Assembly: GCA_934096315.1 (NCBI GenBank)
Contig: CAKOLT010000004.1
Coordinates: forward strand, 1 to 52,818
DNA length: 52,818 nucleotides
Reading direction: 5' to 3'
DNA from: an uncultured Bacilli bacterium
Lineage (GTDB): Bacteria; Bacillota_I; Bacilli_A; RF39; UBA660
Shown: one piece after another, positions 1-52,818 of the stretch
How the letters are laid out: every line of letters starts with the position of its first letter
Position numbering within the stretch: position 1 is the stretch's first letter
Program-made: the position numbers and the translations under genes
The notes under the pieces: model-generated
The model's input: only the letters and a program-made list of their open reading frames with translations
Databases searched by the model: none
What the model was told of the DNA's origin: nothing

Positions 1-4
1 TGCT

Positions 5-50
5 AAAAAAATCGTTTAAAGCCTTTAATTATCTGGCATTTAAACGATTT
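5..50 (-). terminator. Rho-independent terminator downstream of the 118..1164 CDS
   Basis: Perfect 12-bp inverted repeat AAATCGTTTAAA (9-20) / TTTAAACGATTT (39-50) with inner GCC/GGC pairs. On the minus strand the hairpin is followed by a T-run (complement of A5-A10). Confidence 0.55.
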
Positions 51-117
51 AAAAATAAATTTATATTTTTATCCTGTCAATATTTATAACATTAAACAAA
101 CTATATATAATCACATA

Positions 118-1164
118 CTAATTTTTAACTCTAACCTTTTTTGAAGAAATAGATAAAAGCTCTTTATCATTCACCCCAAAAGACTTTTTTGCATATTTAG
201 ATTTCATAAGCTTCAAAAAGAACTTATCAAAAAATTCCAGTCTCTCCAGATAAAACTTTTCAAGTGTAACCATACTACTTAAATCCATACTAGTTAAAGA
301 ATTTAATAAAACATTATAACTATTTTTAACACTATCAATAAATAAATACAAAAAATCAAACTCATAACTATCCAAATTATCAAAGTCTATACTATTTAAA
401 AAACCTCTACTAGTAATAACAGTCATAACAATCTTTTTATCAACAAATTTAATAATCCTCTCCTCAAGCATTTGTGATATAGACTTAAACTCACCACAAT
501 CAGTCATAAAAACTCTCATAACTTTAGGAAAATGACTAACTATCTTTTTTCTCTCCTCGAAAGAAGACAAAGATAACTTTTTAAACATTACATCAAGACA
601 AAAAGTAGGATCATATATCTTAAGATCATGATAATATCTATTAACAAGATTCCTAATTATTCTCTCAGATTCAGAATATAACTCAGGAAAATTATTATAC
701 ATAAATCTTTTTGCATTAATTACCCCATAAAGATTAGCATCTATCTCAAAATAATAACTATCATGAAAATTATTATAATCATTCGGATAAGTCCTATGCA
801 TTAAATCTTCAATAGAAATAATAAAACCCTCATAACAATTCTTAGAAAAAGAACGCTGCATCCCATGTCTAAGTTCATGATAACAACTACTAACTAAATT
901 TAATACCCCAATACTTTCATTATCACAAGAAATAATATAATCTTCAAAAATAACACTCTTACCAAATGAATCATTATAACCACCAGTAGTAATAGGTAAA
1001 AACAAATCACTCCCTAACTTCTTAGAACCACTTAAAACATGTATAAAATACTGTCTAAAATATTCCATATTAGTTTGTGATATAAGTATTTGTTTAACTC
1101 CCGTTACTTCCATTTGTTCCCTTAATATCTGCCTAATAATCCTTTTAATATCGCTTCTATCCAT
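118..1164 (-). CDS. Hypothetical protein with a single HExxH (HELRH) zincin-like motif
   Basis: ORF 118..1188. The best start is the ATG at 1164 (MDRSDIKR...), preceded by GAAAGGAA 4 nt upstream. Motif CYHELRHGMQ; no other family signature recognised. Confidence 0.6.
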   Translation of the reverse strand: MDRSDIKRIIRQILREQMEVTGVKQILISQTNMEYFRQYFIHVLSGSKKLGSDLFLPITTGGYNDSFGKSVIFEDYIISCDNESIGVLNLVSSCYHELRHGMQRSFSKNCYEGFIISIEDLMHRTYPNDYNNFHDSYYFEIDANLYGVINAKRFMYNNFPELYSESERIIRNLVNRYYHDLKIYDPTFCLDVMFKKLSLSSFEERKKIVSHFPKVMRVFMTDCGEFKSISQMLEERIIKFVDKKIVMTVITSRGFLNSIDFDNLDSYEFDFLYLFIDSVKNSYNVLLNSLTSMDLSSMVTLEKFYLERLEFFDKFFLKLMKSKYAKKSFGVNDKELLSISSKKVRVKN

Positions 1165-1223
1165 AATATTCCTTTCTGTTAGGTACATATATTACCACAA
1201 AACAAACCAAATAACAAGTAAAA

Positions 1224-1251
1224 CTAAAAATAAAAAGGAGTTAAACTCCTT
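1224..1251 (-). terminator. Rho-independent terminator after the 1256..1576 CDS
   Basis: Hairpin AAGGAGT-TAA-ACTCCTT (1235-1251), followed on the minus strand by TTTTTATTTTT. Confidence 0.6.
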
Positions 1252-1255
1252 AATA

Positions 1256-1576
1256 TTATTTTTCTATAGTATCCCAACAATTTTTCCAGTCACTACCATC
1301 ACCACTTGCACCAGTTCTAACTAATAAATTAAATGTAGCAGTTACTATAGTAATTACTAGAAAAGTTGCCACTGCATATAATAATCTTTTAATAAACATC
1401 TTTTGAGCAGCCTTAATTTCGTCTTCTTTACTAGCTATTACAGCTTTACCAAAATCAATTGTACCCAAAATTATTAAGACAATAGGTATACCAAACTGAA
1501 AAATAGGAATTATACCAAATTTAATTAATCTTATAATAGGTTCTAAATCATAACAAGAACTATCTAAAAAAAACAT
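1256..1576 (-). CDS. Small integral membrane protein, function unknown
   Basis: 106-aa ORF with a strong RBS (GAAGGAGGATTAATATG) and two to three hydrophobic helices (IIPIFQFGIPIVLIILGTI; LLYAVATFLVITIVTATFNLL). Confidence 0.65.
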   Translation of the reverse strand: MFFLDSSCYDLEPIIRLIKFGIIPIFQFGIPIVLIILGTIDFGKAVIASKEDEIKAAQKMFIKRLLYAVATFLVITIVTATFNLLVRTGASGDGSDWKNCWDTIEK

Positions 1577-1666
1577 ATTAATCCTCCTTCACTTACTAAT
1601 ATAATATAATATTTTATACTAAAAGTCAATATTTTTTTTCTTTTTATTCATTATACTTACACAAAA

Positions 1667-2671
1667 CTACTTTCTATTATGCATAACAGCATACTTATAT
1701 GCACTAGAAACCATGTCCTCTAAATCATGTGTAGCTACCCAATTAAGCTTCTCTCTTGCATATTTATTATCTGCATAACAAACAGCAATATCCCCATCTC
1801 TTCTACCAGTAATTTTATAAGGAACAGAAATATTATTAACCTTCATAAATGTATTAACTATTTCAAGTACACTATAACCTATTCCTGTACCAAGATTAAA
1901 CACATCAATACCCTTATTATTATTAATATATTCTATAGCCTTAATATGACCTCTAGCTAAATCAACAACATGGATATAATCTCTAACTCCTGTACCGTCG
2001 CAAGTATCATAATCATCCCCAAAAATACTAAGTATAGGTAACTCTCCAGTAGCAACCTTTGTAACATAAGGCATAAGATTATTAGGAATACCCATAGGAT
2101 CTTCCCCAATTAAAAAACTCTCATGTGACCCAACTGGATTAAAATACCTAAGAATAACTATCCTAAAATCATTATCAGAAACATATAAATCCTTAAGAAT
2201 ACCCTCAATATATAATTTAGTAGCCCCATAAGGATTAGTCACAGATAACTTAGCACTCTCCTTAATAGGAAGTTCTTCAGGAACTCCATATACAGTAGCA
2301 GAAGAAGAAAACACAATTTTCTTACATCCAAACTCACTCATAACCTCAAAAAGAGTCAAACTAGAATCCAAATTATTTCTATAATACATAAGAGGTTTAG
2401 AAACAGATTCCCCTACAGCCTTTAAACCAGCAAAATGAATTACACCATCAATATCATTTTCTTCAAATATCTTTCTCATAGCAGTCTTATCACATACATC
2501 ATCCACATACATTTTAATCTTTTTACCAGTAATTTTCTCTATTCTGTCACGTACCTCTAGTTTAGAATTACATAAATTGTCAACTACCACTACATCATAA
2601 CCATTATTAAGTAGTTCAACACATGTATGACTACCAATATACCCTGTACCCCCAGTTACTAATATTTTCAT
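1667..2671 (-). CDS. galE: UDP-glucose 4-epimerase
   Basis: 334 aa. N-terminal Rossmann motif ILVTGGTGYIGSH, catalytic SSSATVYG and PYGATK (YxxxK). Length and motifs are typical of GalE. Confidence 0.9.
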   Translation of the reverse strand: MKILVTGGTGYIGSHTCVELLNNGYDVVVVDNLCNSKLEVRDRIEKITGKKIKMYVDDVCDKTAMRKIFEENDIDGVIHFAGLKAVGESVSKPLMYYRNNLDSSLTLFEVMSEFGCKKIVFSSSATVYGVPEELPIKESAKLSVTNPYGATKLYIEGILKDLYVSDNDFRIVILRYFNPVGSHESFLIGEDPMGIPNNLMPYVTKVATGELPILSIFGDDYDTCDGTGVRDYIHVVDLARGHIKAIEYINNNKGIDVFNLGTGIGYSVLEIVNTFMKVNNISVPYKITGRRDGDIAVCYADNKYAREKLNWVATHDLEDMVSSAYKYAVMHNRK

Positions 2672-2689
2672 ACCATCACCTTCTTTCTT

Positions 2690-3622
2690 TTATTTTTTTA
2701 TATTAGTCTCTTTAATAATATATATAGGTCTTTTCTTAGTCTCTAAGTAAGTCTTAGCTAAATATTCCCCAATAATTCCAATAGCAAATAGTTCTATACC
2801 TCCCACTAAAAAGATAATACAAACTAAACTAGGCCATCCTGAAGTAGGATCTCCAAAAACTAAAGTTTTAACAATAATTACAATAATCATAATAAATGCA
2901 ATTAAGCAAAATAATAATCCCACTAATGCTGCTAAAGTAAGAGGAACAGTCGTAAAGGCAACAATACCCTCAATAGCATAAGCAAATAGTTTAAAAAACG
3001 ACCACTTAGTTTCTCCAGCAATTCTTGAAACATTTTCATACTCAAGCCACTTAGTATTAAAACCAACGAAACTAAATAAACCCTTAGAATATCTATTATA
3101 TTCTTTTAAATCAACAATAGCATCTACCATTTGCCTAGTCATAAGCCTATAATCTCTAGCCCCATCAACCATTTCTACCTTACTCATCTTATTAATTATT
3201 TTATAAAAAATACGAGCAAAAAAACTTCTAATCGGAGGCTCACCTTTCCTAGTAACCCTTCTAAGTCCTACAGAATCATATCCCTCTTCCTTAATAATCT
3301 TAAGCATATCAGGAAGAATACTAGGAGGATCTTGTAAATCAGCATCCATAATAGTTACATAATCCCCAGTAGAAAGTTCTAACCCTGCATACATAGCAGA
3401 TTCTTTCCCAAAATTACGAGAAAAATTAATATATTTACATCTACTATCTTCCTTACTAAACTTTTTTATAATGGAAAGTGTATTATCCTTAGACCCATCA
3501 TTAACAAATATAAACTCAAAATCTTCTTTCATTGTTTTACTTACTTTATCAATCTCATCATAGAATAAAGGCAATGCCTCTTCCTCATTATAACAAGGAA
3601 CTACAATACTAATCTTTTTCAT
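2690..3622 (-). CDS. Family-2 glycosyltransferase, GtrB/CsbB-like polyprenyl-phosphate sugar transferase with two C-terminal TM helices
   Basis: 310 aa. Motifs SIVVPCYNEE and DADLQDPP (DxD), two C-terminal hydrophobic helices. Overlaps the upstream epimerase gene by 14 nt. Confidence 0.85.
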   Translation of the reverse strand: MKKISIVVPCYNEEEALPLFYDEIDKVSKTMKEDFEFIFVNDGSKDNTLSIIKKFSKEDSRCKYINFSRNFGKESAMYAGLELSTGDYVTIMDADLQDPPSILPDMLKIIKEEGYDSVGLRRVTRKGEPPIRSFFARIFYKIINKMSKVEMVDGARDYRLMTRQMVDAIVDLKEYNRYSKGLFSFVGFNTKWLEYENVSRIAGETKWSFFKLFAYAIEGIVAFTTVPLTLAALVGLLFCLIAFIMIIVIIVKTLVFGDPTSGWPSLVCIIFLVGGIELFAIGIIGEYLAKTYLETKKRPIYIIKETNIKK

Positions 3623-4730
3623 CTAAACTACCAAACCTCTCTATAATAAAATCAACTATCCTAACTGATGCATGACCATCCCCATAAGGATTAGAAGCCT
3701 TGCTCATGCGAAGATACTCATCCTTATTTATCAAAAGCTCTTTTACATTATTATAAACACTATCTACACTAGTACCCACCAATTTTAAAGTACCAGCTTC
3801 TACTCCCTCAGGTCTCTCTGTAGTATCTCGTAAAACTAGTACAGGTTTACCTAAACTAGGAGCCTCTTCTTGCACACCACCACTATCAGTAAGAATTAGA
3901 TAAGACTTATTCTGAAAATTATGAAAATCAAAAACATCAAGTGGTTCTATTAACTTAACTCTAGAAACATTTTTAAATTCTTCATTAGCTATCTCTCTAA
4001 TTACAGGATTTAAATGAACTGGATAAACAACTTTAACATCCGGAAATTCCTCTACTATTTTTTTAACTGCCGTAAATATCCTTTTCATAGCATCTCCTAT
4101 ATTTTCTCTTCTATGAGCTGTCAATAGAATCATCCTAGAATCTCCAATCCAATCAAATACCTCATTTGAATATGTCTCTTTAACAGTATATTTCATTGCA
4201 TCAATAACAGTATTACCTGTAACAAAAATATTCTCTTCTTTTTTACCCTCTTTTAATAAATTATCTTTACTTAACTTAGTAGGAGCAAAATTCATATCCG
4301 CTAAACAACTAACCATCTGCCTATTCATCTCTTCTGGAAAAGGGGAATATTTATCATAAGTTCTAAGTCCAGCCTCAACATGACCAATAGAAATTTTATT
4401 ATAAAAAGCTGCTAAAGCTCCTGAAAGAGTGGTAGTAGTATCACCATGCACAAGCACAATATCAGGCTTAACCTCATGGACAACCTCTTCAAGCCCATTC
4501 AAAGCTCTTGTAGTAATCTCTCCCAAAGTTTGTCTTTCTTTCATTATATTTAAATCATAATCAGGTTTAATATTAAATGCAGTAAGAACCTGATCTAACA
4601 TCTCCCTATGTTGTCCAGTTACACACACAGTGCACTTAATTAAATCCTTTCTTTTCTTTAACTCCAAAATAATCGGAGCCATCTTAATAGCTTCTGCCCT
4701 TGTACCAAAAATTGTCATTACTTTAATCAT
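3609..4730 (-). CDS. wecB: UDP-N-acetylglucosamine 2-epimerase (non-hydrolysing)
   Basis: Motifs FGTRAEAIKMAP, HVEAGLRT and LTDSGGVQEEAPSLGKPVLVLRDTTERPE. Start chosen at ATG 4730 (MIKVMTIFG), preceded by AGGTGAT. Confidence 0.9.
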   Translation of the reverse strand: MIKVMTIFGTRAEAIKMAPIILELKKRKDLIKCTVCVTGQHREMLDQVLTAFNIKPDYDLNIMKERQTLGEITTRALNGLEEVVHEVKPDIVLVHGDTTTTLSGALAAFYNKISIGHVEAGLRTYDKYSPFPEEMNRQMVSCLADMNFAPTKLSKDNLLKEGKKEENIFVTGNTVIDAMKYTVKETYSNEVFDWIGDSRMILLTAHRRENIGDAMKRIFTAVKKIVEEFPDVKVVYPVHLNPVIREIANEEFKNVSRVKLIEPLDVFDFHNFQNKSYLILTDSGGVQEEAPSLGKPVLVLRDTTERPEGVEAGTLKLVGTSVDSVYNNVKELLINKDEYLRMSKASNPYGDGHASVRIVDFIIERFGSLDEKD

Positions 4731-4936
4731 TACTATCACCTACTAAAAATATTAAAGTTCTACATAAAAATAGAGAAAATAAATATATTTATTATATAAT
4801 AAAGATAACACTAATAATTCAAAATGTCAAACATAATATATACAATAACAATAAAAAGAACATCAAGTAAATATTTAAAAAGAATATATATCTAGTCTAC
4901 TTGACAGTTAAAACAATGACTATAATGGAAAGTCCC

Positions 4937-4965
4937 TTGATATATATCACTTTTTAAATTATACT
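4937..4965 (+). promoter_or_regulatory. Putative sigma-A promoter for the 5033/5749 operon
   Basis: TTGATA (4937-4942), 17-nt spacer, TATACT (4960-4965), ~68 nt upstream of the ATG at 5033. Confidence 0.4.
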
Positions 4966-5032
4966 AAACAAGTATAGTGAATAAAAGAAAAAAATAAGTA
5001 AAAAATATATATAGAATAAGGAGTGAATAAAA

Positions 5033-5746
5033 ATGTCTTTAATAAAATGCCCAGAATGCAAAAATAACATAAGTGACCAAGCAGAAACATGCCCTAAATG
5101 TGGTTACGAATTAAAAAAACAAAAAACAACAAATAATACAACCAAAACAAAACAAAACTTTAATAACAAATACTTACTAATAGGTATAGTCCTAGTAGTC
5201 GTCGTAATATATTTTCTAAATACTACAAGTACCAACAATAATAATAATGAGCAGAATCCCCAAACACCACAGACTCCTCAAACACCAGAAGTAAATAGTG
5301 GATTCATCCAATATAATGACACAAATCTAAAAGTAAAATATGAAATACCAAGCAATTACAAAACATTTGTAGACACAAACGGTCTAAGTTATGTAGGTAA
5401 AAACATAGATAATGACGGTGCTCTAATTCCATATATAGTACTTGGATGGAGTGCAAACTACAGTAATCCCGTACAATTCTTAAACGCATTTACAGACGAA
5501 CTAAGAACCATATATAACGATGTAACAATAACCGTAAACATTTTATCAAACACAATTGGATCCTATTACGTTTATGGTATACAATATAAATATACATCAA
5601 GTGGTCACATTGTAATAGATAATAGATATGCAACCACCATAAATGGAAAAATATTTATGATAGGTACAAAAGAAGAAAATGTAAATACAAATGAAATAAA
5701 CGAAATAGTAAGAGTAATGTTTAATACATTACAAGGAGGTAATTAA
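5033..5746 (+). CDS. Zinc-ribbon membrane protein with PQT-repeat linker and extracytoplasmic domain
   Basis: N-terminal CPEC..(x13)..CPKCG zinc ribbon, one TM helix (YLLIGIVLVVVVIYFL), PQTPQTPQTP tandem repeat, ~150-aa C-terminal domain. RBS AAGGAGTGA. Confidence 0.7.
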   Translation: MSLIKCPECKNNISDQAETCPKCGYELKKQKTTNNTTKTKQNFNNKYLLIGIVLVVVVIYFLNTTSTNNNNNEQNPQTPQTPQTPEVNSGFIQYNDTNLKVKYEIPSNYKTFVDTNGLSYVGKNIDNDGALIPYIVLGWSANYSNPVQFLNAFTDELRTIYNDVTITVNILSNTIGSYYVYGIQYKYTSSGHIVIDNRYATTINGKIFMIGTKEENVNTNEINEIVRVMFNTLQGGN

Positions 5747-5748
5747 TT

Positions 5749-6897
5749 ATGGCTTTAATAAAATGTAAAAAATGTGGAGAATCAATATCATCAAGTGCTA
5801 AAACATGTCCACATTGTGGATACAAAAATGAAATAAGTACATGCCCAGAATGTGGAAAAAAAGTAAAAGAAACAGACATCAACTGTCCAGAATGCGGTTT
5901 TCCTCTCCAAAAGAAAAAAACACAAAACATAATAAATGAAAACTTAGATAAAATTACCGGAGCTAAAAGCCAAAGTTATGTAACATTCAAAGATTTATTT
6001 AAAAATACATTTAAAAAACACACAGAAGAAGAACTTGATGACATATTTGTATGTGGATCTAAAAAAACAACACCCGATGTAAAAAGCATTAACCCTAGAA
6101 ATGCTAGTACCTGGGTTTACTTTAGAATTTTCGTATTTTTCCTAGTAACATATATTGCAACAAGAATCGGATACATATACTATGGAAATCTTAATTTCCT
6201 ACCTGCAATGATTATATTAGGAGCCTTTGCAGTTCCCGTAACTATATTAATATTCTTTTTTGAAATAAATTTATTCAAAAACATTCCATTTTACAAAGTT
6301 ATAAAATACTTCATTCTAGGAGGAGCTTTATCACTTCTTCTTGCCATACTATATTTTGATATAATTACTGTAGAACAACTCGATTATAAAGGTGCCATAA
6401 TGGTTGGATTTATTGAAGAAGCTGCCAAAGCAGTTATAGTAGCCTTATTCTTATTTAAAAGTAAAAAAAGCAAATACATACTAAATGGATTATTAATAGG
6501 AGCTGCCGTAGGAGCAGGATTCGCAGCATTTGAAACAGCAGGTTATATATTAAAATTTGGCTTAACTGGAGGAGATGCAGCCATGTTACAAGTTATAAAA
6601 CTACGTGGTTTCTTAGCTCCAGGAGGACACGTTGCCTGGGCCGCAATAGAAGGAGCTGCCCTTATGTATGTTAAAGGTTTTGATAAACTAAATAAAAGTC
6701 ATCTAAACGATAAAAGATTTTTACTAGTATGTCTAATTTCCGTAATTGGACACGGAATATGGGATATGCCAATTAATTTACCATACTACATAGTACAAAT
6801 CGGATTAACTATTGCAGCATGGTTAGTAATAATTTACTTCATTAATTTAGGACTTAAACAAATTGATGACGCAAAAAAGTTAGAAAAGAATAATTAA
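5749..6897 (+). CDS. PrsW-family intramembrane protease fused to an N-terminal double zinc ribbon
   Basis: Two CxxC...CxxC ribbons (KCKKCG..CPHCG; CPECG..CPECG), then a polytopic domain with PrsW signatures GFIEEAAKA (EExxK), FAAFETAGY and HGIWD. Starts 2 nt after the previous gene. Confidence 0.75.
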   Translation: MALIKCKKCGESISSSAKTCPHCGYKNEISTCPECGKKVKETDINCPECGFPLQKKKTQNIINENLDKITGAKSQSYVTFKDLFKNTFKKHTEEELDDIFVCGSKKTTPDVKSINPRNASTWVYFRIFVFFLVTYIATRIGYIYYGNLNFLPAMIILGAFAVPVTILIFFFEINLFKNIPFYKVIKYFILGGALSLLLAILYFDIITVEQLDYKGAIMVGFIEEAAKAVIVALFLFKSKKSKYILNGLLIGAAVGAGFAAFETAGYILKFGLTGGDAAMLQVIKLRGFLAPGGHVAWAAIEGAALMYVKGFDKLNKSHLNDKRFLLVCLISVIGHGIWDMPINLPYYIVQIGLTIAAWLVIIYFINLGLKQIDDAKKLEKNN

Positions 6898-6902
6898 AAG
6901 AC

Positions 6903-6951
6903 AAAAAAGTAATTGTAATGTTTATTAAAACAAACAATCAATTACTTTTTT
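6903..6951. terminator. Bidirectional terminator between convergent PrsW-like gene and thrS
   Basis: 13-bp stem AAAAAAGTAATTG (6903-6915) / CAATTACTTTTTT (6939-6951). A/T runs form part of the stem on both sides. Confidence 0.6.
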
Positions 6952-6953
6952 TA

Positions 6954-8690
6954 TTATTTCTTTAACTCTATTTCTTCTTGTATCATACTAACAAAGTCAT
7001 TCAAAGCAAGTGTTTCTGTATCATTACTTCCATGTTTACGAAAACTAATTAAACCATCATTCTTTTCCTTATCCCCAATAATCAAAGTATAAGGATATTT
7101 CTTAGTCTGACTTTCTCTCATTTTATATGACAACTTCTCATCTCTATCATCAAGACTAACTCTAATATCATACTTCTCCAAAGTATTTTTAATTTCATTA
7201 GAATACTCTAAATGATATTCATTATTAACAGGTATTATATTAACTTGTACCGGAGACAACCACAAAGGAAATGCCCCACCATAATGCTCAATAAGAATAC
7301 CCATAAATCTCTCAATAGAACCATAAATAACTCTATGAAGCATAACAGGTCTCTTCTTAGAACCATCTTTATCTACATATGTTAAATCAAACCTCTCAGG
7401 TAAATTAAAATCTAACTGAATAGTACCACATTGCCATACTCTTCCTAAAGAATCCTTAATATGAAAATCTAATTTTGGACCATAAAAAGCCCCATCACCA
7501 GGATTAATCTTACAATCATGACCAGCATTATGACATGCAGAACTAAGTGCTCTTTCAGCCTTATCCCAAATCTCTAAATCACCAATAAACTTAGAATCTG
7601 GACGTGTTGATAACTCAATATCATAAGTTAAATTAAACACTTTATAAATCCTATCAATAAAATTAATAAGTCTTATAACCTCTTGTTCTATTTGCTCTTC
7701 CATCATAAAAATATGAGCATCATCCTGTGTAAAAGTTCTAACTCTAAAAAGACCATTTAAAGCTCCACTAGCTTCATGTCTATGCACTTGACCAAGCTCC
7801 CCAATACGAAGTGGTAAATCCTTATAAGAATGTAAAGAATTCTTATAAACAAGCATACCTCCAGGACAATTCATAGGTTTAATAGCAAACGTTTTATCAT
7901 CAATCTCAGAAGTATACATATTCTCTCTATAATTATACCAATGTCCAGATTTTTCCCATAATTCCTTACTTAACATTATTGGACTCTTAATAAACTTATA
8001 TCCCTCTTTACTATGCTCCTTATACCAGAAGTCCTCAAGTTCATGTCTCATAATCATTCCATTTGGTAAAAAGAAAGGAAATCCTGGACCATAATCACTA
8101 ATCATAAATAAATCAAGTTCTCTACCTAATTTTTTATGATCTCTTTTCTTTGCCTCCTCAAGAAAATTTAAATAATTATTTAAGTCCTCTTCTGTAGTAA
8201 AACAAATACCATAAATTCTCTGAAGCATTTTATTATTAGAGTCACCCTTCCAATAAGCACCAGACACTTTTAGTAATTTAAAATATTTAATAAGTTTAAC
8301 ATTATCAACATGCGGACCACGACATAAATCAGTAAAATCCCCTTGAGAATAACAACTTATAACATTACTATCTTCATCCATTCTAGAAATTAAATCAATT
8401 TTATAATTGTCATCCTTAAACATCTCAAGAGCCTCAGCCTTAGATATCTCATGTCTAACTATTCTCTTACCATCCTTACTAATTTTCTTCATTTCTTTTT
8501 CAATCTTAGGTAAATCCTCTTCCTTTATAACCTTGTCTCCAAGATCAATATCATAATAAAATCCATTCTCAATTACTGGACCAACCCAAAACTTAGCTTC
8601 AGGATACAAATGTTTAACTGCCTGAGCAAGCAAATGAGCCGCACTATGATTTAAAGTATTAAGTTCTTTGTCTTCTTTAATATTAACCAT
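6954..8690 (-). CDS. thrS: Threonyl-tRNA synthetase (no N-terminal TGS domain)
   Basis: 578 aa. It starts directly at the editing-domain signature HSAAHLLAQAV...GPVIENGFYYD. Class II motifs HRHEASGAL and FRVRTFTQDDAHIF, plus a C-terminal anticodon-binding domain. Confidence 0.92.
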   Translation of the reverse strand: MVNIKEDKELNTLNHSAAHLLAQAVKHLYPEAKFWVGPVIENGFYYDIDLGDKVIKEEDLPKIEKEMKKISKDGKRIVRHEISKAEALEMFKDDNYKIDLISRMDEDSNVISCYSQGDFTDLCRGPHVDNVKLIKYFKLLKVSGAYWKGDSNNKMLQRIYGICFTTEEDLNNYLNFLEEAKKRDHKKLGRELDLFMISDYGPGFPFFLPNGMIMRHELEDFWYKEHSKEGYKFIKSPIMLSKELWEKSGHWYNYRENMYTSEIDDKTFAIKPMNCPGGMLVYKNSLHSYKDLPLRIGELGQVHRHEASGALNGLFRVRTFTQDDAHIFMMEEQIEQEVIRLINFIDRIYKVFNLTYDIELSTRPDSKFIGDLEIWDKAERALSSACHNAGHDCKINPGDGAFYGPKLDFHIKDSLGRVWQCGTIQLDFNLPERFDLTYVDKDGSKKRPVMLHRVIYGSIERFMGILIEHYGGAFPLWLSPVQVNIIPVNNEYHLEYSNEIKNTLEKYDIRVSLDDRDEKLSYKMRESQTKKYPYTLIIGDKEKNDGLISFRKHGSNDTETLALNDFVSMIQEEIELKK

Positions 8691-8718
8691 TATATCTCCT
8701 CCTTCTATTTATAATCAT

Positions 8719-8890
8719 AAAAAAAGATCAAATATAGTCAAGGAGAGATAACCTCGGTACCATCCTTATTTGATCTTAATTTAATTAACGACTGTAAGCC
8801 GGCTTACTATTAATAAGCACTCAGAGGTAGTAATTACATAAAATTATTATTAGTTTCCACCAAACACTAACTCTCTATTAACTCTCTTAT
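8719..8890 (-). promoter_or_regulatory. T-box riboswitch leader (Thr specifier) controlling thrS
   Basis: Minus strand shows stem I with AGAGAG/GGTGGAAAC elements and a specifier region ATTACTACC (ACU/ACC = Thr codons, 8826-8831). The T-box sequence AAGGATGGTACCGAGG lies at ~8750-8768. The terminator GATCAAATA...TATTTGATC plus T7 run lies at 8719-8778. Confidence 0.8.
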
Positions 8891-8938
8891 ATAACCATGT
8901 CCTCATCTTAGATTTATATAAAAATTTAAAAACAAAAT

Positions 8939-9015
8939 TGGTGACCCGTACGGGATTTGAACCCATGAATGCATGCGTGAAAGGCATGTGTGTTAAACCA
9001 CTTCACCAACGGGCC
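8939..9015 (-). tRNA. tRNA-Glu (anticodon UUC), CCA encoded
   Basis: Reverse complement GGCCCGTTGGTGAAGTGGTTTAACACACATGCCTTTCACGCATGCATTCATGGGTTCAAATCCCGTACGGGTCACCA folds as a cloverleaf. Anticodon loop is CTTTCAC. Confidence 0.93.
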
Positions 9016-9033
9016 ATTAACACAAATACAAAA

Positions 9034-9110
<77 letters not shown>

Positions 9111-9130
9111 ATTTTGCACATCGCTCGTTA

Positions 9131-9159
9131 ATTATAGCATATTATATGAGGTAATGCAA
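9131..9159 (-). promoter_or_regulatory. Sigma-A promoter for the tRNA-Ile/tRNA-Glu (and possibly thrS leader) transcript
   Basis: Minus strand TTGCAT (9159-9154), 17-nt spacer, consensus TATAAT (9136-9131), ~20 nt upstream of tRNA-Ile. Confidence 0.6.
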
Positions 9160-9288
9160 TAGTTTTTTCACATTTTTTATAATTTTTAATCATTTTTGTT
9201 ATAAAAATTCCTAAATATTAAAAAAATCTACTAAATTTATATAATATATAAATAGACTGTCATAAATAAATCAACAGCCTATTATACA

Positions 9289-10287
9289 TTATCTCTCAAT
9301 CATATGCACATTATCTAAAAGAACACCAGTTCCCTCAGCAACACACGTAAGTGGACTTTCCGCAACAAAGACAGGAACTTTTAACTCTTGTGCTAAAAGT
9401 AAATTAAAACCATCTACTAAAGAACCTCCACCAGTAATAACAATACCTTTATCAATAATATCAGCAGCAAGTTCTGGAGGAGTTTGCTCTAAAATACCCT
9501 TAATTGCATGAATAATAGTATAAACACTCTCTCTTAAACCTTCCTCAACCTCATCACTTGTAAGCGTAATAGTATGCGGAAGACCAGTAACTAAATCTCT
9601 ACCTCTAACTTCCATCTTTTCATTCCTATTACCAGGAAAAACAGTACCAATATTTATCTTAATATCCTCTGCTGTCCTCTCTCCCACAAGTAGTTTATAC
9701 TTATCCTTTATATATTTAACAATATCATTATCAAAAGCATTCCCTGCAATTCTAATAGAAGTACTATTAACAATACCTCCCAATGATAAAATAGCAATAT
9801 CTGTAGTTCCACCACCAATATCAATAACCATATTGCCACTTGGTTTAGAAATATCCATACCAGCTCCTACTGCAGCAACCTTAGGTTCTTCCTCTAAGAA
9901 AACTTTCTTAGCCCCAGTTCTCTCAGCAGCTTCTTTAATAGCATTCTTCTCAACCTGAGTTATATTAGAGGGACAACAAATAAGTATCCTAGGTCTACAA
10001 AAGAAACTTTTACCATTTACCTTTTTGATAAAATAATTAAGCATAACCTCCGTTGTTTCAAAATCTGCAATAACACCATCCTTCATAGGCTTAATTGCTT
10101 TAACTTTCCCCGGAGTTCTACCAAGCATCTCATGAGCCTCTGTTCCAACAGCAAGAGGTTTCTTCGTTTCAGAATCAATTGCCACAACACTAGGTTCATT
10201 AAGTACAATACCTTGTCCTTTTATATATATAAGTACATTAGCAGTCCCCAAATCTATTCCAATATCTTTATTAAACATATTAAACAT
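9289..10287 (-). CDS. mreB: Rod-shape-determining actin homologue MreB/Mbl
   Basis: Motifs DIGIDLGTANVLIY and VIDIGGGTTDIA; ~333 aa. Start taken at ATG 10287 (MFNMFNKD); the track ORF extends to a TTG at 10299. Confidence 0.9.
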   Translation of the reverse strand: MFNMFNKDIGIDLGTANVLIYIKGQGIVLNEPSVVAIDSETKKPLAVGTEAHEMLGRTPGKVKAIKPMKDGVIADFETTEVMLNYFIKKVNGKSFFCRPRILICCPSNITQVEKNAIKEAAERTGAKKVFLEEEPKVAAVGAGMDISKPSGNMVIDIGGGTTDIAILSLGGIVNSTSIRIAGNAFDNDIVKYIKDKYKLLVGERTAEDIKINIGTVFPGNRNEKMEVRGRDLVTGLPHTITLTSDEVEEGLRESVYTIIHAIKGILEQTPPELAADIIDKGIVITGGGSLVDGFNLLLAQELKVPVFVAESPLTCVAEGTGVLLDNVHMIER

Positions 10288-10347
10288 ACATCTCACCAAC
10301 CTTTTTAAACTATTTTACCACAAATTACCTATTTTGAATAGCATTTT

Positions 10348-10599
10348 CTACCCTTTTTCCAAAAATTTCTGTCTTGTAGACTCTCCCCCACGTATATGTC
10401 TAATTAGAGTATGATATCTAAGTACCTTATTCACCTCTTCATAAACAGAAGCATCAATATTAAAAAGTCTATCATTTAAATCCTTATGTACAGTACTCTT
10501 ACTAACCCCAAAAATATTAGCAATCTGTCTAATAGTATCTCCAGTATTTAAAATATAGTTACTCTCATCAAGCACTCTTTTAATTATTCTCTTATCCAT
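10348..10599 (-). CDS. spoIIID: Stage III sporulation protein D (mother-cell transcription factor)
   Basis: 83 aa. Signature IANIFGVSKSTVHKDLNDRL...VLRYHTLIRHIRGGESTRQKF closely matches SpoIIID. Conserved position next to mreB/mbl. Confidence 0.9.
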   Translation of the reverse strand: MDKRIIKRVLDESNYILNTGDTIRQIANIFGVSKSTVHKDLNDRLFNIDASVYEEVNKVLRYHTLIRHIRGGESTRQKFLEKG

Positions 10600-10644
10600 A
10601 TCTTCTCCTTAGTACATAATATTATGAAAAAAGCAGGTAAATAC

Positions 10645-11286
10645 CTACAAATCCTTTAAATTTTTATTAAAGTATTCATTAGGATTAACAACCATACCTT
10701 GATGACTTAGCTCAAAATGAAGACCATTATCAACATCATTATATATGCTACTTTTTCCACTCTTCGCAATTACTTGCCCTTGCATTACTGTATCATCTTT
10801 TTTTACATTAACGTCTCCTAAACCTTGATAAACACTTATAATATCATTATTATGTCTAATTTCCACAGTAGTACCTAGTATCTCATTTTCTTCTACCTTA
10901 GTAACAGTACCATCTAAAATACTAACAACATCAAAAGCATTGTCACATCGATAATCAATACCTGAATTTTGCATATATGTATTACCATAATAAATAATTG
11001 CATCCTCTTGTCCCTTACTCTCAGCCTTATAATCATAATAATCCTTATACACACTTACTGTATTATCCATATAAGGCTTAATTATCTCTATATCATTTGC
11101 AATAACAGGAATATAATTATCCTGAGGTTTAACTACTGAGTCATCAACATAATCATTAACACTCTTATCCTTAAGAATAGAATTTTTAATAATATCATTA
11201 ACCATAAATAAAGAAACTACAAATAAAACAAAAGCCAAAACATAAATACCTGAAGTAGCCACTAACCTAAATCTTTTTTTAATCAT
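10645..11286 (-). CDS. spoIIQ: Membrane-anchored degenerate LytM/M23 protein, SpoIIQ-like
   Basis: N-terminal TM anchor and C-terminal LytM fold (GQVIAKSG..GLHFELSHQG). The first zinc-ligand motif HxxxD reads SGID (His replaced by Ser). Position between spoIID and spoIIID matches other sporeformers. Start at ATG 11286 after AGAGGTGA. Confidence 0.65.
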   Translation of the reverse strand: MIKKRFRLVATSGIYVLAFVLFVVSLFMVNDIIKNSILKDKSVNDYVDDSVVKPQDNYIPVIANDIEIIKPYMDNTVSVYKDYYDYKAESKGQEDAIIYYGNTYMQNSGIDYRCDNAFDVVSILDGTVTKVEENEILGTTVEIRHNNDIISVYQGLGDVNVKKDDTVMQGQVIAKSGKSSIYNDVDNGLHFELSHQGMVVNPNEYFNKNLKDL

Positions 11287-11338
11287 TTTTTTCACCTCTA
11301 ATATAAGTATCAACAAAAAAATAAATAATATACATATT

Positions 11339-12322
11339 TTATATTTTTTTTATACTTACTCCCGTATAATAGTGAAATAAAATATCTTTATAATTATAAC
11401 CTTCCAAAGCCATTCCAAGTGCACCATACTGACTCATACCAACACCATGACCATAACCACTAGTATTTATGATTACATTACTACCAACTCTTTCAAAATT
11501 AAAATCAAGAGATCTTAATCCAAGTTTATTATAAACATCCATTGCTTTAAAAGAAACATCATTAATCTTTAAACTAATAACTCTACCACTACTACTTTTA
11601 ACAACATCACTTACATTAAATGAATCACTATAACTAATACCAAGTTTCTCATAAAAATTAACTAAACTAATAGATATGCTATTTTTAAATGCCGTAGATA
11701 CTTTACTATCCCAAACACTTTCCACACTCTTTAAATAAGGAAGAGAAAAAGAAAAAACAACATCAGCATTTTCCGTATATCCATTACTTGTAGAAAAAAA
11801 CAAAGCATCAACAACTTCCCCATTATACTCTAAATATTCCCCCAAAGTATCATTTACACAAGAAACAAGTTTATTAATATTTTTAACATAATCACCTCCC
11901 CATGCTTCTTTCAAATAATCTCTATCCAAATAAACCTGATTCATAATAGAATCAACAACATCAAACTCATTGTCTTTATTATATTCCATTCTTTTAAGAA
12001 CATAACTTCTCGCCGCAACAGCCTGTGCCTTAAGAGCCTCAGGTTCAAAATAAACAGGCATTTCCCCTGCAAGGACCCCAACAATATATTCCTCAAGAGA
12101 TATATTATCAATTCTTCCAAGCCCTACTCTCTTAACTCTAACAGAAAGACTATTAACATAATCTAGTCTAATTTCTTTAACAACATAATTATTAGAATAA
12201 TAAACAATAACAAAAGGAAGAAAAAATATAATAATTACAAATAAAAATAACTTTTTCATAAATAAATTATATAACCAAATTCTAAAAAATAATGTCAAAA
12301 AAAGTATGCCATAAGCATACAT
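11339..12322 (-). CDS. spoIID: Stage II sporulation protein D (lytic transglycosylase)
   Basis: SpoIID/LytB motifs LKAQAVAARSY, ALFFSTSNGYTENA and GHGVGMSQYGA. Start 12322 is coupled (TAATG) to the upstream gene; alternative start at 12259 (MKKLFLF). Confidence 0.88.
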   Translation of the reverse strand: MYAYGILFLTLFFRIWLYNLFMKKLFLFVIIIFFLPFVIVYYSNNYVVKEIRLDYVNSLSVRVKRVGLGRIDNISLEEYIVGVLAGEMPVYFEPEALKAQAVAARSYVLKRMEYNKDNEFDVVDSIMNQVYLDRDYLKEAWGGDYVKNINKLVSCVNDTLGEYLEYNGEVVDALFFSTSNGYTENADVVFSFSLPYLKSVESVWDSKVSTAFKNSISISLVNFYEKLGISYSDSFNVSDVVKSSSGRVISLKINDVSFKAMDVYNKLGLRSLDFNFERVGSNVIINTSGYGHGVGMSQYGALGMALEGYNYKDILFHYYTGVSIKKI

Positions 12323-12510
12323 TAACTAAGTGCGGTTAAAAAATCATAAAGAAAATTAGTAAATAAATAAGAAGTACAAAATACAAGTATCATATAAAAT
12401 ATCCTACTTTGCATATATCTATTTTTCTTAAATATAACATTTAAATTAACCCCATCATAAAGCCACACAACAAGAGGAATAACCAGTAAATAAAGAACAA
12501 ACTTAACCAT
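12322..12510 (-). CDS. Small two-TM membrane protein, DUF1146/YwzB-like
   Basis: 62 aa with two hydrophobic helices. It occupies the slot near murA/spoIID where ywzB-like genes sit in Bacilli. Overlaps both neighbours. Confidence 0.55.
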   Translation of the reverse strand: MVKFVLYLLVIPLVVWLYDGVNLNVIFKKNRYMQSRIFYMILVFCTSYLFTNFLYDFLTALS

Positions 12511-12943
12511 TTTCTATATCCCTAATTTTATTATTCCTATTAATATATTTATTAACATTAGAAAATGGTGTATTAATGAAACTAACAACAATCTCTTTAA
12601 GTAAATTATCCTCAATATCTTCAGATAATGCTATAACATTTGCATCATTATGACTCCTACATAACAAAGCTTCACTAACATTACAAACTTTAGCACAATA
12701 AACACCTTTAACCTTATTAAGAGCTATACTCATACCAATACCAGTACCACAAATAGCAATACCCATCTGTACATCCCCATTAACAATACCTTTTCCTAGT
12801 TTTAAAGCATAATCAGGAAAATCAACCGGATCATCAGTCTTTGTTCCATAATCAACAACTTCATGACCAATATTAGTTAAAAACTTTTCAAGTACTATTT
12901 TACTCTTAAGTCCCCTGTGATCATTAGTTATACCTATTTTCAT
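12503..12943 (-). CDS. rpiB: Ribose-5-phosphate isomerase B (RpiB/LacAB family)
   Basis: Motifs MKIGITNDHRG and GIAICGTGIGMSIALNKVKGV. The start at ATG 12943 gives a typical ~146-aa protein; the longer track ORF (to 13033) adds a non-conserved hydrophobic extension. Confidence 0.85.
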   Translation of the reverse strand: MKIGITNDHRGLKSKIVLEKFLTNIGHEVVDYGTKTDDPVDFPDYALKLGKGIVNGDVQMGIAICGTGIGMSIALNKVKGVYCAKVCNVSEALLCRSHNDANVIALSEDIEDNLLKEIVVSFINTPFSNVNKYINRNNKIRDIENG

Positions 12944-13035
12944 TATATCAACTCTCTTTCTAATAAAATTATAGCATAATAGCAAAATTAAGTAAACAAA
13001 AAAGCAAACAAAGCGTTTACTTACATATAACAAAA

Positions 13036-13248
13036 TTATGCTTCTTTTTTATCAAAACCATATTTCTTATTAAATTTATCCACTTGTCCTTTTCTTCCAC
13101 CAGTAGTTTGTTTACCTGTATAAAAAGGATGACAATTGCTACAAACTTCAACGTGTATTTTATCTTTAGTAGAATTAGTCTTAAAAGTATTTCCACACGC
13201 ACATGTAACTGTAGACTCTACATATTTTGGATGAATATTAGCCTTCAT
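13036..13248 (-). CDS. rpmE: 50S ribosomal protein L31 (zinc-binding type A)
   Basis: MKANIHPKY... with CACG and [10 protein letters not shown] motifs. Start 13248 is preceded by GGAAGGAGAG. The track ORF to 13329 is an upstream extension. Confidence 0.9.
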
Positions 13249-13306
13249 TTCTTTCTCTCCTTCCGCCATGACACAAGTCATAGTAATAAATACTTCAAAT
13301 ATTATA

Positions 13307-13984
13307 TCAAGAATTTTTAATTTTTTCAACTATTATTTGAAAAATTTTATTATAATCCTCTATTTTTATGCACTTATCATTAATATTTTTATAATTATCC
13401 TTAATAAAACTAACATCCACATAAATAAAACCATTACTTTTAACCATATCAGCAAGTTCTAAATTAACATAATTAACAATATCTTCCTTACCCTTAATAT
13501 TATTATAAAATCCCGTTACAAAAACAAGTTTATGATTATATCTATTAATTAGTCCAAGTAAAGTTTCCATATCATCAAGCATTTCATGAATATATCCAAA
13601 AATATCCCCCTTATCCATAAGAAGACGAGAATAAAGTTCATTATTACCTATAGATAAAGTAATAATATCAGATCTCTTTAAAGCTTGATTTATATAAACC
13701 TCACCCTTAACATCATAAACATAATCATTATACTTAATCATCCTAATAAGATCAGTAATCCTATAAGAATAATCCACAAACAAATTATTAAATTTTTCTA
13801 ACTTTTTCTCATTCTTTAAATAATCACTAATCATATTATCATAACCCGTATGAAAACTATTATCACAAAAACTTTTCCCAAGACCGTCTCCAAGAGATAA
13901 ATAGTAATATTCTTCTTTTTCTGTAACAAAGTAGACAATATAACAAGACAAAAAAAGAACTAATACAAATAAAATCTTCTTCAT
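13307..13984 (-). CDS. Secreted/anchored SGNH(GDSL)-like hydrolase homologue with Ser-to-Gly change in block I
   Basis: Signal anchor [15 protein letters not shown]. Block I reads LSLGDGLG (GDG instead of GDS). Block III-like motif is LSIGNNE. Confidence 0.55.
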
Positions 13985-13996
13985 ACTAAATTATAT

Positions 13997-15247
13997 TTAT
14001 ATTATTTCTATTTTAGCACCCACATTACTAAGTTTAGATACAATATCCTCATACCCTCTTAAAATAAAATGTATATTATCAAGGGTAGTAACACCCTCTG
14101 CAATAAGACCACAAATAAGAAGTGAAGCTCCCCCCCTTAAATCAGTAGCAGTTACATCTCTACCATACAAAGGAGTAGGTCCTTTAACAATAGCAAATTC
14201 ATTATTAATAACCTCTATATTAGCTCCCATTCTAACAGTATCCGCAATATTTTGAAATCTATTTTCATATATAGTCTCATAAACCATACTAAATCCTTCA
14301 CATTGTGTTAAAAAAGGAATCATTATCTGCTGAAGATCAGTAGGAAATCCAGGATAAACAAGCGTCTTAATATTAATATGTTTATAATTAGAAGTTTTCT
14401 TTATTAAAACATAATCAACTCCAATTTCCATATTAACTCCAGACTCTTTTAATTTAGAAGTAAGTGACTCAACATGACTAGGAATAATCTTAGATATTCT
14501 TAAATTTTCTCCAAGAAGAGCCCCAATAACTATATAAGTACCAGCCTCTATTCTATCAGGAATAACCTCATGAAATCCACCATGTAAATAATTAACTCCC
14601 CTAATTTTAATTACACCAGTACCCGCACCCCTTATTTTAGCCCCCATATTATTAAGAAATGTAGCAACATTTACAATCTCAGGTTCCATCGCAGCATTTT
14701 CAATTGTGGTAGTTCCTTTTGCTTTAACCGCTGCTAGCATAATATTAATTGTAGCCCCAACACTAGGAACATCTAAATAAATTTTTGCTCCCTTTAACTC
14801 TTTAGCTTCAATGTGAAAGAAATCACCTTCAGGAGTAATCTTAGCACCAAGTTGTTTAAATCCCTTTAAATGTAAATCAATAGGTCTTTCTCCAATAGAA
14901 CATCCCCCTGGAAAATATATACAAGCTTTTTTAAACTTACCAAGTAAAGCTCCCATAAAATAATAAGAAGCTCTAAGTTTTTTAGAAAGTTCCGAAGGAA
15001 TAACATCATTAACAATATTTTCTGAATTAACAGTTACTGTACAACCATTTCTAGTAACATCAGCCTTTAAATAAGTAAGAATATTCTCCAAATCATCAAT
15101 ATCTGAAATATTAGGAACATTATTAATACTAACAACCTCATCACAAAGTATCGAAGCTGGAATTAGTGCTACAGCACTATTTTTAGCACCACTAACCACA
15201 ATCTCTCCTGATAATTTTTGTCCTCCTATAATCTTAAATTTAGACAT
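13997..15247 (-). CDS. murA: UDP-N-acetylglucosamine 1-carboxyvinyltransferase
   Basis: 416 aa. Motifs GGQKLSGEIVVSGAKNSA and active-site PGGCSIGERPIDLH. RBS AGGAGGTAGGG. Confidence 0.93.
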   Translation of the reverse strand: MSKFKIIGGQKLSGEIVVSGAKNSAVALIPASILCDEVVSINNVPNISDIDDLENILTYLKADVTRNGCTVTVNSENIVNDVIPSELSKKLRASYYFMGALLGKFKKACIYFPGGCSIGERPIDLHLKGFKQLGAKITPEGDFFHIEAKELKGAKIYLDVPSVGATINIMLAAVKAKGTTTIENAAMEPEIVNVATFLNNMGAKIRGAGTGVIKIRGVNYLHGGFHEVIPDRIEAGTYIVIGALLGENLRISKIIPSHVESLTSKLKESGVNMEIGVDYVLIKKTSNYKHINIKTLVYPGFPTDLQQIMIPFLTQCEGFSMVYETIYENRFQNIADTVRMGANIEVINNEFAIVKGPTPLYGRDVTATDLRGGASLLICGLIAEGVTTLDNIHFILRGYEDIVSKLSNVGAKIEII

Positions 15248-15345
15248 ATCCCTACCTCCTACAATATTTTATGAACATTAATTTTTTTTGTTAACAATTT
15301 AAAAAGGCATCTAAACTAACCATGCCCATAAACCCTTACGCCATT

Positions 15346-15374
15346 ATTCTATCACAAAAAAAAGACAATTGCAA
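15346..15374 (-). promoter_or_regulatory. Putative sigma-A promoter of murA
   Basis: Minus strand TTGCAA (15374-15369), 17-nt spacer, TAGAAT (15351-15346). A short hairpin GGCAT(N11)ATGCC + TTTTT (15326-15301) lies in the ~95-nt leader. Confidence 0.45.
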
Positions 15375-15641
15375 GTAATATCTGTTTGGTAAATTTTTTT
15401 TCAAATATGAAGTATTGCACTTGAATTATAAATATAAGAGTAATATCTAAAATAGCAGTATTTTCAAAATAAACACACAGATATTTTCAATTAGAAACTC
15501 ACAATATACAAAAAGAAAAAAATAGAAATATATATATACCTAAATTTAAAATATTTAACATAAAACTCTTACGAACTAATAAATTATATTTTCTACTTTT
15601 TCTTTGAATAACTATATCTCGGGCTACAATAATTATATAAT

Positions 15642-16016
15642 TTATCCCTTATCTATATCAGTTCTTCCACTTATCCTATTATCACTATCCTTAATCCAAA
15701 GATAATATTTTTTATATTCAAAGTAAGAAGTCACCACCTTATTATTATCAATTTTACTCCAACATAAAGAATCTACACTCGGAACACTTTTAGTAGTTTT
15801 TAAACAGTATTCTGTCGAATTTCCAAAAGTTGTTATTACAAGTTTACCATTTTCTTTAATCACACTATCTACTTTAGCAGTCATATCTTCATTAGGCTTA
15901 GCATAATACTGATTATTATTATCATCAGGTATAATATTTTTAGCAGCAATAAAACTAAATACTATCAAAATAAAGACACCCCCTAGGACAATAAATGTAC
16001 TACTATTATTTTTCAT
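15642..16016 (-). CDS. Membrane-anchored extracytoplasmic protein, unknown function (last gene of the ATPase operon)
   Basis: 124 aa. N-terminal TM (FIVLGGVFILIVFSFIAA). Overlaps the ATPase gene by 11 nt. Confidence 0.6.
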   Translation of the reverse strand: MKNNSSTFIVLGGVFILIVFSFIAAKNIIPDDNNNQYYAKPNEDMTAKVDSVIKENGKLVITTFGNSTEYCLKTTKSVPSVDSLCWSKIDNNKVVTSYFEYKKYYLWIKDSDNRISGRTDIDKG

Positions 16017-18618
16017 TTTTAACCTCCCTGTAATCCTTAAACAATTTCGTATATACTGGTTTTATTAACTCCCCTAAGACAAACATTATAAGACATATTC
16101 CTATAGTTACTAAAATATAACTAATTTTTATATTAGGTACAATAAAATATTTACTTAATGGCGTAACTAATACTAAGACTTGAATTATTAATATTGAAAA
16201 TACTCCCAATGTAAGTTTTTTATTTGAAAAGATATCCCTATTTAATACCGATTTCTTTATATTCTTGCAAGAGAATGCAAATAATAATTCATGAGTTACT
16301 AAATAGATAAATAATAATGATCCTGCCGTACTAACATCCACTGTACGTACAAAATAAATAAATATTGTAAGCATTACTACTGATTTTAAAATGGCTCCAA
16401 TTACAATTCTAGATACTAATAAAGGAGTAAAAAAGCTTTCATTATATTTATTAGCAAGAGTATTCTCCATTTGATCATCAGTTTTCTTTTCAAATGCTAA
16501 CATAATAGCAGGTATACTATCAGTTACTAAGTTTATCCATAATAATTGAAGAGTTGTAAACATTTCCATATTTAATACCATTGATATAAATACAAGAAAC
16601 ACTTCTACAATATTACCCGCCAGTAAATAAAGAATTATCTTCTTAATATTAGCAGTTATTCTCCTACCTTCTTCAACACCATCAACTATTGTAGAAAAAC
16701 TATCATCTACTAATATACAGTCAGCAACTTTTTTTACAACTTCAGTCCCCGTCACTCCCATACCTATTCCAATATCAGCTTTTTGAATAGCAGGTGCATC
16801 ATTTACTCCATCACCAGTCATAGCAACCACGTAACCATTACTTTGAAGAGCATCCACTATCCTAAGTTTAGTACTCGGAGATATTCTAGCATAAACATTA
16901 TACTTTTTAACAGCCTCTCTTAATTCATCATCAGTCATCTTATCTACTACCTTACCAGTTGTAGCACCCTCATCATTATCAATAATACCAACACTTTTAG
17001 CTATAGCTCTCGCCGTATTTATACTATCTCCCGTTATCATAACAATCTTTATTCCAGAATTTTTACATGTATTAATAGCATTTGGTACAGATGTTCTTGG
17101 AGGATCCATCATACCTATTAACCCTAAAAATATCATATTTTTTTCAGGATTATTTACATTACCATTTTTATAAGCTAAAGCTAAAATTCGAAGTGATTTT
17201 TCTGATTCCTCCTCTTCAATCTTAAATATTTTCTCTTTATAATGAGAAGTCATATCATATAACTTATTATCTTCTAAATAATAAGTACAGCTTGATAAAA
17301 CAGAATCTAAACTTCCTTTAGTAAATGAATACTCTTTATCATTTATCATGTTTACAGTACTCATCATTTTTCTATCTGAATCAAAAGGATATTCCTTTAC
17401 TCTTGGAATATTTATTAATAAACCTTTCTCCTCAAGATACTTATATATTGCTACCTCAGTTTCATCTCCAAGATATTTATCATTATTTTTAGTAACATTT
17501 TGACAACAAGATAAACAATAATTATATAAATTTATATTTTCTACATGATCCTTTTCAGTATATAATTTATTATTCACATAAATACTTTTTACTTGCATTT
17601 TATTTTCAGTTATAGTTCCCGTTTTATCCGAGCAGATTATATCAGTAGAGCCCAGTGTTTCCACAGAAGACATTTTTCTTATAATAACATTTCTTTTAGC
17701 CATCTCTGACATACCAAGAGACAAGATTATAGTTATTACCGAAGACATTCCCTCCGGAATAGCAGCGACTGCTAAAGAAATAGATAACATTAAAATATCA
17801 AAGAAATCATTCTTTTTAAGAAGACCTACTATCATCATCACAATTATAATTGCTATTACAATATAGGTTAATACTTTACTTATCTGGTTAATTTTCTTTT
17901 GAAGAGGGGTTAAATCATTTTTATTATTCATAAGACTAGCCCCTATCTTACCTAATTCAGTATTCATTGCAGTTGAACATACTATTACAAAAGCATGTCC
18001 ATTTGTTACATTACAGCCAGCATAAACCATATTCCCTCTTTCGTATAATTCCCTTTCATCAGTTATATCACTGTTATCTTTCTTAATACTTTTTGATTCT
18101 CCAGTTAAAGTAGATTCATTTACCTCAAAAGCATCTGATGATATTATTCTAGCATCCGCAGATACATAATCACCAGCCTCTAACTCAATAATGTCTCCTG
18201 GAACTATTTTTTTTACATCTATTGTTTCCTTCTTACCGTCTCTTATAACATTATTATTAGTTATAAACATTTTATTTAATTCTTCAATTGCTTTATCAGC
18301 CTTCTTTTCTTCAATAAAACTCAATGTAGCATTTATAACTACAATTATTAAAATTATAACTGAGTCAGCATACGATTCTTTTTGAATATAAGATATTACT
18401 GCAGAAAAAAGAGAAGCAAAAATTAAAAGTAATATCATTAAATCATTAAACTGACTTAAAAATATTAGAACATTTGGTTTTTTCTTTCGCTCTGCTAATT
18501 TATTTTCCCCATATTCTCCTAACCTCTTACTAGCTTCAGCCTCACTTAAACCATTAATATTAGAATTTAATTCTTTATATAACTGTTTAACTGTTTTATT
18601 ATAATAATTCTCTTTCAT
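16006..18618 (-). CDS. P-type (type IIA, Ca2+-transporting-like) cation ATPase
   Basis: 870 aa. Motifs TGES, phosphorylation site CSDKTGTITENKM, MITGD and GDGVNDAPAIQKADIGIGMG, with ~10 TM helices. RBS AGGAGAAGAGG. Confidence 0.9.
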   Translation of the reverse strand: MKENYYNKTVKQLYKELNSNINGLSEAEASKRLGEYGENKLAERKKKPNVLIFLSQFNDLMILLLIFASLFSAVISYIQKESYADSVIILIIVVINATLSFIEEKKADKAIEELNKMFITNNNVIRDGKKETIDVKKIVPGDIIELEAGDYVSADARIISSDAFEVNESTLTGESKSIKKDNSDITDERELYERGNMVYAGCNVTNGHAFVIVCSTAMNTELGKIGASLMNNKNDLTPLQKKINQISKVLTYIVIAIIIVMMIVGLLKKNDFFDILMLSISLAVAAIPEGMSSVITIILSLGMSEMAKRNVIIRKMSSVETLGSTDIICSDKTGTITENKMQVKSIYVNNKLYTEKDHVENINLYNYCLSCCQNVTKNNDKYLGDETEVAIYKYLEEKGLLINIPRVKEYPFDSDRKMMSTVNMINDKEYSFTKGSLDSVLSSCTYYLEDNKLYDMTSHYKEKIFKIEEEESEKSLRILALAYKNGNVNNPEKNMIFLGLIGMMDPPRTSVPNAINTCKNSGIKIVMITGDSINTARAIAKSVGIIDNDEGATTGKVVDKMTDDELREAVKKYNVYARISPSTKLRIVDALQSNGYVVAMTGDGVNDAPAIQKADIGIGMGVTGTEVVKKVADCILVDDSFSTIVDGVEEGRRITANIKKIILYLLAGNIVEVFLVFISMVLNMEMFTTLQLLWINLVTDSIPAIMLAFEKKTDDQMENTLANKYNESFFTPLLVSRIVIGAILKSVVMLTIFIYFVRTVDVSTAGSLLFIYLVTHELLFAFSCKNIKKSVLNRDIFSNKKLTLGVFSILIIQVLVLVTPLSKYFIVPNIKISYILVTIGICLIMFVLGELIKPVYTKLFKDYREVKNEK

Positions 18619-18629
18619 CCTCTTCTCCT

Positions 18630-18806
18630 TTATATTAAATATGAAATTATAAACATTACTACCATAATTACAAGTATCATAATTAACAATACTTTAGCAA
18701 TATTTATTAAAATCTGTTGATATGACTTTAGTATTCTTGTCCCACAATTACGACAATATCTATCACTATCCCTAACTATTTTTTTACAATTATTACACTC
18801 TCTCAT
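18630..18806 (-). CDS. 58-aa zinc-ribbon + single-TM mini-protein (not in the supplied ORF track)
   Basis: Translation: MRECNNCKKIVRDSDRYCRNCGTRILKSYQQILINIAKVLLIMILVIMVVMFIISYLI. Its ATG overlaps the stop of the upstream gene (TAATG). Its stop lies 11 nt before the ATPase ATG. Confidence 0.55.
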   Translation of the reverse strand: MRECNNCKKIVRDSDRYCRNCGTRILKSYQQILINIAKVLLIMILVIMVVMFIISYLI

Positions 18807-19924
18807 TACAGTAACCTCTCTTTTAATACATATATTATTTCTAATGAACTTAAACTAGAACTTTCTCCATGTAAATAATAATCATGAATAGCTTCTGCAA
18901 TAATCTCATCATAATTTAAACCATCCTCTATCAAATGACTAGCATAACCAGAGATGTTTTTAGCAAAATCCAAAGGTAAAATACTCGTATTATACTTTTT
19001 ATTATAATTATATAGAGAATCCTCTACCAAAGACTTAGAATATGTACCCTCTTTTAATATACTTAATATATTTTGATAACTACTAATATTATCCTTTGTT
19101 ATTAAAGTTACATCCTCTATATTATTTTGCCTTAACAAACTTACAAATGTTATATAGTGACCTAATTCATGGGCTATTAATGATTCATAATTAGCATCAT
19201 TTGGATACCAGTTTTCTTTTAAACCCTTATTTAAAATGTCTTTATTTAAAAAATAATAACTATTTAAAAGTACCTCTGTCTTATTAACTTTGTTATAATA
19301 ATTTATATCCAAGTTACCATTAACAAACGTATTTGTAGGATTAAAATATGCTATATAATTTTCATTACTACCAGCATTTGTTATTGATATATTAGTTAAA
19401 TAACCATAAATACTAGGAAACAATTGATATGTTATATCTATTACTTCCTTTATCTTACCAGCTGTCTCCTCATCAACATCACATAAACTAACACTTGGTA
19501 TGTTATAGTTTTTACTTATTTCTTTTTCAATAATTGATACACTATAGTTTTTTCTACACTGCCAAGATTGCTTTATCATATCTGTCTTTATTAAACCTAT
19601 TGCTTCTTCTTTAGTATTTACTTTTATATTCGAATATTTATTATTAGTATTCATAACAGATATTTTATAACCATATTTTAGGCTATATATTTCCTTTTTT
19701 AAGTAAGCATATGGTCTAAACATATCCTTTCCACTTACTAATGTCATTAAAACGAAACTTATTATAACAGTAGAAGTTAGTGTAAATAATGATCCAATAT
19801 TATTACCTTTATATTTTAATTTATTATTTTTAAATGATAAATAGCCATGTGGAGTTAGCTCTCCACAAACAGGACAAAAGTTATCATCTACTTCTATTTC
19901 TTCATTACACTTTATACATTTCAT
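18806..19924 (-). CDS. Zinc-ribbon, single-TM protein with extracytoplasmic HExxH (HELGH) metalloprotease-like domain
   Basis: N-terminal KCIKCN..CPVCG ribbon, TM helix (LFTLTSTVIISFVLMTLV), motif LIAHELGHYITF. Confidence 0.65.
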   Translation of the reverse strand: MKCIKCNEEIEVDDNFCPVCGELTPHGYLSFKNNKLKYKGNNIGSLFTLTSTVIISFVLMTLVSGKDMFRPYAYLKKEIYSLKYGYKISVMNTNNKYSNIKVNTKEEAIGLIKTDMIKQSWQCRKNYSVSIIEKEISKNYNIPSVSLCDVDEETAGKIKEVIDITYQLFPSIYGYLTNISITNAGSNENYIAYFNPTNTFVNGNLDINYYNKVNKTEVLLNSYYFLNKDILNKGLKENWYPNDANYESLIAHELGHYITFVSLLRQNNIEDVTLITKDNISSYQNILSILKEGTYSKSLVEDSLYNYNKKYNTSILPLDFAKNISGYASHLIEDGLNYDEIIAEAIHDYYLHGESSSLSSLEIIYVLKERLL

Positions 19925-20030
19925 TACATGCTCCTCTTACTTTATTTAATTATATCATATTTTTGTCGTATTTGTTTGTATTTTTTTAATGTTTTTACTT
20001 TTAATGGGAAAATTATATTAGGTGTTAAAT

Positions 20031-20471
20031 ATGAATTTTCAAAAATTAGTTGAAATAAGAGAAGATTTAAATCTTAAACAAAAAGATATAGCAAATATTT
20101 TAAATACTACACAACAACTTTATTCCTTATGGGAAAATGGAGTTAAAATTATTCCACTCAAACATTTAAATACTTTATGTAACTACTATGATTTTAGTAT
20201 GGACTATGTCCTTGGACTCTCTAACATTAAAAAATATAATACTGTTAATAAGTTTATAGATAAAGAATTAATAGGTAAAAGATTAAAAGAATTTAGAAAA
20301 GAAAAGAATATTACGCAAGAAGAACTTGCTAATATTCTTAATACTACACATTCTACAATTAGTGCATATGAAAATGGTAAAACTACCATTCTTACAGCAT
20401 TTGCATACGAAATTTGTAAAAGATATAATATTTCTATAGATTATCTATGCGGTAGAATTAACAAAAACTAG
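20031..20471 (+). CDS. Transcriptional regulator with two tandem XRE-type HTH domains
   Basis: Two copies of the HTH_3 pattern (LKQKDIANILNTTQQLYSLWENG; ITQEELANILNTTHSTISAYENG). Start at ATG 20031 after TAGGTG. Confidence 0.8.
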   Translation: MNFQKLVEIREDLNLKQKDIANILNTTQQLYSLWENGVKIIPLKHLNTLCNYYDFSMDYVLGLSNIKKYNTVNKFIDKELIGKRLKEFRKEKNITQEELANILNTTHSTISAYENGKTTILTAFAYEICKRYNISIDYLCGRINKN

Positions 20472-20522
20472 GCTCTTACCTAGTTTCTTTAGAAAAATAA
20501 TTATTTTAGTCTTAACAAACAT

Positions 20523-21062
20523 TTAAAGATCAACTTTCACATTACCTTTTTTTTCATCTTCTAATTTAAATAGATTTTTTCTTTCAAAGGCAAATATTTT
20601 AGCAACTATATTTGAAGGCACAGACTCAACTGAATTATTGTATAAAGTTACAGCATCATTATAACTTGTCCTAGCAGAACTTAATTTATTTTCTATCTCA
20701 TTTAAATTATTCTGTAAACTTAAAAACTGACCATTAGCCTTTAAATCAGGATAAGCTTCTGCAAGCATCATTATATTATTAAACTTTTTATCAATTTTTT
20801 CTGTTTCTTCAACACTAAATTCATGATTTCTATAATCAGATCTTAAACATGTAAGTTCTTCTAATGTACTAGATTCATGTTTAGCATAACCTTTAACGCA
20901 TTCAACTATATTAGGAATTAGATCAAACCTTTGGTTAAGTAAAACATCAATATGCGATGCCCTTTCCTTAACTTTATTGTTCTTCCTTACAAAATTGTTA
21001 TAGCACGCCAATATCATTCCTGATATAACGACTACAATTAATAATAATATATTTATTAACAT
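20523..21062 (-). CDS. lemA: LemA family membrane protein
   Basis: N-terminal TM, then YNNFVRKNNKVKERASHIDVLLNQRFDLIPNIVECVKGYAKHE, the canonical LemA signature. Start at ATG 21062 after GGTGAAGGAA. Confidence 0.85.
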   Translation of the reverse strand: MLINILLLIVVVISGMILACYNNFVRKNNKVKERASHIDVLLNQRFDLIPNIVECVKGYAKHESSTLEELTCLRSDYRNHEFSVEETEKIDKKFNNIMMLAEAYPDLKANGQFLSLQNNLNEIENKLSSARTSYNDAVTLYNNSVESVPSNIVAKIFAFERKNLFKLEDEKKGNVKVDL

Positions 21063-21071
21063 TTCCTTCAC

Positions 21072-21845
21072 CTACCTTGTCTCAATAGTTATTTTATTTA
21101 CATAACCATCACTATCATAATCAATTGATATTTCATATTTTTGAAATCCAGAACCAGTATAATTGTCATTTAAACTATTTTTAATTTCTTTTATTTTGTC
21201 TGAATCAGTACCATATGATACTCCATCAAAAATTACTTCAATTAAATGTCCATTATTTTGTTTATTATTTTTTATAATTTTATCAACTTCCCATCCAGTA
21301 GCAGTCCCACTTTGTGTTCCTTGATATGTTTCAAAAGAAAAATTAAAACTACTTTTTTTACTTTCTTGTTCTATCATCTCCATTTCCTGTCTCATCTCTT
21401 CTTGTTTCTTTAAAATTTCTTCTTGTTTTCTTTTCGCTTCATCATTTGTTTTATTTATTTCTTCCATTATTGCATCTTTCTTCTCTTTTAAATCACATCC
21501 TACTCTATATACCAAAGTAGATAAAGACGATGCAAAAATAATTATTAATAAATAAAGAATAATTTTTCTATCTCCGCCATCCTTATTTGCATCACTTTTC
21601 TTATTATCATTTTTTTCCTTTTTTTCATTTTCATTTCCCTGTAAAGATATTTCATCATTAGTAAGTTCATTAATATCAATCTCAAATAACTCACTTAATG
21701 CTCTTAATTTATCAATATCAGGTTTCGTTTGTCCAAGTTCCCACTTTGAAACAGTTTGCCTTGTAACATCAAGTTTTTCCGCTAATTGTTCTTGCGATAA
21801 CATCGCTTTTTTTCTAAGTATTATTAGTTTTTCATCAAACTTCAT
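21072..21845 (-). CDS. Membrane-tethered XRE-family HTH protein (HTH - linker - TM - coiled coil - extracytoplasmic domain; RodZ-like topology)
   Basis: N-terminal LSQEQLAEKLDVTRQTVSKWELGQTKP motif, K/D/E-rich linker, TM helix ILYLLIIIFASSLSTLVY, coiled coil and ~90-aa C-terminal domain. Its stop lies 9 nt before the LemA start. Confidence 0.7.
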   Translation of the reverse strand: MKFDEKLIILRKKAMLSQEQLAEKLDVTRQTVSKWELGQTKPDIDKLRALSELFEIDINELTNDEISLQGNENEKKEKNDNKKSDANKDGGDRKIILYLLIIIFASSLSTLVYRVGCDLKEKKDAIMEEINKTNDEAKRKQEEILKKQEEMRQEMEMIEQESKKSSFNFSFETYQGTQSGTATGWEVDKIIKNNKQNNGHLIEVIFDGVSYGTDSDKIKEIKNSLNDNYTGSGFQKYEISIDYDSDGYVNKITIETR

Positions 21846-22154
21846 ATAAACTCCTTCTCCTTTTTAAATTTTGATTATAATTTACCATTTTACCACATAA
21901 AAGTCAAACAACTTATGTTGGAATTTTGTAAACAATACTTAACATTTAATGTAACCTTCTGCTTCCATTATAAGTAACATACACTTCAGTAAATAAAATA
22001 CTGTATTATATCTTAAACTAATTTTATCATATTGCATTATTTTTTACAACAAAATCAATTTTTTTATATCACTTTACACAATAACTAAAAACTTGTAAAT
22101 AAAAAAAATGAATCTAAAAATCCATTTCTTCATACTTACTAATTCTTATACAAA

Positions 22155-22688
22155 CTAAAAATAGTTAACAATCCCAAGTAATATAAGCAAACTACCCCCA
22201 AAAATAGTAGAATACCTTCCAAATTTATAATTCAAATAATCACCAATATAGAGTCCTAATAAAGTAAAAAGAAAACTAGATATTGAAAAAACAATCGGAG
22301 AAACAAATAATCCTAACCCAAAACCACTAATACCAAATCCAACTGTTAAACTATCAATACTAACAGATAATCCAAAAAGAAAGAAAGAAACAAAAGAAAT
22401 AACAAACTTATCTTTAACATCCCTATTATCAGAAAAAATCATAGAGAATCCTATTATACAAAATATAACTAAAGTAATAAGTTCCATAGACTGAGAAATA
22501 GAATCACTAACAATTCCTCCAATAAAAAAACCTAACAAAGGCATAAAAAAATGAAAAAGACCAACAACCACCGCAAGTAATAATTTATCTTTATTACAAA
22601 TACCAATAGTACCATACATTAATGATAAAGAAAATGCATCCATACTTAGGCTAATACCTATTAAAACTATTAAAAAAAAAGTATTCAT
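22155..22688 (-). CDS. mntP: Manganese efflux pump MntP (DUF204 repeats)
   Basis: 177 aa, six TM helices, duplicated SMDAFSLSL / SIDSLTVGF motifs. Confidence 0.85.
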   Translation of the reverse strand: MNTFFLIVLIGISLSMDAFSLSLMYGTIGICNKDKLLLAVVVGLFHFFMPLLGFFIGGIVSDSISQSMELITLVIFCIIGFSMIFSDNRDVKDKFVISFVSFFLFGLSVSIDSLTVGFGISGFGLGLFVSPIVFSISSFLFTLLGLYIGDYLNYKFGRYSTIFGGSLLILLGIVNYF

Positions 22689-22712
22689 AAACTCACCTAC
22701 TACATGATATGT

Positions 22713-23255
22713 TTAAAAATACTTATCAATAACATCTTTCAAAAAAAACTTATAATCATTCTTTTTATTATCATTTACTTCAAGCATACAAAAGCTTGGA
22801 AATAACACACACCAAAAATTATCACCTTTAGCTTCTCCAATAGAAACAACCAAAGACTCATACTCCCCAGCCTTATACTTAACACCATCAAATTCTTTTT
22901 CAGGAAAATAATTATAACCAAACTTGACATCATAATTCATATTATAATTATTCTCTATAAAAATATTATTAATATTTTCATTAATATTATCTAAATTAGA
23001 AGAAATAATACTTCTAGCAGTATCAACATCATTTACTTCCTCAAAAAGACTAAAAAGATTATTTTCAAGATAATTTTTAACTTTCTGTTTCATCAGAATA
23101 TCTTCATAAACATTACTATTAGGAATAACCCTAAGTCTAATTGCACTATCAGGAATAATCACTGAACTAGCGTTAACATTTTCATAAACAAGAAAAACAG
23201 TAACTATCATAACCAAAATAAAAATTAATCTTCTCAAAAAAATCACCCTTTCCAT
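22713..23255 (-). CDS. spoIIR: Stage II sporulation protein R (forespore signal for pro-sigma-E processing)
   Basis: Signal anchor, IRLRVIPNSN..EDILMKQKVKN and FWCVLFPSFC motifs typical of SpoIIR. Confidence 0.85.
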   Translation of the reverse strand: MERVIFLRRLIFILVMIVTVFLVYENVNASSVIIPDSAIRLRVIPNSNVYEDILMKQKVKNYLENNLFSLFEEVNDVDTARSIISSNLDNINENINNIFIENNYNMNYDVKFGYNYFPEKEFDGVKYKAGEYESLVVSIGEAKGDNFWCVLFPSFCMLEVNDNKKNDYKFFLKDVIDKYF

Positions 23256-23285
23256 ACATTACATAATGGGTGATTAATCATATTT

Positions 23286-24020
23286 TTATACAGATTTATT
23301 ATAAATAAAAACAAATCTATCTTTACCACTATAATCTTTTAGTAAAGAAACATCACAATTTAAATATTTTTTAGCAAGTAAAACTACACTCTCACCTTGC
23401 TCATATCCAATCTCAAAAGCAATTAAATAATTATCATTTAAATTTTTCGCACAAGAAGATAATATTTTATCATAAAACACAAGACCATCTTCCCCTCCAT
23501 AAAGTGCTAAAGCAGGCTCATTATTCTTAACTATATCCATAATAGGCTCATTATTTCTAATATATGGAGGGTTACTTATAATAACATCAAATTTCAAATC
23601 AATATTATCAAGCATATCATTACATATAAAATTAATCTCGGCATTATTCAAAGAGGCATTCTTTTTAGCAACATTAATTGCATCCAAAGAAATATCAATA
23701 CCCACTACCAAAGAATTAACCTCTTTTTTAAGTACTACTGCAATATTGCCACTACCAGTACCCAAATCCACAATACTAACCTGTTTATCTCCAAATTTAT
23801 CTTTTATAAACTTAATAGTATACCAAACTAATAATTCCGTTTCAAATCTAGGAATAAGTACATTATTATTAACATTAAATATATAACCATAAAAATCTGT
23901 ATTGCCTACAATATATTGAGGAGGCTCTCCCTTTTTAAGCCTTTCAAGACCTTGTTTTAAATCATCACCATTTAAATATTTTTCTAAATATTTAACATAT
24001 TCATTATCCAACCTACTCAC
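23286..24020 (-). CDS. prmC: Release-factor glutamine N5-methyltransferase
   Basis: Motifs PPQYIVGNTDFYG, VDLGTGSGNIA and catalytic NPPY. Overlaps prfA by 8 nt. Confidence 0.88.
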   Translation of the reverse strand: MSRLDNEYVKYLEKYLNGDDLKQGLERLKKGEPPQYIVGNTDFYGYIFNVNNNVLIPRFETELLVWYTIKFIKDKFGDKQVSIVDLGTGSGNIAVVLKKEVNSLVVGIDISLDAINVAKKNASLNNAEINFICNDMLDNIDLKFDVIISNPPYIRNNEPIMDIVKNNEPALALYGGEDGLVFYDKILSSCAKNLNDNYLIAFEIGYEQGESVVLLAKKYLNCDVSLLKDYSGKDRFVFIYNKSV

Positions 24021-25077
24021 TCTTACTCTCTAATAATCTTTTCTGATTTTCATTAATAAGCTCATCAATAATAATACCAAGTTCCCCATCCATAATTCTA
24101 TCTAAATTCATTGAAGTAAACCCAATTCTATGATCCGTAACCCTATTTTGTGGATAATTATATGTTCTTATCTTCTCACTTCTATCTCCAGTTCCAATTT
24201 TATTACGCCTTTCTGCCCCTTCTTCCGCTTCCTTTTCTCTAAGTTTCAAATCATATAATCTCGTTTTAAGAATTTTAAAAGCCTTCTCCTTATTCTTTAT
24301 TTGACTTCTCTCTGTTTGTGAATAAACAATTATACCTGTTGGTATATGAGTAAGCCTAACTGCACTATCAGTAGTATTTACTCCTTGACCACCACAACCA
24401 CTACTACGAGTAATATCAATTCTAACATCATTCTCATCAAGTTCATAATCAAACTCTTCCGCTTCAGGCATAACGAGAACAGTAGCTGTTGAAGTATGGA
24501 CTCTTCCCTGACTTTCAGTAGCAGGCACCCTTTGTACTCTATGAGAACCACTTTCGTACTTAAGCTTAGAATAAACACTATCTCCCTTAATCATAAACTC
24601 CAAATTAGAAAAACCACCTGCCGTACCATCTGTACTATTTAAAACATCAATGCTCCAGCCCTCATTATTTGCATATTTACTATACATATCAAATAAATTA
24701 CCTGCAAAAATATTAGCTTCATCTCCTCCAGCAGCCCCACGAATTTCTACAATAACATTTTTTTCATCATTAGGATCATGTGGAAGAAGCATAATTTCAA
24801 GATTACTACTAATATCACTTAATTCCCCTTGTAATTTACCCAACTCTTCTTTAGCAAAACTAGCCATCTCTTCATCATGAAGCATTTCCTTACAACTATC
24901 AATATCTTCCTTTACACTTTTATACTTATTATATACTAAAACTATTTTTTCAAGTCTAGACTGTTCCTTAGACAATTCCGTCATTTTCTTAATATTAGAA
25001 AGTGTTGAAGGATCCGAAAGTTCTAAAGTAATTTCATCATATCTCTTAACAATTGTATTTAATCTGTCTATCATCAA
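24013..25077 (-). CDS. prfA: Peptide chain release factor 1
   Basis: 354 aa. RF1 codon-recognition tripeptide PAT (RVPATESQGR) and GGQ motif (SSGCGGQGVNTTDSAVR). Confidence 0.93.
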   Translation of the reverse strand: MMIDRLNTIVKRYDEITLELSDPSTLSNIKKMTELSKEQSRLEKIVLVYNKYKSVKEDIDSCKEMLHDEEMASFAKEELGKLQGELSDISSNLEIMLLPHDPNDEKNVIVEIRGAAGGDEANIFAGNLFDMYSKYANNEGWSIDVLNSTDGTAGGFSNLEFMIKGDSVYSKLKYESGSHRVQRVPATESQGRVHTSTATVLVMPEAEEFDYELDENDVRIDITRSSGCGGQGVNTTDSAVRLTHIPTGIIVYSQTERSQIKNKEKAFKILKTRLYDLKLREKEAEEGAERRNKIGTGDRSEKIRTYNYPQNRVTDHRIGFTSMNLDRIMDGELGIIIDELINENQKRLLESKSE

Positions 25078-25167
25078 ATCATCCCTCTCATTAATTAGTA
25101 ATATTATATCATACTTTTTAACTTTTTCAAAAAATATATGCTATAATAAATAAAAAGAGGCTAAAAT

Positions 25168-26343
25168 ATGAAAAAAAGAATAATTTTACACGTCGATGTA
25201 AACAACGCATTTTTATCATGGACTGGAATAGAATTATTAAAAAACGGATATAAAAAAGATATAAGAAAAAGATGTGCAATAATTGCAGGAGACGAAAATC
25301 AAAGAAGAGGAATCGTCTTAGCTAAAAGTACACCCTGCAAGAAATATAATGTAATAACTGGCGAACCAATAAAATCTGCAAGAAAAAAATGTCCATATTT
25401 AGAAATTTACAGTCCAAATTATTCAGTATACAAAAAATACTCAAATAAAATGTACGAATATTTACTTACCTACTCAGACAAAGTAGAAAGATATTCCATA
25501 GATGAATGCTTTATTGATTATACAGAAAGTATTCTTCTATTTGGTAATCCCGTTACGACAGCATATAAAATTAAAGAAGAAATTAAAAATAAATTTGGAT
25601 TCACTGTAAATGTTGGTATTGGAACAAATAAATTAACTGCAAAAATGGCATCAGACTTTGAAAAACCAGATAAAGTACATACATTATTTGAAAACGAAAT
25701 CGAAACAAAAATGTGGCCTCTTCCAGTATCAGACCTTTTTATGATAGGAAAACAAACTGCAAAAAAACTTGAAGAAAAAAACATAAAAACAATATATGAA
25801 TTAGCCCACATAAACAAAGAATTTTTAGTAAAAGAATTTAAAAAAACCGCCCTCCTTATGTGGAACTATGCAAATGGTATAGATACATCCCCAGTAGAAA
25901 GTATACATAAAGAAGCAAAAAGTATATCTTCTTCAACAGTTTTACCATATAACTATGGCAACATAAAAGAAATAAATCAAGTACTTTATCAATTAACTAC
26001 AGAAGTCGGAATAAAACTACGAGACAAAAACAAATACGCTACTGTCGTCTCCATTTGGATTAAATACCCAAACTTTAACAAAGTTAGTAAACAAGTAAAA
26101 CTAAATACTCCTATTAACACAGATAAAGACATATACGAACATGCTAAAGAATTATTTCTAAAGTCATGGAATAATGAAAACATAAGAGCAATTTGTGTAT
26201 CTGTAGGTAACCTAGTTAACAATAAAAAAATACAACTAACTATATTTAAACAAAACGAAAAAAAAGAAAAAAACATCCAAGAAACAATAGACAAAATTAA
26301 CAAGAAATATGGAAAAAACACAATAACTTATGCAAAAAAATAA
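25168..26343 (+). CDS. dinB: Y-family DNA polymerase (DinB/Pol IV-like)
   Basis: Motifs ILHVDVNNAF, SIDECFIDYT, GIGTNKLTAKMASD and PVSDLFMIGKQTAKKL. Confidence 0.85.
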   Translation: MKKRIILHVDVNNAFLSWTGIELLKNGYKKDIRKRCAIIAGDENQRRGIVLAKSTPCKKYNVITGEPIKSARKKCPYLEIYSPNYSVYKKYSNKMYEYLLTYSDKVERYSIDECFIDYTESILLFGNPVTTAYKIKEEIKNKFGFTVNVGIGTNKLTAKMASDFEKPDKVHTLFENEIETKMWPLPVSDLFMIGKQTAKKLEEKNIKTIYELAHINKEFLVKEFKKTALLMWNYANGIDTSPVESIHKEAKSISSSTVLPYNYGNIKEINQVLYQLTTEVGIKLRDKNKYATVVSIWIKYPNFNKVSKQVKLNTPINTDKDIYEHAKELFLKSWNNENIRAICVSVGNLVNNKKIQLTIFKQNEKKEKNIQETIDKINKKYGKNTITYAKK

Positions 26344-26383
26344 AAAATATTATGATATAATAAGTAAGAAAGAAGGCAAAAAA

Positions 26384-28546
26384 ATGAATGAGAAAATAAT
26401 AAATGAATTAGCAGAAACAACAGGCATTAAAATATCAAGCATTAAAAACACATTAAAACTATTAGAAGAAGACAACACAATACCGTTTATTGCCCGTTAT
26501 AGAAAAGAAAAAACTGGAAATTTAAATGAGGAACAAATAAGATTAATAAGTGAAAAATACGAATATGAATTATCACTTCAAAAAAGAAAAGAAGATGTAA
26601 TAAGATTAATTGAAGAAAAAGAAATGTTAACTGAAGAATTAAAAAATAGCATTTTATCATGTAAAAAATTAGTAGAAGTAGAAGATTTATATAGACCATA
26701 TAAAGAAAAAAAGAAAACAAAAGGTAGTATAGCAATCAAATACGGGTTAGAACCATTAGCTAAAATAATAATGAGTTTTAACCCTAACATACAAATACAA
26801 AAAATTGCAGAAAAATATTTAAATGATGAAGTAAAAACGCCTGATGACGCCATTACCGGAGCAAAATACATAATTTCTGAATGGATAAGTGACAATGCAT
26901 ATTATCGAAAATGGATAAGAAATTACATACAAAATAAAGGATACATAGAAACTAAAATCAAAAAAAATTCAAACGACGAAAAGAAAATCTATGAAATGTA
27001 CTATGATTTTAAAGAACAAGTCAAATATATAAAACCTCATAGAATATTAGCTATAAATCGTGGAGAAAAAGAAAACATACTATCAGTTAATATCGAAATA
27101 GATAAAGAACCAATTAAAAACTTTTTAGAAAGTAAAATTATTAAAAACTCTCTTTCAGAATCAAGTAGTTATGTAAAAGAAGCAATCGAAGATAGTCTAA
27201 AAAGACTAATACTACCCAGTATAGAAAGAGAAATAAGAACAGAACTAACAAAAGTTGGAGAAGATAGTGCCATCACTAACTTTTCTAAGAACTTAGAAAA
27301 ACTTTTATTAACTCCTCCGATAAAAGATAAAACGGTACTAGGCTTTGATCCAGCATTCAGAACAGGATGTAAACTTGCAGTTCTAGATAAAACAGGAAAA
27401 AAACTTGAAGTAGATGTAATATATCCACATGAACCACACAACAAATATGAAGAATCTAAAAAAACTCTATTAAATTTAATTAACAAATATAATATAGATA
27501 TAATAGCAATTGGAAATGGCACCGCATCTCGCGAATCCGAAAAATTTGTATCAAAAGTAATTAACGAAGAAAAATTAAAAGTAGAATATATAATTGTATC
27601 AGAAGCTGGAGCCAGTGTATATTCTGCAAGTAAATTAGCTATAGAAGAATTTCCTGATTTAACTGTAGAAAAAAGAAGTGCTATATCAATTGGTAGAAGA
27701 TTACAAGATCCATTAGCAGAACTGGTAAAAATAACTCCCGAAAGTATCGGTGTAGGACAATATCAACACGATGTATCACAAAAAAAATTAAGTGAATCAC
27801 TTGACTTTATTGTATCAAAAACTGTAAATAACGTCGGAGTAAATATTAATACAGCATCTCCATCACTGTTAAAATACATCTCAGGTATCACAAAAAGAAA
27901 CATTGATAAATTAATTGAATACAGAAATAAAGTAGGAAAAATTAATTCAAGAAAAGAATTAGAAGAACAAAAAATACTAACAGATAAAACATATAAACAA
28001 GCAATAGGATTCCTAAGAATAAATGACGGAATAAATGTATTAGATGAAACAGCAGTACATCCCGAAAGTTACAACATTGCACTAGAATTATTAGACAGTT
28101 TAAACTTAACAATAAAAGATATAGGAAACGAAAAACTAATTAATGCGTTAAATCATATTGACTTAGAAAAATATAAAGACATATTAAATACAGATATTTA
28201 TACTTTAAAAGACATAGTAGAAGCATTACAAAAACCAAACAGAGATCCAAGAGATGATATGCCAAAACCAATATTAAAAAGTAATATTCTAGATATTAAA
28301 GATCTTACCGTAGGTATGAAATTACAAGGTACTGTAAGAAATGTAATAGATTTTGGAGTCTTCGTAGATATAGGATTACATGAAAACGGATTAATACATA
28401 TAACAAAATTATCTAATAAATATATTAAACACCCAAGTGAAATACTAAATGTCGGAGATATCATAGATTGCTATGTACTTGAAATTAATGAGGATAAAAG
28501 AAAGGTAAGTTTGTCTTTAATTGAACCAAACTTGATTAAAAGTTAA
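26384..28546 (+). CDS. tex: Tex-like transcription accessory protein (YqgF/HhH/S1 domains)
   Basis: Motif IPFIARYRKEKTGNL, RuvC-like GFDPAFRTGCKLAVLD, C-terminal S1 domain GMKLQGTVRNVIDFGVFVDIG. Start at ATG 26384 (MNEKII) after AGAAGGCAAAAAA. Confidence 0.9.
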   Translation: MNEKIINELAETTGIKISSIKNTLKLLEEDNTIPFIARYRKEKTGNLNEEQIRLISEKYEYELSLQKRKEDVIRLIEEKEMLTEELKNSILSCKKLVEVEDLYRPYKEKKKTKGSIAIKYGLEPLAKIIMSFNPNIQIQKIAEKYLNDEVKTPDDAITGAKYIISEWISDNAYYRKWIRNYIQNKGYIETKIKKNSNDEKKIYEMYYDFKEQVKYIKPHRILAINRGEKENILSVNIEIDKEPIKNFLESKIIKNSLSESSSYVKEAIEDSLKRLILPSIEREIRTELTKVGEDSAITNFSKNLEKLLLTPPIKDKTVLGFDPAFRTGCKLAVLDKTGKKLEVDVIYPHEPHNKYEESKKTLLNLINKYNIDIIAIGNGTASRESEKFVSKVINEEKLKVEYIIVSEAGASVYSASKLAIEEFPDLTVEKRSAISIGRRLQDPLAELVKITPESIGVGQYQHDVSQKKLSESLDFIVSKTVNNVGVNINTASPSLLKYISGITKRNIDKLIEYRNKVGKINSRKELEEQKILTDKTYKQAIGFLRINDGINVLDETAVHPESYNIALELLDSLNLTIKDIGNEKLINALNHIDLEKYKDILNTDIYTLKDIVEALQKPNRDPRDDMPKPILKSNILDIKDLTVGMKLQGTVRNVIDFGVFVDIGLHENGLIHITKLSNKYIKHPSEILNVGDIIDCYVLEINEDKRKVSLSLIEPNLIKS

Positions 28547-28574
28547 AATTAATTGAAAAAAATCAAAAAAACTA

Positions 28575-28603
28575 TTGACAAAGTAAGCATTTTAAGATAA
28601 AAT
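28575..28603 (+). promoter_or_regulatory. Consensus-like sigma-A promoter of tRNA-Gly
   Basis: TTGACA (28575-28580), 17-nt spacer, TAAAAT (28598-28603), ~18 nt before the tRNA. Confidence 0.65.
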
Positions 28604-28621
28604 TTAAATTGCCTACTTGAT

Positions 28622-28695
28622 GCGGATGTAGTTTAATGGTAGAACTTCAGCCTTCCAAGCTGACCACGGGAGTTCGATTCTCCTCATCCGCTCCA
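28622..28695 (+). tRNA. tRNA-Gly (anticodon UCC), CCA encoded
   Basis: GCGGATGTAGTTTAATGGTAGAACTTCAGCCTTCCAAGCTGACCACGGGAGTTCGATTCTCCTCATCCGCTCCA folds as a cloverleaf. Anticodon loop is CTTCCAA. Confidence 0.93.
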
Positions 28696-28704
28696 ATTGA
28701 AATT

Positions 28705-28729
28705 AAACCCCCATTTTACGGGGGTTTTT
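28705..28729 (+). terminator. Rho-independent terminator after tRNA-Gly
   Basis: AAACCCCC-ATTTTAC-GGGGGTTT hairpin followed by TTTTT. Confidence 0.75.
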
Positions 28730-28744
28730 AAAATAAAAAATACG

Positions 28745-28765
28745 TTTAGGTACATTTTAGGTACA
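28745..28765. repeat. Tandem direct repeat TTTAGGTACA x2 at the chromosome/prophage junction region
   Basis: Exact 10-mers at 28745-28754 and 28756-28765, separated by 1 nt. Confidence 0.7.
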
Positions 28766-28770
28766 GATTT

Positions 28771-28816
28771 TCAAAAAAATAAAAAGAACAGAGCAAGTAT
28801 TTGGTTACTTGTTCTT
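28771..28816 (-). terminator. Minus-strand terminator (bulged hairpin + long T-run)
   Basis: AAGAACA..CAAGTA / TACTTGTTCTT stem (28784-28816), followed on the minus strand by TTTTTATTTTTTT. Confidence 0.45.
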
Positions 28817-28987
28817 TAATTCATTATACATCTTTTTAGTTCCACCATATTGTAATAGGGACTAATTTAAAAATATAAAAAGTCCACTTCTAACAAAAAA
28901 AATCCAACTACAAGTGGACAATTAAGTAATCAAATGAGAAAAAATATGCAATTTCAGGAGAAAATATCTCCTAAAAAAAGTAAAAAA

Positions 28988-29016
28988 GAGGAAAAAGACA
29001 ACTAGTCCAATTCCTC
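28988..29016 (-). terminator. Terminator of the prophage late operon, directly after the endolysin gene
   Basis: GAGGAA...TTCCTC hairpin followed on the minus strand by TTTTTT. A T-run also follows on the plus strand. Confidence 0.6.
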
Positions 29017-29023
29017 TTTTATT

Positions 29024-29749
29024 TTAATATAATTTAATGTTATCCCAGTTTATAGTTCCATTTTGAAAGTTTAAATTTACTTGTCTTTGTACCTCATTGT
29101 AATTAGAACCTAATGCATTCTTTCTGTTGTCGCCATTACCGAAGTCTCCTCTAATAGTCTTTCTAACTAAATCTAATATGTCAATACTTGGTTCTGATTT
29201 TGGTGATAAAATCTCATTTACTCTTGCTTGTACTTCTGCATATCTATTTCCTAGTCTATCTTTTCTTTCTTGTCCATTACCCCATAAACCTTGGATAACT
29301 TCTTGTGCCAATTCGTCAGTACTTTTTTCAATATTTTTAGTAAATAAATCCTTATCTAAATATGACGTAGGGTCAATTCTAACACCATCTTTCCATACTT
29401 CAAAATGTAAATGTCCACCATAAGCATTACCACTATCAGACATGTAGCCAATTCTTTGTCCTTTTTTAACATAGTCACCATTTTTTACGAGCAAACCTTT
29501 TTGCATGTGAGCATATAAGGTTGCATAACCATTGCCATGGTCTATTTTTACAAAATTACCATAACTCGCATTTCCACTACTGCCTTTCATATTGCCATAA
29601 CCATCTTGTAACATAACTATCATGCCGTCTGAATGTGCTACTACATAATCAAGTGTATATCCTCCACCAACTATATCATTTGCATGATGTCCACTATGAT
29701 ATCCTTGTGTAATTTCGCAGTTTCCCTTTTCTAATATTCTACATTTCAT
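29024..29749 (-). CDS. Endolysin: M23 (LytM) peptidase + two CW_7 (Cpl-7-type) cell-wall-binding repeats
   Basis: Zinc motifs GHHANDI (HxxxD) and GGHLHFE (HxH). Two repeats: ELAQEVIQGLWGNGQERKDRLGNRYAEVQARVNEIL and LVRKTIRGDFGNGDNRKNALGSNYNEVQRQVN. Start at ATG 29749 (MKCRIL). Confidence 0.85.
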   Translation of the reverse strand: MKCRILEKGNCEITQGYHSGHHANDIVGGGYTLDYVVAHSDGMIVMLQDGYGNMKGSSGNASYGNFVKIDHGNGYATLYAHMQKGLLVKNGDYVKKGQRIGYMSDSGNAYGGHLHFEVWKDGVRIDPTSYLDKDLFTKNIEKSTDELAQEVIQGLWGNGQERKDRLGNRYAEVQARVNEILSPKSEPSIDILDLVRKTIRGDFGNGDNRKNALGSNYNEVQRQVNLNFQNGTINWDNIKLY

Positions 29750-29939
29750 TAATATCACTACCTTTCTTATCATTCTTAGCAAAGTAAAAAGTCATAATCA
29801 TCATTACCATTGGTACAAACTGCTCTGATGTCACTTTATCAGTAAACCAACCTACTACCAATGCTATAATCATTATAATTGTCATTATACTTTTTAAATC
29901 AATCAATTTTGCAACTTTTTTTAACACTTCATCTTTCAT
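29739..29939 (-). CDS. Putative holin (two TM helices, charged C-terminus)
   Basis: 66 aa. TM1 IMTIIMIIALVVGWF, TM2 FVPMVMMIMTFYFA, C-terminal KNDKKGSD. Lies immediately upstream of and overlapping the endolysin gene. Confidence 0.6.
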   Translation of the reverse strand: MKDEVLKKVAKLIDLKSIMTIIMIIALVVGWFTDKVTSEQFVPMVMMIMTFYFAKNDKKGSDINEM

Positions 29940-30295
29940 TATAATTTACCTTCTCTCTTTAATTTTTCCCATTTATCATGAACATAACTATTTCCTCCTT
30001 GCCTACAGTAATAGTCATATAATTCATAACTTCTAATTTTTTGTTCTGTAGATATTGTCATTCTGTCAGCTAATTCCATAAGATTTATTAGATCAGTTTT
30101 TATACTAGACAGATTATTTTTTGAAGTTTCTTCTTTTAGTTCTTTTATCTCCACTTTTATTGGCTCTAATTGATTATCTATTACTTTAGATAGTCCTTTT
30201 ATAATACCTTTCTTTAGATAGACTACAGAACCTATTAAAGCCACTACAAAGGCTAGTCCTTTTGCTATCTCTCCTAATGTTATATTTTCCACCAT
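29939..30295 (-). CDS. Lysis-cassette membrane protein (N-terminal TM + coiled coil), function unknown
   Basis: 118 aa. TM helix LAFVVALIGSVVYL. TAATG-coupled on both sides. Confidence 0.5.
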   Translation of the reverse strand: MVENITLGEIAKGLAFVVALIGSVVYLKKGIIKGLSKVIDNQLEPIKVEIKELKEETSKNNLSSIKTDLINLMELADRMTISTEQKIRSYELYDYYCRQGGNSYVHDKWEKLKREGKL

Positions 30296-30498
30296 TACTC
30301 AACCTCTTCCATTTCTTCTTCTATATATGTTTCATTTAACTTACTATCATCAAAATTGTCCGCTAAAAATATAATTGAGGCATAATAAGGAATGTGTTCT
30401 ATCTCTCCATCTTTTTTATAAACGTCGTTAGCACTCCTTATTTGTTTGTTTGTGTCAGCAATTAATATTTTTTTGTTTCCATACGTTCTAATTTCCAT
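30295..30498 (-). CDS. Small acidic phage protein, unknown function
   Basis: 67 aa. RBS TAGGAGGTG. Acidic C-terminus EEEMEEVE. Confidence 0.5.
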   Translation of the reverse strand: MEIRTYGNKKILIADTNKQIRSANDVYKKDGEIEHIPYYASIIFLADNFDDSKLNETYIEEEMEEVE

Positions 30499-30509
30499 TC
30501 GTACACCTC

Positions 30510-31445
30510 CTAACTAACAGTCCAGCCCTTGCTAGTAGCAATTGCTATTTCATTCTCAGTCAATTTTGCAATGTTGGTTGTTCCTAATACTAAATTTTGA
30601 GGAAATACACTCGCACTTGCTATATCATATAGACTATTTATAACATTCATTAAACTGTCATGAGTTAATTTTGTACAACTCATTAAATTTAAAGTATAAC
30701 TATTATACGCAGAACTAACTTTACTAAAGCCTTTACCATAATTTTTTAGACCGCCAAAGTTTGTTAAATTATTCGTGTGAGAAAATATACTTCTAAGATC
30801 TGTTGCAGAATCAAAGTTTAATTGTGAAATACTCACTATTCCTGATGAATAATTAAACATACCCCTTGCATCTTGCAATTTTGAAAAATTATATTGTGGA
30901 ATTTCGATTTCTTTTTCTATATAACTAAATGCACTATATGCTTTAGTCACATTCGAGGTATCTACACTGGGTAATTCGCTTAATCCATAGTAAGAAAACA
31001 TATAATTCATATTTGTTGGGTCTTCCAATTGTACATTTCGTATTTTTTTAATACATTTAATCCATCCAGAAGTTAAATAACTATTATATGGATAAGATAC
31101 TGTTTTATTTCCTACTCCTATTGTACTAGTAAAATAATCATCCAAACTTATAATTGAGACTTGTACATTAACTTCATTATATCCATCTAAGTTATCATTT
31201 TCAGCCTTATAAGTTCCGTTAGAAGAAATAATTTTACTTGCCGTATTAGGAATATACCCATTCACCTTTACCTTAGATAAACCAGTATAACCAGTATCAG
31301 GTATTATTTCTTGTGTTTCTCTAGTAGGTACTACTTCTTTCTCTTGAGTAATTGGATCTACATATATAACTGAATTACTAAGCGAACCGCTCAATAATCC
31401 TTTGGTACTTAAATTACCACTAAGTTTTTGCTTTTCTTTAATCAT
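30510..31445 (-). CDS. Fibre-associated protein with C-terminal DUF285/BspA-like leucine-rich repeats (receptor-binding candidate)
   Basis: Repeating pattern NMNYMFSYYGLSELPSVDTSNVTKAYSAF / ARGMFNYSSGIVSISQLNFDSATDLRSIFSHTNNLTNF, resembling the DUF285 repeat (xMFxxCxxLxxLDLSxWDTSNVT). ATGA-coupled to the upstream gene. Confidence 0.6.
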   Translation of the reverse strand: MIKEKQKLSGNLSTKGLLSGSLSNSVIYVDPITQEKEVVPTRETQEIIPDTGYTGLSKVKVNGYIPNTASKIISSNGTYKAENDNLDGYNEVNVQVSIISLDDYFTSTIGVGNKTVSYPYNSYLTSGWIKCIKKIRNVQLEDPTNMNYMFSYYGLSELPSVDTSNVTKAYSAFSYIEKEIEIPQYNFSKLQDARGMFNYSSGIVSISQLNFDSATDLRSIFSHTNNLTNFGGLKNYGKGFSKVSSAYNSYTLNLMSCTKLTHDSLMNVINSLYDIASASVFPQNLVLGTTNIAKLTENEIAIATSKGWTVS

Positions 31446-31801
31446 AAATCAGCACCCTCAGGATAAAGAGTTAATTTTTTTGCTCCTTCTTCATCATAAC
31501 CAACGATTGTTGAATCACCATTTAATTCTATCTCATACCAGTATTCAATAGGTTTGTTTGCCATTTCACCTATTTTCATATCTTCTCCTGATATGTCTAT
31601 ATCCACGCTAGTAGAACCTACTGTTGGTGTAAATTCTTTTTGCAAAATTGGAGACTTGTCCAATTCCTTTTTTCTGTAAACAGAAAACTTAACCTTGTCT
31701 CCATTTTTAAACGTATATTTTTCCTCTCCATTATCAATAGAGAATTCTATTAGTAATCTATCTCCTCTATTGATATGAATTTCTTTATTTATTACTTCCA
31801 T
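31442..31801 (-). CDS. Small beta-rich (Ig-like, BppU-N-like) tail accessory protein
   Basis: 119 aa. Pattern RGDRLLIEFSI...KNGDKVKFSVY...YWYEIEL is typical of small Ig-like fibre/baseplate domains. Assignment is tentative. Confidence 0.45.
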   Translation of the reverse strand: MEVINKEIHINRGDRLLIEFSIDNGEEKYTFKNGDKVKFSVYRKKELDKSPILQKEFTPTVGSTSVDIDISGEDMKIGEMANKPIEYWYEIELNGDSTIVGYDEEGAKKLTLYPEGADL

Positions 31802-31816
31802 TTTATTCCTTCCTTT

Positions 31817-33568
31817 CTACTCTGTCGATTCATTACCCATACCACCACCACCGCTACTAACCTCAACTTTTATCCATATAAAACAAGTAATATATGGTGG
31901 CACATTTGCCTTATCGAAATCTTCTTGAGAATATCCACCCTTACCAACAACTAACCTATCTGCAAAAGACGAAGAACCTACTTGCATACCATAACCAGAT
32001 GTTACACATTGCAAAAGACTATCTTTTGTACCACCTGTTTTTTTAACAGTATTAAAATCAGTATCATCTGGATCCACACAGACCAGCATTTTACCCTTAC
32101 CGTACAATTCCCAAGTACCGCCAAATCTAACACTAGGATTTTCATCTCTTGTAGTTAAAAATAAATCACCAACTTGATAATTTGCTATAGGATTTTCATT
32201 CAAATATGCATTACCATACACATAAACTTCATTGTCTCCTATAAAAATAGTCTCTCGTCCTTTTTCTAGATGTACAATTTCTTTAGCAATAACAAACTTG
32301 TCTTCAAAAGAAATCTCGAATTGATACTCTTCTTCATAATCATATAAAACTCCTAATGATAAATCAGTTACCTTAAATGTATTATCTGTGATAGTAGGAG
32401 TTATGTTCCCGCCATCAGTCCAATTCATCTCTCCTGATTTCCTGTACTTGAAACTAGCGGTAAGTGAATTAGTTATAGTATCAGTAAATGATCCATTATA
32501 ATAAGCACCATCACAATTTAGAATAGCCTCATTTGAAGTTCCCTCTGGTCTAGTAATTGATATGGTATTAATATGCAGTTTAATATAATCAATCATATCC
32601 AATTCAACATTTATCGAACTAGAATATCCTCTAGTGTCAAAGGCGGATACTGTTACCTTATTTGACCCAATACTTGCGAATGTATCTTCTTGTAAATTAG
32701 AAACCTGTCCATCATTTAAATTGATAGAATAAGTTTTTATAGCAGAACCATTTTTAGCAGTCGCACTTATAGTTACTTTAGGTTTAGATATGTACTTTAT
32801 AAACTTAGTATTACTACTCGTAATCTCCGTAACACTTGTATTAGTATCAACTATAGTTGCATTTACATCAGGTCTACATGCACTCTCTTTAGTGTATAAA
32901 TTAAATGTAGTAGACTTTGTATCACCTATCTGTGTATCACCACTATATGTTGTACAATAAATAGTTCCTTGTATTTCTTTGGTATTAGGTATTAAAGCAT
33001 ATATAGAATCTTCTATTTCATTTGTCTTAAATTGTACTGTAGTTTCACTTGTCTTTGTAGCAATAGTACCAGTTAAGGTGCCAATATTATAAGTTAGCGT
33101 ACTAGTAAATGATGATGATTTTTTATCTATACTAATGATTGCAGTATCTCCAATATATGGACTACTACAAGCAATTTCACTTGCTCTTGGAATTGTTGGT
33201 AACGTAATTGTTTGACTAACACTACCAATTGGATAATAATTGCTTAATCTACCGTCGAAACTAAATGCTATTTCTATATTCTTAGAACCATCATTATTGT
33301 GATAAACTCTCACAGTGTTTGACACTATATTCTTGTAGCCATCACTTCCTAAATTATAAGAACCGGTATAACTTTTACCGGTTCCATTAATTACTAAGTT
33401 TGCCAGTGATTCTGAATTAAAGGGATAATAAGTCGAATTATTCCTCTTAACATATCCAGTTGCAGTTACATCACTATAATTTTCTGCAATATTTTGTGAA
33501 ATAGAATATTCTACAAGTAAATTAAACCCTCCACTTGGAGTGCCTATATTCCCATTAAAACTACCCAT
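31817..33568 (-). CDS. Tail fibre / receptor-binding protein
   Basis: 583 aa, Ser/Thr/Asn-rich beta-type sequence. The C-terminal module (GGTWELYGKGK...ANVPPYITCFIWIK) resembles the conserved C-terminal tip of many Firmicute phage fibres. RBS GGAGGTG. Confidence 0.6.
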   Translation of the reverse strand: MGSFNGNIGTPSGGFNLLVEYSISQNIAENYSDVTATGYVKRNNSTYYPFNSESLANLVINGTGKSYTGSYNLGSDGYKNIVSNTVRVYHNNDGSKNIEIAFSFDGRLSNYYPIGSVSQTITLPTIPRASEIACSSPYIGDTAIISIDKKSSSFTSTLTYNIGTLTGTIATKTSETTVQFKTNEIEDSIYALIPNTKEIQGTIYCTTYSGDTQIGDTKSTTFNLYTKESACRPDVNATIVDTNTSVTEITSSNTKFIKYISKPKVTISATAKNGSAIKTYSINLNDGQVSNLQEDTFASIGSNKVTVSAFDTRGYSSSINVELDMIDYIKLHINTISITRPEGTSNEAILNCDGAYYNGSFTDTITNSLTASFKYRKSGEMNWTDGGNITPTITDNTFKVTDLSLGVLYDYEEEYQFEISFEDKFVIAKEIVHLEKGRETIFIGDNEVYVYGNAYLNENPIANYQVGDLFLTTRDENPSVRFGGTWELYGKGKMLVCVDPDDTDFNTVKKTGGTKDSLLQCVTSGYGMQVGSSSFADRLVVGKGGYSQEDFDKANVPPYITCFIWIKVEVSSGGGGMGNESTE

Positions 33569-33569
33569 G

Positions 33570-34703
33570 TTACACCTCCAAATCTTCCAATACTTCTATA
33601 AGCTCTTTTAAGTGGAATATTTTTGTTCCTTTTTTACCATTTTTAGTGGATTTTATAAATTTTAAATACCCTATTTGTGCCGTTCCAGTGACTATTAACT
33701 TATCTATACCTGACCCCTTGTTATTAAAGATTGCATTTAATTTTTCATAATTGTATACTTTAATTCCAGTATTATCTAACAATGAGTTATTGGGATCTGT
33801 TGATGTTCCTACTGATAAACCTCTTGTGCTAAAGCTAAAATTCATATCAGTAATCTTGCCTTCAAGTGTTTGAATAGTACCATCCTGTGTATCCAATGTC
33901 TTCTGAATATTTTTCATTGTAATATCAAAGTTATTTACAGTTTGAGTGACTTTTGATTGTTGCTCTTGTAACGTACCAATACTTCTTCCTTGTTCGTCAA
34001 CAAGTTCGGTTGTATTTGTCATTGTAGTATCTAACTTATCAACATCTTTTCTTATTTCAGTAACTGTTCCACTTAGTATAGTAAGATTTTCACCAACTTG
34101 ATTCGCCTTTGTATCATCAGTATACTTAGTAGCAATTGTCCAATCATTCTCTTCGAATGTTTCATCCCCTGCTTTAGTAGTTTGACACCTATATAATTCT
34201 TCATCCTTAATCCATAAATCTCCACAATCATATGGTGGTGTAGGTTCTACAACAAAAACACGTCTTTTACTGTCTGCTGTATCTTTAGCACTATTTGCTA
34301 TTGCTAGAGCCTTCGTAACATCTGTATCAGTAATTTTTATCCAACTATAAACATCATTATCAAATGAATATCTATAGGCATAGCCAGTCTCCTTATCATA
34401 ATAAAGGTCTCCTAGGTGATTATTTTTTTCTGAATCAGTAGTCCATTCACTAGCAGGTTCATTATTTTCGGTAGGAACTCCAGAATAAAACCAGGTAGTG
34501 ATGTTTCCATCTACCTGGTCTTGAAGTTCTTTTAAATTTTTTGCTGTTGCAATAACAAAGCCATTTAATTCACTTTCTACTTTAGTAAGTCCTGTTTTTT
34601 GTAACTCATAACTCTCTTTTAATGTTAAAATATCATTAAGATTATACTTCCTTTCTAAGTCTTCTGGTGTTCGCAATTTATTTATATCTCTTTTATTTAT
34701 CAT
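33570..34703 (-). CDS. Tail fibre / minor structural protein (conserved N-terminal anchor + coiled coil)
   Basis: Motifs GNITTWFYSGVPT, HLGDLYYD, TADSKRRVFV and GDLWIKDEELYRC are typical of Firmicute phage fibre N-termini. ATGA-coupled to the giant ORF. Confidence 0.6.
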   Translation of the reverse strand: MINKRDINKLRTPEDLERKYNLNDILTLKESYELQKTGLTKVESELNGFVIATAKNLKELQDQVDGNITTWFYSGVPTENNEPASEWTTDSEKNNHLGDLYYDKETGYAYRYSFDNDVYSWIKITDTDVTKALAIANSAKDTADSKRRVFVVEPTPPYDCGDLWIKDEELYRCQTTKAGDETFEENDWTIATKYTDDTKANQVGENLTILSGTVTEIRKDVDKLDTTMTNTTELVDEQGRSIGTLQEQQSKVTQTVNNFDITMKNIQKTLDTQDGTIQTLEGKITDMNFSFSTRGLSVGTSTDPNNSLLDNTGIKVYNYEKLNAIFNNKGSGIDKLIVTGTAQIGYLKFIKSTKNGKKGTKIFHLKELIEVLEDLEV

Positions 34704-37700
34704 TTAGCATACACCCTACCATTTCTTACTTTGAAACCAAGTTCTTTTAATTCTTTAGTTTTTTCTTCGACAGAAATATCTTTAGAATTGATAATATTAA
34801 TTAATTCTTTATCGTAAGCAGTAAACCCTACTGTTTTAAGCATAACCTTTTTATCATAAGAAGAAGTATTAATACTATTAACATACTTAACTATTTGGTC
34901 ATCATACTGTTTAAAACTATTATATTCCATTTTAATAAGCATTGCCTTTTGTGGAATTGTTAAATTTAAATTATTAATATATTTAATTACTTTATTTTTT
35001 CTAGAATTAGGAACAGTTTTTCCATTAGTATAATAATCACTTTCAAACTTCTCAGAATTAAACTTTATAAATTCATCAATATTTATTTTTGCATTTAGTA
35101 CAGTATCAATTATTTTTTCACTTGAATAATATTTTCCGTACAAATATCCTTTATACTTATCATTTAATCCAGAATCAATAACTAAATCAGCAATCTCTTT
35201 ATGTTTAATATCGCTTTCCTTATCCTCATCTCCACGAATAACACCAATTTTTACTTTTGCTTTAAAATATTTATTTTTATCAGTATCACTCATATTCAAT
35301 TTATTTATTTCTTCTTTTTCGTCATCCTTTACTTTAGTCCACTCCGACTTACTATTCAAATAATATTCCTGGTCTGAAACCTTACCATAGTTTTCATATG
35401 AAATTACATCTTTATAATCATTTATGGCACTTTTTGATAATTCGTTGATTTGTTTTTGAATTTCCTTAGTTTGATTATACTTGTCACTATCCTTTAAAGA
35501 TGAGCTTTGTATTTCTCTCTTTTTAGCATATAATTTACTAATTTCACTTTTAACTGAATTAACATATTTATTTTTTAACTTATCTTCATCTGTAGCATTA
35601 GAACTGTTAGATTTTTTAGTAAGTTCTTCGCTTAAACTATAGAAATCAGAAATATTTTGATTTTTAAGATTGCTATCTACGGTAAATTTATCTTTAACTG
35701 GGGCTAATAATTTTCCAGCGAAATTATCGCTACCACTCTCAGCCTCTTGAGTTAGATAAGGTAATGTATAGTCTCCTATTGCTCCAGCATATTGGTCTAG
35801 TACATAATTTATTTTATATGGGCTTATATTAAGTTTCTTGCCAAGCCATATACTAATACTATCTGTTGTTTCATCATACTGTTCTGCATTAGGCAAGTTT
35901 TGAAGCCTTGTAGGAACTAAATCACCACCGTACCATGTCTCATTATTAATTGCTTGTATCATTGGAGATAATAAATTACTTTCGCTAGGGTCAGATGGTA
36001 ATACATTGTTTTTTAAAAGGTCTATAAAACCATCTATATCCATTTCTTTACCACTATTTTTATCTATGATATTTTGGAAGAATTTTTGAAGAACACTAAC
36101 TACTCTACCTTTAGGTATTCTAATAAATTTTCCATCTCCATATTTACCAATTATATAATAATTGTTTTTAACATAATCAGATAACTCTTCATAGTCATCA
36201 TCATCAGCCCAAAGCATTCCCATAAGAAGTGCTGGTGTAAGTCCTGCTATCGTCCATCTTACCGCTAATTTAGTAATTCCTTTTATGCCCTCAGCTCGTG
36301 CCTCTTGGACATTTCTAACTTGTTTTGTAGTACCTTGTACTCCAGCATTCAAAAAGGTAACACCATTTCTATCAAGCGTTTTGGTTATATCCCCACCACG
36401 TTTAAAGTTAGTAGTTATTTCTGAAGCATTATACATAGCAGTTTCTATACTATCCCCTGCTTCGATGGAAGCCATAAATTCAGCAAGTCTTGGAGCCATT
36501 TCTATAATCTCATTCATTTCACTTATCTTTTTTAATGGAAGTATTTTGTCTAAAATGCTAGGTGCTATATTAGTTCCAGTATTATAATTAAAATATGTCT
36601 CATAAGAACCACCATTAGCAATATATAATTGTTTATATAGTCCATTATTTTTTATTTGCATAATTGCTTCTGATAAATTTTTAGCAAACAATTCGGGATG
36701 TTTACTGTTTATAGTTCCATCTTGAATATCCTTTAAAGGGTTAGTTATCATAAATAGTGGATTATATTCAGTAAGCAATCCTCTTCTAATATTGTTTAAC
36801 TTATTTAACCATTTTACTGTATATATATTACTTGGCTTTAATGCCTCATATATTTCATCAGATATTTCAAATGTGATTTTCTCACCCTTATCAAAAACAG
36901 TTAGAGTTGCTGGACTATTTTTACTACTTTTAGTTAATAACTCATCACTATTTATCTCTTCCACAATATTATCGACACTTTCTTTATTTCTTATTTGTTC
37001 TGTTTCAATACTATTTAATAATTCAAGACCAAAATTGTTCCTTAGAGCAGAATTAACAGTTTGCATAGTTCTAAGTGCCATTGCCTCTTTTAATGGAATT
37101 ATATTTTCATTACCACCTTTTGCCTTTTTAATAGGGGTATTTACTCTTGCCTTTTTTCCCAGTAAAAAGTCCATATGAGCTCTAGTTTTCGCCTGTTCTC
37201 TAATAACAGGTACATAATGTGGATATTTATTATTATAATATTCCATGCTATCTTTTGATAATACTCCATATTTAACAAGCATTTTTAAATTGGAATTATT
37301 ATAGTCATAAATTTCATCAGCCCAAGCTTCAAACTCAGGATATTTAGTTTCGTATTCATTAACTATCTTTTCTGACATTTTAGAAGTCATACTATCCCCA
37401 AATACTGCTTTATTTGCTTCATTAAATCTACTTTCTAAATTCATCCTATCAACATTGTGTTTATGATAAATATATTTACTAAAATCATCTAGTAAACCAC
37501 TGTTTTCAATGGGCTCAAATATTTCGTATAATCCTTTCCCTACTTTATTACCATCTTCATCTAAACGACCATTGCCTATTATCTGATTAGCAATTCCATT
37601 AGCAAGTAAGGAATAATCATATTTAGAGCTTAACTCCTTATTTTTAACCTTTCTTGCTAGTTTGTCAACATAATATCCTTTATCAACAAACTTAATGGTA

Positions 37701-40700
37701 GCAAGTTTTTTCAGCCAACTATCTTTTTCTTCGATGGTAGTAGGTTTTTCTTTTAATATTTCTGCTAATTGTTCTGGCTCGTCATAGGTACTCTCTTTAG
37801 TTGGATCTTGAGATATATAGTCTGTTTCTTGATTAGAAGAAGATTCTTTAATAGGAGATTTATCTTTTGTGAATTTTTTTTCACTATTTTGCATATTATT
37901 AATAGTAGGTAGTATATCAGATTTGACTTTTTCGTTAGATTGTGGTATATTATCTGTAGAAAAAGCAGGTTGACTGTAAGGTGGCAAGATGTTAGTTCTA
38001 TTACTAATGTCCCCATCGTAGTCGCCTGTTTTTTTCATTTTCTTTTCTAGTCTTTGTACTCTATATTGATTTTCACCATTTTCCATTGAACGAACATCAA
38101 ATTCAAGATAATATAATTCACCATTTATCTCTAAACCATCAAAATAATAGTTCCAATAATTTATATTTTTTCTATTTTTTGTTTCTCTGGTTTGATTAAC
38201 TAATGTAGCATTTTCAATAATATCTCCTAAATCAGAAAAAACTTGTAAATGCTCTTTTATTAAACTTCTTTGAGTTCGATTATTATATATCTTTTCAATA
38301 CTTTCGTTAATTCCAGATTTATTAACAACAATTTTATTGCCTGCATTTTCAAAGGTGTCTTTTTGATTATACTTAATAAATATATCATTTGCCAATTTCT
38401 TTAAATCACCAATATTTATCTTATTTATATCAAAATTACTCAATTCTACAATCTCATTATTAATTTTAACATTTCCATCATAGTTGTTTTTTTCATTTTT
38501 AAATATTTCTTTAACATTTGGATATTTATTTAGTAACTCTTGATTAATAGGAATATTACCTTTTACTTGCTTAATTTGTGAAATATCTATAGGTAGAATT
38601 GCTTTATTGGTATTATTTATACTTGTTACATCTAATACAGGCAATATATCGGAACTTACTTTTGCATATTGACCCTGTGTAGGATCTATCCATGCAACAT
38701 CGTTAATATTTACTTCTTTGGAATAAACTTTACCATTACTTGAATAACTTTCTGCTTCAATTTTAGATGGAGAAACAAAAATACCTTGTTTTATAGGGTA
38801 TGATGAATAAACAGTTATTTTCCCATTTTCAATAGCGTTTTCTATATCTTGTCTTGTTAAATCAGGGTTATATTCATCATAATCTGACCAATCACTATCA
38901 TTTATTGTTTCTTCTAATGTTTTTATATCTTCTATATTTCTAATCCAAGTGTGATAATCATCATTAACTGGGTTATTGTTTTTTATAATATCTAATTGTT
39001 TTTGTTTATAAGAAAAAGAATCATTTTCTAGTTCTTGTGAATTATTTCTGCCTATTGGCATAGAATATTTAGTAGTAGATGATGTATCACTATTGACATT
39101 ATTATTTGATTGTGGTATATTACTACTAGAAAAAGCAGATGTTTCGGTAACTGGTAAGGTGCCTACATTGGTACTCCCAGTGGAAACATTTGCTATAGAA
39201 GAATTAATGCCCTTTGGCAATTGTAGCCACTCGCCATTAATTCTTTTTTTTATTATTCCATCATCTATATCGTAGATTATTCGTTCTTTATTTTGCTCCA
39301 TCCACATCTCATAATTATTTCTACCATATGCACTTGTCATTACGTTTGCATCTAATCTTTTTATTTCATTTTTATTATTAATATCAGTAATTTCTATGTG
39401 ACCCTTTCCGTCTAGTGCCATCGATACAACAATTATCTTACCATCGTTATCTGAAAGCTCTGTTACTACAACAATACTATCTTTTACAGTAGATGATTCT
39501 AAAATGTTTAATGGATTAGCGATTGCACTTGGTAATTGTTTAACAGTTTCAATTCCCAAATTATGATATGTACCTTTTTGTTTTCCAGTATTATTAATTA
39601 TTCTTTCTAGTTTACTTGATGAAACGGTAATAGGTTTATCACTTAGTCCTAAATCCAAATAAAGTTGGGGAGTATGTCTAAATAATACTAATTGACTTCT
39701 ATTATTCCACTTACCTTGAGCCCATAAATCCAATTGCTCTGCGAAAGATAAAGAGGTCTTATTTGAATAATTCAAAGTATCATTTACTTTCGTTTTATTT
39801 ATCAAAGAGCTATTGATTGGAACTACATTATTAATTATTGATACTTGATTAGCATTATTAACACTTGTTACATCTACACTTCTTAATTTTTGAAGAGCAT
39901 TACCAATCGAAGCATATTGTTGTCTAGTCAAGTTTTTAGTTGTAGTAAAGCTCATATCTGACCTTACTTCACTAACATAATTCATAGCAGCAGGTACTCT
40001 TATTCCTACTTCATTAAGCATTGTTTTAATATAACTACCTTTGTATCCCTCAATACTAGGGTCACCCAAAATAAAGCCTTTGATATCTTCTAATATTTCA
40101 GGCTTTATTTTAGTCATATCAATCTTTAAATTACTAGTAGGCATATTTATATTAGAACTATTAAAATCGTTCTCTTTAGGCAAAATACTCTTATCAGAAT
40201 TGACTATATTACTTTGCTCATTATATACAGGTAAATTAATACTATTTTTTGTTTCCTTTTCTTGATTAACTATGTCTTGTACTGTTGGTAAGTTTACCTC
40301 TTCTTTTATGGAAGTACTTGTATCATAGTTTTGATTTTGAATAGCATTCAACTGATTTTTAAGTCTATTTAATTCTATCTCCTGCTCACTAGTTAATCTA
40401 TTTTGTCCTTTCAAAGTCTCGTATTCATTAATCTGAGATATTATTGGTGCTATTTTGGTGTTAACACCTAAATCATTATTAATAGTACTATCAATATTAG
40501 AAATGACTTTGTCTATTTTATCAATAGTATCTTTGTTTGTGGTATTCTTCTTTGTTTCTTCTAGTTCTTCTTTATAAACTTTATATAAATTTATATCTTT
40601 ATTATCTACATTTGTATCCTTACCAGTAATAGTACCTATAACTCCTCCGGTTACACTACCAACTGCTGCAGAATATAGGGCATCAGATAAGACATCACTA

Positions 40701-41833
40701 TCAAATAAAACAGAAACATAATCTTTAGCATTTGTACTCTTTTCCAAAGTAATTAATTTATTAAAATTATCTAAATATTCTTGTATAAACTCTTCTGTTG
40801 CTTCACTCCCTGCGTTTGCCAAAATATTTGCTAATTTAGGTTTTTTTGTTATATTAGTAAATGTCTTTTCAAGTAGTTGTTTGTATTCGTTTGTCCTGCC
40901 CCCAGTCAGGCCTTTGGTTGCACTACCTAAAGCCTTACCAACACCATATTCAAGCCCTACATTAACTAAACCATATATTGTAGCACTACCACTATCATAG
41001 CCGTCCGAAACAGCTTGATTAGTACTATCTACAAACATTTTGCCAAAATACATAGTAGAACCAACTTTAGGCAAGGCAGCATTAATAAGAGTCGCTCCTG
41101 CTATTTTTCCACCCTCATATAAAGTAGTACCAGCAAACCTACCAAGACCCGTATCATAAGATTCCATTACTTTCTGATGTTTCATCTGATTAAATGTAGG
41201 TAAATATTCTAAATCACCATTTTCATTTTTTATCAAACCACCACTGTAATCAAAGATTGATTTAAAGCCAGCATTAAGTCTACCTATAGATTTATCATAA
41301 CCGTTAATATTTTCCTCTGCAACCCTTTGTTTGTCGTAATTATACTTAGCATATCCAACCTTATTTGATTGGTCTTCTAGCTGTTTCATCTGGTTTTTGT
41401 ATTCACTTGATTTTTTAATTTCCTGATACTTATTTTCTATATTTTTATTTTGAGCCAATTTATCTTGACCAGCTGCCATTTCAAACTTACCATTTCTTAC
41501 AATATCAGTTTGGTCTTGAGTAGGTAAAATATTTCGTTGTGTTGAAAAAGGAGTTACTGTAGTTTGTACTCCCTTTTCATAAGTGCTTTTTTGAATATCA
41601 TTTTGAATACTTTTCCTTTTGGATAATTGGTTATTGTATTCGTTTTTATAATAAGAACTGTTTTTTATTTTTTGCATTTCAAAATATTTTAGATCAGCTG
41701 CTTTTTTTTGATTAATTTGACTTGATAAATTTTCTCTATTTTTAGCAATTTTATATGTATTCGGCATTATTTCATTCCGATTAGTATTATTAACAATAAC
41801 TAATTCATTTCCTATTAGTTTGTATCTAGCCAT
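34700..41833 (-). CDS. Giant (2,377 aa) multidomain virion protein; candidate polyvalent ejection/effector protein
   Basis: Single uninterrupted ORF with RBS AAAGGTG. It contains glycine-zipper segments, at least three globular modules separated by N/S/T/P-rich linkers, a ~685-aa C-terminal core with one hydrophobic helix, and a K/E-rich tail. It lies between structural and fibre genes. Confidence 0.8.
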   Translation of the reverse strand: MARYKLIGNELVIVNNTNRNEIMPNTYKIAKNRENLSSQINQKKAADLKYFEMQKIKNSSYYKNEYNNQLSKRKSIQNDIQKSTYEKGVQTTVTPFSTQRNILPTQDQTDIVRNGKFEMAAGQDKLAQNKNIENKYQEIKKSSEYKNQMKQLEDQSNKVGYAKYNYDKQRVAEENINGYDKSIGRLNAGFKSIFDYSGGLIKNENGDLEYLPTFNQMKHQKVMESYDTGLGRFAGTTLYEGGKIAGATLINAALPKVGSTMYFGKMFVDSTNQAVSDGYDSGSATIYGLVNVGLEYGVGKALGSATKGLTGGRTNEYKQLLEKTFTNITKKPKLANILANAGSEATEEFIQEYLDNFNKLITLEKSTNAKDYVSVLFDSDVLSDALYSAAVGSVTGGVIGTITGKDTNVDNKDINLYKVYKEELEETKKNTTNKDTIDKIDKVISNIDSTINNDLGVNTKIAPIISQINEYETLKGQNRLTSEQEIELNRLKNQLNAIQNQNYDTSTSIKEEVNLPTVQDIVNQEKETKNSINLPVYNEQSNIVNSDKSILPKENDFNSSNINMPTSNLKIDMTKIKPEILEDIKGFILGDPSIEGYKGSYIKTMLNEVGIRVPAAMNYVSEVRSDMSFTTTKNLTRQQYASIGNALQKLRSVDVTSVNNANQVSIINNVVPINSSLINKTKVNDTLNYSNKTSLSFAEQLDLWAQGKWNNRSQLVLFRHTPQLYLDLGLSDKPITVSSSKLERIINNTGKQKGTYHNLGIETVKQLPSAIANPLNILESSTVKDSIVVVTELSDNDGKIIVVSMALDGKGHIEITDINNKNEIKRLDANVMTSAYGRNNYEMWMEQNKERIIYDIDDGIIKKRINGEWLQLPKGINSSIANVSTGSTNVGTLPVTETSAFSSSNIPQSNNNVNSDTSSTTKYSMPIGRNNSQELENDSFSYKQKQLDIIKNNNPVNDDYHTWIRNIEDIKTLEETINDSDWSDYDEYNPDLTRQDIENAIENGKITVYSSYPIKQGIFVSPSKIEAESYSSNGKVYSKEVNINDVAWIDPTQGQYAKVSSDILPVLDVTSINNTNKAILPIDISQIKQVKGNIPINQELLNKYPNVKEIFKNEKNNYDGNVKINNEIVELSNFDINKINIGDLKKLANDIFIKYNQKDTFENAGNKIVVNKSGINESIEKIYNNRTQRSLIKEHLQVFSDLGDIIENATLVNQTRETKNRKNINYWNYYFDGLEINGELYYLEFDVRSMENGENQYRVQRLEKKMKKTGDYDGDISNRTNILPPYSQPAFSTDNIPQSNEKVKSDILPTINNMQNSEKKFTKDKSPIKESSSNQETDYISQDPTKESTYDEPEQLAEILKEKPTTIEEKDSWLKKLATIKFVDKGYYVDKLARKVKNKELSSKYDYSLLANGIANQIIGNGRLDEDGNKVGKGLYEIFEPIENSGLLDDFSKYIYHKHNVDRMNLESRFNEANKAVFGDSMTSKMSEKIVNEYETKYPEFEAWADEIYDYNNSNLKMLVKYGVLSKDSMEYYNNKYPHYVPVIREQAKTRAHMDFLLGKKARVNTPIKKAKGGNENIIPLKEAMALRTMQTVNSALRNNFGLELLNSIETEQIRNKESVDNIVEEINSDELLTKSSKNSPATLTVFDKGEKITFEISDEIYEALKPSNIYTVKWLNKLNNIRRGLLTEYNPLFMITNPLKDIQDGTINSKHPELFAKNLSEAIMQIKNNGLYKQLYIANGGSYETYFNYNTGTNIAPSILDKILPLKKISEMNEIIEMAPRLAEFMASIEAGDSIETAMYNASEITTNFKRGGDITKTLDRNGVTFLNAGVQGTTKQVRNVQEARAEGIKGITKLAVRWTIAGLTPALLMGMLWADDDDYEELSDYVKNNYYIIGKYGDGKFIRIPKGRVVSVLQKFFQNIIDKNSGKEMDIDGFIDLLKNNVLPSDPSESNLLSPMIQAINNETWYGGDLVPTRLQNLPNAEQYDETTDSISIWLGKKLNISPYKINYVLDQYAGAIGDYTLPYLTQEAESGSDNFAGKLLAPVKDKFTVDSNLKNQNISDFYSLSEELTKKSNSSNATDEDKLKNKYVNSVKSEISKLYAKKREIQSSSLKDSDKYNQTKEIQKQINELSKSAINDYKDVISYENYGKVSDQEYYLNSKSEWTKVKDDEKEEINKLNMSDTDKNKYFKAKVKIGVIRGDEDKESDIKHKEIADLVIDSGLNDKYKGYLYGKYYSSEKIIDTVLNAKINIDEFIKFNSEKFESDYYTNGKTVPNSRKNKVIKYINNLNLTIPQKAMLIKMEYNSFKQYDDQIVKYVNSINTSSYDKKVMLKTVGFTAYDKELINIINSKDISVEEKTKELKELGFKVRNGRVYAK

Positions 41834-41843
41834 AAAAACACCT

Positions 41844-42902
41844 TTACTTTCTTATATATAGTTTATCTTTTTTAGGACTAACACTTCCTGCTTTATAATA
41901 TTTAACTCCATTTACATCTATTTCATCAATATAACCTTTGTTAATATAATAATCTAATTTTCCAGCAACACTTAAACCAAGAGATTTAATTACATCAATT
42001 GCTGACGTTGATAAATTTGATTTATCAAGGTCTACATTACCAGATGGAGTATCTCCACCAGTATTACCATTAGTTAGAGTTTCATAATAATTCTTTTCTG
42101 CGTTTATACTAGCCCATTTTTGAGCATTCGCAATAGCATCTTGCTGTCTCTGATATTCCATCTCTCTCTCCCAACGTTCTTGTTCTAATCTTTGTTGTTC
42201 TTTTTGATATGCCATATTCTCATTATATTGTCTAATTTTCTCGGCAGTTTCATTTTCATAATTAATTTGACTCTCAACATCTTTATATCTATTGTAATAA
42301 GTATTATTAATGTTATAATTCCAATTCATCCTGTTATTTTCTTGCTCTGATTTATAATTAAATCCTTCAAGTGCAATGTTTAATTTATCTTGTAATGCTT
42401 TCAAAGCATTTTGGGCTAGTGTTTCATCATTGGATAATTGAGCCTGTCTGATTGCATTATCAAACTCTATTCCAGCATCTTGCATGCTTTTTCTTGCAGT
42501 ACCTAATCTATTTTGATAAGTATTATACATACCTACTTTAGAACTCTCTGCATAACCACTGTTAGACAGTCCATTAGCAACAACATTCTCTCGACTAACA
42601 CCATATTTATCTACTTCTTTTTGATAATCTATGTAAGAAGCTTTAGCTTCATCTTGATATGCTTGCTCAGTTTTTTTTCTTTGCTGTTCGATTAAATCTT
42701 TTTGATAATCAAGATTTTTATTTGCAATATCCCTTTGAGTATTTTCCCACCTATCAACCATATCCTGTTGCTCTTTAGTGAAATTATTTCTTTCATTTAT
42801 TAAATTATCATATGTTTCATTGTACTTGTTCATTTCGCTTTGCTTTTCATTTTCAACATCTTTGAATCTTTTGTCATCGTAATTAACATCATAAATCGCC
42901 AT
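41844..42902 (-). CDS. Coiled-coil Q/E/N-rich virion protein (internal/ejection protein candidate)
   Basis: 352 aa with long heptad-like Q/E/K/N stretches. RBS GAGGTGAT. Lies immediately upstream of the giant ORF. Confidence 0.5.
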   Translation of the reverse strand: MAIYDVNYDDKRFKDVENEKQSEMNKYNETYDNLINERNNFTKEQQDMVDRWENTQRDIANKNLDYQKDLIEQQRKKTEQAYQDEAKASYIDYQKEVDKYGVSRENVVANGLSNSGYAESSKVGMYNTYQNRLGTARKSMQDAGIEFDNAIRQAQLSNDETLAQNALKALQDKLNIALEGFNYKSEQENNRMNWNYNINNTYYNRYKDVESQINYENETAEKIRQYNENMAYQKEQQRLEQERWEREMEYQRQQDAIANAQKWASINAEKNYYETLTNGNTGGDTPSGNVDLDKSNLSTSAIDVIKSLGLSVAGKLDYYINKGYIDEIDVNGVKYYKAGSVSPKKDKLYIRK

Positions 42903-42908
42903 ATTTTA

Positions 42909-44630
42909 TCACCTCTTTACATATCCGCCTACAAATGACTCTAATGTATAGTTATTTAAACCAAATGGTTTAGTAGAACTAAACTTCATTTGTAATCGTT
43001 TCCATTTCTTCTTTTTAATTCTATAAACTATATATCCTTTAACATTATTATAAGTATTAACTTCTTCAAAGTCGTTATTATCAGTTTTAACTTCTATTTT
43101 TATACTTTCACCATTAACTTCGGCAGTGCCACCCCTTTTATTAGTAGTTTTTTGATATTCTTGATATTTGAAATCATCATGTTTGGTAGTCCAATAAGAA
43201 CTTATTTCACCATTAGTTTTGGTTAACTTATAAATTTTATTGCTACCACATAAATAAAGCACTCCATCTTTAACAGAAGTGCAAGTAATATTGCAAGATA
43301 ACTCCCAATAATACCATTCATATTCTACATTTATATTTTGATATTTTTGTCTGCTATCTGCTAAATAAACTTTGTTATCTATAATTACTAAAAGATAACC
43401 TTCCCACTCTTCTAATATTAAGTCTTTGTAATTTGGTTCTTTTAGCAGTTTACCATCAACCATACTAGATCTATGTGCTAGTACTTGTTCGCTAGTTACA
43501 TCACCACTAATGGCTTCCATACCTCTATCTGAAAAGAAAACTATATCATCATTAAAATTAATCCCAGTAGAAACACAACCTGTTGTTATACTTGAATGTG
43601 CTGATGGATATATCTTTCCGTATGTACTATCAACAACAGGTGTATGATAAAAGACTGTCGTATTTGCCTGTGATGGCTCTTTTAACACCCATAAAGCATT
43701 ATTACCAGGTATTAGTGCCTTTACCTTTGCTAAGTCCATACCTTCGTTATAATAATCTAAATCACTAACATATCTAGGGTCTTCCAATGAGCTATGAAAT
43801 ATAGCATTAGGATAATCTTGATTTCCACTAAAAAATACTCTATTATCAAATACTGCTAGCATAGTACACTTGTTAATTCTATTTCTATAGCCTTGAATAG
43901 TCTTTCTAAACAATATTTCCACATTGTGTTGTCCATCAGTAGTAGGTGCAGCTGGGGCTGAATTAAAGGTAATACTTCCTTCTGTAACATTGACAGTGAA
44001 GTCTGTTCCTTGTACATAAGTTATTTCATCTAATCCTACTGTAACTTTAGCGGTTACTACATAATCACTATCTATATTTTCAGTATCTAGCTTAAACTTT
44101 GTTGTTTCACCGTCACCTATTCTCAAATTTTTTCTAAGTCCAGTAAGTAAGTTTACATCTTGATATGTTGTTCCTTCACCCGTAGGATCTCCTATTGTAG
44201 TTGTTGGTATAGTACCTTCTACTTCTTTTATTTCAGTTCCATTATATTCAAGATAATTTAAACCATCTTTTATAAAAAGTATGTTATTAAATATAAATGC
44301 TTGGCTCCTAATTAAATTCATACCGCTAAATATTTCAGTATCATTATCATAAAGCTTAGTTCCAGAGTGTACAATTTTATGAGTAACATCTGCAATATCA
44401 TAAAAAAAGAGACCTAATATGGTATTGTTGTATTCCTCTACCAACTCCATATCAGGTCTTGTCTCTATACCAGCACTATTGTTTTTGTAATTTTTCCATA
44501 TGTTTAAACTATCAGGACTTCTTGATAAATTGGTATCATTATTACTGAAATCAACACCTGCAAAGTTATCTACTTTTCTAGTAACTAATGCTCCACTAGG
44601 AACACCACTAGAACTACTATAAGAACTCAT
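42909..44630 (-). CDS. Large beta-rich structural protein (tail hub/nozzle candidate)
   Basis: ~573 aa. Start at ATG 44630 after GAAGGAGAT. Beta-propeller-like repetitive pattern; no family recognised. Confidence 0.5.
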   Translation of the reverse strand: MSSYSSSSGVPSGALVTRKVDNFAGVDFSNNDTNLSRSPDSLNIWKNYKNNSAGIETRPDMELVEEYNNTILGLFFYDIADVTHKIVHSGTKLYDNDTEIFSGMNLIRSQAFIFNNILFIKDGLNYLEYNGTEIKEVEGTIPTTTIGDPTGEGTTYQDVNLLTGLRKNLRIGDGETTKFKLDTENIDSDYVVTAKVTVGLDEITYVQGTDFTVNVTEGSITFNSAPAAPTTDGQHNVEILFRKTIQGYRNRINKCTMLAVFDNRVFFSGNQDYPNAIFHSSLEDPRYVSDLDYYNEGMDLAKVKALIPGNNALWVLKEPSQANTTVFYHTPVVDSTYGKIYPSAHSSITTGCVSTGINFNDDIVFFSDRGMEAISGDVTSEQVLAHRSSMVDGKLLKEPNYKDLILEEWEGYLLVIIDNKVYLADSRQKYQNINVEYEWYYWELSCNITCTSVKDGVLYLCGSNKIYKLTKTNGEISSYWTTKHDDFKYQEYQKTTNKRGGTAEVNGESIKIEVKTDNNDFEEVNTYNNVKGYIVYRIKKKKWKRLQMKFSSTKPFGLNNYTLESFVGGYVKR

Positions 44631-45171
44631 AAGTATCATCTCCTTCTAGATAAATACTACCAGTATGAAATCTTGGATCTAATCTTTGTAACATTTGCTC
44701 ATATCTATTTGAATAAACTTGTCCATAACTAGCTGATATATCAGATTTTAGTAAATCACCAGCAACACCATAAGGCATTATTTCAAGTACATCTGTTGAC
44801 AAATCAAAAGTAAACTCACTATCTTTGGTATCAGCAGTTATTTGTTTAGGATACTTATAATAATACACTTTAGCAGTACCATCACCATAGAAATTAATAG
44901 TGTTACCTATGATGTCATTCTCTACTCCTCTAACAATATTTATTTGAAATAAATCCTTTGCTATCTCCGAAAAATCAATCTCATCCCCATCTGAAACCTC
45001 TAATTCTTCTTTAGCAGGTATTTTTTTAATTCGAGCAATTTCATTTTGAATCTGATTTATAACATCGTTTATTTTATTCGCTATATCAGGATCATCAGTT
45101 AATAATTCGCTTTTATCATTAATTTCCTCAATTAGTCTTAATACCTTTTTTTTCATTTCTAGTAATGTCAT
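44617..45171 (-). CDS. Head-completion / adaptor candidate
   Basis: ~184 aa. Start at ATG 45171 (MTLLEMKKK) after AGGGGTGAT. Assigned only by position after the capsid gene. Confidence 0.4.
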   Translation of the reverse strand: MTLLEMKKKVLRLIEEINDKSELLTDDPDIANKINDVINQIQNEIARIKKIPAKEELEVSDGDEIDFSEIAKDLFQINIVRGVENDIIGNTINFYGDGTAKVYYYKYPKQITADTKDSEFTFDLSTDVLEIMPYGVAGDLLKSDISASYGQVYSNRYEQMLQRLDPRFHTGSIYLEGDDTYEFL

Positions 45172-45529
45172 TATCATCACCCCTATAAACATCTTTCATA
45201 GCAATTAAATCTTTTTCTATTTCATCTAGTGTTGCCATTTCATATGGTGGGATTATATAGCCTTGTTGCTCATCCCATATCAATATCACTCCAGTTGCTA
45301 ATTTTTGTCTTATTGTGCTTATTTCTTCAGTAGTAATTATTTCTTCTTTTCCCAAAACTATCATTTTAATTTTTCTTTCATCATGTATTTCAGTTACAAG
45401 TTCTAAATCTTTCAAAGTCTGATGTACCTTTTTATCTTCAGTCCATTCATCAAATGTTAAAGACTTATTAACTTTTCTTCCAAAATACTGTTTTAAACTT
45501 GGTTTCAATGTATAATATTCAACTTTCAT
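45128..45529 (-). CDS. Small head-associated protein, unknown function
   Basis: ~133 aa. Start at ATG 45529 (MKVEYYTL) after TAGGAGGAAAT. The longer track ORF lacks an RBS. Confidence 0.45.
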   Translation of the reverse strand: MKVEYYTLKPSLKQYFGRKVNKSLTFDEWTEDKKVHQTLKDLELVTEIHDERKIKMIVLGKEEIITTEEISTIRQKLATGVILIWDEQQGYIIPPYEMATLDEIEKDLIAMKDVYRGDDNDITRNEKKGIKTN

Positions 45530-45585
45530 ATTTCCTCCTATTGGTCGTGGGAATGGAATTGCACCATTCTTAACACTAGTCACAC

Positions 45586-45608
45586 GATAAAAAGAGGGTT
45601 TCCCCTCT
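45586..45608 (-). terminator. Intra-operon (leaky) terminator immediately after the capsid gene
   Basis: Minus strand AGAGGG-GAAA-CCCTCT followed by TTTTTAT, 5 nt after the capsid stop. Confidence 0.55.
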
Positions 45609-45612
45609 TAGA

Positions 45613-46578
45613 TTAAAGACTTGTTTTAATACACACAATTTCTTTTGGTCTTACTAAAAGACCACCATACACATATAAACCTTTTTGTGCTGTTTCAAAT
45701 CCATCTTGGACTTCGTAGTTAATTACTTTTTCAATTTGTTCTGCAAATGCAACAGCTTTCTTAGTTCTTAAGAAGTTAAGAACTTTTCCGTACCCAGAGA
45801 TTTCATAATAAGAGCTTAGACTAGCTTTAGCAGGAGATGTAACTTCTGTATAAACATAAGCACTTGCTTCTCCACTTCTTGTATAGTAAGTTTTACCTTC
45901 AACAATATCTGTATCAGTTGTTACTGCATATGTTGGGTCTATCTTAGGTAAAAGATTTTCAATGGTAATTAAAGCATTACCATATTTACCTACAATACCT
46001 TTCTTAGCCATTTCAACATTGTTAGTATATAACTCTGTTAGGTTTTGTCTAATTTTGCTGAAGAATCCTGGATCATTTTCTGAATATAATTCAGTATTTT
46101 GCGGAACATTATTCCTATATAACTTAACAAAGCCATCTTCTAGTTTCTCAATAGCATTAGACTTAGTAGCTGATGTACCATCAATTATTTCAACAGTACC
46201 AGCATTAACACCATCATTAACTAGTTTAGCAACGTATTTGTCTCCCTTTTCAGAAAGTGCAATTGCTCCTTCTTGACAAATAGCTTCTAATGCACCTGGA
46301 ACAGTTTGAGCTTTATCAACATGGTCAATACCAACATTGAAATAATACATTTGATCCATTTCGAATTCTTTTTTAGTTACACTTGCCTTATCTCTTTTAA
46401 TTGAAACTCCTGGTGTATATTTTCTTACTAAAGGTTTATCTGCATTTAAAATTATTACCTTTCTTGCATTATGTGTATCTTTTTCATATTTGAAATCACT
46501 ATGATTTCTTAATGAAGTTATAGTCTTTAGGGCTCTTTCGTACCCCTGATGCCAAATTGTTTGTCTTGCATCGTTCAT
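45613..46578 (-). CDS. Major capsid protein (HK97-fold, P22-coat-like candidate)
   Basis: 321 aa. RBS AAGGAGTGAT. Follows the scaffold gene and is followed by a terminator. Composition and size are typical; family not verified. Confidence 0.65.
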   Translation of the reverse strand: MNDARQTIWHQGYERALKTITSLRNHSDFKYEKDTHNARKVIILNADKPLVRKYTPGVSIKRDKASVTKKEFEMDQMYYFNVGIDHVDKAQTVPGALEAICQEGAIALSEKGDKYVAKLVNDGVNAGTVEIIDGTSATKSNAIEKLEDGFVKLYRNNVPQNTELYSENDPGFFSKIRQNLTELYTNNVEMAKKGIVGKYGNALITIENLLPKIDPTYAVTTDTDIVEGKTYYTRSGEASAYVYTEVTSPAKASLSSYYEISGYGKVLNFLRTKKAVAFAEQIEKVINYEVQDGFETAQKGLYVYGGLLVRPKEIVCIKTSL

Positions 46579-46592
46579 TTTCTATCACTCCT

Positions 46593-47453
46593 TTATTTCC
46601 ATTTCCTTTGAGAAGCCATTACTTTTTCCCAGACACCTGGTTTTTCCCATTCCTCAGGAGTAAGTGCTTTTACTTCATCCGGAGTATAAAAGTCTTTTTC
46701 TTCTTTTGAAACAGTATTTTTCATGCTTCCTATTTTTTCAGCCTTTGGTTTAGACTGATGTGTAACATTATACATTTCGTATATTGTTTTAATCGGTGTT
46801 TTTGTATTAAATTGACTAACAAATTCTTTAAATTCAGAATTACTTAGTATTTCTTCTTTTACACCTAATTCTGCTAACTCTTTAACTTGTTTTTGATGAG
46901 TTAGTTCATCTGCAAGAGTATTAAACATAACTTTCTCTCTTGGTGTCATTTTGTCTACACCAATAGCAGCCAGTCTATTTGCTTCTTCTTGCATTTCCTC
47001 AAAGCCTAAATCAATAATTTTAGAAGCCTCTGCTTTACCTAAAATCTTTTCATCTTCTTCAGAATATCTAGGTTTTGAATAAACAGGTATATCAATTCCT
47101 TGCTCTTTGTAGAATTCTCTCATTTTTTGGTTTGCTTCTGATATATCCTTAGCACCCATACCTGCTTTTAATATACTGCTAGTTTCTTCATAATTGGCTA
47201 ATTTATCAGAATATTGCTTTTCTATCTTCCTTTTTTCCCTTTCGATTTTTTTCGGAAGTATGTCGTTTATTCTGTCATTAACCATCTTTTCTACTTCTTC
47301 TGCAGTAAATAATTCTTCTTCTTTTTCTTCTTCGTTAGAAGCGGTATCAGTTAATTCTATACCTTCCTCAATTTCTTCTACTGGTTGAGCATCAGTATTT
47401 TCAGTTACATCTGTATCTGTAACAGGCTCTTGAACATCGTATTCTTCGTTCAT
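46593..47453 (-). CDS. Scaffolding protein
   Basis: ~286 aa, very acidic N-terminus and helical K/E-rich body, between portal and capsid. Start at ATG 47453 after TAGGAGGGAAG. Confidence 0.6.
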   Translation of the reverse strand: MNEEYDVQEPVTDTDVTENTDAQPVEEIEEGIELTDTASNEEEKEEELFTAEEVEKMVNDRINDILPKKIEREKRKIEKQYSDKLANYEETSSILKAGMGAKDISEANQKMREFYKEQGIDIPVYSKPRYSEEDEKILGKAEASKIIDLGFEEMQEEANRLAAIGVDKMTPREKVMFNTLADELTHQKQVKELAELGVKEEILSNSEFKEFVSQFNTKTPIKTIYEMYNVTHQSKPKAEKIGSMKNTVSKEEKDFYTPDEVKALTPEEWEKPGVWEKVMASQRKWK

Positions 47454-47543
47454 TTTCTTCCCTCCTATTTTTAATAAGTGTTTGACTTCACTTTCCATCT
47501 TCTTTTAAAGTCTTACAATGCTTGGACTATTAAAAAGCAACAA

Positions 47544-49250
47544 CTATTGTGTAGTCATTGCTTGATTAATTAATTGATTTCCATATTGTCCTATACCAGT
47601 TATATCTTGCTGATTTGCAATAAAGTTATTGGCTTGCATTTGCAATTGTTGAGCCTGTGTTTGAATATCTGCTATTCTTTGCTGAGATTCTTTCATTTTC
47701 TTTATCGCTTCCTCTAATTTAGATTTAGGCATCGAACTATCATCGTCTAGCAAACTAACGTATACTTCTAATTCAGATAGTTTTTGTGCTGTAAAGTATC
47801 CTGCCTTTAGCATATTTTCTAAAGACAACTCTTGAGCATATTTATCATAAGGACTCTTAGGCGTAATATCTATTTTTACATTTGCTTGTAATTCTTGTAA
47901 TACACTATAAGGCACCTTAACTGGTCTAGAACTTACTTCACCAGTAGTCGGATTAGATTCTTCATAGTCTATTACTAAACCATCTGTAGCATATGTTTTC
48001 CACATATCTAGCCATATTCTTGCTAATCCTTCTAAAGCAGTCTTTAATGACAATGTCTGCTCTGTTACAGGCATTTGTGATGCTTGTTGTACTGCAAGTA
48101 TTGCTTTACCACTTGCAGTTTCTGGATTAACATCACCAGTAGCAATATCTCCAGCACCTGCAAGTTCTCTTGTAGTTGATATTAATTCATTCATTACCTT
48201 TTCAACATCTGCACTCATTTGTGCTGGCTGAATAATGCCTACAGCTTTTTTTACATCATCTACATTCATACCATTAACTTTAATGGTACCACCAATCTTA
48301 TCTATTGCATTAGGATTTTGTATTTTAGATATATCAACAATTTTTTGTGGATAAGCAGTAGTTTTAGCGGTTATTAATCTTCTCATTATAGTTTTGTTAA
48401 TTTCTAACTGATTAGGTATTAAATATCTAACCTCACCTTCTCCTCTAGCATATCCTTCTCTTTCTTCCCAAAGCATATGTTCGAGTGGATAAAGTGTAAG
48501 CCCTGTGTCTTTATCTTCTTTAAGATAACAATATCTTGTTGCTTGGCTAAAATGGACTGTACCATTTTCTTTATATAGTTTAGTAATAATAGTTACCATG
48601 TCATCTTTTTCTTCTCTCGAGTCTTCTCCAGCCTCTTCAAAGGTATCATTGTCACCTGCTATATACTTTAATTTATCTTCTGAAACTCCTGATAGCCTAG
48701 CCATTTCAATAGTATTAATAACTGGTTTTCTTTGTTTAATTAAGATATATGGCTGATTTTGTATGTCTGAATCATTTTCATTACCATAATAAACATCATT
48801 TTTAGATAGTATTTCATTTCGTGGCATATTTGTTTCTTCATCATAATCAACATAAATAGGGCATTCATCGTTTATTGCAGAATGTTTACTTATCGACCTA
48901 GTTTTATAGTCCATATTGTCTTTTTCCCACACTTTAGCCGAAAGTTTATTAAGTAATTCGCAAGTCTTGTTTGCTACATCTTTAAACTCTTTATTCTCGA
49001 AGTTTTCGGCACTAAATACTGGCAAATACATGTTATTATTAATAATACCAACTTTATATTTTACAATCGGTTTAATTATGTTTAATTGAATAGGTTCTAT
49101 CCCGCTAATCTTTAGTCCAGCCCATTGATTGCCATTGTACATTCTATAATTTCTATCAGTATCTGAATATAAGTTCTTTAGTCGATTATAGTTTCTACCT
49201 TTTTCATATAGCTCCCATATATCAGTTTCTTTTATTTCGTTTAAATCCAT
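47544..49250 (-). CDS. Portal protein
   Basis: 568 aa. RBS AGGAGGTG. N-terminal RNYRMYNGNQW-type motif and Q-rich helical C-terminus (QRIADIQTQAQQLQMQANNF). Position downstream of terL. Confidence 0.75.
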   Translation of the reverse strand: MDLNEIKETDIWELYEKGRNYNRLKNLYSDTDRNYRMYNGNQWAGLKISGIEPIQLNIIKPIVKYKVGIINNNMYLPVFSAENFENKEFKDVANKTCELLNKLSAKVWEKDNMDYKTRSISKHSAINDECPIYVDYDEETNMPRNEILSKNDVYYGNENDSDIQNQPYILIKQRKPVINTIEMARLSGVSEDKLKYIAGDNDTFEEAGEDSREEKDDMVTIITKLYKENGTVHFSQATRYCYLKEDKDTGLTLYPLEHMLWEEREGYARGEGEVRYLIPNQLEINKTIMRRLITAKTTAYPQKIVDISKIQNPNAIDKIGGTIKVNGMNVDDVKKAVGIIQPAQMSADVEKVMNELISTTRELAGAGDIATGDVNPETASGKAILAVQQASQMPVTEQTLSLKTALEGLARIWLDMWKTYATDGLVIDYEESNPTTGEVSSRPVKVPYSVLQELQANVKIDITPKSPYDKYAQELSLENMLKAGYFTAQKLSELEVYVSLLDDDSSMPKSKLEEAIKKMKESQQRIADIQTQAQQLQMQANNFIANQQDITGIGQYGNQLINQAMTTQ

Positions 49251-49261
49251 TTTAACACCTC

Positions 49262-49525
49262 CTAACTAGGTATATCTTTAGGTATATCTTTCTGTCCTAA
49301 TCCTGTACCATCATAATTATCTATATTAGCCATCATAGTATCATAGGCGTCTTGTTTTTTCTTTTGTTCAAAAGTTTCTATTTCATTTCTAACTATCTTA
49401 ACAGGATTAACTTCTGGCATTTTTATTTCTTCATTGTTCTTTAACTTCTGACCGTTTTCGAGTCCTAAAGTATAAGCTAAAATTATAAAGATACCAAATA
49501 AAAAAAGTAATGCTATTGTTTCCAT
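49262..49525 (-). CDS. Small membrane-anchored phage protein, unknown function
   Basis: 87 aa. N-terminal TM ALLFLFGIFIILAYTL. TAATG-coupled to the upstream mini-ORF. Confidence 0.5.
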   Translation of the reverse strand: METIALLFLFGIFIILAYTLGLENGQKLKNNEEIKMPEVNPVKIVRNEIETFEQKKKQDAYDTMMANIDNYDGTGLGQKDIPKDIPS

Positions 49526-49671
49526 TACTTATCACCTTTTTTTGTTTTCTTTTTAGGTTTAGTTTCTTCTAATACTTCCTCTATTGTTTCGGTTATTATC
49601 TTATTAGTTTCTTTCTCTCCAATTAATTCATTGCAGCTTTCTCTTAACTTTCTTAACATTTTCTTTTTCAT
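49525..49671 (-). CDS. 48-aa highly charged mini-ORF (not in the supplied track)
   Basis: Translation: MKKKMLRKLRESCNELIGEKETNKIITETIEEVLEETKPKKKTKKGDK. Its ATG overlaps the terL stop (TAATG), and its stop overlaps the next ATG (TAATG). Confidence 0.4.
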   Translation of the reverse strand: MKKKMLRKLRESCNELIGEKETNKIITETIEEVLEETKPKKKTKKGDK

Positions 49672-51178
49672 TATACAATCACTATCTCCTCTCCATAATC
49701 AGCCTCTAATGGCTCTTCTGACTTGAAATTAAATGCTTGGCTTACTTCTATTGCTTCAACATCAAATATTACTTGTGTCCTTGAATAATAGGCTATAGCA
49801 AGCCCCATTACCAAGTCATCATGGGCTCCTTGTTGTGCTTCTGGTCTTCCCTTTTCATTCCGAACAAAAGTTAGCATTTCTTCAAGTGTTAATTTATCAT
49901 TTATTAATTCAACAGATTCACGAACTATTTTAACTAGTTCTGCTATTATAACAGGTCTTGTAAGTGTTGTAGTCTTAAATCCATAGGACTTGTCCATTAT
50001 ACCTGTATATCTATCTTCTTTCTCTCTTACGAACATATTAGAATAACCTAATCTTACTAATTCTTTATTAGGAAAACTACTAAAATTACTTTCAATGCAC
50101 ATAAGAGCAGGTGTTACTACACCAGTCTTTAAGTTCTTATTAGCATAGTACCAACCCAAACAATACATTTGTCTTACATATAGATCCTCATCCATCTGGT
50201 GTCTTAATCTCGCAACTTGTTTGCCTGTCTTTGCATTAAGTACATGTCCAGTAAACCAGTCAGATCCTTCACCAGCAGTATCACCACCTATACAATATTT
50301 GTATAAATTAGGCAACTCATATAGTTCTATATAACCATTCTTATCATTTATCCACTTAATATCAATAATCTTTTTGCCAGTGGGCATTGTGTCGTCATAT
50401 TTATATTCAAAATAACCAGTCTTGATAGGTCTAGTTATCTCTTGCAACCTTCTACTTACTGCTCTTGCATCAAATACAGTCTTTCCTAATACTCCCCACA
50501 TGCCCAAACAATAAACATTGTAATAGTACTCATCAGTGTCTTTATAGCTCTCTAGTAACTTCTTATAATCTTCATCTAAGAATTTATTATCCTTATACGT
50601 TGTATGTACTATAGTTAAATTATCTCTTGGTATATCAAAGAATTTCTTTTTTAGCCAATGATTAATGTCGATTGGATTAAAAGATATAACTATTTGTTTC
50701 TTACTCCCTTTACCTCTTAACCTAACATCTAATTGATTGAAATCGCTTTCTAGTATTTCAGAAGCTTCTTCTATCCAGATATCAGTAAGTTCACCTTTAC
50801 TAAAAGTGACTGATTTTAACTTTTCAACATCATCTAGTCCACTGAATATTATTTCATTACCATTAAGTAAACACTTTATTCTTAGATCACTTTCATTTAT
50901 TTTAAAGTGCATACCTAAATGCCATTTATTAATAACCTGCTTAAACAAAGCAAATGTACTATCTCTATTACTCTTACCAGTAGCACGAACTGTCAATAGA
51001 TTCATCATTTTTGAATTGAGTATTTTGTATATGTATCTTTCAACGACAAAGAAAGATTTACCACTACCAGTCAGGCTCCACCATAAAATATCAAATATCT
51101 ATCTGTGTTGCCAAGATATGGTATATATACATCATTAAATACTTTTTTCGAGATTTGAATATTTATGGTGTTGTTCAT
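49671..51178 (-). pseudogene. terL: Terminase large subunit (PBSX/Terminase_3-6-like) interrupted by a frameshift inside the Walker A motif
   Basis: The N-terminal 35 codons (51178..51074, MNNTINIQISKKVFNDVYIPYLGNTDRYLIFYGGA) end at TGA 51073..51071. The rest (GSGKSFFVVERYIYKIL..., Walker B DIWIEEA, nuclease motifs GGDTAGEGSDW and AHDDLV) continues in the -1 frame through the 445-aa track ORF. RBS GGGGGTGAT precedes the 51178 ATG. Confidence 0.8.
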
Positions 51179-51194
51179 TTTATCACCCCCAAAG

Positions 51195-51722
51195 TTAATT
51201 TAGACAAAAATTATATCCTTTTCTATTTTTCATTCCTTTAAAAATAGAATTATATATAGTTTTTTTATTTATATTTAATGCTTTAGAAGCAATAGTGATG
51301 CTTTCGTATGTATTAATATAAATACCATTCAAAAATACTTTAATTGATTTCTTATTGGTTTCTTTTCCATTGAAAGCATTATTCAATACTTGCCTTTTAA
51401 ATCTTTCATTATTGGCAAAGCAATGTTTAGTATTTCCACTAATTGTAGTCCACTCAAGATTTTCAACATTGTTATTTAATTTGTTACTGTCTAGATGATT
51501 GACAATATTATAGTCTTGTTTATGTTCTATAAATGCTTCGGCAACAAGTCTATGAACTCTTTTATAACATCTAGAATTGTTGTGACTATTAAATAAACAA
51601 ACTTCAAAATAACCATCTTTTGTAACTTTTGGTTTTAATATTTTATTTCTTTTTACTGAAAAAACTCTGCCATCATTACTCACTTTATATAAACCTTCAA
51701 AGTTTTTAACATCCCTAAACAT
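51195..51722 (-). CDS. Free-standing HNH homing endonuclease (NUMOD4 + HNH_3 + C-terminal HTH)
   Basis: Motifs FRDVKNFEGLYKVSNDGRVFS (NUMOD4), VHRLVAEAFI...VNHLDSNKLNNNVENLEW (HNH_3) and C-terminal ASKALNINKKTIYNSI. Start at ATG 51722 after AAGGTGAT. Confidence 0.8.
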   Translation of the reverse strand: MFRDVKNFEGLYKVSNDGRVFSVKRNKILKPKVTKDGYFEVCLFNSHNNSRCYKRVHRLVAEAFIEHKQDYNIVNHLDSNKLNNNVENLEWTTISGNTKHCFANNERFKRQVLNNAFNGKETNKKSIKVFLNGIYINTYESITIASKALNINKKTIYNSIFKGMKNRKGYNFCLN

Positions 51723-51732
51723 CAATATCACC

Positions 51733-52035
51733 TTATTCATCTACTATATCAACTTTAATCGTATACATTGCCTCTTGTTCTACTTTATCAACAGGTTTCT
51801 CACCTATGGTATCTCTTATTACTTCATATGCCTTGGTATTACCATTCATTGCCTGTTTAATCAAAGCTAATGATACCTTTTCTTGTGTATTACCTTTAGA
51901 TAATAGTAATAACAGTTCTTCTTTCAGTGCTTTTCTTTCTTGTCTACTTTTACCACTAGCTTTTCCTCCATTTTTTCCTTTTTCTCTCGCTTCGCTCTCG
52001 GTTCGAATTGGTTTTAGGTTGGTTACGTTTGCCAT
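51733..52035 (-). CDS. terS: Terminase small subunit candidate
   Basis: ~100 aa. Basic N-terminus NLKPIRTESEAREKGKNGGKASGKSRQERKA, helical C-terminal half, first gene of the late operon upstream of terL. Start at ATG 52035 after AGGTGAT. Confidence 0.55.
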   Translation of the reverse strand: MANVTNLKPIRTESEAREKGKNGGKASGKSRQERKALKEELLLLLSKGNTQEKVSLALIKQAMNGNTKAYEVIRDTIGEKPVDKVEQEAMYTIKVDIVDE

Positions 52036-52162
52036 TACTATCACCTACTTTCTTATAAATTAAAAAGACACTAATGTGTCCATATCTAATTACATACCAA
52101 TTAGAAGGATAAATAAAGAAGGTATGTAATTTAATAATTTCATAATACCATTGTATACCTAG

Positions 52163-52182
52163 TTTTGTGCAATTTTGTGCAA
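52163..52182. repeat. Tandem 10-bp repeat TTTTGTGCAA x2 (minus strand TTGCACAAAA x2) in the late-operon control region
   Basis: Exact adjacent copies at 52163-52172 and 52173-52182, directly downstream of an extended -10-like TGTATAAT on the minus strand. Confidence 0.7.
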
Positions 52183-52213
52183 TTATACAAAATTATGTCA
52201 AACTAAACACAAA

Positions 52214-52246
52214 CAAAAAAAGAACCCTGGAAAAGTTCTTTTTTTA
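52214..52246. terminator. Bidirectional terminator separating the regulator gene from the late operon
   Basis: AAGAAC-CCTGGAAA-GTTCTT hairpin flanked by an A7 run and a T7 run. Confidence 0.65.
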
Positions 52247-52344
52247 AAAAAGTTGTGGAACAACAACAATCGTCAATAATAATATATAACATTTTTTTAA
52301 TTTTTACAATAGATTTAATTCATTTTTTATATTATATATATTAT

Positions 52345-52764
52345 TTAACTTTGATATAAGTTTTTCTTCATTTCATCAATATAATTATAAACTTGCCTTA
52401 CACTGTATCCAATCAACCTGTAAAATTTATAAACCGACCTATGCTCTATCCATTTATAAATGTATATCTTATCATATACATCTCCCTCTTCTTTCATTTT
52501 GATTAATTTTTTCTTACATTCATAATTAAGCATATCTCGTGTGTTTCTACTTTGGTTAATTAATTTATCAACTTCATCCATTTTGCTCACATAATTAACT
52601 AAATTGGCATCTGGTGAAATATTACTAGTTGCCATAATTTCTTTAGACTTGATCGCTCCTGGCATCACCGATAATATTAATTCACTCTTCTTTTCTAAAG
52701 CATCATTATAGTTTTTTTCTGCTTTTTTTAATCGCCTAATCAATTCGTGGTATTCTAAATACAT
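52345..52764 (-). CDS. Putative late-gene transcriptional regulator (ArpU/RinA-like, C-terminal sigma-region-4-like HTH)
   Basis: 139 aa. The C-terminus KFYRLIGYSVRQVYNYIDEMKKNL is HTH-like. Position immediately upstream of terS, separated from it by a terminator. Family not verified. Confidence 0.4.
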   Translation of the reverse strand: MYLEYHELIRRLKKAEKNYNDALEKKSELILSVMPGAIKSKEIMATSNISPDANLVNYVSKMDEVDKLINQSRNTRDMLNYECKKKLIKMKEEGDVYDKIYIYKWIEHRSVYKFYRLIGYSVRQVYNYIDEMKKNLYQS

Positions 52765-52818
52765 TTCTACACCCCTTTTAAAATATTTTGAATGTCTTCC
52801 TCCGAAAATTGTCTATTT

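Follow-up and report, generated by a model that had tools for sequence, protein, structure and literature searches.

What kind of protein does a temperate phage encode when one very long open reading frame (ORF) stands among its tail genes: a part of the tail, a relic, or a cargo delivered with the DNA? This question is raised by the giant ORF of the window analysed here (the whole stretch of DNA, 52,818 nt); the ORF belongs to a podovirus-type prophage whose host is a low-GC bacterium of the human gut. The product of the ORF is a polyvalent protein (Iyer et al., 2017) of this temperate prophage, and it is likely to be packaged in the capsid and ejected. The protein is built in three layers, namely a constant chassis (aa ~1370-2377), a swappable effector cassette (aa ~700-1330) and a lineage-specific N-module (aa 58-696). 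The features discussed below are located in Table 1.

Table 1. Positions of the giant ORF, its modules and its neighbouring genes in the window.
Feature	Position	Strand	Basis
Giant ORF, phage polyvalent protein (2,377 aa, about 270 kDa, ATG start)	34700..41833	minus	ORF list, translation
Shine-Dalgarno-like AAGGTG, 5 nt 5' of the giant-ORF ATG	41839..41844	minus	Sequence read
ATGA, in which the giant-ORF stop overlaps the start of the 377-aa tail protein gene downstream	34700..34703	minus	Sequence read
N-module, aa 58-696	39746..41662	minus	No Pfam or PHROG family; lineage-specific
MuF_C / PBECR-clade module, aa ~697-880 (Pfam match aa 751-849)	39194..39745	minus	Pfam PF18819
Module iii, acidic alpha/beta domain, aa ~940-1066	38636..39016	minus	AF2; phrog_13543
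LPD3 module, aa ~1111-1270 (Pfam match aa 1143-1257)	38024..38503	minus	Pfam PF18798; phrog_18222
A8 homopolymer (coding strand), codons ~1318-1320, linker before the core	37874..37881	minus	Assembly comparison
Conserved C-terminal core, aa ~1370-2200	35234..37726	minus	AF2, profile and fold searches
Hydrophobic helix, aa 1856-1874 (LAVRWTIAGLTPALLMGML), then acidic DDDDYEE	36212..36268	minus	Kyte-Doolittle scan
LPD38 match, aa 1878-2031	35741-36202	minus	Pfam PF18857
C-terminal tail module, aa 2203-2377, basic (pI 9.0), 175 aa	34703..35227	minus	Conservation, pI
Upstream tail genes	41844..45192	minus	Pfam SU10_adaptor; order conserved in L005-L007
SU10-type adaptor	44617-45192	minus	Pfam SU10_adaptor
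576-aa protein	42909-44639	minus	Order kept in L005-L007
352-aa protein	41844-42902	minus	Order kept in L005-L007
Downstream tail/fibre genes: 377-aa coiled-coil tail protein and 583-aa DUF859/Gp10_C fibre	31817..34703	minus	PHROG tail families, Pfam

Genomic setting of the giant ORF

The translation of the giant ORF has no internal stops and no cysteines, and its AAGGTG site shares the last base of the TAA stop of the upstream gene. The ORF list, the translation, this site and the ATGA overlap confirm the original prediction of an uninterrupted, ribosome-binding-site-bearing ORF coupled to its neighbour. Annotation of the neighbourhood with PHROG and Pfam identified terminase, P22-type portal, capsid protein, SU10-type adaptor, fibre and lysin genes and found no tube, sheath, tape-measure or chaperone genes; the claim that tail tube, sheath and tape-measure genes are missing nearby is thereby borne out. 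The genes are ordered adaptor, 576-aa protein, 352-aa protein, giant ORF, 377-aa protein and fibre, and this synteny is established, the order being identical in three related prophages (L005, L006 and L007), of which L006 additionally carries a serine recombinase and a CI-like repressor. The giant ORF thus has the adaptor/nozzle-side genes before it and the fibre and lysis genes after it. The 576-aa and 352-aa proteins have no relatives among PDB sequences.

Host genes begin at position 28546 and the contig ends within the prophage, of which it carries 24 kb. The prophage lysin combines M23 and CW_7 domains and one relative is named Erysipelotrichaceae, on which basis the host is probably Gram-positive. 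The terminase gene carries a conserved 5-nt frame-breaking insert in its P-loop, interrupting the reading frame, and this was rated more unusual than the giant ORF.

Architecture of the giant protein

The core of the chassis is an all-helical globular fold of ~830 aa in the AF2 model (pLDDT 80, pTM 0.76); it starts at aa ~1370, as predicted, but extends to ~2200 rather than ending at 2054. LPD38 scores 99.6 bits (cutoff 27) within it and spans only 154 aa of the chassis. The core has no neighbour in the PDB (best Foldseek E-value 1.3), and phmmer and hmmsearch against PDB sequences returned nothing below E 0.08 for the giant protein. Searches of BFVD with the core gave 73 matches at E <= 1e-3, with TM values of 0.6-0.8, and within the top 50 most of the named ones carry a polyvalent-protein (LPD) annotation. 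The core family comprises 27,030 cluster representatives at E <= 1e-3, and the best 150 of these, proteins about 800-3,400 aa long, have it at the C-terminus. The same core is present in giant proteins of Bacillus phage Page (gp20), E. coli phage PTXU04 (gp25), a Pelagibacter phage and Vibrio phages, and it lies at the C-terminus in Page and PTXU04, the two inspected. The C-terminal LPD38 of this giant phage protein places it in the LPD38-core family.

The single strongly hydrophobic helix followed by DDDDYEE that had been described was recovered as the sole 19-residue window above Kyte-Doolittle 1.4, and it keeps its hydrophobic character in 45 of 47 family members; at a Kyte-Doolittle value of ~1.5 it is only moderately hydrophobic, and it may be no more than a helix buried in the fold. 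The protein ends in the basic tail module, which ~110 of 120 close homologues and 115 of 141 wider representatives retain.

The effector cassette contains the modules that had been delimited by eye at aa 693-873, 954-1057 and 1115-1264, and all three were recovered. The first corresponds to MuF_C (59.8 bits, cutoff 27.6, E 3e-16). His757, in a Y-H-x-L motif, is invariant across 12 aligned MuF_C modules, and Thr833/Ser834, in VMTSAYGR, fall in conserved motif columns of the same alignment; these residues agree with the published description of the PBECR active site (Iyer et al., 2017). The earlier label "PBECR-type" was correct because MuF-C is placed within the PBECR clade of BECR-fold RNases (Iyer et al., 2017; PMC5512222). 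The module is accordingly a predicted metal-independent endoRNase with its catalytic-type His and Thr/Ser intact. Its AF2 model is poor (pLDDT 24-47; the BECR fold is an N-terminal helix with a 4-5-stranded sheet), and the model of aa 200-1300 has a mean pLDDT of 50, with a best Foldseek E-value against the PDB of 0.27 for this middle region. The second, module iii, is the only confidently folded domain of the middle region (pLDDT 75-98 over aa ~940-1059). It matches phrog_13543, a family of unknown function, at E 7.7e-30 and occurs in ~60-74 of 120 close homologues, and it has neither a Pfam family nor a PDB match. The third corresponds to LPD3 (45.9 bits, cutoff 27, E 7e-12). With MuF_C, LPD3 and LPD38 all above their Pfam cutoffs, the suggested likeness to the polyvalent modules of Iyer et al. 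(2017) is upheld and the domain identities are established.

The mosaic architecture is equally clear, as syntenic orthologues in the same gene slot have the middle cassette swapped for ART-PolyVal, PBECR3, LPD23 or ParB. No zincin-like MPTase or any other peptidase family was detected at E <= 1 in Pfam searches, and neither a peptidoglycan hydrolase domain nor a processing metallopeptidase domain was found by Pfam in the giant protein; cell-wall penetration and effector release therefore lack an explanation.

The N-module begins with a basic K/N/Q-rich stretch, followed by hydrophobic helices rich in Gly and Ala (aa 223-404), a coiled coil (aa ~460-499) and a small alpha/beta domain (aa ~570-659), the last two being the only parts that AF2 models confidently. 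Of 120 close homologues, ~110 carry it at ~77% identity, and it is found in only 4 of 141 wider family representatives; against Pfam and PHROG it gave nothing but a sub-threshold Gly-zipper match. Together, the N-module and module iii amount to about 830 aa without any Pfam family.

Relationship to known phage proteins

Polyvalent proteins were defined in phages and conjugative elements by Iyer, Burroughs, Anand, de Souza and Aravind (2017; PMC5512222). They are large multidomain polypeptides of LPD and effector domains with mosaic orthologues, their genes adjoin virion genes, and delivery with the DNA has been predicted for them; those of short-tailed phages are probably packaged in the capsid and injected with the DNA. 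The giant protein resembles them in composition, gene neighbourhood and mosaicism: it combines MuF_C, LPD3 and LPD38, where at least two LPD or effector domains in one polypeptide are expected, its gene lies among terminase, portal, capsid, adaptor, fibre and lysin genes, and its middle cassette is exchanged among orthologues. It differs from that set in having no MuF N-terminal head-targeting, methylase-helicase or ART domains and no zincin-like MPTase hub, an autoprocessing domain often present but not required in this class. The combination of modules, which the original prediction did not recognise, is typical of the rapid module shuffling of this class, and its chassis has ~27,000 cluster representatives.

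Among the closest known relatives is gp47 of phi24B, a temperate podovirus (Stx2 phage). A profile of the core aligned with aa 1909-2789 of gp47 at an HHalign probability of 99.8% (E 1.7e-29, 733 columns), so that homology to a reported virion protein is established. The phi24B protein (vb_24B_48, 2,807 aa) is abundant in purified virions by proteomics and is not visible in the cryo-EM map, and a role in ejection has been proposed (bioRxiv 10.64898/2026.04.10.717836). Both are giant proteins with the same ~850-aa C-terminal core and a MuF-C domain, as reported for gp47 in the preprint, and the late region of phi24B has the gene at its downstream end. However, the two cores are only ~18% identical, the N-terminal part carries LPD5 and LPD1 in gp47 but the N-module, module iii and LPD3 here, and the phi24B host is Gram-negative whereas the present host is probably Gram-positive. 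The preprint calls the MuF-C domain a metallopeptidase (bioRxiv 10.64898/2026.04.10.717836), which is at odds with the placement of MuF-C among the BECR RNases by Iyer et al. (2017). By description only, the giant ORF also resembles those of the predicted podovirus-type temperate prophages phi1 and phi4 of another gut Firmicute, Clostridium clostridioforme LM41, which have an ~8-kb ORF taking up close to 20% of the phage genome and with limited LPD3 similarity; qPCR on culture supernatant picked up DNA of both phi1 and phi4, and LM41 particles seen by TEM were mostly podovirus-like (PMC11318856). The LM41 ORFs are 3'-terminal in their prophages; the giant ORF, by contrast, is followed by fibre and lysis genes.

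A tape measure protein was considered and rejected: no tape-measure profile matched, the core is globular and there are no tube, sheath or chaperone genes. Nor did any fibre profile match, and with its all-helical core the protein is neither tape measure, as had been stated, nor fibre.

P1 DarB, N4 virion RNA polymerase, T7 gp16 and P22 gp7/gp20/gp16 are large, head-stored, ejected proteins that protect or express the DNA or build a conduit across the envelope. The giant ORF is related to them by functional analogy only: it has no methylase/helicase, RNA polymerase or lytic transglycosylase domains, and no sequence or fold similarity to DarB-, N4-, T7- or P22-type internal proteins, or to solved ejection proteins of the T7, P22, N4 and cyanophage A4 types, was found.

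A tail component or an ejected protein?

The giant protein might instead be an external part of the tail (a central needle, plug or fibre scaffold) that stays outside the capsid and is not ejected. Its gene lies among tail genes, coupled to that of the 377-aa tail protein and near the DUF859 fibre, and the domain of this 377-aa neighbour is also found within giant PHROG families, two of them with the annotation tail protein. This reading is nevertheless unlikely, given that the core is a compact helical globule, neither fibrous nor beta-helical, that the middle of the protein holds effector-type modules (MuF_C/PBECR here; ART or ParB in orthologues), and that the phi24B homologue is abundant in virions and missing from the tail and capsid reconstruction. 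Gene position also argues against it. The P22 ejection-protein genes 7, 20 and 16 lie between the needle gene and the tailspike gene, an equivalent slot, and the position of the giant ORF, between tail-hub genes and fibre/spike genes, presumably parallels theirs. The "ejection-protein slot" of the original prediction is supported by the synteny in related prophages and by the C-terminal homology to phi24B gp47.

Integrity of the ORF and selection

A break of the ORF on resequencing had been named as a test of the original prediction, and the assembly data bear on it. Five assemblies of the same prophage span the A-run at 37874-37881. The run is A8 and the ORF intact in three, namely the window (ENA ERZ15261768, Hadza gut NODE_850) and the Logan assemblies ERR7745556 and SRR24884116; in two (ERZ27287075 and ERR7747083) it is A7 and the ORF is split into 1,355 + 914 aa. 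The A7 assemblies, which may come from one single sample, are otherwise identical to the window over the compared 24 kb and 4.8 kb, respectively.

The split, together with an in-frame TGA within LPD3 in one relative (L009), a truncated remnant in another (L010), the interrupted terminase frame and the mere 24 kb of prophage on the contig, could suggest a decaying relic, in which the ORF of a defective prophage is open by chance and has no current function. This is quite unlikely. Without selection, a 7.1-kb frame could not stay open at 29% G+C; moreover, three of the five assemblies have the gene intact, and the A7 assemblies carry no other change. Purifying selection is established on both sides of the A-run among relatives with an unbroken ORF (dN/dS 0.07-0.22): the N-module gave 0.17-0.22 and the core 0.07-0.10. 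The terminase with the broken frame also shows strong purifying selection (110 synonymous vs 14 non-synonymous differences). Because selection acts on both sides of the run, the intact giant ORF is the functional state, and the split A7 form is either a variant within the population or a mutant that arose by recent slippage.

A phase-variable switch, in which A8/A7 slippage would toggle the full-length protein and a 1,355-aa effector-only product as regulated bet-hedging, is highly improbable: the run is the sole difference between the compared stretches and lies in the linker between effector half and chassis, but it is one of six A7-A8 runs in this AT-rich gene, its site is not conserved in relatives (L006 has no such run at all), the downstream ORF of the A7 form restarts at aa ~1464 within the core, with the loss of ~95 core residues and a 320-nt gap, and the A7 state may have been sampled only once.

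Proposed role and significance

For the ejected polyvalent protein that we favour, packaging, ejection, conduit formation, membrane insertion, counter-defence and RNase activity are inferred. The giant protein would be built into the procapsid via its conserved chassis and stored in the head and, at infection, it would be expelled through the portal and nozzle, before or with the DNA. The chassis with its conserved hydrophobic helix and/or the Gly-rich N-module may help to span the cell envelope, and the cassette domains would act on host or defence RNAs in the cytoplasm during the first minutes of infection. The giant ORF represents no new class; an ~8-kb LPD3-like ORF has already been described in podovirus prophages of a gut Firmicute (PMC11318856), and the protein is a further member of a very common, catalogued family.

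Genomic context and gene order

Positions 1-28546 of the window are host chromosome, encoding MreB, ThrRS, a MurA-type enzyme, a P-type ATPase, RF1, DinB and Tex. The sample is a Hadza gut metagenome (ENA ERZ15261768, NODE_850), and the provirus part of this contig spans 28547-52818, the remainder of the prophage lying beyond the contig end. From 29024 to the contig end, all the genes lie on the minus strand and form a podovirus-type late module (see table), in which no tube, sheath or tape-measure genes were found, in agreement with the original prediction. The combination of Peptidase_M23 and CW_7 repeats in the lysin points to a Gram-positive-type cell wall in the host, a low-GC bacterium of the human gut. 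The gene order is the same in three related prophage loci (L005, L006 and L007); L006 also carries a serine recombinase and a CI-like repressor, and these phages are therefore temperate. A protein from one relative bears the name Erysipelotrichaceae. The 377-aa coiled-coil protein matches stretches in the interior of three giant PHROG families (profiles of 2,681-3,605 aa), one annotated as a tail protein and two of unknown function, so its domain appears, in other phages, to be part of a giant protein.

Features of the prophage late module, the giant protein and the terminase insert (module numbers follow transcription order)
Feature	Location	Strand	Details
Late module 1: terminase large subunit		(-)	
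5-nt insert TGACT in terminase	window ~51060-51170	(-)	in Walker A codons of large subunit
Same insert, related locus	L006 ~780-800		
Same insert, related locus	L099 ~1207-1223		
Late module 2: P22-type portal		(-)	
Late module 3: 301-aa protein		(-)	scaffold position, no family matches
Late module 4: major capsid protein		(-)	
Late module 5: 151-aa protein		(-)	
Late module 6: SU10-type adaptor		(-)	
Late module 7: 576-aa protein		(-)	
Late module 8: 352-aa protein		(-)	
Late module 9: giant ORF	34700..41833	(-)	2,377 aa, ATG start, uninterrupted, no cysteines
AAGGTG Shine-Dalgarno-like site	5 nt 5' of giant-ORF start	(-)	sequence read
ATGA overlap	giant-ORF stop / start of next gene	(-)	sequence read
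MuF_C	aa 751-849		Pfam, E 3e-16
LPD3	aa 1143-1257		Pfam, E 7e-12
LPD38	aa 1878-2031		Pfam, E 3e-28
Late module 10: 377-aa coiled-coil tail protein	33570-34703	(-)	
Late module 11: DUF859/Gp10_C fibre		(-)	
Late module 12: small ORFs		(-)	
Late module 13: lysin	29024-29782	(-)	Peptidase_M23 + CW_7 repeats

Integrity of the giant gene

The ORF list and the sequence bear out the predicted uninterrupted giant ORF, with its ribosome-binding site and ATGA coupling. Given its length, in a window with a G+C content of 29%, the open frame cannot be a chance feature. Five assemblies of this one prophage, from different runs, cover the ORF, and its integrity holds in three of them (the window, ERR7745556 and SRR24884116), which have a run of eight A residues at 37874-37881, but not in the other two (ERZ27287075 and ERR7747083), in which a run of seven splits the gene into a 1,355-aa ORF and a 914-aa ORF with a restart falling within the core. 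The two A7 assemblies are otherwise identical to the window over the stretches compared (24 kb and 4.8 kb). Programmed slippage at this site was rejected because A-runs are frequent in the gene (six runs of A7-A8) and the run at 37874-37881 is not kept in relatives. The A7 form is taken to be either a slippage mutation of recent origin or a variant present in the population, in a lysogen. Relative to uninterrupted relatives, dN/dS is 0.17-0.22 for the N-module (aa 58-696) and 0.07-0.10 for the core, values that indicate purifying selection on both halves as parts of one gene. Less confidence is placed in a phase-variable switch, or in the gene being a decaying relic, than in a capsid-packaged, ejected polyvalent protein.

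Signs of decay, or possibly of misassembly, are seen in other relatives. In the related locus L009, an in-frame TGA at 4144-4146, in the middle of LPD3, divides the giant gene into two same-frame parts of 1,034 and 1,169 aa, and may reflect nonsense mutation, misassembly or read-through. A natural division into two genes, as suggested by such relatives, was rejected for L009, the break being a TGA inside LPD3. A truncated prophage remnant (L010) has a core-only gene of 1,326 aa at 10001-13981; this gene, the fibres and the lysin directly abut host ABC-transporter genes, and there are no head genes.

Domain composition

The MuF_C, LPD3 and LPD38 matches are all above the curated Pfam cutoffs, and these are signature domains of polyvalent proteins, with MuF-C classed in the PBECR clade of BECR-fold metal-independent endoRNases (Iyer et al., 2017, PMC5512222). 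The resemblance to MuF-C, LPD and PBECR types, as originally proposed, is thus confirmed by MuF_C and LPD3. Across 12 aligned MuF_C modules, His757 never varies and Thr833/Ser834 belong to a conserved motif, for which reason the module looks catalytically competent. The predicted module boundaries were accurate to within a few tens of residues, as judged from profiles and models, except that the core ends at about aa 2200 rather than 2054. The predicted single strongly hydrophobic helix preceding DDDDYEE was found at aa 1856-1874.

The domain at aa ~940-1066 (module iii) has no Pfam family but matches phrog_13543, of unknown function (E 7.7e-30), and is the best-folded part of the middle region in the AlphaFold model. 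Segment-wise scans provided no Pfam or PHROG family for the N-module and, beyond phrog_13543, gave just sub-threshold noise in the dark regions (FadA, Gly-zipper_YMGG and Imm57); the glycine zipper proposed for the N-terminal part is supported only by one of these sub-threshold matches (Gly-zipper_YMGG, E 0.077). The AlphaFold model of aa 200-1300 has a mean pLDDT of 50, with confident structure at aa 460-499, 570-659 and 940-1059 only, and Foldseek found no neighbours for it in the PDB (best E 0.27). MuF_C, with its predicted BECR fold, LPD3 and the Gly-rich region all fall outside these confident parts. In sequence searches of the PDB, neither the whole protein nor the core (A1) or N-plus-middle (A2) profile found anything below E 0.08. 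Pfam revealed neither a peptidoglycan hydrolase domain nor a processing peptidase domain in the giant protein. A tape-measure or fibre identity was rejected, as there were no matches to such profiles and the core is globular and all-helical; the Pfam and PHROG scans and the core model thus agree with the earlier view that the protein is not built like a tape measure.

The C-terminal chassis

The AlphaFold model of aa 1340-2200, based on a 47-sequence alignment, is nearly all helical and ordered from aa ~1370 (pLDDT 80, pTM 0.76). No fold neighbour was found for it in the PDB with Foldseek (best E 1.3), the core profile had no matches among PDB sequences, and no PDB structure was found for any member of the chassis family. 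Comparison with BFVD gave 73 matches at E <= 1e-3, the best with TM 0.6-0.8 over ~900 aligned columns. These are mostly later pieces of long viral proteins, some annotated as carrying RelA/SpoT, type I methylase or lytic transglycosylase domains, and one is gp25 of Escherichia coli phage PTXU04. By tblastn, the core region was also found in giant proteins of Bacillus phage Page, PTXU04, a Pelagibacter podovirus and many Vibrio phages; in the two records inspected, Page gp20 and PTXU04 gp25, it lies at the C-terminus, and the Page gp20 gene is the last structural gene ahead of the holin. The conservation of more than 800 aa, against the 189 positions of the Pfam LPD38 model, indicates that LPD38 is merely the most conserved piece of a much longer conserved region. 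In 45 of 47 family members, the helix just ahead of the acidic D/E-rich motif is still hydrophobic in character.

A mosaic protein

Among 120 close homologues compared by BLASTP, the N-module (~77% identity) and the tail (aa 2203-2377) are each present in about 110, and aa ~700-1330 constitute a variable cassette, with MuF_C in ~15, module iii in ~60-74 and LPD3 in ~20-34. Thirty of the 120 align at high identity with the core (aa ~1330-2200), the rest being unaligned with it in that comparison. Orthologues in the same genomic slot have ART-PolyVal, PBECR3, LPD23 or ParB in place of the cassette domains. The core profile matched 27,030 cluster representatives at E <= 1e-3; with the threshold at E <= 1e-30 there were 18,417. 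The core is C-terminal in the best 150 representatives, in proteins of about 800-3,400 aa; among 141 of the representatives, the core was present throughout (141/141), the tail in 115, MuF_C in 10, module iii in 9, the N-module in 4 and LPD3 in none. From this distribution of modules across homologous sequences, it follows that the giant protein is composed of a constant C-terminal chassis, a lineage-specific N-module and swappable effector cassettes.

Relation to known virion proteins and possible function

According to a 2026 preprint (bioRxiv 10.64898/2026.04.10.717836), the giant protein gp47 of the Stx phage phi24B, with LPD5, LPD1, LPD38 and MuF-C domains, is abundant in purified virions by proteomics and invisible in the cryo-EM map, and an ejection role is proposed for it there. 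The preprint gives gp47 as 2,811 aa, and the GenBank CDS (vb_24B_48) has 2,807 aa. The core profile aligned with aa 1909-2789 of vb_24B_48 (HHalign 99.8%, E 1.7e-29, 733 aligned columns), so that homology spans most of the core, beyond the LPD38 motif alone. The phi24B preprint is the one report found of a chassis homologue being detected in virions. In Clostridium clostridioforme LM41, ORFs of ~8 kb with limited similarity to LPD3 occur in two predicted podovirus prophages, the DNA of which was detected in culture supernatant, where the particles were mostly podovirus-like (PMC11318856, 2024).

Domain identity, mosaicism, slot synteny, purifying selection and homology to a virion-borne protein are established for the giant protein, which is probably a capsid-packaged, ejected polyvalent protein; that it is an external tail component, the gene for a tail protein lying directly downstream, is held with lower confidence. 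In a packaged and ejected protein, the chassis would provide incorporation and ejection, perhaps spanning the envelope by means of its conserved hydrophobic helix; membrane engagement may also involve the Gly/Ala-rich helices of the N-module, and the MuF_C/PBECR module would cleave host or defence RNA early in infection. A more speculative and rather doubtful possibility is that core plus tail (aa ~1370-2377) act on their own as a single-polypeptide ejection device whose fold resembles no solved structure, and which podoviruses of Gram-positive and Gram-negative hosts would use where T7, P22 and N4 have three-protein ejectosomes; the helix and acidic motif would switch from a buried to a membrane-inserted state on ejection, and the variable N-terminal modules would be threaded cargo.

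An insert in the terminase P-loop

Within the window, the terminase insert is perhaps more unusual than the giant ORF. The P-loop reads TAT GGT GGA GCC TGA CT GGT AGT GGT AAA, and its counterpart in L007, a relative with an uninterrupted gene, TAT GGT GGT GCT GGT AGT GGT AAG. The insert creates an in-frame TGA and a change of frame, with YGGA-stop in one frame and LTGSGKSFF... in another. It is identical in L006 and in L099, another related locus, both of which are 11-13% diverged from the window in their DNA. Over the 467 codons downstream, 110 synonymous versus 14 non-synonymous changes, and 98 versus 15, were counted, and the codons 3' of the insert are, on these counts, under strong purifying selection. 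An SD-like GGUGGAG immediately precedes the site on its 5' side. With a 5-nt hop, YGGA/GSGKS would be restored exactly, and with a -1 shift the product would be YGGALTGSGKS. The insert is a candidate for short translational bypass or -1 frameshifting. The terminase of Streptomyces phage Hau3 offers a close precedent: it has two 10-nt inserts proposed to be translationally bypassed, with experimental support for one of the two sites (PMC10732093). In scans for the insert, the exact 19-mer was absent from IMG/VR, and a 17-mer scan of metagenome contigs gave 58 matches, L099 being the single genuine terminase among them. An HNH/NUMOD4 endonuclease ORF (51195-51740, minus strand) lies directly upstream of the interrupted gene; it is missing from L007.

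Significance

Few phage proteins are as large or as poorly understood as the polyvalent proteins, and the giant protein belongs to this known and very abundant kind. Its specific combination of modules, not recognised originally, is indeed new, but only trivially so, since the class shuffles modules constantly. The description "functionally dark" is fair, because Pfam does not cover ~830 aa (N-module plus module iii) and there is no solved structure for the chassis, although this is a trait of the whole family already recognised in the literature. The giant ORF leaves knowledge of the class unchanged; in practice it offers one more target with clear boundaries for proteomic work on virions, for imaging of the ejected state by cryo-EM and for assaying the PBECR module. 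It adds a clean dissection into constant chassis, swappable cassette and lineage-specific N-module, evidence that LPD38 is the most conserved piece of a region with a confident model and no solved neighbours, and a Gram-positive-type gut prophage where one giant protein seems to occupy the slot of the ejection proteins.
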